Assembly: GCF_018350175.1 (NCBI RefSeq)
Contig: NC_058380.1
Coordinates: 45,756,001 to 45,820,000 of the forward strand
Direction: 5' to 3'
Length of the DNA: 64,000 nt
Source of the DNA: Felis catus
Lineage: Eukaryota
Shown here: positions 1 to 64,000 of the stretch, in pieces
Numbering within the stretch: position 1 is the first letter of the stretch
How the letters are laid out: every line of letters begins with the position of its first letter
Position numbers and translations under genes: made by a program
The notes under the pieces: model-generated
The model's input: the letters and a program-made list of their open reading frames with translations, nothing else
Database searches by the model: none
What the model was told of the DNA's origin: nothing

Positions 1-1379
1 GTTTTTCTCTCTAATGTTCAAGACTCGAGAGGTTTTTGTTTCTCATTTCAACCTTCCTAGAAAGCAAAACTCGACAGTTGTGCGGGCATAAAGACAACAA
101 ACATAGGTCTGAATGTCATGAAAATGAAAAGGGGAAGTGACCTTTGCGCTGACAGAAAAGCAAAGTGTAAGTCGGGAAAATTCGATGCAAGAGAACTGGG
201 GGCTGGGGGCCATGGCAGAGGGAAGACTGCAGACCAGCACTCAAGGATACAAGGGCCTGAAGGTGGCTGCTTCTGCCAAAGGCTCAAACAAGAACCACTC
301 GTATGCTGTTCTTCCGGGTGAAAGGACCGTACTCAGCTTAGCTAGACCAGCCTCCTGATTTTGCTTTCACTAATGGGCATGTGAGGAGCTCTAAGGAGAG
401 AAGGGAGGAGTCGCGAACCTGCTCCCAAAAAAACTAGCATCCAGAACCCGCATTGTGCTAAGGAGCCCCCTCTGCAGGAACAGTGGTTATTGGCCTTGCT
501 TGAGCATTCTACTTAGTTGATAACTCCACTCTTGGATTCTTTGGGTGTAGATGTGAGGGCAGGGTTCCCTGTATTTAGTGTGTTGCTCTGTGCGACCGGA
601 TGCCTGAGGTCCTTGAGCAATGCAGGGCAGGAATCGGCTGGCAGGGAGGGTGGAGGTGTGGCCATGTTCACATTCTGGCTCCTGACGCTGGAAAATCTTG
701 GCTACTTCCAGCTGCTGCTGCATGGTGATCTCTCACAGCCCATCCGTGAGCACCTGGGCGCCGAGCCCTGCCATCCCCAGTCCCCTCTCAGGTTGACCAG
801 AAGCCCCTGTGGACGGAAAGTCTGCACCACTGGGGGACACATGTAATTAACTAACTTTCGCCTATGGACCTTGTACCTCTCATCTCCATTCATTCACCTC
901 CAAGCCCAGGATAGTGAGCTCTATTCCATTACGGACTTCCAAAATTATGGTGTTTCATAATTATGTTGTTTAATAACTTCAGCATTGCACCCGGTCCACT
1001 CTTTTTGTCTGCTAATGTGCCCTGTCTACAGGCTAAGTAAGCATGGCTACCTCCCGGCTCCTAGCCGCCACTCATAGAAGCACCTTTGAAGATCTATCCC
1101 TTTCCTCTAGAATAGCTCCTCGGGAGTGTGCAAGGTAGCTGTGGGGCAAGAAAATACCTTATCAAGTCATGAGTCCTTGGCATCTAGCCCAGTGGCTACC
1201 ATTGGAGGATCTCAAAACAATATACGTTAAGAGAATAATCGTGCTGATCGTAAAAACAGAAAGAATAAAACCAACACATAATATATATCGTTGATTTGAG
1301 AGAATAATATAAAAATGACCAAAAGACACAATGTGAATTATGGTTCAAGGGAGGTTATAAAAGATTTTTGAAGAGTATT

Positions 1380-1608
1380 TTTTTTAATTTTTTTTCAACG
1401 TTTTTTATTTATTTTGGGGACAGAGAGAGACAGAGCATGAACAGGGGAGGGGCAGAGAGAGAGGGAGGCACAGAATCGGAAACAGCCTCCAGGCTCCAGG
1501 CTCCGAGCCATCAGCCCAGAGCCTGACGCGGGGCTCGAACTCACGGACCGCGAGATCGTGACCTAGCTGAAGTCGGACGCTTAACCGACTGCGCCACCCA
1601 GGCGCCCC
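1380..1608 (-). mobile_element. Can-SINE, young Felis-type (SINEC_Fc)
   Basis: Reverse-oriented tRNA-derived head (...ccaggcgcccc), (GA)n tract and poly-T; target-site duplication aagagtattttt at ~1371 and 1609. Confidence 0.95.
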
Positions 1609-1874
1609 AAGAGTATTTTTTTAAAAAGAACAACCACCACCATTTAATGGATTACAAAAATATTTTCTCTGTATTTGTAAGATGTAGAATATCAGATTGA
1701 GAAACAAATTTCTGGTTATTATTGGAGTACTCAGTCTCCATTTTTCTCTTTGCCTTTTCAGTAAGCACCTGGAAAGAACTGTCAACTGCTTTTTCCAGCC
1801 TGGCAAACAGTGACATAATTGATTAAAATCGGTTGAGTATAACATCGTGTCCTGATTGTTTCCTACAGGGATTA

Positions 1875-2368
1875 TTAACTAAGGGAAGAGTGCACTTCAG
1901 TTTTCTTTCTGACAACTTCCTAGTCCTTCAGATGGGGAATGATGCCCTGGAAGAATCTCTGGACAGCAATATCCCCATAGGACAGGGCTGAAGGATTTCT
2001 ATATTCAGCCTTTCCTCCATGAGTTCCTGGTTTGGTGGTTAAGGCTAAAGGGTAGATTTCTCCAGGAGGATCTTCCTCTAAACTAGCTGTGTCTCCATAC
2101 TGAGCCGACTGAAGATATGCTGGAGAATCTGATAGCAGAAACAGAGATCTTATGCCTTCTGGATTTTGATGATATCTCTACTTTCCTCAGGAAACTTGAA
2201 TTGGATTCTGGCATTCCAACCTAATTTATAGGCATTGCTTTTCAGATGCCTGAAAAGAATGCAGGTGTCCTTATGTTCCAGGCTTTGGCTCCAAAATCAT
2301 CGCGAACCAAAGGAACAGACCTAGCTACCGCTGACCATCACCATTGCCGTCTGCAGAGACCAGGAGTG
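1875..2368 (-). pseudogene. IFN-delta-like pseudogene
   Basis: Manual minus-strand translation gives MVMVSGS*VCSFG..QSLEHKDTCILFRHLK..RIQFKFPEESRDIIKIQKA*DLCFCYQILQHIFS..IAVQRFFQGIIPHLKD*EVVR. This carries IFN-delta-type FKFP/CF.YQ.LQ motifs with several stops. Degenerate IFN TATA-like tgtttaagag at ~2418-2427. Confidence 0.75.
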
Positions 2369-2399
2369 GAGAATTTCTCAGCTTCACCTGGACCACAGT

Positions 2400-2730
2400 G
2401 AAACCGCAGGTTGCCAGCTCTTAAACAGCGCGCCCCAGGCCCCCTCGCTACGCCCCAACGGCCAGAAGTGGGCGCTCGAACTCAACGTAACGACCCAACC
2501 GGCATCTCCCACCAGCGGAACCTGCCAGGGCGTCAAACGCCAGGTCCCGCGGAAGCCGCAGCTTCGCAGGCAGCGGGAGCCCCTCCCGGGAGAGGCGCCG
2601 CCGGAATCCGGGACAGGGTGGGGCCGCGAGGACAGCGAGCAGACCCCTCCCTAGTCGGGCCTGACCGCCGAGGGGGAGCTGAGCCGCACTTCGCACCGAG
2701 CCTTTCATGTTCATGGTCGGCCCCTGCGTG
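2400..2730. promoter_or_regulatory. CpG island upstream of the left IFN-delta-like pseudogene
   Basis: Dense CpG and high GC against AT-rich flanks; paralogous to the CpG-rich region at ~38260-38800. Confidence 0.7.
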
Positions 2731-3634
2731 GATCCTCTCCTTTGTCGAGCAGTGTTTCAGCCAGAGCGGTTTACAAAGGGCTCATTTCCTCGGGATGCGG
2801 GGCAGGACTGAAATTGCACTTCGTGGGGTATGTTTGCAGATCCAGGATTGTTTCTGGGGGAGAAGGACGGGAGGTCAGGGAAAGGCAGTAGGCATCTACA
2901 GTCTGGACACGAATCAATATGTATGATTTTATTGAAATGTAAAGGTTACTTTTTCCTGCAACGTTAAACTGTTGGAAAAATATTGACCAGTAGGTGTATT
3001 AAAACTCGGATTATTTTAACGTTTAATATTTTATGTATGCCAAACCCAGAATTTATCATTTCCTGGGCTTCGGTGAAAGCAAACTCATGAATCATTTTCA
3101 GAACTAACTATTTTGCTCAATTTATCTTCATTTGAGAGAGTTGCAGTCTGAGAGAATTTAACGTTAGTACTGAAACGGTATTTGGAGAAATAGCATACAC
3201 ATGTTTAATTTACATTAATTCTTTTCTCCATCTTTCCCTAACTCATTTCCACGTTCCAGGTGATGTTCTTTTCCCACAGTTTGAAAATACGATTTTATGG
3301 CAGGCCATTATTTTGATAATCTTTTCTTCGGCTGAAAACAGTGATAACTGTCTTGTTGGCACATTTTTAGGCTCGGTCTCCATTTTGACTAAATCAAAAT
3401 TTTCATCAAGTGCTTCTCTATGCATTGAGACATACACTTCACCATCAGAGGTAAGTAAGCAAGTCATACTCCTTTCTGGCAGTGTCATGTGAATAGTGTT
3501 CGGGAAATTTAGCAAGTAAATGAACTTGAGTTTCTTGGACAAAAAAATGGGGAGACCAAATGGAATTTGTCAAAATCGAACTTGGCTGCCCCCTTCACCC
3601 AACTTGTACAACTCTCAGGCTTTTGTAATTCAAG

Positions 3635-3795
3635 GCCAGATCTTGTCTTTATTTAAAATTTTGATATTTTGTTCATCAGGGATTTTTTGTCATTAACTTT
3701 TGTTGTTAAGAATGTTGCCTTGAAACATTTCTTCATTACTAAGTCATTTGACACCCCCTTTCAGGTTGTGTGTGAGGCAAGTTCCTAACTCACCC
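3635..3795 (-). mobile_element. MER96B-like hAT DNA transposon remnant
   Basis: tctttatttaaaattttgatattttgttcatcagggatttttt...gacaccccc resembles the reverse of the recalled MER96B core; a paralogous copy lies at ~34930-35100. Confidence 0.6.
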
Positions 3796-5134
3796 AAACC
3801 GAATGGCCACACTGGAAAGAGTTTTTGATGTGAAGCGTTGTGATTTTCCTTGGCTGAAAATTATGTCTGAAAATCAGAGAACATCCCCTTTCCCATCTCT
3901 CTCATTTTATATTTACATATAAATATATATATATTTTTTCTTACAAGTTGTCTTTGTCTTTTTACCATTGTTTTACCTGTACCTTAAAGATTGTCACCAC
4001 AGGTGGCCTGAAACTAAGCGAAGATGCCGGAAGAGATTATTTATGTCAGCTACTTACGCGTTTCACAGAGTAGCTGTAATTTGCCAGACATCTTGCTGAG
4101 GTTCGGGTTCTCCAGAAAGAGCTTCATATGTGCTCTGCTGTAACAACGTAGGCTGGGCTTTGCTGCTTCACTAGGGAACCTCTCGTGCCCAGGGCTCCTG
4201 GGCACGAGAGGTTCCCATTTGGGAAGCGGGACTCCCCTGTTCATTAAGCTTAACAACAACCGTGGAATTGTCCAATAGTCGAACTATGTCGCACCCGAAA
4301 TACAAAATTAGGTCCATCTGTGTGAACCGCCATAGAAAGATTGCCAGGATTGTTCTGCAGAACTCCATGTTATATAGAAGCTATACAGTGATGCCTTTGG
4401 TATACGCTTATACAAGCGGATCCAAAAAACACATTGGTTCTTGAGTACCAGCTAAATGCTAAGCACTTAATGCTGGTGATCGAGCAGCGAGTCCTGGTTG
4501 TGCAAGGCGATAATAAACAACTGAGCCAAAAGTCATAACATAGACTAAAGGAGTATGCCTGGGGAAAGAAAGGCAACTTTCCCAGCTGGAAAGTTCAACG
4601 GATTCACCTTGAGAAACCTTTTTCACTATAACAGGAAAGGAGGAGAGGAGGCGTGGGGTACAATTTTTTTTTTTTTTTTAGTTTGGCGAAGAGAAATTCT
4701 CTTCTGGTGGCTTCTGCTTCCTGTGGCATGTGATGCATGCGTTGAGGTTGGGGAAATAGAAGTTTGTCAAAGTGGAGAACGTTGGAAATAGTTAAGGACA
4801 GGAGACTTGACCATGGAACAGTGATACCAGGTCCCAGGAGCAGGGAGCAATGTCAGTCTTGTTCACTCGTGTCTCTTAAATGCACTGAGAAGGAACTTAG
4901 CCAAACAGGTGGGATGAATGGAAGTCCGAACTCCAGGTAGTAGTGGAGATGTCCCTTAGCTGGAGACTGTAGGACTGTGGTGGCACAATATACTTGCCTG
5001 GGTGATCTTATCTAGCGAGTCTCAGCCAGATCAGGTGCGGGGAGACGCAGAGGGTTTGGTCTTTTGCCTGATAGGAATGATGAATCAAGAAGGAGGTGAG
5101 GGTGTTTAGAATGTTGCTTCAGTCATGGTCCGTG

Positions 5135-5525
5135 AAGTCTATTCGTTGGCCAGGGCCTCCGTAGCAAGTACTACCATGGACTGGGGGGCTTAAACAGCAG
5201 AAATTTGTTATCTTGCAGTTCTGGAGACTAGAAGTCCAAGCTCAAGGTGTGGGCAGATTAGGTTTCCTCTGAGGCCTCTCTCCTTGGCTTGTAGACAGCT
5301 CCCTTCTCGCCGTGTCCTCACTTGACCTTTTCTGTGTCTCTACACCTTCTTATAAGGACGCCGGTCATATTGGGTTAATGTCCACCCTGAGGGCTTCATT
5401 TTAGCTTAATCACCTCTTTAAAGACGTTCTCTCCAAGCGCAGTTCCATTCTGAGATACTGGGGGGTTGGTACCTAAATATGTGAATTTCGCGGGGCCGCT
5501 GGTGGACACAGCTCAGCCTATAACA
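5135..5525 (-). mobile_element. MLT1B/C-type MaLR solo LTR
   Basis: Typical motifs ggcttaaacagcagaaattt...cagttctggagactagaagtccaag...cttataaggac...cagcctataaca. Confidence 0.85.
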
Positions 5526-8417
5526 TCTACCGTGGATGAAGAGAGAACAAAGACCAGAGGTCTTTGCTGATGGACACCTGTAAGAGCCAGCAGACTGTCG
5601 TTTCCTGACTAATGGGCCTATGAAGGGCAATCTGGAAAAAGCGAAGGCAGAGGTCAGAGAGTGGGATTCTAGACTGGATGATTCTAGTACTTCACAACGT
5701 AGAGCAGCCCCCAGTGAAAAGCAAAGAGCTGTGAGTCAGAAGCGGCTTGTTATGGGACCCACGGCCAGTCCTTCAGCACGTGAAGCCACTACCTCTCCTT
5801 GGATTAGTGTTTGCCCTTGGGAGCATAAGAAGGGTCACTCCTGAGGGTCACCCCCTCCCGGAGCTCTCTAGCCCTGGGTTTTCTACCGATGTGGTTACTC
5901 ATCCTGTCTGAAATCCACGTTAGGAGAAGCAATTTTAAAAATTAATGTTCGCCATTTTAATTATGTAACGAAAAGCAGACGTGAATCTTCCCAGGCTTCA
6001 GTTGCCGTGTAAGTGTGCACCTGCCTGGAGGAGATAAAGGCTGCTTCTCTAGGCCTGGATGAGGGAGCCAAGGCAGGTGAAGAGACTGGAGGAGAGCCGG
6101 GATGAGCTACATTGACCCCACCCTCTTCTCTCCTCCAGGTGGAAATGGCACAGAGGGTGGCTCCAGTCGCTCTTCTATCATTTCATGGGGACTCCTCCTC
6201 CTTGGTGACTCCACTTTTTGGTGGCTCTTCTTTTTTCAGCAGTGACTCCACTCGGCCCTGTAGCGGCATTGACCCCGACCATGTGGATGGCTGTGGAGAG
6301 ACCTTTGGAATGTTTGGCCACGTTGGCTTCAGCGGGCTGAATTGTGGTCCCAGGTGAGCCCAGAACACCCGCATCCTTGTCACCAATTGCAGAACCTGCC
6401 TGTGGTTCAGGTGCGGTGTAGGTCCTGAAGAAGATACCCCATGACTCTACCAAGCATGCAACGATCACCAATTATTCGCACTGAGCACACGATCCTGCAC
6501 AGTGTCATCAAGAATGGCTGTAAGAAAGGACTTGCCCATAAAGGGGTCTGGCAGGCATTGCTTTTGTGCTCAAAGACACCCTCCCCCTCTACACCACCTG
6601 CTCCACGCACAAGAAAACATGTGCACACACCTGCCGAGATGGCACCAAGTTCAGGTCACCTCGTCGGTGTTCTAGGCAGCCACCAGCAGGTGGAGCCTGA
6701 GTCAGGTACTGGGGGAGAAGAGCAAGGAATGGGAGTGGCCTGATTCGTGGTGATAGAGACCTTCTCCTTCCTTCCCACCCGTCTGTGTCCCTCCTTTTCA
6801 CCCACTCAACCCTTGACCCTTCCTCACGCTCTCCTCACTTCGCTACAGGTGCTGTGCGTCTGCAGTGTGAACGTTCCTGTCACTGATGACCGGGCGACCC
6901 ATTTGCCCTGCTTTGGTGTTGTTGAGCCGGGCAACGCCTCAGGGGGACCAAATGGCAGGGAGAATTGACTTTTGAGTTCAAAGTTTGTTTCAAAACAGAT
7001 GGGTCTTGCGGACAATGCCCACCTCTGAGTAGCACCTGTTGTCATCTCAGGCCTGAGCACATCCATCTCAGCACCTAGTTTGCAGTACTGACCCCCTTCG
7101 TTGCTGGGCTGCCTGGTGGGCAGGAGAGGGGGTGACCCGTGTCATGGCTCACTGTTCATGTCCCTACTTTTGCATCCAGTTCCTTTCCAGTGGCTTAGAG
7201 AGTGACATGCGTGTTACTGGAAGACATGTGTCCGTTTCTTTCCCGAACCTGTAAACAGTGTTTTCTCCTTTCCCTCCCGGCTTTGCTGAGCCAATTTTAT
7301 CAGCTGCCCTGCCTGCAGCTACCTCCCCATCAGGAGGGAAAAGTGGAGAACACGTCCTGCTTTAACAACCCCAGCACGCCCGTGGTCCACGCTTCCCGAC
7401 AGACCACCACCACCAGCAGCACTTTACCAGAACAGAGCCCCAAGTTCTGCGTCCCCTACTGGCCCCAGGGCACGTCCCGTGGGGGTGGGAGGTCAGCAGT
7501 ATGCTTTCACCGAGGCTGAGAAATGAGTCACAGTGCCCACTTCTGCAGCTGTCATCCGGAAGGGAATGGGATCTTGGGGGCAGGTGGAAACTGTGCCCCA
7601 CCATACATTCATGGTCCTAGATGTTTCCCCCTCACCCTCTGAACTCAAGGCTTCACTACAGCAATTCTGAGTTCCACAGGTGGGGTGTAGGAGTTACAGT
7701 CCCTGCTCTCCACTGGGGCCAGCTCAACACCTTTGCAAGGGGTTCGTGCTAAACTTGTGTGCAGTCCTAAACTGGCCTCATCTCTGTCCTGAATATTTGG
7801 ATGATACTTGACCCCAGCTTCCTGGAGGGAGCGCTAGATCTTGACTGCCCTTGTGCTAGTTAGTGATAGGAGATTTGCCAGGTACCCAGGCAGATAATGT
7901 AGGAAGATGAGAATTGGTGGATGGTGGAGAGCAAGGCCCAGGGGTGCAGGGCAGGGACTCTCTATGAACTCAGGCTCTAGAAGGGGTGACTTATGGGCCC
8001 TTGATCTGTCCTGAGAGCCCACAACCACCTTGGGAGAAGGGATTGTGACATTTACTCGGTGCTGTGGGCGTACAATCTCACACAATCTAGCTCTTCTGGG
8101 TATGCTTAACATGTCCAGAAAAGTGTGTATATAAATCTTGTGCGATTCCTGTGACCAAAACAAAGCTGTCAACTTTGCACACATATGTGGAATCCCAGAG
8201 AATGTCCACCATGTCTTTAAGGTGGGGTACACAGGGTTATGGAGATACAGGTATTCGATGTTTCACCTTCTACCCCTCAGAAAAAATGTTGAGCACACAC
8301 CTCCAATGTTTATTTTTATTTATAATATATATATTATAGTTATAAAATACTGTGCATATTATAAAGTGTATGTTTGTAATAGAGATTTTAAGATGGATAA
8401 GAATCTATGATAAAATA

Positions 8418-8609
8418 TTTTTTTAATGTTTATTTTTGACAGCACAAGCGGGGGAGGGGCAGAGAGAGAGGGAGACACAGAATCGGAAGCAGTCTCCAGG
8501 CTCTGAACCGTCCACACAGAGCCCAATGCGGGACTTGAACCCATATACTGTGAGATCATGACCTGAGTCAAAGTCGGATACTTAAACAACTTAGCCACCG
8601 AGGAGTCCC
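8418..8609 (-). mobile_element. Can-SINE (older subfamily)
   Basis: SINE body with an imperfect TSD ctatgat(a/g)aaa(t/c)attttt. Confidence 0.9.
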
Positions 8610-8884
8610 TATGATGAAACATTTTTAAATTATATTTTTATTATTAAAGGGACATCATGATTTGTCCTCAAAAAATACACATAATATGCCCCTGGGACAA
8701 TGTGACAATCTGTATCAATATGCAGGGTAATTACAGGAATATAATGATATTTCATAGAATCCAAGTAAAGTTTAAACAGTAAAACTTGAGAAGAGGTAGG
8801 AACTACATAAACTCTAACAACCTCAGAACATTGTCATTAATGTGACTTAGCTCCTAAGTCTAAGGTTCTGGCTTTCTTGAGTCA

Positions 8885-8949
8885 TTTTTTTTTTAATTAG
8901 AGAATGCTTTTTTTTTTAATTAGGTGAGCAGGGGAGAGAGGTGGGGGGG

Positions 8950-8997
<48 letters not shown>

Positions 8998-9107
8998 CTT
9001 AAGTAGGGTCCACACTCAGCATGGAGCCTAATCCCATGATGCTGGGGCCATGACCTAAGCCAAAATCAAGAGTTGGACACTCAACCAAATGAGCCACCCA
9101 GACACCC
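8885..9107 (-). mobile_element. Can-SINE with expanded (GA)n microsatellite (~8952-8995)
   Basis: SINE body; TSD ttgagtca. Confidence 0.85.
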
Positions 9108-9199
9108 ATTGAGTCAAATTTTTTAAGAATAGCTATCTGATTGGCAACAGCAATATAGCTTCCAGATCCTGATGTCATAGCTGAAGGGCAGTTCTAGAA

Positions 9200-9400
9200 G
9201 GGCTGTGAAAACAGATAATGTGGCTACTCCATTCCACCCTTGACTTCCCAATATCCACATCTTTCCCATTCCCACTATTTCAATGATGCCCAATTCAGTG
9301 ATCCCATCTGTAACTGTGATGCCCTCAATCAGAGACAACTATCACATCCACAAATTGCTTCTAATAAACATCATAGGGCCACTGTTCCCCAAGTGTACTT
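9200..9400 (-). mobile_element. Possible ERVL internal (gag-region) remnant
   Basis: Minus strand atcacagttacagatgggatcactgaattgggcatcattgaaatagtgggaatg resembles recalled ERVL-int sequence; highly degraded. Confidence 0.3.
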
Positions 9401-10019
9401 TGCCCAGCACAGTCCTGTTGTGCCTTTTTGCAACTTGTGGACCAGGATGAAAATTTGAGTATGACCATCCAAAAGAAGCAAAAGGAAGAGAAAAAAACTT
9501 TTATAAGAAGGAATAATAAAGTAAAAGGGTAGTTTTTCCATTTTTTGTACAATCAAGAAGAACAAATATCTTCTAGAGACTGAAGAGCTAATTGCTGCAA
9601 GTGGTAAGGAGGCAGTGATTGGATGGTAGAATATTCTTTTCCCATCACATTCTTTTTACTTATTCAGCTCCTCAGTCAGCCTTGTTTGCGTGGTCGTATA
9701 TATATATATTTTTTCATCACAAGATTCCTTTAAATGGTGTTAGGTGACCCACTCTCACATCCAGTGCATTTAAACTGCTCAGCTTTTCTTTAATTATGAA
9801 ACATGTTTTCATTATAAAAAATGTTTAACAGTATGTAAATAGTGGAAGACTGCCACCAAACTCCCTGTATAAAACACTATAAATAATTTGACATATATCT
9901 TTGTAGATCCATATTCTATACACATACATATATGTCAAGATTCAGCTTTTTTTCCCCTCAAGTTAACATACGGTGTAGTCTTGGCCTCAGGAAGAGAACC
10001 CAGGAGGCTCCCCCCTTGT

Positions 10020-10165
10020 GCGCATCCCAACAAGTGCCCTCCTTAATGCCCATCACCCATTTACCCCACCCGCATCAATTCTGTTTGTTCCCTGTATTTA
10101 AGAGTCTCTTACGGTTTGCCTCCCTCTTGTTTTTATCTTATTTTTCCTTCCTTTCCCCTATGATC
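10020..10165 (-). mobile_element. Carnivore L1 3' UTR fragment running into an N-gap
   Basis: catcccaacaagtgccctccttaatgcccatcacccat...tttaagagtctctta is the reverse of the L1 3' ends at 53020-53120 and 63240-63280. Confidence 0.85.
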
Positions 10166-10349
10166 NNNNNNNNNNNNNNNNNNNNNNNNNNNNNNNNNNN
10201 NNNNNNNNNNNNNNNNNNNNNNNNNNNNNNNNNNNNNNNNNNNNNNNNNNNNNNNNNNNNNNNNNNNNNNNNNNNNNNNNNNNNNNNNNNNNNNNNNNNN
10301 NNNNNNNNNNNNNNNNNNNNNNNNNNNNNNNNNNNNNNNNNNNNNNGCA

Positions 10350-11200
10350 GAAGACTATGTGGAGTTTCTCTTCTCGTGGACTGTTCTGGTCTATGCAGAC
10401 AACCATTTCTGAATACTGTTTACCATGTTTTCCATAGGTCCCGGTAAGGCTGATGGAGGCTGGGGGCCTGATTCTACAAACCTATGAGAAGTCTTAGAGG
10501 GGCCCCCTCACATGGCCATGTGGCCTTCCTTTGCCATAGGTGAAGGTATAGGGAAAGAGCTATCCAGTTTAGGGACTGAATTTCTTGTGATAATCTCTTC
10601 TCTCTGACCTGCTTGGGGGGTTCTTCCCAGGGACTCTGCAACCTTGGCGTAGAGTTTGTCCTTGAAACACAGGTAACTGAAGAGGGGAAAATGGATGTGG
10701 GAAGTGTAGGTCAAGTGAGGGGGTAGTGTTGAAAGACATGGTGGAGAGTAGGTTCTGGTAGCTTTGCATGCTCTGTGTCGAAAGTAAAAGGCAAGTGGTG
10801 GGGTCAGAATGATCCTTGAATATTATGGGATCCAGTGATAAATGGATTTGGTGGAAGAAAGGCACCCCTTGGTGGTGGTGATAAAATGGAAAGTGACAGG
10901 TAAAATGGTCCAGTGGGTAGGGAGGGGTCAGAGATAAAGAGATCAGAGTAACGTCCCAGTGGATCCCAAAGATAACAGAACAGTCTTCCCCAGGTCCCAC
11001 ATGGGAAAGAATGCCTGCTTCCTTGGTGGCTGTAACTGCTCCAGAAAAGTAGCCTCAAAAAGGAACTTGTACAGGTCCCTGCAGGAGATGGGAGGTTCAG
11101 AGTGCATCCGGGAGCAGAATGGGGACAGCTCAGGGTGCTACACAGCCCTTTACTGAGAAGGCCATCCTTGTCTAGACTCTCCTTGGTTTCTCTACTTTCG
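10350..11200 (-). pseudogene. Possible degenerate SPATA31/FAM205-family fragment
   Basis: Minus-strand peptides LGRTPQAGQREEIITRNSVPKLDSSFPIPSPMAKEG and LSILSPPPRGAFLPPNPF resemble recalled SPATA31-family segments; the frame is broken. Confidence 0.4.
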
Positions 11201-11421
11201 CAGATTAACATGTTCGATGTGAGAATAGTGTGATAAATGAGCTCTCTGACCAGTCATCCATACTCCCTCCAGGGAGGGTTTAGATATTATTTATTCACAT
11301 CAACAAAGATAACCCAGTCATCTGATGCAGCCAGTGTGATTTGAAACCTATTTTCCTTAACTGTTATTTGGTCTTGGTATATTCTTCAGTCACTGAATGC
11401 ATGCATTCTAGGTGTTTTATC

Positions 11422-11613
11422 TTTGTTTTTTGTTTTTTGAGAGGGAGAGTGTGAGCAGAGGAGGGGCAGAGAGAGGGAGAGAAAGAATCCCAAGCAGGCT
11501 CTGCGCTGCCAGCCCAGAGCCCGAGGCGGGGCTTGAACTCATGAAGCAGGAGTTCACGACCTGAGCCGAAACCAAGAGTTGGACACTCAACCAACTGAGC
11601 CACCCGGGCACCC
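11422..11613 (-). mobile_element. Can-SINE
   Basis: SINE body; TSD ctaggtgttttatctt. Confidence 0.9.
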
Positions 11614-13202
11614 TACTAGGTGTTTTATCTTAATCACAAGGTTCTGTGTTTCACTCATAGCAACATACTTTTCGCTTGGGGAATCTACCAAGAAACAGAT
11701 TTAACGCAAGGACAAACAGAAGGTTTCAGTGCGTTTTAATTAGGTGCTGTCATAGTGAACAGCAGGTAACAGTCATGAGAGTCATTCGTCAATACCCACT
11801 CTGAGATGAAACAAGTAAAGTCCTCTCCTTCAAGGGGCTCTCATCTTCCAGGAACAGGACACAACAAAAGAGGAATACAGGGTAATTAGTGTCGTAAAAA
11901 CAGCCATGCAGCAACCGTAGGCATTCAGCGTTGTGAGTTAAGAACTCTGCCAAGGGATTAGTCTTCAGGGTTCAGTGAAGATGTGATAATTAGCTGGGCT
12001 TTTCACCAGGGGTGACTAGGAAGTTTCCAGACAAACATGGAGCAGGACTGCTCTCTTCTACTACTGTGTCAGAGTTAGAAAGGGATGTTGCAATCCTGAT
12101 GCAAAGTTTTGATGAATAGATTTTCCTAATTATAAAGTCAAGAGATCTGGTATAAAAAATGAATTTGTGAAACTGGGAATTTAGTATGAACTGAGAAATT
12201 TAATGCACCATCAAATATGAGATTGTCCTCAAAATACCTTTGCAGTTTTTACCCTCAGGTTTTCAGGCCGTACCCACCTCCTAGCGTCAGACAGTACGAG
12301 GAGCGGGTCATTAATCGGGGGCCCTGAGTTCGCGCACCAGGTTGGAGAAAGGAAACATTTTGCACCCTCTTGCTCTCACTATAGCTGCCTCAGGCCCAAA
12401 AGTGCCAGGCCCTGCTTAAAGGTGAAGACTCCTCTTCTGTAATGAAAGCTATGGCATGAGGCTTATTCCTAATATGAGGATCAAATTCTGCTAGGAAAGA
12501 GCCTCTTACCAGTTCCAGAGGAAAATTCCCCCAAAGAGGCACATCTACACAGACCAGAAAAGCCTGCCCTCCACAGACTTGGTGTCTGGCCCTGTCGTAC
12601 TTGGCCATCGCGGGCTCTTCCTGCCAGAGCTTTATTAGCCCACACAGTGACTGCATGGTGCTTTCTGTTTCCTTTGAACTACATGGGCTGGCTGCCCTCA
12701 TTCTTCAAACGTATTCGACATAAAAAAGGAAGACTTCTCTTACATATGTTATTTTACAAAATCTGGAAATATCATTCAACTATTTCTTTGTGTTCATCTG
12801 GGAAACGTTTCAGCCAGAAACCACAACAGAACAGGGAGCTGCTGTACTGAAAGGGCAGTGTGAGGAAAGGGAGCGCAGGAGGAGGGCGCCCTGGTAATTG
12901 ACGAGCTGAATGAAGAAGGAAACTTGTGTGAAAATGGAAGTAAGGGAATAATAGATCCAGAAAAAGAGGGAGAGGTATCAGGTGCTGGAATCAGCAAAAG
13001 AATCAGGTACATCTTCCCCATCCTGGGCTAGGAGCCTCCTCCCAATTTCAGATACTGATGTAAGACGCTGACTGTGCTGACTGCACAGAAATCAAACACG
13101 TCTTTGATGCGATGCCCGCTTATTTTCTTCAGGTTTATTGCTAGAACTCAGCTGACTTGTCAGCTATCAAGAGCGAGATGGCATAGTTTCAAACCAGTTT
13201 AT

Positions 13203-13440
13203 TTTTTTTTCTTTTTTTTTTTTAATTTTTTTTTTCAACGTTTATTTATTTTTGGGACAGAGAGAGACAGAGCATGAACGGGGGAGGGGCAGAGAGAGAG
13301 AGGGAGACACAGAATCAGAAACAGGCTCCAGGCTCTGAGCCATCAGCCCAGAGCCCGATGCGGGGCTCGAACTCACGGACCACGAGATCGTGACCTGGCT
13401 GAAGTCGGACGCTTAACCGACTGCGCCACCCAGGCGCCCC
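13203..13440 (-). mobile_element. Can-SINE, young Felis-type (SINEC_Fc)
   Basis: Full-length; TSD tcaaaccagtttat at ~13189 and 13441. Confidence 0.95.
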
Positions 13441-14356
13441 TCAAACCAGTTTATAGGAAAAGACACGTAATGGAGAAAATGAAGAAAATAGCTACCACTT
13501 ATGAAGTGCTAACCCCAAGGAAGGGGTGGCTAAGAGCCTTTAAATGTACTTATGTCAGCTCTACAAATATTTTTTACTCCATTTTCCATTTGAGAAAACC
13601 ACAACTTGGGAAGCTGAGTCGTTTCTGAGCAGAAGGGGTGTTCCATGCAGAACCCTGCATAGAATCTGCAAGTTGAATCTCCCCTAGTGAGTTATGGGTG
13701 ATTCTTTACGTTGGATTTCTGGTTTTTTAATCGATTTTTTTTTACTTGAAAAATTATTCTTTCTCTTTTTCCTTGGGCTTCTCTTTTTAGTGGTTACATT
13801 TGTACTTTCTGATGCTTTAATCTATTCTTTGTTCCCTACCTTAGATTTTTGTGAAAGAGAAATTCTCTAATACAGCTTCATTTGCCCATCTGGTGAAGGA
13901 AGTTTCTCAGAATTTTATATTCACTGCAGGATGGTTATGGTAACATTATAAAATTTCATGATTTTTATAAGGCCCATGCTGACCTCTGTAGAACAATTCA
14001 GAAGTTAATCAGGAAAGATAACCAAGCAAAAATATCGAAGAATAGAACAGGAAACATTTTTACATATCTAGCTTTACCAGACAAGGAATTGGATTATAAT
14101 ACAGTTACAACACATGTAAACATGGTGACAGTCAGGGAACTCAGGTGGCCAGAACAATGAAGAAAACAATCCCAGATATGGTCATATTATCAGTAGTAAT
14201 TAAGTTTAGAATTAGATGTTAATACAGAAGAAGAGAGCTTTCCAGTAAATGGTACTGGGATAAATGCCTGGCACTCTAGACACAAATTGATTTAGATGCT
14301 CATCTCAAATCATAGATAAAAATAAAATTCTAATGGAATATAGAAAAAAATGTGAA

Positions 14357-14592
14357 GGGGGGCACCTGGGTGGCTCAGTTGGTTGAGCATCTGACCCTTG
14401 ATTTCAGCTCAGGTCATGATCTCGAGGTTCCTGAGTTCGCCTCGCATCGGGCTCCACAAGGATGGGGCAGAGCCTGCTTGGGATTCTCTCTCTTCCCTCC
14501 CTCTCTGCCTCTCTCTCTTCTCTGACCCTCCCCCACTTGTGCACACGTGTGGTCTCTCCCAAAATAAATAGACTTCAAAAAAAAAAAAAAGA
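14357..14592 (+). mobile_element. Can-SINE inserted in an old L1M fragment (~13950-15100)
   Basis: ggggcacctgggtggctcag head, CT-rich tract, poly-A; TSD aaatgtgaag. Confidence 0.9.
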
Positions 14593-15159
14593 AGAAGAAA
14601 GAAATGTGAAGTATTTAAAACATAAATGGGAACTGATAATTCATAAGATCTATGGAGGAATGAGGACAGAGAGTACTGGTGTTCTACACATTCAACACAC
14701 CGGCACTTAGAGAAAATATAAAGAAAATGGGCTGTTATTTGTAAATATGAAACTGACAAAGAGGTACATCATAGGACTGTAGCCACAATCTGCATGAGGT
14801 TTATACCCGCTTTTCAGAAGTAAGGATATATAAAAACAAAATTCATCAGGACAGTACAAAACTAGTTAATGTTGTAAAATGAAACCCAAATAAAGAACTA
14901 AAACTAGCAAACAAAGCAAATGAAAGAACATTCTAGCCCACGAGTACGTAAACATGATTGAACAGTGATGCCTGACATTTTAGCCTATTAAATAAGCAAT
15001 TATTTAAAAGAAATAAAATATTGATTTTATACGCTTGGTGCCACTACACCCATTCCTGGAACTCTGTCCCCCAAAATGTTTGTAAAAAGGTTGCACCTGA
15101 TTTTGAAAAATTTTTAATTTATCTTTATATTATCCCAATTTTTTTTTCCTTTCAGGTCC

Positions 15160-15872
15160 TTCCCTATTTCTCTTCTTTCCTTCACAGATAAACCTTCTCA
15201 AGAAAAGTTTCTATCCACTCTGTCTCCAATACCTCTTATCTTATTTACTCTCAGTCAATACACTCTGATCTGGATTCTGGGGCACGAATTCTGCCAAACC
15301 TCACTTTCCCTGAAGACAAGACATCACCTTTTGACATATCTCTTGCCTTAAACACCTCTCATCACCCTTGTCTCCTGCTTGTCCTCCTATTGTGCTGCCT
15401 CCATTCCAGTGTCGTTCTCAGGCTCCTTATTCTTTTCCCCCGTGAAATTGTGAAGGTCCCTACGGTTCAATTTGTGGTAGGCTTTCTATTTTCTATGTCT
15501 AAAAGACCTCATTCATTCCTTAGCATTTAGGGACCAGGTATACTTCAGCTCCCAAGTTAACATTTCTAGCCATAGCACTCTGCAAATTCTAGAACTGTGC
15601 AACACATATCAGGGCTCAGTATTTTTTGCATCCTCCAGTTTCTGGTGATAGATGCTACTTTTCTTTTGCTTTCTGTGTTAGTCTATAATGTAGTTGAAAT
15701 TAATTAACTGATTGCTTAAGACTTTCATGTTTCCTTCCAACAAAAAGGAAAAGTTCCAAGAGGGATGGCACTTGGTTTTCTTTATTCAGCTTTTTATCTT
15801 GAAGGCAGGCATAGCACCTATGATTTAGAGACTTAAGTATTACGTGTAGTTTGGATGAAATGAATGGATGAA
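15160..15872 (+). mobile_element. L2 3' portion
   Basis: Pyrimidine-rich L2-like body ending ...gtttggatgaaatgaatggatgaa, the typical L2 tail. Confidence 0.7.
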
Positions 15873-16274
15873 CTGTACCTTTAATTAAGCTACAAAAACA
15901 GTCTTGGTATTTATTTATTAAAAATAAACCAATACAAAAAGATTTGAAAGTAAAACTTTAAACAGAACAAAGAGAATAATTTAAAAATATAAAGGTGACC
16001 ACTGTATAACTAGTATAATGTACAGGTGAGCATAACAGCATACAAGCAAAAATATTGAAAACAATAAATATAATAAAATAGGTAAATACATGAATAAAGT
16101 CATTTATGATGGGCTGGTGCCTCCTATGAACTGGGTGTTTTGACTTTATAGTTGCTTAATACTATCAATAAATGTGACACATTTGATTTATTTCATGATG
16201 AAATCTTTCAAAATGACTAAACATGTGGGAGTATGATGAAGTGTATCTGTCCATAGTAATTGTTTTTACTAAAT

Positions 16275-16472
16275 GTTCATTTATGTATTTTGAGGTGGGG
16301 GGAGGGCATGTGAGATCTGGGGAGGGGCAGAGAGAAAGAGAGAATCCCAAGCAGGCTCTGTGCTGTCAGCAGACAACCGGACACAGGGATTGATCTCATG
16401 AACCTTGAGATCATGACCTAAGCTGAAATCAAGAGTCTTGACGCTTATCCAATTGAGCCACCCAAGCACCTC
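16275..16472 (-). mobile_element. Can-SINE
   Basis: Reverse-oriented SINE body. Confidence 0.85.
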
Positions 16473-16504
16473 CATACTAATTGTTTTATTAAGAGCACAG
16501 GTCT

Positions 16505-16717
16505 GGGGCACCTGGATGGCACAGTTGGTTAAGAGGCCCACTCTTGATTTCAGCTCAGGTCATGATCCCAGGGTCATGGAATCGAGCCCCACATTGGGTT
16601 CTGCGCTGTGTGTGGAGCCTGCTTAAAGATTCTTTCCCTCTCCCTCTGCCCCTCTACCCTACTAGCTCTCTCCTCTTTAAATAAATAAACAAACAAACAA
16701 ACAAACAAACAAATAAA
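16505..16717 (+). mobile_element. Can-SINE with (AAAC)n tail
   Basis: SINE head and tail; TSD aagagca(c/t)aggtct. Confidence 0.9.
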
Positions 16718-16732
16718 AGAGCATAGGTCTGT

Positions 16733-17086
16733 TTCCTTAGCTCCTAATCATTCTTGCAAACTTGATAAGAGATCTCAGCATTTCTTGCTCTGACAACTGT
16801 CAAAATAGTAGCTCTATTCTTCCTTTTTCAGATAGAGACTGATTCCTTGGAAGTCCTTCTTCACAGCCAGTATGGAGTCTTCATTGCTCAGGGGAGTCTT
16901 TCTATCGCCAACTCCTGCACCAAACAGGTTTCCAAGACTTCCCAATGCTGATGAAATCCAGTAAAGAATATTTTCAGGTCAGTCGCAATCCAACCAACCT
17001 CTTATGCTGAACATGTTTAAGATATGCTGGAGCATCTGGTGGAGGCCACTGGCAGTCTGAACCTTCTGGAACTTGCTGCCATCTAC
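16733..17086 (-). pseudogene. 5'-truncated IFN-alpha-like pseudogene
   Basis: Minus translation VDGSKFQKVQTASGLHQMLQHILNMFS..FFTGFHQHWEVLETCLVQEL/KTPLSNEDSILAVKKDFQGISLYLKKEE*..VVRA/EMLRSL, with frameshifts and stops; the 5' part is replaced by L1M sequence. Confidence 0.85.
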
Positions 17087-17094
17087 TGAAACAA

Positions 17095-17400
17095 AAGAAA
17101 ACGATTGGAACCAGCTAACTGTCCATCAGTAGGGGATTGGTTAAATAATTTATGATACAGCCATTTATAGGGAAACAATATAAAGTTCTCTACTTACAAA
17201 TATGGGAAGATCTCCAAGTGAAAAAAAAGTAGGTGCAGAACAGTGACTATAGGTTGCTATCTTTTACATGAAAATAGAGTATAATAAAATGTTATATTCT
17301 TACTAGTTTGCACATGCATAAAGAAACTAGACAGATTTAAAAGACATGAATCCCTTCAGACTGTGGAAAGTGTTGGAAGAAATTGTGTCACAATGTACAT
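17095..17400 (+). mobile_element. Old L1M 3'-region fragment
   Basis: ttggaaccagctaactgtccatcagtaggggattggttaaataatttatgatac is typical L1M 3' sequence. Confidence 0.7.
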
Positions 17401-18069
17401 TTATTCATATGCCGAAATTTAAGTTTACTACGAAAGAAATTCAAGCTAATAAAAATATTCATAAAGGGAAGAATAGAGGGGAAACGCACAAACATTGCTG
17501 GTGACCACATTTTGGGAACATTTTTATATGTCTTGAGTCCCATCCTTAGGATTTATCCAAAAACGGGGGAAAGTTTTGTGCCTAGATTTTATAAGTTTAT
17601 TAGAGACTATAAAAGAATGAAGTACAAGAAGTTATATATATTCAGGAACAAATAATGGGCAAAGGAAACTATAGTATGTATATTCATTGGAAAGTTGTAT
17701 AGCCACGTAAAGATGTGTGAGCGGGAAACAATTACTGATGATGGAATTGCATTCTGAGGACAAAATTTAGGCTACGTTATTCACATAGCGGGGTTACAGT
17801 TTGGTTACTCAGAGACACACGATGTATGTTTCAAGTGATTAGTAATTTGAAAATATGAACCCAAGTTATAATTGAGGTGTTATTATGTTGTGCCGGATAG
17901 AAATCACAGCTAACGTGCTTTCTTGAGGCACAGTGTTAAGCATCTTCCTCCTCCGCCCCCTCTACTGCCCCATTTCTTTTCAATTCATACAAAAGCCGCA
18001 TTTCATTGTTATTCCAAAGGCAGAAGCCAGGAAGTACAAATCTTAAAGAAAAAGTACGAATTGAGGAGG

Positions 18070-18610
18070 AGAGCTCGGAGGCCGCGACACGTTTATACCA
18101 CACGCGCGGCGTAACATTCGGTCACCCGTTCCGGCCCATTGAATCCCACCCACGCAGCGACCCAGAGAGGCCCGGCTCGCGGCCACACCACACCCCTCCT
18201 CCTCCCCAACCCCCGCCCTTTGCGTCTCCCCCGTCCTTCCTCCCCATCCCCCATACGTCCGCCCACTGACGAGGTCGGACGGCTGCGCAGCCGCAGTAGC
18301 TACCGCGGCCGCTCCTAGCCCTGGGGATCCTGGGACGAGGCCTTTCCGGAAGGAGCGGCTCGGCGTCCGGGGCTAGGCCCTTGTTCCAGGCCCGGGCTCA
18401 AGCCAGGCCCTCGTTCCAGGCCCTCGTCCTAACACAGCTCTCCGTAGCCGCCGCGACGCTCTGGTGACAGCGGAGGGCGCCGCGGGCCGCTCGCTGAGGT
18501 GGCCGGCCTCGCCGCCAAGCGAGCCGCAGTACGTGGCGGCGCCTCCCCCTTGGCCCGGAGCGGAACTGCTGGAGGAGCGGCAGCGCAGGCCGGACGGACC
18601 AGGTGAACCG
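18070..18610 (+). promoter_or_regulatory. KLHL9 CpG-island promoter / 5' UTR
   Basis: CpG-dense; GC box ccccgccc at ~18211 and ETS palindrome ttccggaa at ~18344, directly upstream of the KLHL9 ORF. Confidence 0.85.
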
Positions 18611-18868
18611 GGTCACTTAACAGCCTTCTGGTGATGAATCATCTGCGTGACAGTCAGATTTGAGGTCCACAGCCCTTTGTGGTCCTGCTATCGGACAGTT
18701 TTCAGTGGATGACTGACTGGTGTGATCTGAGGGGTGCCGCAGGGACTGCTTGCCCTTGATAAGGAAAGCGAGCTCCCCGGCTCTTTGGACGGCCTCGTTT
18801 CCTTGAAAGCTTTCAGATTATAACTTCTTTCTCCGGCACAGATCTGTGCAAAAGGAAGGCTTTCACAC

Positions 18869-20722
18869 ATGAAAGTGTCTCTTGGTAACGGCGAAATGGG
18901 CGTCTCCGCCCATTTGCAGCCTTGCAAGGCAGGAACCACACGTTTTTTTACCAGCAATACTCACAGTTCGGTGGTATTGCAAGGCTTTGATCAGCTTAGA
19001 ATAGAAGGATTGCTTTGCGATGTGACACTGGTACCGGGTGATGGAGATGAAATCTTCCCCGTTCACAGAGCTATGATGGCGTCTGCCAGCGATTATTTCA
19101 AGGCTATGTTCACGGGGGGAATGAAAGAACAAGATCTAATGTGCATTAAGCTTCATGGGGTGAACAAGGTTGGTCTGAAGAAAATAATTGATTTTATTTA
19201 TACTGCAAAACTTTCTCTTAATATGGACAATCTTCAGGACACGCTTGAAGCTGCCAGCTTTTTACAAATCTTACCTGTTTTGGACTTCTGTAAAGTATTT
19301 CTTATTTCGGGAGTCTCTTTAGATAACTGCGTTGAAGTTGGACGAATTGCTAACACCTACAATCTCATAGAAGTGGATAAGTATGTCAATAATTTCATCC
19401 TGAAGAATTTTCCTGCATTATTGAGTACTGGAGAGTTTCTAAAACTCCCTTTTGAACGGCTTGCCTTTGTGCTTTCCAGTAATAGTCTTAAGCACTGTAC
19501 TGAACTTGAGCTCTTCAAGGCTGCCTGTCGCTGGCTAAGGTTGGAAGACCCTCGGATGGATTATGCTGCAAAATTAATGAAGAATATTCGATTTCCATTG
19601 ATGACACCACAGGATCTCATCAATTACGTGCAGACAGTAGATTTCATGAGAACAGACAATACCTGTGTGAATTTGCTTTTAGAAGCTAGCAATTACCAAA
19701 TGATGCCATACATGCAGCCAGTGATGCAGTCAGATAGAACTGCCATTCGATCTGACTCGACNNNNNNNNNNNNNNNNNNNNNNNNNNNNNNNNNNNNNNN
19801 NNNNNNNNNNNNNNNNNNNNNNNNNNNNNNNNNNNNNNNNNNNNNNNNNNNNNNNNNNNNNNNNNNNNNNNNNNNNNNNNNNNNNNNNNNNNNNNNNNNN
19901 NNNNNNNNNNNNNNNNNNNNNNNNNNNNNNNNNAGTAATTATGACACGAAAGGAAAGACTGCTGTCGATACAGTTTTCAGATTTGATCCTCGGTATAACA
20001 AATGGATGCAGGTTGCATCTTTAAACGAAAAGCGCACATTCTTCCACTTGAGTGCTCTCAAGGGACATTTATATGCTGTTGGTGGGCGCAGTGCAGCTGG
20101 TGAGCTGGCCACAGTAGAATGTTACAACCCAAGGATGAACGAGTGGAGCTATGTTGCAAAGATGAGTGAACCGCACTATGGCCATGCCGGAACAGTGTAT
20201 GGAGGCTTAATGTATATTTCAGGAGGAATTACTCATGACACTTTCCAAAATGAGCTTATGTGTTTTGACCCAGATACAGACAAATGGGCACAGAAGGCTC
20301 CAATGACTACAGTCAGAGGTCTGCACTGCATGTGTACAGTTGGAGACAAGCTCTATGTCATTGGTGGCAATCACTTCAGAGGAACAAGCGATTATGATGA
20401 TGTTCTAAGCTGTGAATACTATTCACCAACCCTGGACCAGTGGACTCCAATTGCTGCNNNNNNNNNNNNNNNNNNNNNNNNNNNNNNNNNNNNNNNNNNN
20501 NNNNNNNNNNNNNNNNNNNNNNNNNNNNNNNNNNNNNNNNNNNNNNNNNNNNNNNNNNNNNNNNNNNNNNNNNNNNNNNNNNNNNNNNNGCATAAAGTTT
20601 TTGACCTTCCAGAGTCTCTTGGTGGCATTCGAGCTTGTACTCTCACAGTTTTTCCACCTGAGGAAAACCCTGGGTCACCTTCTAGAGAATCACCTCTTTC
20701 AGCACCTTCAGATCATTCTTAG
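18869..20722 (+). CDS. KLHL9: Kelch-like protein 9 (BTB-BACK-Kelch CUL3 adaptor), intronless, 617 aa including two N-gaps
   Basis: [44 protein letters not shown]..., BTB ([21 protein letters not shown]), BACK and Kelch GG..Y..W repeats; KLHL9 is the known non-IFN gene inside the type I IFN cluster. Confidence 0.97.
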
Positions 20723-22653
20723 GACTAACATGTAATACCTTTACAGCGCATCATGGATGATCGCACACTTCCCCTTCAGTTGTTATCTTCTTACAGCGAT
20801 TGGTACAGTTAATTAGATAAGTGGTAACTGATGTTATTTGTATTGTTTGGCTTAGTGTGTTTATCATATGGTTAACAAATGTATTCTGAAAATGTATTCA
20901 ACATAGCCAGCTGTTTTAACAGATGTAAGAAGATAGGTAGCGAACTGTTTTAGATGTCTTTGTGGCGTTGTGTAAGTCAAATTGTAGGTGATCGTAGTAA
21001 ATGTGTAACTGTGTTCATTATGCTTCAAAGTGGAGAGTTTTCATCTTTGACTTCGAAACATCAAAGGGAGGCTGCCTGCTCTAACCTAAAATAAAAGGTC
21101 GCCAAATACTATTACCTACGTCCCTTTTTTCATATAGTTTTTGACATCGTTGCCAATTCACCAGATCATGTGAGTGCATTCAGAGTATGTGAAGTTTCTT
21201 AGAAATAAACAGTAAAGCCCTAAGTCAGGGTTTTGTATTTCTCTCAGAGAGGGAAAGGGAGAGAGAAAATATAAGCTCGTGTGCTCACACACACGCATAC
21301 ATACATGTGTATATACGTTCGTATGTCCACACATAGGCACATCTAATTTTTAAATTGATATTTCATCTGTAGGGAAATTGTTTTTAAATTAATTTTTTGT
21401 TCTACCTAGCAGCTATGTATATTCAAATGGGAATTCAGTACCAGAGAATAAGTGTCTGTACTGAATAAGAGAATAAGAGTCATACTAAATTGAGACAGAT
21501 AAGGGCTACAACATATTAAATTGACCACCAAATTTGTCATTTGACTAAATTGTCACTTCAGGTGAAACTTCTTTTACTTCTTCTGCTTGTGAATTCTGTG
21601 GAGTTGCTTTTATACAGGTTATTTAGCAAAGTTCAGGTTTCCGAGAATTGGTTTAGCTGAGTAAATGTAAGCTGTGCTATTTTCTACCTTTTTATTCGGT
21701 AAAACTTACATGAAGACAGCTGAGAAAGGAATATGCTGAACAAAACTACAGGATTTTAAGTTCGGTTTCCCAACTTAGTCATTCTAACATGATCATTTGA
21801 TTTGGGGTGGTTGCTCCAGCTTTGTGTGATCTGCCTCAAGGCTGTGATTTGAGCAGGAGAGATACAGTCAGTTCTGTGTCGAATCAGAATAATGTCCTTT
21901 TGGCTATGTCTAAAGAACAGGACCAACTTCAGATTCCCTAAGAAGCCAGCTACAGAAAGCTTAGGACTCTGCTGTCTTTCAGGCAGTACTAAAGTCGATG
22001 TTAAGCCTTTAAAATACCAAGGGCATCCCTCCTGGTTGCGAATCACATGGGGAGATCCTAGTGAGACTTTTTCAGCAAAAGGAGTCCTCTTTATGTAGTG
22101 AGTGATTCTGGAGAGGTACTTTCCTAGAATAATTGCCTACCCGAAGAAAAAATTTACATATGTACTTTGACATACATATGAATATGTATATCCCTACACT
22201 TGGGAAGTTGTCATAGTATAAACCAGGAACAATCTTTTTATTGACAATCCCATAATAAAACTCAGGAACCAAGACAAGAGGAATTGGCTTCCAGGGATCT
22301 GAACCTTACTGCCCATACAAGTGTTGATTCATTTTAATGCTTTTTATGATTTCTGCATTGGCAGAAAATTTCATACTTTCTATGTTTTTTTAAATGACTA
22401 ATTTTTTATTACTAAAAGTAGCACATTGAGTACACTTAGAAAATAGAGAAAGTAGAAATTGATGTAAACTTTGTGCATTGAATAAGCAAGAAATGGCATC
22501 CCAATCATTTCTTTATTAATAAGGTTAAATATTTGTGTGGTTTCTTTTGAGTAGCTGTGTTTCCTGTGTTTGAATGTTCATGTCTTTTACCCTTGTGATG
22601 ATACCTATTGGAGTTGCTTTGTTTTTTCATACCAAGTTATAGGCTCTCTATAT

Positions 22654-22659
22654 AATAAA
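22654..22659 (+). terminator. Candidate KLHL9 polyadenylation signal
   Basis: AATAAA at the end of a repeat-free ~1.9-kb 3' region, followed by T-rich sequence; alternatives at ~21090 and ~22254. Confidence 0.5.
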
Positions 22660-22819
22660 TGTAATTGAACTGGCATTTGCTTGCATCGATTTCATTTTCT
22701 CAGTCTATTACAGTTTTACAAAGGCAGGGCCGTTTAGTTTTTTTTGAGGTAAAATTTGTCCATCCTTTTGCATTTTGACCTTTTAGGGATAATTCTGCTA
22801 TAGTTCCTTTATTATTATT

Positions 22820-22935
22820 ATTTTTTAAATTTATGTTTATTTTTTAAGTAGGCTTCACACCCAGCCTGGGGCTTGAACTCACAACCCAGAGATTAAGAGT
22901 TGCGTACTCTACCAACTGAGCCAGCCAGGCATCCC
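22820..22935 (-). mobile_element. Short Can-SINE
   Basis: ggggcttgaactcacaacc...actgagccagccaggcatccc. Confidence 0.75.
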
Positions 22936-23369
22936 TCCTTTATTTTTTTACCTAGTATTGATGTATGACTCTTTTGGCGCTAATTCTGACAGGCTGAGAT
23001 GGTATTGCCCTGTTTGCCTTCTAAAAGCACAAGCTTTTCTCTTTGCCTTGTTGAAAACAGGTTTCTGCCTTCTGTTACATTTGACTCTGTTGCTTTGTAA
23101 TTAGCTAAATGTTGCCTAACTGCTCCCCCTATATCCCCTGCCTGCAGCCTCACACACCCCACCTCTCATCCTTTCACTTTATAATTTTCTGCAGTTGACC
23201 TCTCTCTTGGCAATCATAAAATAGCTGACTGATGCTATTCAAATACTACTAATTACATCCGGAATTCCTTGCTTATAAAGAAAACTTCAGTAGCTTTGAA
23301 ATGAGTGGAGCTGATTTTTTTTTTTTACAGAAAAGATGAAAAAAGGATAAACTCCAAGTACATTAAACA

Positions 23370-23593
23370 TTTCTTTTTAAATTTTTTTTTCAACGTTTAT
23401 TTATTTTTGGGACAGAGAGAGACAGAGCATGAACGGGGGAGGGGCAGAGAGAGAGGGAGACACGGAATCGGAAACAGGCTCCGGGCTCCGAGCCATCAGC
23501 CCAGAGCCCGACGCGGGGCTCGAACTCACGGACCGCGAGATCGTGACCTGGCTGAAGTTGGACGCTTAACCGACTGCACCACCCAGGTGCCCC
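23370..23593 (-). mobile_element. Can-SINE, young Felis-type (SINEC_Fc)
   Basis: Full-length reverse SINE. Confidence 0.95.
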
Positions 23594-24094
23594 TTATCTT
23601 ACTGATTTTTATAGGTTATTTTCTTAGAAAGTATTAAATGCCTGTACAATTTTCCACCCACGAATGTACCTTCATATATTTTCCATTTCCCAATAAGTGT
23701 GTATTTAAATATCTACCTTATGTTTTCACCATTATGAATTGAGCAAGATTTTATATTCCTACATAAAATTTTGTCCATGTCTGACTCTGATAAATTCTAA
23801 AGAAGTAAAATCTAAGTCAAATAGTTTAGGTTCTTGAAAAATATTTCCAAGGATGCGCCCATGTGCATTTTCCAGCAGAATGTGTTTAGTGATTATTTCA
23901 AAGGAAATCTTTGCAGTTCTAGTTACCTTCCTGGTTTGGGTTTATATGTTTTCAATTACTGACAACACTGAATTTTTTGCTTATTGAGCAGGTGCATTCT
24001 TGTGAGTCATTTTTTCCTGTCTTTTGCTTTAAATGTCCTATCTGCTACAAAGACTTTTTTTTTTCTTAATTGGTGGGGGCAGGTCTACTCAACT

Positions 24095-24385
24095 TTTCAA
24101 GGTGAGCTATATAATCAACATATGCTAGTTCAGGTTCACATTATGATTTGATAATATGTATATGCTATGATAAGGTCACCACAATAGGTGTAATTAACAT
24201 TCATCACCACACATAGTTACCGATTTTTTTTTCCTGAAATGAGAACTTTTTAAGATTTACTTTCTTAGCAACTTTCGTGTACACAGCAGTATTAACTGTA
24301 GTCACTTGCTGTGCGTTACATCTGCAGGGCTCATTTATCTTATAACTAGAAATCTGAACCCTCTGACCACCTTCACCCATTCAAT
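24095..24385 (-). mobile_element. L1MA9-like 3' end within older L1M debris (~23620-25400)
   Basis: catcaccacacatagttac...gagaactttttaagatttactttcttagcaacttt...ttatcttataactagaaatctg. Confidence 0.75.
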
Positions 24386-27300
24386 TTGACACAGCCAAAT
24401 ATGTCCATCTTTTTTGCATTTTGAACTCTCAGTGATAATTTTGCTGTTTTTTTGTTTTGTTTTGTTTTACATAGTACCGATGTCACATTTCTTGCCCTTT
24501 ATCCTATTGCTTTATCAGTGCTAATTCTTAACTTGCTAAGGTGGCATTCACTGCTTATCTTCTGTTCAGATAGCTGTTCTTCTTTCTGATTGAAATGAAG
24601 ATGAATTTTTAAAACAAATTTATAAAAATCCTTTTATGTTAATATTAGTCTCTAATTATAGTATTTCCCCATCTTTTTTCTTTGAGTATATGTCTTAACA
24701 TGCAAGGTTTTTTGGTTTTTTTTGTAATGTGGTGAAATTACTTTTTCCTTTGTCATTTTTAAATATTTTCTTGCATATTTTTCCCTCCATGATATGGTAC
24801 AATTATCCCAGTATTTTATATTGTGAATATGATTTTTTATTAGACTTCTGGTATGAAATCTAATGTATGTTTTCAAATTGTTATCCAATTGTCCCATCAC
24901 CACTTTTTGAATAATTTTCACTTTCTCACTGAATTTTTAGGCTTTTTAAAATCGTATAATAAAATCTTATATGGGTCATTTAGGGTCTCTTCAGTTCCAA
25001 TGACCTTTTATTCAAATTGTCTTTGGTATATAGATTGCTGTTTTGAATGAGATTTTGTTTTCATCTTGTATTCCAGACTTTATTGCAGTTATAGTGGGAA
25101 ATACATGGTTGGAGCATGCTGGTTTTCTGTCATCATTACTGTCATTGATTCTTAAGTTTTTGGATGAAATGTTACTCTCATTGATTTGTAACAGATTTTT
25201 GGGTTGATTCTCTAGTGTTTCCACCTTAGATAATTATGTTATCTGCAGAGTATAAAAAACCTTGTTTCATATTACCTGTATCGTAACTAAAAACATTAGT
25301 TTATGCTTCCAGCACAATTATAGTAGTGACACAAGGCATTGTGTCTTGCAGGTGATTTTAATAGGGGTAATTATAGTTTGATAATTTATTTGTTAAAGAG
25401 AGACATTCTTGATTTTGCTCATTAAATGTAAGTGCACACAGTGCAGAACTGTTGAAATTGAGTTCCTTAACCAAGAATAGGTTAGTTCCTCTATTTGCTT
25501 GCTAACAGTCCCCACTTTCTAGGGACTGATATTATTCTGCCATCTACTGGTTGAAAGTAAAAGTCCTCGTTTTAGATAGATTGCAGAAAATGTATCTCCT
25601 TAAAGACAAACGACAACAGCAAGACACCAGTAATGACAAAAGCCATGAGAAATTTTGGTAGCATATGGGAAACTTCAAGGCTTCACATCATACTCATTAC
25701 ATAATTAAATATACAAAACCTATGGTAACTTTTGGTGGATACAGTGGGACAGTTATCAAAGAGAATGTATTTTTTGACATCACATAAAAATATACATGTA
25801 AATTGCTTTGATCGTTATTTTATTGATAAATTCATATAATTATGACTATTATCAAAGGTTTGCAACATTTTGTCTAAGCAACCACATTCACTACTGCATG
25901 CCCTTTTTCGGGTGGGCGGGGGAGTACACTCCCCATTCTTCTTAAATTTTTTTTAGCAGAGAGCCTTATCATGAAGACACTTACACAGTAAATCTTTTCA
26001 ACAGCAGAAAGGATATAATATGCAATAATCCAGGTATAAGTAAATCTGATAAACATATTATTCTAAGAGCTTTCTATATGGGCTTGCCCATGTGGATTCC
26101 AGGGATCAGGTCACTGCTCTAGCCACACAGCTTTCATTCAGCCTAAACAGCAACATATGTACACAGGCACACACACGTGTAATACAGATATCCAAATTCT
26201 TTAGAGTACCATCCATGGGCTTTCTTTGAGAAAGCGTGTTTCTTGGCTATGGGAATGCTAAGAGTGACATAACTCCCCATTTTCTAATTCTCCAAAACAT
26301 TGTCTCAGATTAAAATATCCTCCTACATTCATACATTAAGCATTCTTTTCCTCGGGAGGGATATGACTGAAAACAGGTGACTTCTTATTAAGACCGGTCC
26401 TGAATGACAAACAAGTCGCTGGCTGGATGTTCTATTTAAAGAAAAAATCACTAAGACAACTGATGATTCTGGGCCACAATAGAACTTCCCTGGAGTAGTT
26501 ATTACACTTCTGTGATGTCGCAGGACCAAGCTGTTCTATTTGAAGAAATGGGCAGTTTTTGAAAACTTCATCATAGAAATGTTGAGGATGCTGTTGGGGA
26601 GATGACCACAGATGGTGGTATCAGGCACAAGAAACATGTACAACCTGCGACTGCTCAGCTCCATGCCTGCATAGAAAGAGTGATTTCCCTCTAGTCCACA
26701 TTTCTGTATAACTGCCCCACTGCTGGCTTTCAGGAGACCAGAGTCACAGAGAAAAATCTCAGCAATAACGTAACTCCGTAACAGCCTTGTCCACCCCCTC
26801 GGAATGACTTCACACCCCAGACCTAACCTATACCATAGTCCCAATAATTCTATTCTACCTGAATTGGGCATTCAAGCCATAAAAACTGGTTTTATTAATA
26901 TTGAGGACATGGTACTGAGAAGCACTGTCCTCTCACATCATAGACAAGTATCTATTTGTCTGATATGATATATCTGATTATCGTCTTTTTGAAGTTTCTG
27001 AGCCACATGGCCACTTTGACCCAACAGACCGGCAACCCAATTTCCAACTCACCTGCAAAGCTTCGTATAGTGGGTTTTCATACACTACATTCCACATTTA
27101 TCCTGGCATTATAGGTTCCAAGGAAAGAGGAATCCTGGGTATCCTTCTCAGACCTGTTGGCAAAGGAATGTGGCCAATAAGACACAACCCTCTCAGCTTT
27201 TGAGTGAGTTTTACTTTCTTACCAGTGACTACCCCAGCTCCACTGTGTTCCTAGAACATCCAGGATAAAACCAGTACATACTAGCTCAAGCACTTGGGTC

Positions 27301-28054
27301 CAGCACTGATATTCTTTTCCCTGATTCCCTTAGAATCATGTAGCCCAAGCTCAAACCCTGTAAGAATCCCCTTTCTGTCCCTTCCTACTGAACCTTGTGA
27401 TTCTTCATGGTGAATGCTCTCACAGCAGAAGAAATCTGACCTGGGTTGACTATAGATCTGTTGCTGTTGGTCTACACCTGCTGTGCCTCATTACAACTCC
27501 AGAAAAGGAAGGAGTGTGAGAGTAACCCAAGAGAGAACCAGCACAATCTTCAGCCCCATCTATGCTGTTAGTGGTCAGAGAGAGGATAATTCAGGGCTCA
27601 TTTGGGGGTGGGGGGAGGAGGCTGGCAGATGTCCCCTTTACTTTATACACGTAAGTAACATTTTTAACTATTGTTAAAATATCTGAAAGATTTTAGAAGA
27701 AAAAAAACCTTTCTTCTAATGTGAAAAGAAAAAAAATGAGGATGGGGGAAACCCATAACAGAGAAAGCTATAACATTATGTATTTTATATGTCTGTTATA
27801 GATAATACATATAACATTCTCATAGCTATCGTGTAGATATTTTGAATGTTAAAAAAATTTAGTGATGCGATCACATCGTGCACCACAATCCCTTGAAATG
27901 AGAAGAGCACGATTGAAAACATTGCTTTTGAAGACCTCCTGGAAGATTACAAGCAGATTTGATTGGCTCGGATTCCAAGAGCAGAAAACACGACCCGCGA
28001 GGTGAGTATGACGAAATCGCTACAGAGCAAGAGAAATCACGGGGAGACTGAGAC

Positions 28055-28720
28055 AGACTGTGTGTCTTCCAGAGATGACCCACCACAGCATCTCCCAGCC
28101 CACATGTGTCTTGAGAACGTTGCCATTTCTCGAAAAGTTGAATCCAATTCACCTCCCCTTAAATATGGGAAGGTTTGGAAATTGTTTACAAAAAGATTCG
28201 TTAGAAATAGTGTTGTGTGACTTCAAGGTTGGAATTAAATCAGAGTTTGTCAATCCTGACACTCCTAATGCTTGTGGCCAGATACGTCTTTGTTGTGGGG
28301 ACTGTCCCGTGCCCTGTGGGGATATTTACCACCATCCCTGGCCTATACCCACTAGCTGCCAGCAGCGGTCCTCGTCAGTTGTGACAACCAAAACCGTCTC
28401 CAGACATTGCCAAAAGTCCCCTGGGGGACAGAATCATTCCCACTGAGAATCACTGGGCTAGGTCATAAAAGGTGATACAGCTTTGTCACTGGGTCACTCA
28501 CTTTTGAGCCCTTGGTCCCCATGTAAACGGTGCAACTGTAGTGACTCCACCGATCTGTCAGAACAAAACAGGCCTCCAGGAGACGTTCTGGCGAGGTGGC
28601 GAGCCATCCAGTGGGGTGTGTTCCAAGCTGAGGCCCCAGACATTGTGAGGGACATTCCTTCTGTACCCTATACAAATCCCTGACTCACAGGACATGTGAG
28701 AGTAAGACAATTGTTATTTA
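28055..28720 (+). mobile_element. MLT1-type MaLR LTR interrupted by MER20
   Basis: tgtgacttcaagg/ggctaggtcataaaagg...aaatccctgactcacag motifs on either side of the MER20. Confidence 0.6.
28241..28455. mobile_element. MER20 (hAT-Charlie MITE)
   Basis: gttgtgacaaccaaaaccgtctccagacattgccaaaagtcccctggggg...ctgagaatcactg. Confidence 0.9.
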
Positions 28721-28759
28721 GGATAATACTTTCTTTTAATAAGAGAGAGCATTCTTCCT

Positions 28760-29030
28760 TTTCTTTTTCTTTTTCTTTTTTTTTTTTTAATGTTTATTTT
28801 TGAGACAGACACAGCGCGAGTGGGAGAGGGGCAGAGAGAGAGGGAGACACAGAACCTGAAGCCGACTCCGAGACACAGAACCTGAAGCCGACTCCGAGAC
28901 ACAGAACCTGAAGCCGACTCCGGGCTCCAAGCTGTCAGCACAGAGCCCAACGCAGGGCTGAACTCATGAACTGTGAGGTCATGACCTGAGCTGAAGTCAG
29001 ATGCTTAACTGACTGAGCACCCAGGCGCCC
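28760..29030 (-). mobile_element. Can-SINE with internal 26-bp triplication
   Basis: SINE body; gagacacagaacctgaagccgactcc x3 at 28844-28921. Confidence 0.9.
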
Positions 29031-29165
29031 CTTGGATAATACATTTTAAGGTAATTTGTTTCAAAGCTATAGTAATGGGGATATTTTGTATTGGGCGTGG
29101 AGTGATACAAATTATAAATAAATAACAAACCCTGTTTATCAGATCAGACTAAGAGACTGTAAAAT

Positions 29166-29373
29166 CTTTTTTTTTCAATGTTTATTTATTTTTCAACAGA
29201 GAGAGAACATGAGCAGGGGAGGGGCAGAGAGAGAGGGAGACGCAGAATCCAAAGCAGGCTCCAGGCTCCGAGCTGTCAGCACAGAGCCCGACGCGGGGCT
29301 CGAACTCACAGACCGTGAGATCATGACCTGAGCTGAAGTTGGACACTTAACCGACGGAGCCACCCAGGCGCCC
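29166..29373 (-). mobile_element. Can-SINE
   Basis: TSD gagactgtaaaa. Confidence 0.92.
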
Positions 29374-30096
29374 TGAGACTGTAAAACCTTTTAACACTTA
29401 AGGAAGATCTAAGGCACCTTACAGATTTTCAAACAGACATAAGGCCCCTAAGGATCACAAGGGAGTGCCTCACAGATTCTTGCCATTCAGCAAGAGGATT
29501 CCGAGAGACCAAATTATTGTGTCACAGAAGCCCTGTGGGAAGCCCAGAGTGGAAAAGCGTGGATTTGGAGAGATTTGTGGGTGTACCTATCATCCAATGA
29601 CACGCTTTATCAATTGAAACACAGCCAACCCACTAAATGTTCAAAGTCATAGATCAGTTTAGACTGAGAGTAAGAGATAACTTGAAATAAAGAGGCCATT
29701 GGAGCCCCCAACTTTTCCAGAAAGCAAGCAGGTTGGGAAGACTATGCGGCAGCTACACGAACCGCTTCTTGTGGGAAAGGAAGGATAATTTAAAAGGCAG
29801 AACTAAGAACCGCAGAGGAGAAAGGTGAGCCACGGAGAGCAATGCCCAGGGAGCTGGCCTGCCCTAACGGATATCAGATTTACAACAGACCAGGGACTGC
29901 TGTGTGCTTTCTGCCGCTCTCTCATTTTGAAGGGGAGTGTTGGTGATGCACATAACCTCTCTGTTTGGATTGTAGGTCTTCACATTGAGAAGGACACTCA
30001 CTGAGCAGGGCTGCGGAAACGGTCTTGCTCACGATTATGTCCTTTGCACATGTTAGAGGCACAGTAAAAGAGAATGGATAGAGAATAAATATTACA

Positions 30097-30320
30097 GGGG
30101 TGCTTGGGTGGCTCCGTCGATTGAGCGTCCAACTTCAGCTCGGGTCATGATCTCACAACTTGCGAGTTCGAGCCCCGTGTCAGACTCTGTGCTGACAGTT
30201 CAGAGCCTGGTGCCTGCTTTGGATTCTGTGCCTCTCTCTGACCCTCCCCTGCTCACACTGTCTCTCTCTCTCTCTCTCTGTCCTTCTCAAAAATAAATAA
30301 ACATTTAAAAATGTAAAGAA
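30097..30320 (+). mobile_element. Can-SINE
   Basis: Head, (CT)n tract, A-rich tail; TSD aataaatatt. Confidence 0.9.
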
Positions 30321-30802
30321 ATAAAATAAATATTGACGTAAGTAGTTAGGGGCAGGGAATCTGCCTTGGAACTCACGTAACCCCACTAGCTCAGTGTCTC
30401 ATCCCTTTCTTTCCCTAGGTGATCTATTGGCCAACCTTTTGGCCGGGTGCCTCCCAAGGTTAGGGGAGGGGAGGGAGCCTCGCAGGCCTAGGCTAGAAGA
30501 AGTTTTAGCACACTAGGGAACTGCAGGAGCACTGGCTGCAGGCTCAGTCTTTGCCCAGAGAAACGTGACCCGGTGGGGAGAAAATTACTCTGGAGATCCG
30601 AAAACTCCCAGCCCATGACCTATCAGAGCACAGTCCTGAAATGACCCCAGGTCCACTGGTTGCCAGGGGAGGGTGCCGGGTCCTTGGGGGTCCTCAAAAT
30701 TCTATGCTCGATGCCTCGCTCCATCCTCTCTGCACATGCAGTCTCAACCTCCCAAATAGCCCTGAGTGTCACCTCTAGGATTATGACTTCTGCATGTAGG
30801 TC

Positions 30803-31019
30803 TTTTTTTTTTTTTTAAGTTTACTTAGTTATTTTGATAGAGATAGAGTGAGCAGGGGTGGGGGGCAGAGAGAGAGAGAGGGAGAGAGAGAATCCCAAGC
30901 AGGTGCCACACTGTCAGCGCAAAGCCTGTTGCAGGCCTTGAACTCATGAACCATGAGGTCACGACCTGAGCTGAAACCAAGAGTCAGGCACTTAATGGAC
31001 TGAGCCACCCAGCTGCCCC
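30803..31019 (-). mobile_element. Can-SINE within an L2 remnant
   Basis: Reverse-oriented SINE body. Confidence 0.88.
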
Positions 31020-31404
31020 TTCCATGTGTATGCCTTTACCCAGAGTCCTATCACCAAACATTAGACCCGTATTTCTACCTGCTGCCCTAGAACGTCTCCA
31101 CTCAACAGGTCCAACATGGAACATCTATTTCCAAACTTTCTTGCCCTTAAGATCTGGTCTTCTTCCTGTGTTCCCCTTCTATGTGAGTGGATTCATCCTT
31201 CTGCTACCAGAGATAGGGACACAGACGTCATCCTTGATTCCTCGACTTCCTCAAAGCCCATACCCAAGAAACCTCACACTATCATTTGAGCACTTATAAT
31301 ATCACCTATCATATTGACGGCTACCCATCTTCTATATAACAACCTTCCACATTAGGGGATAGTCTACCTTACGAATCCTGTGTCTTCAGGTTGTGGGGTT
31401 TTGT

Positions 31405-31754
31405 TTTTTATTTTTTTTTTAAGCAATCTCTATGCCCAGTGTGGGGCTTCAACTCAGGACCCACCCTGAGACCAAGAGTCGCATGCTCCACCAACTGAAC
31501 CAGGCAGGTGCCCCTCAGTTGTGGTTGTTTTCTTTTTTTCTTTTTTTCTTTTTTTTATTTTTTTAACGTTTTATTTATTTTTGAGACAGAGAGAGACACA
31601 GCATGAACGGGGGAGGGTCAGAGAGAATCTGAAACAGGCTCCAGGCTCTGAGCTGTCAGCACAGAGCCTGACGCGGGGCTCGAACTCACGGACCGCAAGA
31701 TCATGACCTGAGCCGAAGTCGGCCGCTTAACCGACTGAGCCATCCAGGCACCCC
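31405..31754 (-). mobile_element. Two adjacent Can-SINEs (short ~31405-31514; full ~31530-31754)
   Basis: Two SINE heads; TSD cagttgtggttgttt around the second. Confidence 0.88.
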
Positions 31755-31756
31755 AG

Positions 31757-32245
31757 TTGTGGTTGTTTTAAAATACATCCACAAACTGCCTCATATTCTT
31801 CCTTGTCCCTTCCCTTGACTATATACTGGATGTTGTGACTCCCCTGTAATGCATACACGACATCTGGCTGAAATGATTCTGGAAACTTCTAAGGCTATGC
31901 CACAAAACAATTTACTGCCTCCTCCACTCCTCTCTTTTTTTATCACTCGCTCTAGTTGAAGCCAGCTGCCATGTTGAGCAGACAGCCCAGACCACCATGG
32001 GGAGGCCCATGTGGCTGTGATGAGGAACTTCCACGTCCTTCCTGCCGATGTCCATACAAGTGACCCACGGTAGAAGCAGATTCTCTGTCTCAATGAAGCC
32101 GTCAGGTGACTTTAGGCCAGTTGATATCTCGACCACATGGGAGACCCGGAGACCACTGAATCTGCTTTCCAATTCCTGATTCACAAAAACTGGTAAAAAA
32201 CTATTGTTGTTTAATAACTAATTATGCATCAACGGAAAACTCAAT
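31757..32245 (+). mobile_element. MLT1F/G/H-type MaLR LTR
   Basis: gccagctgccatgttg..gaggcccatgtgg..gaagcagattct..aattcctgattcacaaaaactg..ttgttgttt. Confidence 0.7.
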
Positions 32246-32924
32246 TAATAATGTAGAAGATGCAATTGACATCTCTAGTCTCCTTTGCAGATAGAACATG
32301 GGCACTTGAATACAGCTGCCAATCAGAAGCAATGTGTGTGACATGTTAATCCTAAAGTGAAAAGCGAAAAGATTCAGGCTCTGTGTGGAAATTCCACATT
32401 TCCTAGCTGAGGTGACGGTTTCCCATGGCGGCAAGTTCAAGTTTCTGGCAAGGAAATGGCACGATCAAATGGCCATTCTTTCCAGTTCTTACCGAAGTCG
32501 GCAAAGGTGTGAATGGAATTAATAAAACTATTTATGCTCCTTTTGCATTTCAAGGCAGATTAAAGGTGTATGGACATTTTGTATCTCTTTACAGGTATGG
32601 GTAAGACCCAAACATTAAAATACAGATTTAACTACCCCCACAAAGCAATATAAACAGAAAGCAAAGTTTACCATATTATAATATAAATGATAACATTTGC
32701 AAAAATAGAAATTATTATAGGATATTAAATTCTCATTACTCAGGTTAAAATGCAATTCCTTTTCCCAAAAGTATAGTTTCTTATTAATACATCATGTGCT
32801 GCAAACGACTCACCACATTTTAAAACTGACCCAGACAAAAAATATTTCAGTAAATATTTATAAAATTGAAGCCACACAGAAATAGATGAGACTCAATTGC
32901 AGAAGGTTGAACTGAGTCTCCTCT

Positions 32925-33470
32925 CCAACTTCCCGGGTTTTCTGATGAGCTTCTTAATACAGAGAAAGCACTTCTTGATTTCCGCTTCTGAATTTCCAGT
33001 CTGACAACGTCCCGGGCAGGGCAGCTATGTACTGTCTTGCCAGAGAAGACTGATTCTTTGCAACTAGCTCCCCACAGGCAGGCTGGCGTCCTCGTTGCTC
33101 GGGAGGGTCTTTTCCTTCCTCATCTCCTGCACCGAACTGGTCACCGGGTCGTCCACCTTCTCATCGAGTCCAGTGAGCACTTTCAGCGGTTCGTGCTGGA
33201 TCGTCGTGAAGTTGGATCATCATCTCCTGAAGACAGAGGTGGCCTGAGCTCTTTGGAACCGGCTGCCACGCACCTGCTTCTGGGGAAACCTGAAAATGTT
33301 CTCGGTCCTCCAGGCACGACAGCAAGGATGATCCTCCCCACATACTGCAGAACTGTGACGGTCTCCAGCGTGGGCAGGCCACGGTTCTGGGCGAGGTCGC
33401 CGCGGAGGGTGCTGACAGAGCTGGAGAGCATCGTCTCCAGTGTCATCATGAAGAGGCTGGCAGGCCCCAG
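32925..33470 (-). pseudogene. Minor-class type I IFN pseudogene (IFN-chi/mu-like)
   Basis: 23-codon signal starting at CTG (lost ATG), then GDLAQNRGLPTLETVTVLQYVGRI/SLLSCLEDR/FRFPQKQVRGSRFQRAQATSV..LTGLDEKVDD..SNEDASLPVGS*LQRISL..DVVRLEI/EIKKCFLCIKKLIRK; frameshifted. IFN identity is clear; the subtype is inferred. Confidence 0.8.
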
Positions 33471-34929
33471 GCGGGCGTGATGACGCGCAAGTCCACCCGG
33501 GGGAGACTTTACCCAGCTGCTCTGAACACCTTGCACACGAGGTTCTTCATTAGGCCGGGACTGCCGCCTCGGTTCTTATCCCGATCTTCTTTCCACTTTT
33601 TGTCGGGGCTTCAGACCACGTCACGACCTCAACACTTCCTTTGTATTGTGACGCTGCAGATCAAACACACGCATGGAAATCCTAGAAGTCTCAGTCCAAT
33701 AGGATACGTTCACCTAAATGAGACCCCAGGTTGAAGTAAAAACCCGACTCTCCGTCCATGTCTGTTTTTCAATTCTAAAAAGAACGCTCAGTGGTTTGAT
33801 CCAGGTACCATTCTTCCACTTCTCCAAATGCACTCGAAGACAACTTGCCCCAACCCTCTGCATTTCCCTTGTAAGGGGCTCTCCATTAAGTTTGAATTCT
33901 CCCCTATCTCTTTACAGGAGACATGGCTCATATATTCTGACACAGTCTGAAGATAATAGAGGCATAAAGGTGAACTTCAAGGGTTAACTCACAGAGTTCT
34001 CTGCATCCTGTCCCCCAGAAGGTGCCGCCTGCACAACACGTGGAAGGCAGTGTGTGGCCATGTGGACTCACAGAAGGCAAGACAGGGATGGTGACTGCCC
34101 TCCAGGGAACAAGGAAGGCAGACATTAAAGGCATGGTTCAGATTAATGAGGCACCAGCACAGTCAGTGCAGCTAAGGGCACGTACTAAGAGCTGAGGAAG
34201 AGGACGGACTGGAGGGCGGCAGAAAGCCCCACTTTTGAAGACACCTGTGGCTCCGGAGGATAAATGACACCGGATTTTCATCTCCTCCTCAAAAAGAAGT
34301 GGAGACATTAGTAGTGGTCACACAGGAAAGTGTAAAGACTAAATGAGATAAAGTTTGCAAATTTTAGGCTGATCACAGATGAGAGTCCACCTGACCGCAG
34401 TAAATGGTCGCTGCCTGCAGGGCTAGTAGGACATCCAATGCTGGGTAGAGTCCACACTCAGCCAAACCAGCTCAAGCTTTCAGTGAAGCTCCCTTAACAC
34501 CCTCAGGGGTGTGCATGGGGAGCCCCTCCCCTCACCCTGGACACTCCTGGAGAGGGCAGTGTCTGCAGGACCGTGAAGGAGCAGAGCCCAAGTTTCCCCT
34601 CTGGGGTCAGTACCTGGAACACAAAGGAGAGAGATCTCACAGCGCAAAGAAGGTCTTTGCGGGGAACCAGCCTCTTGAAAGTTGTCTGACAGAAATGGCT
34701 GCTCTGTGAATAGTATAAAGTGGTCAGAGCTCCTTCCCTCAGGCTCACTCACCTTCAGACCACTTCTGGTGATAGTTTGAAGGCACAGTGGAGAAGACAA
34801 AATTTGTAGAAACGAGGAAACCAGTTTTAAAAATTATGAAGGAGAGGGTGATGAGAAATGGGACATTCCTAGATTTTCAGCCATTGAAATTCACAGCCCT
34901 AATTCAAAAGCTATTTCTTGGGTCAGTAT

Positions 34930-35100
34930 TTGGGTAAAGCAGGTGAGTACTTCCTTCAAGTACTAAATTTAAAGAGGCACCAAATCTAAGTAATCAAGAT
35001 AAATACCTTAATGCAATACTTTAAAATGTAAGTTAATGCAGAACATCCATGTGGTACAAAATATCAACATGTTAAATACAGAGGAGAACTGACCTTGCAC
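34930..35100 (+). mobile_element. MER96B-like hAT remnant
   Basis: aaatttaaagaggcaccaaatctaagtaatcaagataaata...aatgcaata...catccatgtggtacaaaatatcaac. Confidence 0.65.
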
Positions 35101-35656
35101 GTGCAAGTTCCTGAGTCTTCAAAGGAGCCACAGTGCATATGAAATTTTGGCAAATTCCATTCAGTCTAGGAATTTCTTGCCAAAGAAAATACAAAGATCT
35201 CACCTGCTAAATGTGCTGAATGCTTGTGCACAACACCAGCCTTCCTCTTTAACCATAGAGTCAAGTTGGAATACGGGGAGAGATGTTTCATTAACCAGGA
35301 GTTAAATAAAAATGACATGAAGTTTGTCAGGGAGACACAAGAAATTGTCAAACGTACAGTTCTACCAACTGAAAAGAAGAAGTAATCTCCACTATATTAT
35401 TGAGTTTGTTTCCATCAATGGTGGAAGAGTAAAGTTATATTCAATTGTGTGCATTCAATCCCACTGCAAAAAGTTAACAAAAATAGCGGTTGAATATCTT
35501 AATATGAGAATGTTTAATATCTTATGTCTAATATTTTAATGTAATATTTACTATGAAATACGTCATGGTGACCCAGTTGACGACAGTGCTGTGCGAGATT
35601 CTCAATTCCTCCTTTGCAAAGTGCAATCTGTTGACGCCTGCGCACCGACTTCCGGG

Positions 35657-38260
35657 TGGCCAATGTTGCTAGAAGTCAGCAGAACGCTAGTGGGCGCCAC
35701 ACTTCCTCACAAAGAGGATCCAGATGCTGGCGGCGCGCGACTGGCTCCCAGGACTGTATCAGCGCTTTGGTCCAGGAGCGTTCCATTGCCCCATCGCCCC
35801 ATAGTCCCATCGTCCCATCGCCCCATCGCCCAATCGTCCCACAGTCCCGTCGTCCCTTGATTCCGACGCTGGCCAATGTTGCCAGAAGTCAGCAGAAAGC
35901 TACTGGGCGCCCGACTTCTGACAGAGAGCATCCAGATGCTGGCGGCGCGCGACTGGCTCCCAGGACTATATCCGTGCTTTGGTCCAGGCACCTCCGATAG
36001 TCCCATCGCCCCGTCTTCCCATCATCCCATCGTCCCATCGCCCCATCGCCCATCGTCCTATCATTCCATCGCCCTGTCGCCCCATCGTCCCAAAGCCCCA
36101 TCGCCCATCGTCCCACCGCCCCACCGTCCCAAAGCCCCATCGTCCCATCGCCCCATCGTCCCATAGCCCCATCGCCCATCGTCCCATCGTCTCATCGTCC
36201 CATCGTCCCATCGTCCCACAGTCCCGTCGTCCCTTGATTCCGAGGCTGGCCACTGTTGCTAGAAGTCAGCAGAACGCTACTGGGCGCCCGACTTCCTTAC
36301 AGAGAGCATCCAGATTCTGGCGGCGCGCGACTGGCTCCCACGACTGTATCCGTGCTTTGGTCCAGGCGCGTCTCATCGCCCCATCGCCCCATCGCCCCAT
36401 CGTCCCATCGCCCCATAGTCCCATCGCCCCATCGTCCCATCGCTCCACCGTCCCATCGCCCATCCTCCATCGGCCCATCGGCGCATCGTCCCATCGTCCC
36501 TTCGTCCCATCGTCCCATCGTCCCACAGTCCCGTCGTCCCTTGATTCCGACGCTGGCCACTGTTGCTGGAAGTCAGCAGAATGCTACTGGGCGCCCGACT
36601 TCCTCACAGACAGCATCCAGATGCTGGCGGCGCACGACTGGCTCCCACGACTGTATCCATGCTTTGGTCCAGGCGCGTCCCATCGCCGCATCGCCCCATC
36701 GTCCCACCGCCCCATCGTCCCATGTTCCCATCGCCCCACCGCCGCACCGTCCCATCGCCCCATCGTCGCTTCGTCCCATCTTCCCATCGTCGCATCCTCC
36801 CATCGTCCCATCGCCCATTGCCCATCGTCCCAACTTTCCATCGCCCCATCCTCCCATCGTCCCATCGCCCCATCGTCCCAAAGCCCCATCACCATCGCCC
36901 ATCGTCCGATCGTCCCATCGTCCGATCGTCCCATTGCCCCATCGTCCCAAAGCCCCATCGCCATCGCCCATCGTCCCATCGCCCCATCGTCCCACCGTCC
37001 CATCGCCCCACCGCCCCATCGTCCCATCGTCCCATGTTCCCATCGCCCCATCGTCCTATGTTCCCATCGCCCCACCGCCGCACCGTCCCATCGCTCCACC
37101 GTCCCATCGCTCCATCGCCCCATCGTCCCATCGTCCCTTCGTCCCATCTTCCCATCCTCCCATCGCCCCATCGTCCCAAAGCCCCATCGCCATCGCCCAT
37201 CGTCCCATCATCCCACCGTCCCATCGCCCCATCCTCCCATCGCCCCATCGTCCCATCGTCCCATCGTCCCATCGCCCCATCGTCCCATCGCCCCATCGTC
37301 CTATGTTCCCATAGCCCCACCGCCGCACCGTCCCATCGCTCCACCGTCCCATCGTCCCATCGCTCCATCGCCCCATCGTCCCATCGTCCCTTCGTCCCAT
37401 CTTCCCATCGTCCCATCCTCCCAAAGCCCCATCGCCCATTACCCATCGTCCCCTCGTCCCAACTTTCCATCGTCCCATCGTCCCATCGTCCCACCGTCCC
37501 ATCGCCCCACTGCCGCACCGTCCCACCGCCCCAAAGCCCCATCGCCCATTGCCCATCGTCCCATCGTCCCAACTTACCATCGCCCCATCGTCCCATCGCC
37601 CCATCGCCCCATCGTCCCAAAGCCCCATCGCCATCGCCCATCGTCCCATCGTCCCATCGCCCCACCGCCGCACCGTCCCACCGTCCCATCGCCCCATCGC
37701 TCCACCGTTCCATCGTCACATCGTCCCTTCGTCCCATCTTCCCATCGTCCCATCCTCCCATCGTCCCATCGTCCCAACTTACCATCGCCCCATCGTCCCA
37801 TCGTCCCATCGTTCCATCGCCCCATCGCCCCATCGCCATCGCCCATCCTCCCATCGTCCCATCGCCCCATCGTCCCATCGTCCCATCGTCCCATCGTCCC
37901 ATCGTCCCATTGCCCCATCGTCCCAAAGCCCCATCGCCATCGCCCATCGTCCCATCGTCCCATCGCCCCATCGTCCCATCGTCCCATCGTCCCATTGCCC
38001 CATCGTCCCAAAGCCCCATCGCCATCGCCCATCGTCCCATCGCCCCATCGCCCATCGTTCCTTCGGTCCATCGCCCATCGTCCCATCGCCTCATCGTCCC
38101 ACCGCCCCATCGCTCCATCGTACCATCGTCCCATCGTCCCACAGTCCCGTCGTCCCTTGATTCCGACGCCTGATCACCCCGTCGTCCCATCGCGCTAACG
38201 TCCCACTGTCCGTTCATCCCATCGCTCCATTGCCCCCTCCTCCCACCCTCCCATCTTCCT
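35657..38260. repeat. Composite VNTR: 4 x [~120-bp header + (CCCATCGT/CCCATCGC)n + 29-bp linker]
   Basis: Headers at 35657, 35870, 36247 and 36554; linker acagtcccgtcgtcccttgattccga(c/g)gc at 35841, 36218, 36525 and 38141. Confidence 0.95.
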
Positions 38261-38560
38261 GCCTTCGGGCCCTGTCCTCCGTTCCCTCTTACCCCCAATC
38301 CTGTCCCAGCCGGTCTCGGCCGCGGCCTCAGGCTCACATGCCACCCTAGGCTGACAGGGCGATTCAACGCGCTCACGTGGGTTCGGAGCCTCCAGTTCGT
38401 TTAGGAAACGATTGTTGGAAAAAATGGCCCGGCTGCACTCTCGGCGCAAAAGGAGAGTTCGGGACACAGGGAGCCCAGAAAACTCAAGGTCCACGCCTCC
38501 CTACCCGTGGAGGATGTTCCTGGCGGAGGAAGCACAGAGGAGGTGCCCGCCAGGCGCTAA

Positions 38561-38597
38561 GGGCGGGGAGAAGCAGGGCTTTGCGGGGACTATAAAA
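38561..38597 (+). promoter_or_regulatory. GC box plus TATAAAA in a CpG-rich region
   Basis: gggcgggg at 38561-38568 and tataaaa at 38591-38597. Confidence 0.4.
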
Positions 38598-38810
38598 GCA
38601 GCACACAGTTGGCGCCCACAGCGCCTCAGCCCTCGCTTTGCCCTGGCGCTCTTGGAAGGGCTCAGCCTGGAGTCCCCCGAAGCTGCCCAGAAGCTGCCCC
38701 GACGCTCCCCTTTCTGTTTCAAAGTCACAGCTTCTTTGCCCTAAAGCCACTTCCGAAAAGGACGGCCGCGCGCCACCTGCCGGCCGCCTGGAGAACCACC
38801 GAAATCGTCA

Positions 38811-39300
38811 ATTGCCCAGGTCTGTGGTTAGCCAAGCTCTGCAGCATCCCTGCCTGCTCCCTTGCTGGAGACCTGCCTTGGCTCCAGAGCCCAGGAAACA
38901 GGGACATCCTCCTACTTTTGAGACAGTTGAAAAGGAGCCCCTCTCACACATGCCTGAATGACAGAACCTCCTGATTCAGGCTTCCTTGGGAAAGAGACTG
39001 TATCGCCCAAGTGCAGAAGGCACAAACCACCTGTTTCCACCATCAGATGCTCCAGCAGATCTCAGCCTCTTCAGTACAGACAACGGCCGCGCTGCTAGGG
39101 GCGACGCCCACCTCCTTACTCTCCCGTCTAACCTGGATCGCAGCCTGGAACACCTGGAGCCCCCGGAAGAAGACAACCCGGCCCGTGTTTGGGAATTGTG
39201 GCCTAGAAGTATTTCTAAAGCATCCATCTGTATATGAAGGAAAAGACACACAGTCGCTCTACCTGGGTAGCAGGTGAGAAATATCTGAAACCAAAACCGT
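38811..39300 (+). pseudogene. IFN-delta-like pseudogene
   Basis: ATT-GCC-CAG (lost ATG of MAQ..), then LCSIPACSLAGDLPWLQSPGNRDILLLLRQLKRSPSHTCLNDRT/FRLPWERDCIAQVQKAQTTCFHHQMLQQI/SLFST..LDRSLEHLE../LGIVA*KYF*SIHLYMKEKTHS..W. The F.(F/L)PW motif and short C-D loop are IFN-delta hallmarks. Confidence 0.85.
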
Positions 39301-39305
39301 GAACT

Positions 39306-39517
39306 TAAAAAAAAATAAGTTTATTTATTTATTTTGAGAGAGACAGAGACAGCGGGAGCAGGGGAGGGGCATAGAGAATAGGAGAGAGAGAGAATCTCAG
39401 GTAAGCTCTGCCCTGCCCACACGGAGCCAGAGGGGGACCTGGAAGTCAAGTCTGATACCATGACCTGAGCTGAGACCAAGAGTGGGAGGCTTCATCCACT
39501 GAGCCACCTAGGGTCTC
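39306..39517 (-). mobile_element. Diverged Can-SINE at the 3' end of the delta pseudogene
   Basis: SINE body; TSD aaaa(c/t)c(g/a)tgaact. Confidence 0.8.
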
Positions 39518-39779
39518 CAAAATCATGAACTGAAAAAAAAAAATAGTATAGAAGACATGTTTAGGAGAAGAACATGATCTATTTCCATAAGTAAATGATC
39601 TTGTGATGTAATTTTAAAATCTGATCAAGGTTTGGGGCGTATTTGCGATTTCCAAAATGTAAAGTCCAAATTTTAAGTGGAGAGGTGTTTGGGGATAGTA
39701 TTTTCTGAAAGACATTTGTCAGTAAGTGAATGCCAGCTGTTGTACCAGATCTATAGAAAACTAGAAGAGACCGTGCAGG

Positions 39780-40100
39780 AGTTCCAGCTCAGATGTCTCT
39801 TCTGGTTGGCTCATCTTCAAACAGTGACTCAAGGACACGAGGCCCTTCCATTCTGTGACTTGACCATATTCAGCACAGGACTCCAAATGGGTGTGGGATG
39901 CTTGAGTCTATTCCAGTTAGTTGTAAAGGGAGACAATATGGAAGATCACATGGGAGGTTTTCAAGGGTCAAGTCTAGACCCCACAGGACAGTATCACTTC
40001 CACCACCATTTGTCTGGTCCGAATGTATTCTCATGGGCTGCCTAAGTGTCAATATCAAGTGCGTCCACTGGGAAACAGACTCTACTCTGGTGACTGTGGA
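39780..40100. mobile_element. MLT1J/K-like LTR remnant
   Basis: cagtgactcaaggacac..ccttccattctgtgact..atcacttccaccaccattt. Confidence 0.5.
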
Positions 40101-40154
40101 AGAGAGGAGTTCAGTGAAAGTGAGTTTTCACTGTTACATTATTTGTACTGATGC

Positions 40155-40615
40155 TTTTTTTTTCTTTACGTTTACTTATATTTGAGACAGAGAGAGACAG
40201 AGCATGAATGGGGGAGGGTCAGAGACAAGGAGACACAGAATCTAAAACAGGCTCCAGGCGGGGCGCCTGGGTGGCGCAGTCGGTTAAGCGTCTGACTTCA
40301 GCCAGGTCACGATCTCGCGGTCCGTGAGTTCGAGCCCCGCATCGGGCTCTGGGCTGATGGCTCAGAGCCTGGAGCCTGTTTCCGATTCTGTGTCTCCCTC
40401 TCTCTCTGCCCCTCCCCCGTTCATGCTCTGTCTCTCTCTGTCCCAAAAATAAATAAACGTTGAAAAAAAAATTAAAAAAAAAAAAATGAAAAACCAGGCT
40501 CCAGGCTCCGAGCTGTCAGCACAGAGCCTGATGCGGGGCTCGAACTCACGGACTGCAAGATCATGCCCTGAGCCGAAGTCAGCTGCTTAACCGACTGAGC
40601 CACTAAGGCACCCCT
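40155..40615. mobile_element. Minus-strand Can-SINE with a plus-strand SINEC_Fc nested inside (~40260-40490)
   Basis: Host SINE is split at aaa(a/c)caggctccagg, duplicated at ~40244 and ~40491. Confidence 0.92.
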
Positions 40616-41527
40616 GTCTGATGCTTTTCTCAAGGGGAACAATAGCCAATATGTTGGCAGCACACTTTTTCTTGAAAAGCTCAAAACGACTGACCCAAAG
40701 TCTGACTTCACAGTTTAAACCGGGGGGAGATTCAGTCCAATGGATGTCACTCTTTAGACTTAACAGCATCATTGATCCACTGAAAGAAGCATTGCAATCG
40801 ATTGCCAGAGGCCGATGTTGGAAAGTGGCCATAAGCGTGGAGATGAGGTCTTGGAACACTTTGTAAAATTCAGTTATCATTATGTGAGGGAGGTGAGCAA
40901 GGTATGATGAGGTAGCTCCTTGCAGGTACTTGAGGCTCTCTGAAATAAAAGAGGAGAGTGAGTCTTCCATTGATGACCAGGCCCGTGATTCTCGTCTTAA
41001 TATTCTAAATACTGAAAATACAAACTTGAAGGAAATTTCCNNNNNNNNNNNNNNNNNNNNNNNNNNNNNNNNNNNNNNNNNNNNNNNNNNNNNNNNNNNN
41101 NNNNNNNNNNNNNNNNNNNNNNNNNNNNNNNNNNNNNNNNNNNNNNNNNNNNNNNNNNNNNNNNNNNNNNNNNNNNNNNNNNNNNNNNNNNNNNNNNNNN
41201 NNNNNNNNNNNNNNNNNNNNNNNNNAAATGCTTCACAGGCTATTCCATTATAAGTTCCCTGTAGGACCGTGAGGAATTCATATAGGATCTTCAGATCTAT
41301 TGTCCTTGCAAATCACATGATTCATATCTCTGTAGCCTCTGTTGGTAGTATTCTTTCTCCTTTAATTACCATGCTTGTTTTCCTCATGAATATTGATTGT
41401 GCTCTGGAAATGATGTGGGCCAGACTGGGTGCCTAGAAAAACAGCCGGCTAAGATGATGTCTCTCCCCTTAAGTATTTTCCAGACCCCTGGAGGGAGGTA
41501 TTCTAAGGAGAAAACAGAGCAGGTCAG

Positions 41528-42011
41528 GGCTCAATCTGTTTGGGCTGCCTTAAAAAAAGAGCATACCCTGGGTAGCTTGTAAAAAGCAGTAATTTATTGG
41601 GGCGCTTGGGTGGCTGAGCCAGTTGGGCGTCCGACTTTGGCTCAGGTCATGATCTCGTGGTTTGTGAGTTTGAGCCCCGCGTCGGGCTCTGCGCTGACAG
41701 CTCAGAGCCTGGAGCCTGCTTCAGATTCTGTGTCTCCCTCTCTCTCAGTCTCTCTCCCACTCACCCCTGTCTGTGTCTCTTTCTCTCTCAAAATACAAAT
41801 ATTAAAAAAAATTTTTTAAAAAGCAGTAATTTACTGGTCACAGTTCTACAGGCTGGAAATCCAAGAGTAGAGGGTCTCTTATAAAGGCCCCAATTCCATC
41901 ATGAGGGCTATACTCTTGTTCTCGCACTACCTTCCAAAGGCCCCACCACCTAATACCATCACTTTGGAGTTAGGACTTCAACAGATAACATCCAAACAGT
42001 CTGACCATAGC
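41528..42011 (-). mobile_element. MLT1A-type LTR interrupted by a plus-strand Can-SINE (41599-41820)
   Basis: tcacagttctacaggctggaaatccaag..aaaggccccaccacctaataccatcac; SINE TSD aaaagcagtaattta. Confidence 0.85.
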
Positions 42012-43134
42012 GGCTCCTTAAAGGCTCCATGCCCGCCATTTAGAAGAGAGAACACAGCCGTGCCGAGTGACAAGAGTGAGGAGGCAGGTTGGCAGGCAAG
42101 GACAGGGCGCCTAGAATTAGGAAGCCAAAGCCTTGCTTTCTGACGGGAAGGGAAGCTCTGATTATTACCCACCCTGCCCTCCCCGAATTCTACATATCAA
42201 ACTGAAACGGAGCCTACTCTCCCACAGAAATAGATGGAGATAGGAGCATGCAGCTAGTGGTTCATGTTCTTTCTGAGTTGTCTCCAGAGAAGCTCAGGGT
42301 GAAGGCTTGATCGTTGGCGCTTCGGTAAAGACCCACCACCAAGTCCGGGGATCAACGGTCCGGTGACTGTGAGCTCTGGGGTCCGGGAGAGTTGGAGTTT
42401 CGATGTGTTGTGCTGTGTGGGACACCAGGCTGGTTAGTTTTCTGTGATGACCACGTTGAGGGGCGATTTGAGATGAGGCCACACCTGGGGGTTCTTCCTC
42501 GTGCTGGGCAAAGGCTGAAAATAGTGCTGTTTTGGCAGCCTGAATCCCAGAGCCCTGTGTGCAGGAAAGCAAATAAAATCCCAGTGGCTTCAGCAATAAT
42601 CTCAGTAGGCCACGTGGGTAGCAGGAGACTAGAGCAGAAATTTCAGCCATTGTCTCTACAGTCTTGCTCAGCACCTATGGCCCTGATGAAGCAAACTAGC
42701 ATGGTCATTCACGAATGCCTTCTGGTTGGTGGAGAAAATCAGTGAGACGCCTGCAGTAAAAGTGACTTACTGAGCCAGTATTCAGGGCCCGGTGCTGAGG
42801 ACAACAGAGTGAATGTAACAGAGTCCGTGACTAAGAGCTGGTGTGTCCAAGATGGGTACACAGCTTCCATTTAAAGAGTTGGTCTATGGAGGGCTTAGGC
42901 CGGGTAACTTCCTATGCAGAATCCAAAGAGTTAAGGATGGGAGCTCAGAGAAAGTTCTTCACATGATAATAATCAATATTTACAAACTTCTGAATTTAGG
43001 ACAAACAACTTTCTTTTCTTTTCTTTTCTTTTCTTTTCTTTTTTTTAAGAATAGATCTGGTTTGGGACTTCTGAAAGTCCTCTGGGAAATTTGAAATTAA
43101 ATGCAAATATAAAAGAAAATTCAAATTGAATATA

Positions 43135-43341
43135 TATGTTTTTTAAGATTATCTCTTTTGAGAGAGAGAGGGAGCACAAGCGGGGAGGAATAGAGAGACA
43201 GGGAGAAAGAGAGAGTCCCAAGCAGGCTCTGCACTGTCAGCGCAGAGCCTGACGAGGGGCTCAAACTCACAAAATGTGAGATCATGACCTGCGCTGAAAC
43301 CAAGAGTCAGACGCTTAACCAACTGAGCCACCCAGGCACCT
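43135..43341 (-). mobile_element. Can-SINE
   Basis: Reverse-oriented SINE body. Confidence 0.9.
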
Positions 43342-44394
43342 GCGAATACGTTTTCTTACTTGCCTATTTTCATAGGCCATATCATTACCAACGGTGCAAA
43401 AATTAGCTCTTGGGGAGTGAACAAATCTTACGTATTACAATGGTTCGTTGCTCTTCAAATCAACCCTATTCAACCAAATCTTATTCCTTAGGATTTATGA
43501 TCTCATCACCTTGTATCTTCTCGGTGTTTCTTGGGTATCTTATGTGAAGTATTGATGTTGAGTTCATGGATGTTATACAAAATGTATGCATGTTAAGAGC
43601 AATAAAACTTACATCCAGTAGATGGATCACCAGAGGACTCTCCCTCCATCATTTGCTAGATTTCAAAGCTGTGTTGTGAGAGGTGGGCTTCCCTTACTCA
43701 GAAGACGCCACGGTGCTTACGTTGGAGCCTTAGCGTGAACTGGGCTCTAAAACTAAATGCGAGTAGTTTCTATTTGATCATTTAATTCTACTAAAGTTAT
43801 TCAACTCATTTATAATTTATGTCAATTGCTGAAAAGAAATCGATGTTGAGAATATCTTGATGAATATCTAGCTGCTAGTGAAATTAAAAATTGTTTTTTG
43901 ATATGAAGCAAAATTAAAAGTTAAGACCTAAAAATACATGTTAAGACAATACTGTAATTTTTCAATTGTTTTTAGAAGTTCTTAAAATCGTTTTAAGTAT
44001 ATCATTACATGTATATTATTATTGTTTGTATAATTATTAATTTGAATATGTACTTAATACATTACTATTTATACACGTAAATATGTTAAAATTTGCTCTG
44101 CAAACTTAGCTATAGAGATAAATAAAATGTTAATAACTTTAAATTTACTTTTAGCTTAAAATTTTTATCAATTTTAACCCTGCCTTGGATAAAAAAAGAA
44201 GTTTGGCACTCTCTTTTTCTATGTATAAAGGATAGATAGAGAGAGAGTACATAAATAGATATAGAGTATAACTGTGTCATTAAAATTTCATGAGGGGTTC
44301 AATTAGCAAAAACAATCTAAAAGGGCTCAGGGGTCAGGGGAAGGGGGCAATAATTAAATAAAACGGTTGAGAAGCACTGCTCTAAACCCATTTG

Positions 44395-44480
44395 GAGAAT
44401 GCAAAATGAAAACCAGAAAACAAAAGTAGGAAGAAGAGGAGATTCAGAAAATGGAAACTAATGTGTTCCCATTTAGGAGG
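44395..44480 (+). promoter_or_regulatory. IFN-alpha virus-response-element region (GAAA repeats) with a variant TATA position
   Basis: gcaaaatgaaaaccagaaaac..cagaaaatggaaacta..cccatttag. Confidence 0.7.
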
Positions 44481-44571
44481 TGCGCACAAGGGAAGATGTT
44501 CAGAGAACCTGGAGCCACGGGTCACAGAGTCGCCCACCCCAGCCAGGCCAACAGCATCTGCAAGATCCCCA

Positions 44572-45153
44572 ATGGCGCTGCCCTCTTCCTTCTTGGTGGC
44601 CCTGGTGGCGCTGGGCTGCAACTCCGTCTGCTCTCTGGGCTGTGACCTGCCTCAGACCCACGGCCTGCTGAACAGGAGGGCCTTGACGCTCCTGGGACAA
44701 ATGAGGAGACTCCCTGCCAGCTCCTGTCAGAAGGACAGGAATGACTTCGCCTTCCCCCAGGACGTGTTTGGTGGAGACCAGTCCCCCAAGGCCCAAGCCC
44801 TCTCGGTGGTGCACGTGACGAACCAGAAGATCTTCCACTTCTTCTGCACAGGGGCGTCCTCGTCTGCTGCTTGGAACACCACCCTCCTGGAGGAATTCTG
44901 CACGGGACTTGATCGGCAGCTGACCCGCCTAGAAGCCTGTGTCGTGCAGGAGGTGGGGGAGGGAGAGGCTCCCCTTACGAACGAGGACATTCATCCCGAG
45001 GACTCCATCCTGAGGAACTACTTCCAAAGACTCTCCCTCTACCTGCAAGAGAAGAAATACAGCCCTTGTGCCTGGGAGATCGTCAGAGCAGAAATCATGA
45101 GATCCTTGTATTTGTCAACAGCCTTGCAGAAAAGATTAAGGAGCGAGAAATGA
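44572..45153 (+). CDS. IFNA: Feline interferon alpha, 193 aa, intronless
   Basis: [23 protein letters not shown]|[36 protein letters not shown]; NTT glycosylation site; IHPED insertion; ATTTA-rich 3' UTR at ~45356-45390. Confidence 0.96.
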
Positions 45154-45879
45154 GACCTGTTCAACATGGAAATGATTCTCGCTGACTAATCGTATCACAC
45201 TATCCACGTGTCCTGCCATGTCAAAGACTCTCATTTCTCCATTCTGCTGTGACATGAATGGCATCAATCTGTCAATAGTTTCAGGAGTATTAAGTACATC
45301 ATGTCAACTCTACAAGCACTAGTCACTTTCCGATGACCTTGCTGATCTATTTCACAATTTATTTATTTACTTAACTATTTATAAGATTTAAATCATATTT
45401 GAATAATAATGATGTACTTTCAGTTTGTGGTTAAGAGAAAAAATATATTCTTTATATTTATTCAACTTATTATTTTCTTTATTAAATATTTTCTATAGAA
45501 AAATTCTTGTCTTTGTTTATCATTTAAAAAAGAAACAACTCTGATGAAAGAATGGATTGTGCAATTCACTTACTCATTACATTATTCACGTTATACATTA
45601 AAAATAGGCTTTCTCTAAGCCAGTCTGTATGCGGCTGACAGGATAGGGGTGGACATAACAAATCCAGTTCTGCTTTTGCACCAGTGAGTTTTGTGGAGAA
45701 AACAACCTAAAGACAATAATCACACTGAATTTATATCAGTTATATTAAACAGTATAATGAGGAGAAGGGGAAAATGGAGTTCTCTCAGCAGAATCTGCAG
45801 GAAAGCATGCCAGGAAACAGAAACAAAAGCCGTAGATATCTCCTATAATTGACTGGTGGACTTCCAAGTGCGAATATTC

Positions 45880-46330
45880 TTTGGAAAATGGATATTTGAG
45901 TCTGCAATTTACAAGCAACTCCATTAACTGGAAGCCTTAAAACAGAAGCGGTCACACGGGAAGAGGAGAGCATGAGCAAAGAACTTCAGATCGATTCCTC
46001 GAAACTTCAGATGGTAAAGGGAGAAAAGAGCCACAACAGAAACAGAGACGGAATGGCCACGAGGTAGTAGGGTAAGAGAGAATATCGGTGAAAGTCGATT
46101 TCAAGGACTGAAATGGCTTCAAAGAATTGCATCATTGTAAAATGTGGATGTAAAGTGCCCGCCGCACTGGGATGAAGGGGGCATTGAAGCTTTGGTGAGA
46201 GCTGGTTTGGAAGAACTCACAGAAACCGTATTGGAGGGTGGGAGGGAATGAGTGAATAAGAGAAGAGAAGTTCAGGTATAAGGAGCAAATAGTTGTGAGA
46301 GATGTGCCTGCTGAAATGCAACAGGAGAAT
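45880..46330 (-). mobile_element. L2 remnant downstream of IFNA
   Basis: Purine-rich L2-like sequence, paralogous to 55650-56110 and 63620-64000. Confidence 0.6.
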
Positions 46331-47961
46331 AGAATGGGCATTGGGAATTACGTGAAGTTTTTTTTTTCTCCTGCAGAGTTCTCCGTTTTGCGCTATGTGT
46401 GTCTCTGGATAGATACATGGATTGGATGTATTGGCAAATCCTGTTCATATGCTTAATGTTGTGTTTATTTTAAAGCATGGCACCTTTCATTCCTTACCAT
46501 GATAATCTATTATCATTTTGATGCGTACTATGCGGAAGGTCAGGAAGCTGTTCTGTGGACGGAAACCATCCAGTATGTGGGGAAGCAGATGGAACTGACC
46601 TTAGCGAGGGCTGGGTGGAATTCGCAAGCAGGCACCACAGTGAGCAGGTGGAAGGTGGTAGCAGAAGCCAAGGGCTCCCGCTGGCTTCCCCTCACCTGGG
46701 AGCCACCCTAGTGTTTCCATGGCCTTCACGGTCAGATTTGCCTTTGATTTCCTGGTGCCTCGGTGCATCCCAATGCCGTGACAGCTTTCTAGGAAAGCTG
46801 AGTGGAGAAAGAAAAAGATGCTGTATCAAAACTGATGGGAAATAATGGTAGGGGCCCTTCCCGTTTTCATTCTTGCTTCCCTCTTTTGGTACTGACCTCA
46901 AGATGAAGTAGAAAGGAATTCAGAAGAGAAGTCCACCCGTGCCTATAAAATTACTAAATTAAAAAGAACATATACAATTAAAAAAACTCCAAGCTAGTAA
47001 AGAAAGGGGTTAGTTTTCTCTAGTATGTGGCCTCCCTGCTCCACATCTTGGCTGTGAGATGGATCACGATGAACCAAATAGCTCAGGAGAAAAGAACTGA
47101 CTCACTAACCCAGGAAGCCTTATCAGTTACTTCAGTGCAAGCCTCCAGCAGCAGGAAAATCAACACTGAGTCCCCTGCGGCCTCAGAAACTGAGAGCATG
47201 AGAAGGACTCCACAGGTTAATAGACTGAACTCCACATAGAAATCAACATTTAGCAAAATAAAATTCCTGTTGCTACTTAAGGTTACAAAAAAAAAAAAAA
47301 AGGATCGTTTACCCACACCAGTGCCCCCTACACACACGAAGTGCAGAACGTTTGTGTCCTCTGGAAGCTATGGAAAAATCTGACTCTTGAGCACCTGACA
47401 GAAAGAGAAGGAATTGGTCACAGAAACAAGCCTGGGTCGCGGACAGTTGATTATTTGGGGGACAAAGCAGCCACCCTCCAATAAAATTTTGCTCAAAGCT
47501 GGAAGTTTGATGAGCTGACTCCTGGCGGCCAGTTACAGAGAAAGAGAGAGTGAGCGAGGGGAGCCAGGTGTCACACACAGGGCTATGGGCACGCTGACCC
47601 AAAGGGACCAGGCATCTTGACTGATGCGCAAAAAATAAAAATCACAACCACAGAGCTCAGGCTCGGAGGTAAAAGTATGTCCTGAGCAAGGAGAACAACA
47701 GCTACCTACTTTTGATCGTAACACAAAAGATTTCCGTCGTTTGAAAGCTTTGGATCCCTTTACGCTGAAACATTTGAAACACTGCGGCAAATTAAACTTC
47801 ACTGAAATAGTGAAATGAGTAATTCATAGGGTTAATGTTTTCTGATCTAATCTACTCTAATCTAAGGCTTACATAAAGAAAGGAACAAAACTTAAGAAGA
47901 ATAAAACGTATACAGGAACATTCAGAAAATGAAAACGGTTTTGTATTAAAAGACATGCGGA

Positions 47962-48195
47962 GGGGCGCCTGGGTGGCACAGTCGGTTAAGCATCCGACTT
48001 CAGCCAGGTCACGATCTCGCAGTCTGTGAGTTCGAGCCCCGCGTCAGGCTCTGGGCTGATGGCTCGGAGCCTGGAGCCTGTTCCCAATTCTGTGTCTCCC
48101 TCTCTCTCTGCCCCTCTCCCGTTCATGCTCTGTCTCTCTCTGTCCCAAAAATAAATAAAAACGTTGAGAAAAAAAAAATTAAATAAAAAAAAAAA
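47962..48195 (+). mobile_element. SINEC_Fc inserted in the promoter/5' UTR of the IFN pseudogene
   Basis: TSD aaaagacatgcggag at 47948-47962 and 48192-48206. Confidence 0.95.
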
Positions 48196-48289
48196 GACAT
48201 GCGGAGAAAGAACTTGAGAGGAACTAGGGCCCAAGACGCCCCCCTCGCTCGTCACCCAGGCCACCAGACCCCTCAGGTGCCCAGCGCGC

Positions 48290-48820
48290 ACCCCCTCGGC
48301 GGGCCTCCTGCTGGATCCCTGTGGCCGCATCTCCTTTCTGGGCTCTGACCTGCCTCCCGGCCAAGGGCGGCTTCACAGGAAGACCTACTGCTTCTGACAC
48401 AGATCAGGAGGACGTCTCAGTTCTCTTGACTGAGGGGCATCTCCCCCGGGGAGAGGGTGGGTGGCTGCCAGTTGCAGGAGGCCCAGGCCACCTCTGTCCC
48501 CAGGAGCTGCTCCGGCAGACCTTCTAAGTTCCTCACAAAGTGCCATCTGCTGCCTAGAACCCGATCCTGCTGGACAAACTGCCCGGGGCACCGGGGACAG
48601 CCGGAACCCAGGACACCTGCCTCAAATGCACACACCCAGACACTCCTGCAAGAACCTTTCACTAGAGGACAAAAGTTCCATCCGGGGACTTCATCTCAGT
48701 CTAAAGAGAAGCAATGGAGTGATTGTGCCTCTAGAAAGATGCCTGAGTGCAAATCACGTGATCGTTGTCTGCATATTCAAATTCGTAACAATTAGTAAGG
48801 AGGAAGGAAGGAGACCCCAA
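48290..48820 (+). pseudogene. Heavily degraded type I IFN pseudogene (omega-like by upstream flank)
   Basis: LGSDLPPGQGRLHRKT/LLTQIRRTSQFS*L..VGGCQLQEAQATSV/QELLRQTF*..SAA*NPILLDKL..KEKQWSDCA; IFN-type promoter remnant (ttcagaaaatgaaaac at ~47921) and 3' aaatgattctc. Confidence 0.8.
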
Positions 48821-49079
48821 AATGATTCTCTTTAATACATGAAGTCACATTCCCAGGTATTTAGTCATTTCACTGACTTTATTTCTGCTTCCGTCTTAGA
48901 ATGCATCGAGTTAAATTGTTCAAAAGTGTGCTCCAATGTTCTTCATCAGTGATTATCTCTCGGGCCTCTTTCCTTGGGAGACACTTACCTCTAACGATGT
49001 GACATACGTATTCGTGTATTGGCGGACGTTCCGGTTCCCATCCAATATGTAATCAGCTGGGCTGGTCGTCAGCCTTGAC

Positions 49080-49620
49080 CTTCCATCAACTACAACATAA
49101 GTGCCAAACAAACTGAAAAGCAACAACTCTTCTTAGATCCATCAGAGAATTGGGGGTCGAGGTGCCAGCTGCCGCCCTTAGCTCTGCAGAAAGAGGGGGA
49201 TGCAGACAGAGACCCTGGATGACTGGGAGCAGAAATGCAAGAGTTTAAAGCACAGCTGAAGCTCGTATTGGTAGAAACACTGAAGCCGAAATGGAAGAAT
49301 TACTGGCAGGTCCATATGGACGAGCTTGAGATCGAAAAACTGCAAGATATCCTGTCTTTGGGGGCCACACGCTTTTGTGAGTGTTACCTTCGGGAGAAAC
49401 CTTCACCAGGTTCTCACTGTGAAGATGAGAAAACAAACTCCTGGTGCTTCCAGCAGAGGAAAGGAAAGAGAAATCACTGGCTGGGAATCCTCTCAGTCTT
49501 CTGTTCCCCTCAACAAAGGCCTGCTCTCCAGGGAAATGATTTTCCTAGAGCCTCCCCCCGCCCCCACCAGGGGAAGGGAAGTCTAGCCCTCTCTCCTCTT
49601 CCACTCGGGGGACAGGAAGG
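49080..49620 (+). mobile_element. Old L1M 5'-region fragment
   Basis: aaacaaactgaaaagcaacaactcttcttagatccatcagagaattg resembles old L1M 5' sequence. Confidence 0.5.
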
Positions 49621-50519
49621 GCAAAACTGCAAGCCCCTCTAACTTTCCTGTGTCCCTTAGCGGGGTGGTCACGTTAGAACATCTAGAAGTGCTTAGGGAG
49701 TATTTTCCACTGAATGAAGGCTTACCATCATGTTCTTATTTATTCATAGAGGTCTATAAGAGCATAAGTAACTTCTCCTAGCCCTCTCTCTGTAACTGAC
49801 TGCAAAATGCTGAGAGTCTAAAAAAACAGAATTGGGAACAAGTGGCTCATCAATGTAATTATATACATACTAATATACTATGTACACATAGATACTGTGT
49901 ATATACACGTGCACTATGTATTCTGACTCTAGCACGTTCCCCTTTCCTCCCGCTTCCCCAGATCTCATTCTTCACGTGCATCTCACAGTGTTTCCTTCTG
50001 CCCCAGTGTAGAAACCCCCAGCGAGCTCTGCTCTCCTCAGTCTCTCCTCCTGAACCTGCCCTGCCCATTCACACAGCTGCTTCCTTTTCTGCTGTGGTTT
50101 CCGGCCAAGTACAAAAGTCACTAACTGAAATCAAGAGTGGTGTGAAAGTTCTAGGTTTTTGGAAACTCTCATAGGAGAGTTCTTGTTCTCTTCTTTTTCT
50201 TCTCGTGACCTTTTTTGGCCATGAGGGAATGTTCCTCCTACAATGATGCAACTAGCTGTAGGGAAAAAGGAAAGAGAAAGCAGGATCATTTTAGTCAGGG
50301 GTCTGTTAAAATATTTACAAAGGAAGATTGCCACCTACTGGCCAAGATGGACAAAGACAATGACCGGATCTGGAGACCTGGCTTGGGGTCTACAGAAGTC
50401 TGTTCCCAGGCAGGAGTCTTTTCTACAGAGAAAAATGACTCTTTCCTGGAAAGAACTGACTCCAATAACATAATAAGCCAATTTCCTTACCTTGGATATA
50501 GTTTTGAAAAAACACAAGT

Positions 50520-50705
50520 GTTCTTTTTTTTTTTTTGAGAGAGAGAGTGAGCACATAAGGGAGGGGCAGAGAGAGACTGGGGACAGAGGATCTGAAGCAG
50601 GCTCTGTGCTGACAGCAGAGAGTCTGATGTGGGGCTTGAACTCATGAATCATGAGATCATGACCTGAGCTGAAGTCAGATGATCAACCAACTGAGCCCCC
50701 AAGAG
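50520..50705 (-). mobile_element. Can-SINE
   Basis: Reverse-oriented SINE body. Confidence 0.88.
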
Positions 50706-51357
50706 CCGTTAGCTTCACAGCAAAATTGAGTGCAAGATATTGAGGCTTCACATACTCTCCGGTTCTGTATATGAATAGTCTCCCCCATTATCAGCATTGC
50801 CACACCAGGTGGAATAGTTGTTACAATTGCTTCCAAGGGTATAACAGTAAGTTCCTAGGGTTGTGAAGCAGCCTGATATATTGCAGTGGTCTGTGGCACT
50901 CCAAAGCTCAACATTGGGCCAGTCTAACAAAACATTCTTCCTTAATATTTATTTTCTCTCATTGGATTTTCTTGGGTATCATATGAGAAGTACGGACATT
51001 GAATTTGTGGAATATACACAAAACATCTGCAAGATCAGTGTGACAAACCTGGGGCTAACCCGTCTCTGTGATTGGAAGAGTTTCTCTCCATTGTTTCTTG
51101 GATCTCAAAGTCATTCTGGGAGAGGTGGCCTTTGCTCACTTGTGAGCTGCTATTGGCCGTCTTGTGCATGTTGCTTTTGTCTGAGCCTCAATGTGATATG
51201 GGCTTTGGGAATTAAATACAAATATATTATATTTTATGATTTAATTCTACAAAACTCATTCAACACATCAGCAATTATCTAGTGAGAAACAGAAAAAATA
51301 TTGTGACAATACCTTCAAGAGTATCTAGCAGCAGGTTAAGTTAAAAATTATTTTGTC

Positions 51358-51558
51358 AGGGCGCCTGGGTGGCTCAGTCCGTTAAGCGTCTGACTCTTCA
51401 TCTCGGCTTAGGTCATGATCTCACGGTTTATGAGTTTGAGTCCCGTGTCGGGCTCTGTGCTGATGGCGCGGAGCCTGCTTTGGATTCTGTCTCTCCTTCT
51501 CTCTGCCCCTCTTCTGATTGTGCTCTCCCAAATAAATAAATAAATAAACTGAAAAAAA
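51358..51558 (+). mobile_element. Can-SINE
   Basis: TSD aaaaattattttgtca. Confidence 0.92.
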
Positions 51559-51785
51559 TTATTTTGTCATGAGGCAACATTAAAATTCAGTACACTGAAA
51601 ATAAATCAGGGAATAATTTAAGTGAATAATTACAATTTTTTGTTGCTTTTAGCAATTTGGAATGATTTTAAATATTTAAGTACATTGAAATCTTTATGTC
51701 TTTATAGAAATTTTAATTTACTTACGTACTTTATATAAAATTTATATAAGTAAATAAGTTATAAGTCACAAATTAAATTTAGGTC

Positions 51786-53195
51786 TAGAATAGAATAGAG
51801 ACTCCAGAATTGGACCCACAAATGTATGGCCAGCTAATCTTTGACAAAGCAGGAAAGNNNNNNNNNNNNNNNNNNNNNNNNNNNNNNNNNNNNNNNNNNN
51901 NNNNNNNNNNNNNNNNNNNNNNNNNNNNNNNNNNNNNNNNNNNNNNNNNNNNNNNNNNNNNNNNNNNNNNNNNNNNNNNNNNNNNNNNNNNNNNNNTGAG
52001 ACAGGAAACTATCAAAACCCTAGAGCAGAAAGCAGGAAAAAACCTCTCTGACCTCAGCCGCAGCAACTTCTTACTTGACACATCCCCAGAGGAAAGGGAA
52101 TTAAGAGCAAAAATGAACTATTGGGACCTCATCAAGATAAAAAGCTTCTGCACTGCAAAGGAAACAATCACCAAAACTAAAAGGCAACCAACGGAATGGG
52201 AAAAGATATTTGCAAATGACATATTGGACAAAGGGCTAGTATCCAAAATGTATAACGAACTCACCAAACTCCACACCCAAACTCCACACCAAACTCCACT
52301 CCAAAAACAAATAATCCAGCGAAGNNNNNNNNNNNNNNNNNNNNNNNNNNNNNNNNNNNNNNNNNNNNNNNNNNNNNNNNNNNNNNNNNNNNNNNNNNNN
52401 NNNNNNNNNNNNNNNNNNNNNNNNNNNNNNNNNNNNNNNNNNNNNNNNNNNNNNNNNGGCCAGTGAGAGTGGCCAAAATGAACAAACCAGGAGCCTATAG
52501 ATGTTGGAGAGGATGTGGTGAAATGGGAACCTTCTTGCACTGTTGGTGGGAGTGCAAACTGGTGCAGCCACTCTGGAAAACAGTGTGGTGGTTTCTCAAA
52601 AAATTAAAAATAGATCTACCCTATGACCCAGCAATAGCACTGCCAGGAATTTACCCAAGGGATACAGGAGTGCTGATGCATAAGGGCACTTGTACCCCAA
52701 TGTTTATAGCAGCACTTTCGATAATATCCAAATTATGGAAAGAGCTTAACTGCCATCAACTGATGAGTGGATAAAGAAGTTTTGGTTTATATACACAATG
52801 GAATACTACTTGGTAATGAGAAAGAATGAAATATGGCCTTTTGTGGCAACGTGGATGTAACTGGAAAGTGTTATGCTAAGTGAAATAAGTCATACAGAGA
52901 GAGACAGATATCATGTGTTTTGACTCTTATGTGGATCATGAGAAACTTAACAGAAGACCATGGGGGAGGGGAAGGGGAAAAAAAACGTTAGGGAGGGAGG
53001 GAGGCAAACCATAAGAGACTCTTAAAAACTGAGAATAAACAGTGGGTTGATGGGGGGTGGCAGGGAGGGAAGGGTGGGTGATGGGTATCGAGGAGGGCAC
53101 CAATTGGGATGAGCACTGGGTGTTGTATGGAAACCAATTTGACAATAAATTTCATATTAAAAATATAAATAAATAAATATGCAACCATTAAAAAA
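51786..53195 (+). mobile_element. 5'-truncated felid L1 (ORF2 C-terminus plus 3' UTR)
   Basis: ORF2 motifs [47 protein letters not shown]; G-rich 3' UTR and A-tail; imperfect TSD aaat(t/c)aaa(t/a)ttaggtc. Confidence 0.95.
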
Positions 53196-53489
53196 ATCAA
53201 AATTAGGTCCATACTTAAGCATCAATGGCTTTAAATTTTAACTTTTAAAAATTTTTAGTAATTCTTAACCCTGCATTGGATCAATAGAGTAAACTTTATA
53301 TTTCCTTTTTTATGATTTTTTATGTATAAAGTACAGTTAAATATACAGTACATAATTACACATAATGTGTATCTGTGTTATTAAATTTTCTTAGAAGGTT
53401 CAGTTAGATAAATATGTACAAAAACTCTGGAGGCAAGAGGTAATGATGAAAAAAAAAAATGGTTGTGGAACCCATGCTCTAAACCCAAG

Positions 53490-53580
53490 TAGAAGGTGCA
53501 TAAAGGAAAGCAAAAACAGAAGTAGAAAGTAAGGACAACGTTCAGAAAGTGAAAACTGCTATGTTCCCTACTTAAGCCAC
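53490..53580 (+). promoter_or_regulatory. IFN-alpha VRE (IRF sites) with variant TATA
   Basis: gtgcataaaggaaagcaaaaacagaagtagaaagt..cagaaagtgaaaact..ccctacttaag, closely resembling the classical IFNA VRE. Confidence 0.8.
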
Positions 53581-53670
53581 ACGCACAAGGGAAGATGTTC
53601 AGAGAACCTAGAGCCACGGGTCACAGAGTCGCCCACCCCAGCCAGGCCAACAGCATCCGCAAGATCCCCA

Positions 53671-54255
53671 ATGGCGCTGCCCTCTTCCTTCTTGGTGGCC
53701 CTGGTGGCGCTGGGCTGCAACTCCGTCTGCTCTCTGGGCTGTGACCTGCCTCAGACCCACGGCCTGCTGAACAGGAGGGCCTTGACGCTCCTGGGACAAA
53801 TGAGGAGACTCCCTGCCAGCTCCTGTCAGAAGGACAGAAATGACTTCGCCTTCCCCCAGGACGTGTTCGGTGGAGACCAGTCCCACAAGGCCCAAGCCCT
53901 CTCGGTGGTGCACGTGACGAACCAGAAGATCTTCCACTTCTTCTGCACAGAGGCGTCCTCGTCTGCTGCTTGGAACACCACCCTCCTGGAGGAATTTTGC
54001 ACGGGACTTGATCGGCAGCTGACCCGCCTGGAAGCCTGTGTCCTGCAGGAGGTGGAGGAGGGAGAGGCTCCCCTGACGAACGAGGACATTCATCCCGAGG
54101 ACTCCATCCTGAGGAACTACTTCCAAAGACTCTCCCTCTACCTGCAAGAGAAGAAATACAGCCCTTGTGCCTGGGAGATCGTCAGAGCAGAAATCATGAG
54201 ATCCTTGTATTATTCATCAACAGCCTTGCAGAAAAGATTAAGGAGCGAGAAATGA
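53671..54255 (+). CDS. IFNA: Feline interferon alpha, 194 aa (IHPED-insertion type), intronless
   Basis: Complete ORF with signal peptide, conserved cysteines and [13 protein letters not shown]; AU-rich 3' UTR at ~54453-54490. Confidence 0.97.
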
Positions 54256-54672
54256 GACCTGTTCAACATGGAAATGATTCTCACTGACTCATCACACCAC
54301 ACTTTCCACCTGTCCTGCCATGTCAAAGACTCTCATTTCTCCATTCTGCTGTGACATGAATGGAATCAATTTGTCCAATGTTTTCAGGAGTATTAAATGA
54401 CATCATGTCAACTCTACAAGCACTAGCCACTTATCAATGACCATGCTGATGTCTATTTGTCTATTTATATATTTATTTATTTAACTATTTGTAAGATCAA
54501 ATTTTTTCATATAATATGTGCACACTTACATTGTGATAATATAATAAAATGTATTGTTTATATTTTGTCAATTTAGTGTTTGTTTTTTGTTTATTCAATT
54601 TTATTATAGGAAGTGTGTTTAAAAAGAAATCCAGACCTAATTTTGTAACTTGATTTAAAAATGGATGGCAAA

Positions 54673-54880
54673 GGGTGCCTGGGTGGCTCAGTCGGTTGAG
54701 CGTCCAACTTTGGCTCAGGTCATGATCTCGCGGTTTGTGAGTTTGAGTCCTGTGTCGGGCTCTGTGCTGATAGCTGGGAGCCTGGAGCCTGCTTCAGAAT
54801 CTGTGTCTCTCTCTCTCTCTCCCCTCCTCCACTCACACTCTGTCTCTCCTTCAAAAAAAAAAAAATAAACATTAAAAAAA
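54673..54880 (+). mobile_element. Can-SINE
   Basis: TSD aaaaatggatggcaaa. Confidence 0.92.
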
Positions 54881-54997
54881 ATGGATGGCAAAATGCATTT
54901 ACCTATTATATTATGTTAACATCAGAAGTAGCAACTGACTGCCTATAAGACAAGTTGTACTTTGTCCAGAGGATATAGGACCTAACAAATACAGTTT

Positions 54998-55227
54998 CTT
55001 TTTTTGTTTTGTTTTAATTTTTTTTTTTTAACATTTATTTATTTTGGAGAGTCAGAGACAGAGCACAAGTCTGGGAGGGGCAGAGAGAGGAGATACGGAA
55101 TCTGTAGCAGGCTCCAGGCTCCGAGCTGTCAGCACAGAGCCCGACGTGGGGCTCAAATTCGTAAACTGTGAGATCATGACCTGAGCCAAAGTCGGACGCT
55201 TAAGGGACTGAGCCACCAAGGCGTCCC
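54998..55227 (-). mobile_element. Can-SINE
   Basis: TSD atacagtttct. Confidence 0.9.
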
Positions 55228-55291
55228 ACAGATACAGTTTCTAATGTCTTTATCTTTCATTTTTCTAGGGATAGATCTAAAAACAATAACC

Positions 55292-55510
55292 AGGAGCACC
55301 TGGGTAGCTCAGTCAATTAAACATCTGAATCTTGATTTGGGCTCAGGTCATGATCTCATGGTTTGTGAGATGAAACCCCGTGTCGGACTCTGGGCTGGAA
55401 GCATGGAGCCTGCTTGGGATCCTTTGTCTCCCTCTCTCTGTGCCCCTCCCCTGCTGATGCTTTCTCTCTGTCTCAAAATAAATAAATAAACATTAAAAAT
55501 AATAAAAACA
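55292..55510 (+). mobile_element. Can-SINE
   Basis: TSD aaaaacaataa. Confidence 0.88.
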
Positions 55511-56776
55511 ATAATCATATTTAATGTGATAATGAAGAAGGCAAATAAGTGAATTCTCTCACCTGGTGCTAGAACGAAGTATGTCAAGAAATAAAAATAA
55601 AAGCTGTCCATCTCTACAGTTGACTGGGAGACAGCGGAGTGCAAATTACCATTGTTAGAGGACAAGTGAGCTTGCATTTTACAAGTAACGCCATGCCTAG
55701 AGGTCCATATGTGACAATGGGAAGCCAGAAACAGAGGTGGACATGGGGGGAGACAGTGTAGTGTGAGAAAAAGACATAAACTGGATTCTATGGATCCTCA
55801 AGCATTCAAGGGAGGAGAGAGAAGAGACACAAAGGATACACAAGAATACTGACCATTCAGTAGAAGGATAACAAGAGAGGATGGTGAGGAGCGTATCTGA
55901 GGAAATACATTGTGCTTAGAAGAGTGTCAGTGGATTCATGGACGATGTGGATTTAATTGCCTGCTACGTCAGAAAAATAGATACCATCGGTGACCTTCAT
56001 GAGAGCTGGTTTGGTGGAATTAATAAGCAGAAACCACACCGGAGTGGATGGAAGCCTTAATAAGAGAAGTTAGTGCCTCTGAAGTGGAGAAGACAGCGTG
56101 GGATCTGGAAAATGTTGTGGGGTAGTTTTTCTGTGCGTCGTTCTGCCTTTTATGCCATATGGTTTCCTCTGGGTGATTTCATGACATTGATGCACTGGCA
56201 TGTTAATGTGTTTAATATTGCATTTATTTTGATTCATGATTTACTTAATTACTTTCAATGGTTTATCCTGAGTTATTACTACCTTGTATATCAGCAAGCT
56301 ATTCATCTTTAAGAATTCACTAGGGCAGGAATAGATAACTAATTCAACCCTTCATGAAAACATCTGTTACCACTGACACAATAATGTTTCCTGGAATTAT
56401 TGGCTTTATGAATTCAGTTACTTAACTTTGATCACTGTGACATTGGTTTACTGCAGCAGTTTTCTGCCATGTTCCATTTTCTAGGAGAGTTTGATATGAT
56501 AAGAATTCTCTTATGTTACTCACCGGTAATTTTCCCTAATTTTGTAACTACTACAATCATTGGTGGATCCCCAAATAGCAAAATTATTATGGACATAAAG
56601 ACAGACAGATTTTCTTAAAATGAAAGTGGGAGGCTGGGTCAGGCATTCTCTTTGTTAATGCTTAAGGCAAAGAAAAATTTAGTTAAAATCAGCTGAAAAT
56701 ACAACACGAAGAAGGAAAATCCATAGAGCACAAGAGCGTCGTATATAATTCAGGAGTAATTATAGTAGAATATTAT

Positions 56777-56992
56777 GGGGGCGCCTGGGTGGCTCAGTTG
56801 GTTAAGAGTCTGACTTCAGCTCAGGTCATGATCTCGCGGTGTGTGAGTTCGAGCCTCACGTTGGGCTCTGTGCTGACAGCTCAGAGCCTGGAACCTGCTT
56901 CGGATTCTGTGTCTCCCTCTCTCTCTCTTCCCCTCCCCTGCTCACACTCTGTCTCTCTTTCTCTCTCAAAAACAAATAAACATTAAAAAAAA
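56777..56992 (+). mobile_element. Can-SINE
   Basis: Full-length; flanking tagtagaatattatg duplicated. Confidence 0.92.
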
Positions 56993-57651
56993 CCTTATGA
57001 TAGTAGAATATTATGCATGAAGTCACGCACATGAAAGGCACCGAGCATTGCATCTTCCTGAGAGTAATGACTAAAAACATGGCCGGTATTTTCCTAGTTT
57101 TCTTCAGACAGCTATGTATGAGAATAGCGTTTGTCTCTTTCTACACAATTCTTAGCAAGCTTTCCTGTCCTACCTTATATTCATTCCTCATTTCGAAAAA
57201 GTGTCGTATTTATATTCAGTGATGAAACGGTGGCTTGTGTTAATATCTGAGCGTCGAGAATAAACATCTAGGTGGAAGTTCAGAAGAACATGATGTTTCT
57301 TTAATATTCTGGCACCTGCCTCTCCCCCAGCATTCCAGGACACTTTCCCCTGCCCTATGGGTTTCCTCCCTGTCCCAGACGGAAGTTCCCACACACCGTG
57401 GTCGCTCAATCCCTTGACCTGTCAGCCTATTTCTGTTCCATTGCGGTCTCAGCTTAAAGTTTCCCTTAAGAGCAGCACATCACAAGTAGAAAGCAAAAAC
57501 CAAATGAAACGTCTAGGTTTTGCAGAAACACCTGCAAGAGAGACTTTCTTTTAATTTCCATTGAATGTGATGTAATAGCAACTGAGGCTAAAAGGAAACA
57601 GAAAGCGGGATCCCGTTGAAGGGTGGGCGAATGAAGCTCCTTTCAGGGAAG

Positions 57652-57669
57652 GCCGCCCCCTGGTGGCCA
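57652..57669 (-). promoter_or_regulatory. Strong CTCF consensus motif
   Basis: Reverse complement is tggccaccagggggcggc. Confidence 0.6.
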
Positions 57670-60600
57670 TGTGCTACTGGGGCGGCGACCAAAACTGGGG
57701 GAAGGGTTTGGGATGCATGCAGAAATTCGACTTCTTCCTGAAATTGTCCCTTTAAGCTACGACTTAAAGGACTTAAAGGACTCAAATATTCAAAATATTA
57801 AATATTCAAAAGTTTTGGAGAACTTAGCTGCAGGGCCAGAGGCGCTGGCCAGGGGATTGAGCCCCCACCAGCCAACTTTCCATCCCCAGGCACTTCTGGC
57901 CCACCTGACAGGGGACACGGAGGAGGCAGGGCCTGTTGCCAGGTGCCCACTGATGGGCTTGGCAAGATCACTTGCAGCAGCAGCGGAAGCAGCCAACGTT
58001 CTCCGGCTTCAGAAGTCAGAGTGTGCATCGGGCCATAGCTCCACCCTCTGCCGGCTGATTGCTGGGCTGCGGAGGTCAAGGCCCCCAGATGCCCAGTCCA
58101 GCACAGAAACACAAAACTCGGGGAACCCTGCCCACACATCCACACCCAGGCGCTCATCCGGGCCTGTGTTTGGGCATGACTGCGTTCTGATTACAGGTGC
58201 AAGAGGCTCGTTTCTTCAAAAAACCGCAGCTGCACATCTGAAAACGTAAAGGTGTCGAAAGTCCGCAGCCACTGGCGAACATGGAAGGAGAAGAGAAATG
58301 TAAAAGGGTCCGTGGGATCAGTGACATGTCCTCAGGGGGTGGAACAACACCAAAGGGCAGCACTGAGGCCAGACTCTCCAGATTCTTCAGTTCCGGACCC
58401 TGAGAAGATTCAAGTGGACATTGGGAGCACAGACTTCTCCTGTGTGGACGTGGCCAATAGCAGTGTCCCCAGCAGGGGTGGCGATGACATCACAGCAGCC
58501 TGCAGGGTATTGGCAGGGAGGGGGGGCTACTCCAGTGCCAGATGCAAACTTCTGTCTCAACTGGCAGAAAAATCTACTGCCTTATGACTATTTAATAGGG
58601 ATTTTGTCAACTTGTCCTTAGAATGTCAAGTCAGTCCATTTAGGTGACTCATACCACAGCCCCTGTTGCCTTCCAAAACATAGACGACAACCCTTTGGCA
58701 TCTGAAGTGGAATTTGGAATCCTTGATCACCTCACCCTCCCTGCCATACTGATTTCATGCCCTAGCCTTTCCTGGTTCTGAATTCCAATGTCCATTTCTA
58801 TCCTTCGTTCCCTTAAGAGGCGCTTCCAGACAAGTCATTACCTCAATTCTCCTTACGGTTTTGACCTTGGATCTTTCGTCCCATCAGGATAATTTATTCC
58901 TCCAGATTTATATTCTCTCTAAACCGTTGTATAAACGACTGCGATCCCAATGGTTCCATTGAGAAGACTGAATTCATAATTTCAAAGATCTTAGAATAGT
59001 TAGCATCCAGTCAACCCCGGTGTTATCATCATAAAACATCATCATCCTTATTATTATGCAGATGAAGAGCAGAATCTTTTAGGACCATCCAATTCCCTTT
59101 CTCAGGGCAATACTGCCATTGAGTGAGTGGCTATCTTAACGAGGTAGCGTGCTCAGGCAAGGCAAATATCTGTGATCCTGATCCTTCCACACGGGGTTAG
59201 CAGGTGGGGTCTGCTTGCCAGTCTCTTGTGAGCTGGTTGATGCCACCCCTGTCGTCTCTCCTCAGAGCTGATCATATGTGGATTAAGTGAAAGCAAAATC
59301 AGGTGGCTGGTCTTGCAGAGCTGAGGGCCGTCCATGGATCCAGGAGTTGGTCTTCTCTGAGGCTCTGGCTGACACACCTCTTTTGCTGATTTGGGGGAAC
59401 TCAGGGTGGCCTTCGTTCTCTCTGCCAGAGCTCCCAGTCCCCGGTTCTGCTGCACCGAATCGTGCTCACTTACGTTTTGTCAGCAGAAAGGTCACTTCTT
59501 TCACTTTCGTGACACTTGGACTTAACCTTTGTGAGGTTTTTGTTTGTTTGTTTGTTTGTTTGTTTGTTTTTGCCCATGCAGAACTGTCATGTTTTGCTTT
59601 CTAGGAAAGTTGAAATGGGAAACAACACAACTGATGTTTTGAAAATGATAGAGAAAAATGGGGCAGCCCCTTGGCCTTTCTTTAACTTCCCTTTGTATTA
59701 ACCTCAGGATGATGTAGAACACGACGCAGGAGGAGGAAGACAGACTATGTCACCACTGTGTAAAAACTAAGTTATTAGAATTCTTTTTGTTGTTATCTTC
59801 ATTTATTTTAAAATGAAAGATCACGAATAAATAAAGGAAAAAAGACATTTCTCTCTGACATAACAGCCTCGGCCTCACCCCCTTCATTCTGAGCATGAGA
59901 GGGAGGAACAGACTAAGAAACTAAACAGAAATACCTAGACTGAATGAACACCTGAGAATCGCTAGTTTCTGTGCTGAAAGCTTCCACTGAGAGACATCAT
60001 CAGTGAGTCCGAGCCCAGCTCAGAAGTTTTGAGTCTAACTAGTGTTCAATGATTGAAGTAAAAGATTGAACAATAAAAGCTATGGTGGCAAAATAAAAGT
60101 ATTTGCTTACCAAAGGTGAAATGATTACAGTTGGGTCACTCCCCTCCTTAGAGGAAACAAACTTTTGACCTTGGCATCTGAGAGCTGTTGACACTTTGAT
60201 ACCTGCTCAGGAGAGGAGGAGGTCAACACTGAGAGCTAGGGTCCCTCACAGAAACAGTCCAGGGGTAGAGGGAAGGAATGAGGGGCATTAACTCTTTTGC
60301 TAACAAAGAAACCAGCCCCTCCACAGCAGAGGAATTCTAATGTCCTCAGGACAAGGTGAGCCTGCCCTTAGGGAGTGAGTCCAGGAGAGGCTGGGTTGAG
60401 GACACTCAGTCACTCCAGAGGAACATGTTAGTAGAGGTGATAATAACCTTGCGAGTGAGGGGTTGCTGAGAAAATAAAATGATCTGGGATTAGAATCTTC
60501 ACAGCTACACGTCCCAGACCAGAAGCGGGCTTCCTGCTGGGGACACTGGCACAGCCTGAGGAGCACTGTAGACGGGTTACAAAATGGCAGAAGGATAGTG

Positions 60601-61116
60601 TCTGTATTATTAGTCTTGACCCTGAGGCTCCAGTGCAGCATAACTGCATGGACCTGCATCAGTTATTTCTAGAATGAAGAGAAACATCCAAGAAACTCAT
60701 TCACTTATCACCACAAGCCTCTAATGTGAGTACAACAGTGATTAAAACCCAGTCCTGGTCCTAAAGAGCTTATTTACCGTACGTGGTCTGGTCAGAACCT
60801 AGCAAGATACAAAAACCCATAGGAGTGAAGGAGCCTGTCTCTGTATGAAGTAAAGAGGGTAAAAACCTAGTCCACCATCAAGGCCAAAGCTTCTTTCTAA
60901 CACAAAGAGCAATGTTCATATATGGAAACATATATGTGAGCAGGTGTGTGTATGAGTACCTACATGCCTACATCACTCCAGTCTTTAGGACAAAGACGTT
61001 TCTCGTTTGGTTGATAAGTGTCCATTGGGATGGACATATCAGAAGTTTATTGGGAAATAAAGCTTCCATTGCCAACGTAGTATTTTAGATTGATGACATC
61101 TTCTTACACAATAAGG

Positions 61117-61205
61117 AGAATGCATAAATGAAAACAAAAAAAAAGGAAGTAGAAGTGGAGAGGATGTTCAGAAAATGAAATTGTCCGCGTTCCCTATTTA
61201 AGAGC
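61117..61205 (+). promoter_or_regulatory. IFN-omega promoter (GAAA motifs plus TATTTAA box)
   Basis: gaatgcataaatgaaaac..ttcagaaaatgaaattg..ccctatttaag, TATA at 61195-61201. Confidence 0.8.
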
Positions 61206-61294
61206 CATGCTTCGAGTTGGTCCTCAGAGAACCTCGGCCCCGAGGTCCCCCAGCCGCCCAGCTCAGCCCTGCCAGCAGCCCCCTCGGCTTCCCC

Positions 61295-61885
61295 ATGGCT
61301 CTCCTGCGCCCTCTGCTGACCGCCCTGGCGCTGCTCACCTGCCGCCCTGGAGGCTCTCTGGGCTGTGCCCTGCCTGGGAGCCACGCGCAGGTTAGCAGGG
61401 ACAACTTGGTGCTCCTGGGCCAGATGCGGAGACTGTCCCCTTTCTTGTGCCTGCGGGCCAGAAAAGACTTCCGCTTCCCCCGGGAGATGCTGGAGGGCGG
61501 CCAGCTCCGGGAGGCCCAGGCCGCCGCCGCCGTCCTGCGGGAGCTGCTCCAGCAGACCTTCAACCTGTTGCACACGGAGCGCTCCTCGGCGGCCTGGAGC
61601 CCCGCGCCGCTGCACGGACTCCGCTCTGGCCTCCACCGGCAGCTGGAAGCCCTGGACGCCTGCTTGCTGCAGGCCACGGGCGAGGGAGAGCGCGCCCCGG
61701 GGATGCACGGCCCTGCCCTGGCCATCAAGAGGTACTTCCAGGACATCCGCGTCTACCTGGAGGACGAGGGATACAGTGACTGCGCCTGGGAAATTGTCAG
61801 GCTGGAAATCATGAGAGCCTTGTCCTCCTCGGCGACCTTGCAAGACAGCTTGGCCATCAAGGATGGAGACCTGGGGTCACCTTGA
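61295..61885 (+). CDS. IFNW: Feline interferon omega, 196 aa, intronless
   Basis: MALLRPLLTALALLTCRPGGSLG|CALPGSH..RRLSPFLCLRARKDFRFPREM..YSDCAWEIVRLEIMRALSSS..KDGDLGSP; GGSLGC, SPFLCL and the DGDLGS tail are omega hallmarks; ARE at ~62097-62125. Confidence 0.95.
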   Translation: MALLRPLLTALALLTCRPGGSLGCALPGSHAQVSRDNLVLLGQMRRLSPFLCLRARKDFRFPREMLEGGQLREAQAAAAVLRELLQQTFNLLHTERSSAAWSPAPLHGLRSGLHRQLEALDACLLQATGEGERAPGMHGPALAIKRYFQDIRVYLEDEGYSDCAWEIVRLEIMRALSSSATLQDSLAIKDGDLGSP

Positions 61886-62445
61886 AGTGATTCTCACTGC
61901 CTGACGTGCCACATCACCCTGTACTATGTCTGCTCACTTCAAGAGACTCATTCCTGCTTTAGTAGAGAATTCATTGAATTTAACTCAACAAATACTTTGT
62001 GAATAGTATGAAGAAGATGTTTTAAAAAATTCAGCTTCAGGATTTTAGTCTCTAAGAGATGACTTCTCTGATGCTTGGTTTCTCTTTTTTAAAAAAGTTA
62101 TTTATTTATTTATTTATTTATTTGTATTCCTTCTTCCATCTGTCGTATTTATAGAATTCAGAAATTATATACAGTGAAATGTTCATCTTTAAATTGCATT
62201 AAAATTTACAAAACATATTTACCTTTCCGTGTTATTAAATTTGCATTTTGCTTTATATGTTACATACTTATCAAAGAGAACTTCTCAAATGTTTGTTCTA
62301 AAATCAAAATCCACATCATTGTAAATGATATTGAGGAACAGATAGTAAAATTTATTTACTCATTCATTCCATTCAGAGTATATGTCAAAACAGGAGTATC
62401 TAAATGACAAATGTGTAATTGTGGTCAAGGAACTAGAGGTCACCT

Positions 62446-62862
62446 GGGGTGCCTGGATGGCTCAGTCAGTAGAACTGCAACTCTTGATCTCAGGGTTGTG
62501 AGCTCAAGCTCCACGTTGGGCATGGACCTCACTTTTTAAAAAAATGAAAGGGGCGCCTGGCTGGCTTAGTCTGTAGAGCGTGCAACTCTTGATTTCCGGT
62601 TTATAAATTGGAGGTGTAGATATTACTTAAAAAGCCAAATTAGGGGCGCCTGGGTGGCGCAGTCGGTTAAGCGTCCGACTTCAGCCAGGTCACGATCTCG
62701 CGGTCCGGGAGTTCGAGCCCCGCGTCAGGCTCTGGGCTGATGGCTCAGAGCCTGGAGCCTGTTTCTGATTCTGTGTCTCCCTCTCTCTCTGCCCCTCCCC
62801 TGTTCATGCTCTGTCTCTCTGCCCCAAAAATAAATAAACGTTAAAAAAAAAAATTTAAAAAA
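62446..62862 (+). mobile_element. Two short Can-SINE fragments plus a full SINEC_Fc (62643-62862)
   Basis: Three SINE heads; TSD aaaagccaaatta around the last. Confidence 0.88.
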
Positions 62863-62921
62863 AGCCAAATTATGGGAAAAGCCTAAATGTCCATCAGCTG
62901 ATGAATGGATAAAGAAAATGT

Positions 62922-62959
<38 letters not shown>

Positions 62960-63420
62960 AATACTACTTGACAATGAGAAAGAATGAAGTCACATCATTT
63001 GCAGCAACATGGATGAAACTGGAAGGTATTATGTTGAGTGAAATAAGTCAGTCAGAGAAGGACAGATACCATGTTTTCACTCATATGTCGATCTTGAGAA
63101 ACTTAACAGAAAACCATGGGGGAAGGAAAGGGGGAAAAATAGTTACAAACAGAAAGGGAGGCAGGCAAACCAAAAGGGACCCTAAATGCAGAGAACATTC
63201 TGAGGGTTGATGGGGGTGGGGGTGGGGAAGAGGGGGAAGTGGGTGATGGGCATTGAGGAGGGTGCTTGTTGGGATGAGCACTGGGTGTTGTATGTAAGTG
63301 ATGAACCACGGGAATCTACCCTGGAGACCAAGAGCACACTTTACACGCTGTATGTTAGCCAATTTGACAATAAATTATATTTGAAAGAAGTAAAATCTTT
63401 TTAAAAAATGAAAAAAAAAA
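62863..63420 (+). mobile_element. Carnivore L1 3' end with (TA)n at ~62925-62953
   Basis: aaatgtccatcagctgatgaatggataaagaaaatgtgg..gatgagcactgggtgttgtatg..tttgacaataaa, then an A-tail. Confidence 0.92.
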
Positions 63421-64000
63421 TCTAGAGGTCAATAAAGCACATACAGTTTCTGCTGTGTTGAAACTCGGCCTTATAGGGAAGGAGACATAAAAAACAGTAC
63501 TAATGTTTATTTTATTTCAGTTATGTTAAAAATTACAAAGGGAAGCAAAGGAAAATGATGTTCTTACACAAGAAGCTTTAGGTACAAAGGATGTTGGCAA
63601 GGAAGAGTGATATTAGATATCCTTTCTAAGGCGCCTGGGAGACATGTGAGTGCTGAAGTCTTACCTGCAGTTGGGAATGTGGGTCTGGAATTTACAAAAA
63701 TGCCATGAGGAAGGTGTCAGTTTGGGATTCCTTACTGAGTACCTGGGAACGAGGCATGGGAATGAATGTGGTCACGTATAAGTAGAATGGACAATGAGAT
63801 GTAGTCCTGCAGACCTTCAATGTTTAAAGGTCAGGCAGAGGAGAGTCTGGGAAGGGCATTGAGGCAGAGTGGCCAGTGCAGTTGGAAGGACACATGGGGA
63901 CAAGACTTGACCATGAAGGGAATACGGGTCAGGGTGGTGCTTTGTAAGGGCAGGTGTGGATGAACTGTCCCCATGGACCTGCAAACAGATGGGGCTGGTG

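Follow-up and report, generated by a model that had tools for sequence, protein, structure and literature searches.

How did a tandem array of header-bearing units come to lie inside a type I interferon cluster of the cat, and does it act on the interferon genes around it? The array occupies positions 35657-38260 of the Felis catus window, by which we mean the whole 64-kb stretch of DNA that was analyzed. The first-pass annotation described it as a promoter-like module multiplied together with an expanding minisatellite, which could serve as a copy-number-variable regulatory element of an intact IFN-alpha gene. We consider it likely that the array is a locus-specific, GC-rich minisatellite that arose in an orphan CpG island on the 5' side of an interferon pseudogene. 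It would mostly be a passenger of repeat turnover and, with neutrality taken as an assumption, would most likely be near-neutral.

Architecture of the array

Four units were found, with the periods that had been reported. The headers start at 35657, 35870, 36247 and 36554 (header-to-header periods of 213, 377 and 307 bp), and linker 3 and linker 4 are spaced by 1616 bp. TRF, proposed earlier as a check, reported periods of 8, 212 and 307 bp, the 8-bp period with 188.8 copies at 36676-38156. All elements lie on the plus strand. Header 1 (35657..35781), the most diverged copy, adjoins the unique 5' flank without a gap and precedes octamer block 1 (35782..35869), which comprises 7 units and four eroded terminal octamers (the "linker," 35838-35869). 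Header 2 (35870..35993) has a 1-bp deletion relative to the other headers and precedes block 2 (35994..36246; 28 units and terminal octamers at 36215-36246). Header 3 (36247..36371) is followed by block 3 (36372..36553; 19 units and terminal octamers at 36522-36553), and header 4 (36554..36678) by block 4 (36679..38169), which has 186 units with multi-unit internal duplications, terminal octamers at 38138-38169, and a G-rich minus strand. CCAAT is present in headers 1 and 2 and lost from headers 3 and 4, which carry CCACT, as first noted. By block segmentation, the four blocks contain 240 core units; 224 are 8-mers, 126 of them perfect, and units of 5 to 7 bp among the octamers shift the reading frames.

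Each of the five header and linker motifs occurred exactly once per unit, and four of them had only these four occurrences in the window (the short gggcgcc had 14). The 29-bp linker had been described as a separate, almost invariant element. Its copies at 35838, 36215, 36522 and 38138 are indeed identical (4/4). It is not an element of its own, however, since together with three further bases it reads as four degenerate octamers that keep the phase of the array (23/32 bases match; 0/10000 shuffles) and thus represents the eroded 3' edge of the minisatellite. Beyond unit 4, nine further degenerate in-phase octamers form a single-copy eroded 3' tail (38170..38241, plus strand; 56/72 bases, shuffle mean 29.7; 0/10000). 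We conclude that the copied unit has two parts rather than three: approximately 125 bp of 5' flank and a minisatellite that breaks off after the first four units of its eroded tail.

The three junctions between array units share a single base position, which suggests that one duplication founded the array and that homologous unequal exchange followed. Near both unit ends there is a direct repeat matching at 12 of 14 bases, a feature chosen post hoc and equalled by 56 of 3000 random island 40-mers. As a target-site duplication this repeat was rejected, because its 3' copy lies within the eroded octamer tail and is without a poly-A.

The recurring sub-blocks that had been noticed in block 4 exceed chance in shuffles of the unit order. 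The longest repeated string comprised 9 units (maximum of 8 in the shuffles; 0/1000 reached 9), and identical triplets of rare units formed 25 pairs, with a shuffle mean of 0.5 (0/1000). The longest exact internal repeat is 76 bp (at 37882/37967), and a segmental copy of approximately 250 bp relates 36938-37190 to 37167-37435. Minisatellites are head-to-tail arrays of units of roughly 6 to 100 bp, 0.5 kb to several kilobases in size. The array has this head-to-tail organization and size, and its variant units are interspersed with higher-order duplications (0/1000 shuffles).

Tandem GC-rich arrays assemble poorly, and on such general grounds block 4 may in truth be longer or shorter than in the assembly. 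That the array as a whole is an assembly artefact is nevertheless very unlikely: each header carries private substitutions, exact repeats in block 4 do not exceed 76 bp, the array contains no N run, and both of its flanks are colinear with a sister copy of the locus. Still less credible is the idea that the long open frames over block 4 encode a repeat protein. Such frames exist (156 to 530 codons), and they are found on both strands because the octamer is stop-free. They are open in several registers; the 5- to 7-bp units shift the frame, and header 2 carries a 1-bp deletion. Neither of the two array open reading frames tested had a Pfam match, and a second protein search with an array open reading frame yielded no homolog among 128 candidates.

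The CpG island and its interferon surroundings

The array accounts for 2.6 kb of a 3.8-kb CpG island (35541..39300), the longest CpG-island-like run in the window by sliding 200-bp criteria. Within the array, the CpG observed/expected ratio is 1.29 (0.46 for the window) and the GC content is 0.64; the island lies above the usual thresholds (GC of at least 50% and CpG observed/expected of at least 0.6 over >200-500 bp). The other islands of the window are that of the gene beside the array (17981-18940), which is KLHL9-like and which we take to be KLHL9, and a sister island at 2261-2880. KLHL9 has been placed within the interferon cluster in cow, mouse, human and pig (passages of PMC2680415 and PMC4221479).

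The mutation spectrum was used to judge the methylation history of the island. In the octamers, CpG transitions were found at 9 of 448 sites and other transitions at 49 of 1120 (ratio 0.46; 0.47 after collapsing same-context variants). As a control, six copies of young SINEs in this window gave 21/204 and 12/1131 (ratio 9.7), and the two sets differed strongly (7/96 versus 21/51 substitutions; Fisher p 2.8e-6), with the caveats that repeat turnover can bias the spectrum, that the eighth octamer position was unscored, and that SINE subfamily differences may inflate the control. In the headers, CpG transitions were in 3.1-fold excess (4/88 versus 6/411), three of the four events being in header 4 and one column pair being ambiguous. 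As the octamers show no excess of CpG transitions, long-term germline hypomethylation would be the simplest reading. A methylated and inert array had been named as an outcome that would speak against a regulatory role; the octamer CpG-transition ratio of 0.47 gives no sign of methylation erosion.

The closest interferon sequences are not intact genes. An intact IFN-alpha open reading frame had been placed approximately 6 kb downstream, and the nearest one (44572..45153, plus strand) indeed lies 6.3 kb from the array. Two degraded type I interferon pseudogenes that are nearer had been missed. The first (38816..39270) starts approximately 0.6 kb 3' of the array on the same strand. It was recognized by tblastn (E 6e-7) and by two colinear sub-threshold Pfam Interferon matches (model positions 5-32 and 34-63), and it has an in-frame stop, frameshifts and no ATG at the expected place. 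It may resemble IFN-delta; protein searches with its two stop-free pieces returned 17 and 28 candidates, none of which scored, and in a PDB search the sole interferon match was IFN-omega at E 0.84, ranked below an unrelated match. The second pseudogene (32990..33463, minus strand) is located 2.2 kb upstream, points away from the array and has its own CpG-rich run (32961-33700).

An inverted sister duplicon was detected at 1924..4137 on the minus strand, with the AT-rich flank, a short CpG island and an interferon pseudogene. Both flanks are shared with the array locus at 62% identity over 646 and 383 columns (E 1.5e-36 and 1.2e-20). The 0.6-kb island of the sister contains no array, and no octamer dimers were found in the sister duplicon. 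The best non-self match of header 1 with 32 bp of flank was the sister island, on the expected strand (score 133, next 107, among 2437 window tiles; 0/500 shuffles). The other headers gave weaker results (header 2, 9/500 shuffles; headers 3 and 4 not significant, 156/500 and 365/500). Against the whole 1.2-kb sister interval the header reached 14/300 shuffles, another scoring led to a different alignment (47/1000), and in a segment scan the sister island ranked first for only one of nine segments, the other ranks being 3 to 251. Comparison of the four headers with seven targets, namely the 5' regions of the three intact interferon genes, of three other pseudogenes and of the adjacent pseudogene itself, was not significant (73-497/500 shuffles), nor was homology between the 3' part of the island and the sister island (32-189/300; 53/300 shuffles). 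The homology is thus modest, and we regard a derivation of the header from ancestral island DNA as likely. A point against it is that the segment matching the header stands directly before the pseudogene in the sister and 0.7 kb further up at the array locus.

An origin of the header from a dispersed repeat, that is, a fragment of a transposable element or LTR, or from a felid satellite unit present at other loci, is the competing account of where it came from, and we regard it as improbable. In its favor, the translation of header 1 matched three proteins (E 1e-9 to 7e-4; three to four matched stretches each). BLASTN and nhmmer with a four-header profile, however, found four header copies in the window, all of them in the array; the sequence shows neither a poly-A tail nor an insertion boundary, and on its 3' side the unit stops within the eroded octamers. 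The modest match to the sister island likewise speaks against it. The cat satellite FA-SAT, for which X06372 is the reference sequence, is a CpG-rich tandem repeat with 64% G+C, yet its 483-bp monomer and >100,000 copies (as given in passages of PMC5714208) differ from four unequal units built on an 8-mer. By size, with periods of 8, 213, 377, 307 and 1616 bp, the array was rejected as FA-SAT.

Islands of this kind seem normal for the cluster. Passages on the human locus describe two hypomethylated regions with low H3K4me3 between IFNA2 and IFNA8, monocyte H3K27me3 over the IFNA2-IFNA8 interval, and several IFNA genes with CTCF sites nearby (PMC3776951), and a CpG island upstream of IFNA8 is tabulated in PMC2687719. 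Like the human regions, which are CpG-rich patches away from intact interferon promoters, the window has a pair of islands on interferon pseudogenes upstream of intact IFNA; a tandem array is unmentioned in those human passages (PMC3776951). Going by gene order, the human regions would more likely be orthologous to the sister duplicon at 1924-4137, with the array locus as its inverted paralogue.

Regulatory motifs and G-quadruplex potential

According to the first-pass proposal, the headers add factor sites to a promoter or enhancer of the downstream IFN-alpha gene, and the array length tunes its output. The ETS-like acttccgg that had been noticed before unit 1 is present at 35648, its sole plus-strand copy in the window. 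It belongs to a single-copy motif cluster (35632..35655) with a TGACG half-site at 35632, an NRF1-like match at 35635-35644 and an ETS-like CCGGAAG at 35649-35655, the latter two on the minus strand. The NRF1-like match is the only one in the window, and NRF1 and ETS motifs within 30 bp of each other arose in 0 of 5000 composition-matched simulations, the motifs having been picked after the sequence had been seen. This pair may mark a real promoter of the island. Together with CCAAT, the motifs lie within approximately 35 bp in a CpG island that is apparently unmethylated in the germline at the array, and both observations would suit a promoter function.

The cluster was, however, not multiplied. 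The NRF1- and ETS-like motifs stay single, 5' of the copied unit, and CCAAT is retained in only two of the four headers. The headers have drifted by 6-12%, one of them with a deletion. Searches with consensus sequences detected no IRF-E, NF-kB or YY1 motif in the array, and no GAAANNGAAA repeats, the IRF-binding sequence of the virus-responsive element, in 35657-38260. The three intact interferon genes have IRF-like sites of their own approximately 125 bp 5' of the ATG, at 44448 (loose), 53545 and 61171. What the data support is the other half of the original description: flanking CpG-island DNA was multiplied along with an expanding minisatellite.

IFN-alpha as the natural target of the array is not supported either. 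Between them lies the pseudogene, which is faced by a GC box (38561) and a TATA-like box (38591) of its own; both are motif matches only and belong to the single-copy 3' portion of the island (38561..38596, plus strand). A CTCF-like core with one mismatch to a 14-letter IUPAC core is also located between the array and IFNA, at 38770..38783 on the minus strand and outside the array. The headers contain no such core, their best matches having 3, 3, 4 and 3 mismatches in a crude consensus comparison, in which 34 window sites had two or fewer.

We therefore regard a copy-number-variable promoter or enhancer as unlikely. Among approximately 70,000 human VNTRs, thousands associate with expression or methylation according to Garg et al. 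(10.1101/2020.12.16.423078), so an effect of the array is conceivable. There is no sign so far that it controls working interferon genes. Any effect on the intact ones would probably be small and indirect, via an enlarged unmethylated or Polycomb-type island.

The G-rich minus strand was also considered as a functional LG4, which would fold into G-quadruplexes (G4s), promote instability through them and serve as an enhancer or a structural element. Passages of PMC7293029 give a threshold of at least 121 G-triplets per 1.5 kb on one strand. The array reaches that density over more than 1.5 kb: 154 non-overlapping triplets per 1.5 kb were counted on the minus strand at 36689, with a maximum of 38 elsewhere in the window. 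Furthermore, 37 of the 48 canonical G4 motifs of the window are on the minus strand of the array. LG4s are, however, defined in human only, where G4 folding in vitro and an overlap with enhancers and CNV breakpoints also characterize them. In motif counts, 117 of 149 block-4 loops have 4-5 nt and contain purines. They are unlike the short (up to 3 nt) pyrimidine loops that passages on yeast describe as most prone to cause instability (PMC5491262). The mean G4Hunter-like score of block 4 is moderate (-1.29), and the density rule by itself proves no function. A functional LG4 thus seems unlikely to us; predicted G4s may contribute but are not needed.

Age, proposed history and known counterparts

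Pairwise differences among the four headers at 7-14 of 120 positions (6-12%) indicate an old four-unit structure. By comparison, the coding sequences of the two intact IFN-alpha genes are distinguished by 11 of 585 columns, and a DXZ4 spacer divergence of 0.015 (1.5%) among domestic cat, jungle cat and leopard cat is given in passages of PMC8662614. If rates were similar, the four-unit structure would predate the splits of those cat species, with the reservation that mutation next to repeats may run faster. The header divergence is several times that of the spacer, so no recent gain of a unit is visible on this haplotype, contrary to the earlier suggestion of a variable header copy number. Recent growth is confined to block 4 and to octamer number, as its exact repeats of up to 76 bp and its copy of approximately 250 bp show; the likely variable part is therefore the octamer count of block 4. 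On the one haplotype available, the unequal sizes of the paralogous blocks (7, 28, 19 and 186 units) speak only for instability in the past.

Among 22 variable header columns, 8 split header 1 from the others (1|234) and 2 split 12|34; none was a two-state column for 13|24 or 14|23, and the remainder are private or three-state. From these shared changes and the identical junction positions, we infer the branching order ((3,4),2),1.

A plausible history can be proposed. The locus is one copy of an ancient duplicon with AT-rich flank, CpG island and interferon gene, as its sister copy shows. In the island of this copy, the sequence shows that the 8-bp unit CCCATCG(T/C) was amplified and that its 3' edge was eroded. 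One tandem duplication would then have taken along the short array with its first four eroded octamers and 125 bp of 5' flank and left the NRF1- and ETS-like motifs behind, which is the structure observed; the 12/14-base microhomology at both ends could perhaps have had a role. Two more unequal exchanges may have led to four units in the above order. Afterwards, the blocks would have changed length independently, block 4 via copying of multi-unit segments as its pattern suggests, presumably by slippage or conversion-like repair. Judged from the mutation spectrum, the island was probably largely unmethylated in the germline, and the repeats would therefore keep their CpGs.

A more far-reaching version of this history is improbable in our view. 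It holds that a CpG-preserving minisatellite of the felid lineage approximately tripled an orphan island, and that the mutable block 4 acts as a chromatin length dial, in which the size of an unmethylated or Polycomb domain, or the G4 load, sets the inducibility of IFN-alpha and IFN-omega. Were it true, antiviral responses would vary heritably among cats, under control by CpG dose and not by multiplied factor sites. An influence of block-4 length on methylation, H3K27me3 or induction of adjacent interferon genes would make the array a structural variant that could be tested as a source of antiviral differences among cats. As it stands, the array is probably a highly variable marker in the felid interferon cluster. 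It also offers a clear worked example of a compound repeat grown out of single-copy DNA of a CpG island, for which the sister copy in the window, where no expansion took place, serves as a control.

The closest counterparts are GC-rich minisatellites and VNTRs such as human CEB1 and CEB25 and the eVNTR and mVNTR sets of Garg et al. (10.1101/2020.12.16.423078). Shared features are a single-locus head-to-tail array, interspersed variant units, multi-unit internal duplications, an eroded edge, strong strand asymmetry and location in a CpG island. In contrast to these, the whole array with its flank is itself present four times, and it is known from one haplotype; its 8-bp unit falls below the 10-bp cut-off given for the Garg et al. 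VNTRs (10.1101/2020.12.16.423078). In architecture, the only aspect compared, the array also resembles mouse Dxz4, for which passages of PMC3491370 describe few, diverged (>5%) monomers, length variation of an internal VNTR and a promoter outside the array. Dxz4/DXZ4 monomers, however, are 3-5.7 kb long, carry CTCF sites and lie on the X beside PLS3 (passages of PMC3491370 and PMC8662614), whereas the units described here are 0.2-1.6 kb, belong to an IFN/KLHL9 cluster and have no CTCF-like core. No description of the array was found in the literature searched, and repeat catalogues in the supplements of cat genome papers could hold one. The array is thus probably undescribed; the kind of repeat is ordinary.

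At the RNA level, Rfam gave 0 matches in the window, and no hairpins beyond those of shuffled sequences were predicted in the four stretches folded (DNA-parameter z-scores of -0.57 to +0.44, 4/4). Five tRNA calls by ARAGORN lie outside the array, and those compared with the SINE alignments coincide with SINE copies.

Inverted duplications around the KLHL9-like gene

The KLHL9-like gene is flanked by an ancient inverted duplication, one part of which is the sister duplicon (1924-4137, minus strand), the inverted copy of the locus carrying the octamer array. A second inverted match joins the two ends of the window (2-821 versus 57875-59658; 64-75% identity). In the sister duplicon, a segment at 2536-2385 (minus strand) resembling the header, the CpG-rich 5' flank of each octamer block, was found immediately 5' of the IFN pseudogene. 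It matches positions 35631-35778 (plus strand) of the array locus, where, with the array collapsed, the segment lies approximately 0.7 kb farther upstream of the pseudogene than in the sister. This shift may stem from an older local duplication or rearrangement.

Degraded and intact interferon genes

The window contains at least six degraded interferon-like sequences: 38816-39270, 48263-48620, and 21871-21945 on the plus strand and 2356-1924, 33463-32990, and 17080-16775 on the minus strand. Those at 38816-39270 and 2356-1924 are mutual paralogues, which may be IFN-delta-like.

The two intact IFN-alpha ORFs (44572-45153 and 53671-54255) differ at 11 of 585 columns, plus one codon indel, and both lie inside a 1.4-kb duplication with 85% identity. 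The flanks are less alike than the coding region, as would be expected under gene conversion. The first ORF has an upstream in-frame ATG at 44461, and its IRF-like site and TATA region are less perfect than those of the second.

CpG-island-like runs, CTCF-like cores, and small repeats

CpG-island-like runs at 32961-33700, 47881-48360, and 61381-61860 cover two IFN pseudogenes and an intact IFN-omega-like gene; the run at 47881 partially overlaps a young SINE. Matching to a consensus core detected CTCF-like cores, perfect or with one mismatch, on the minus strand at 17089, 25550, 48553, 57666, and 38783 (the last with one mismatch). Several of them are contained in or adjoin IFN pseudogenes.

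A small tandem repeat (11-bp unit, 3.3 copies; 38675-38710) shares the CpG island of the array, just 5' of the IFN pseudogene. Furthermore, a 26-bp unit is perfectly triplicated in tandem within SINE-like sequence at 28844-28922.
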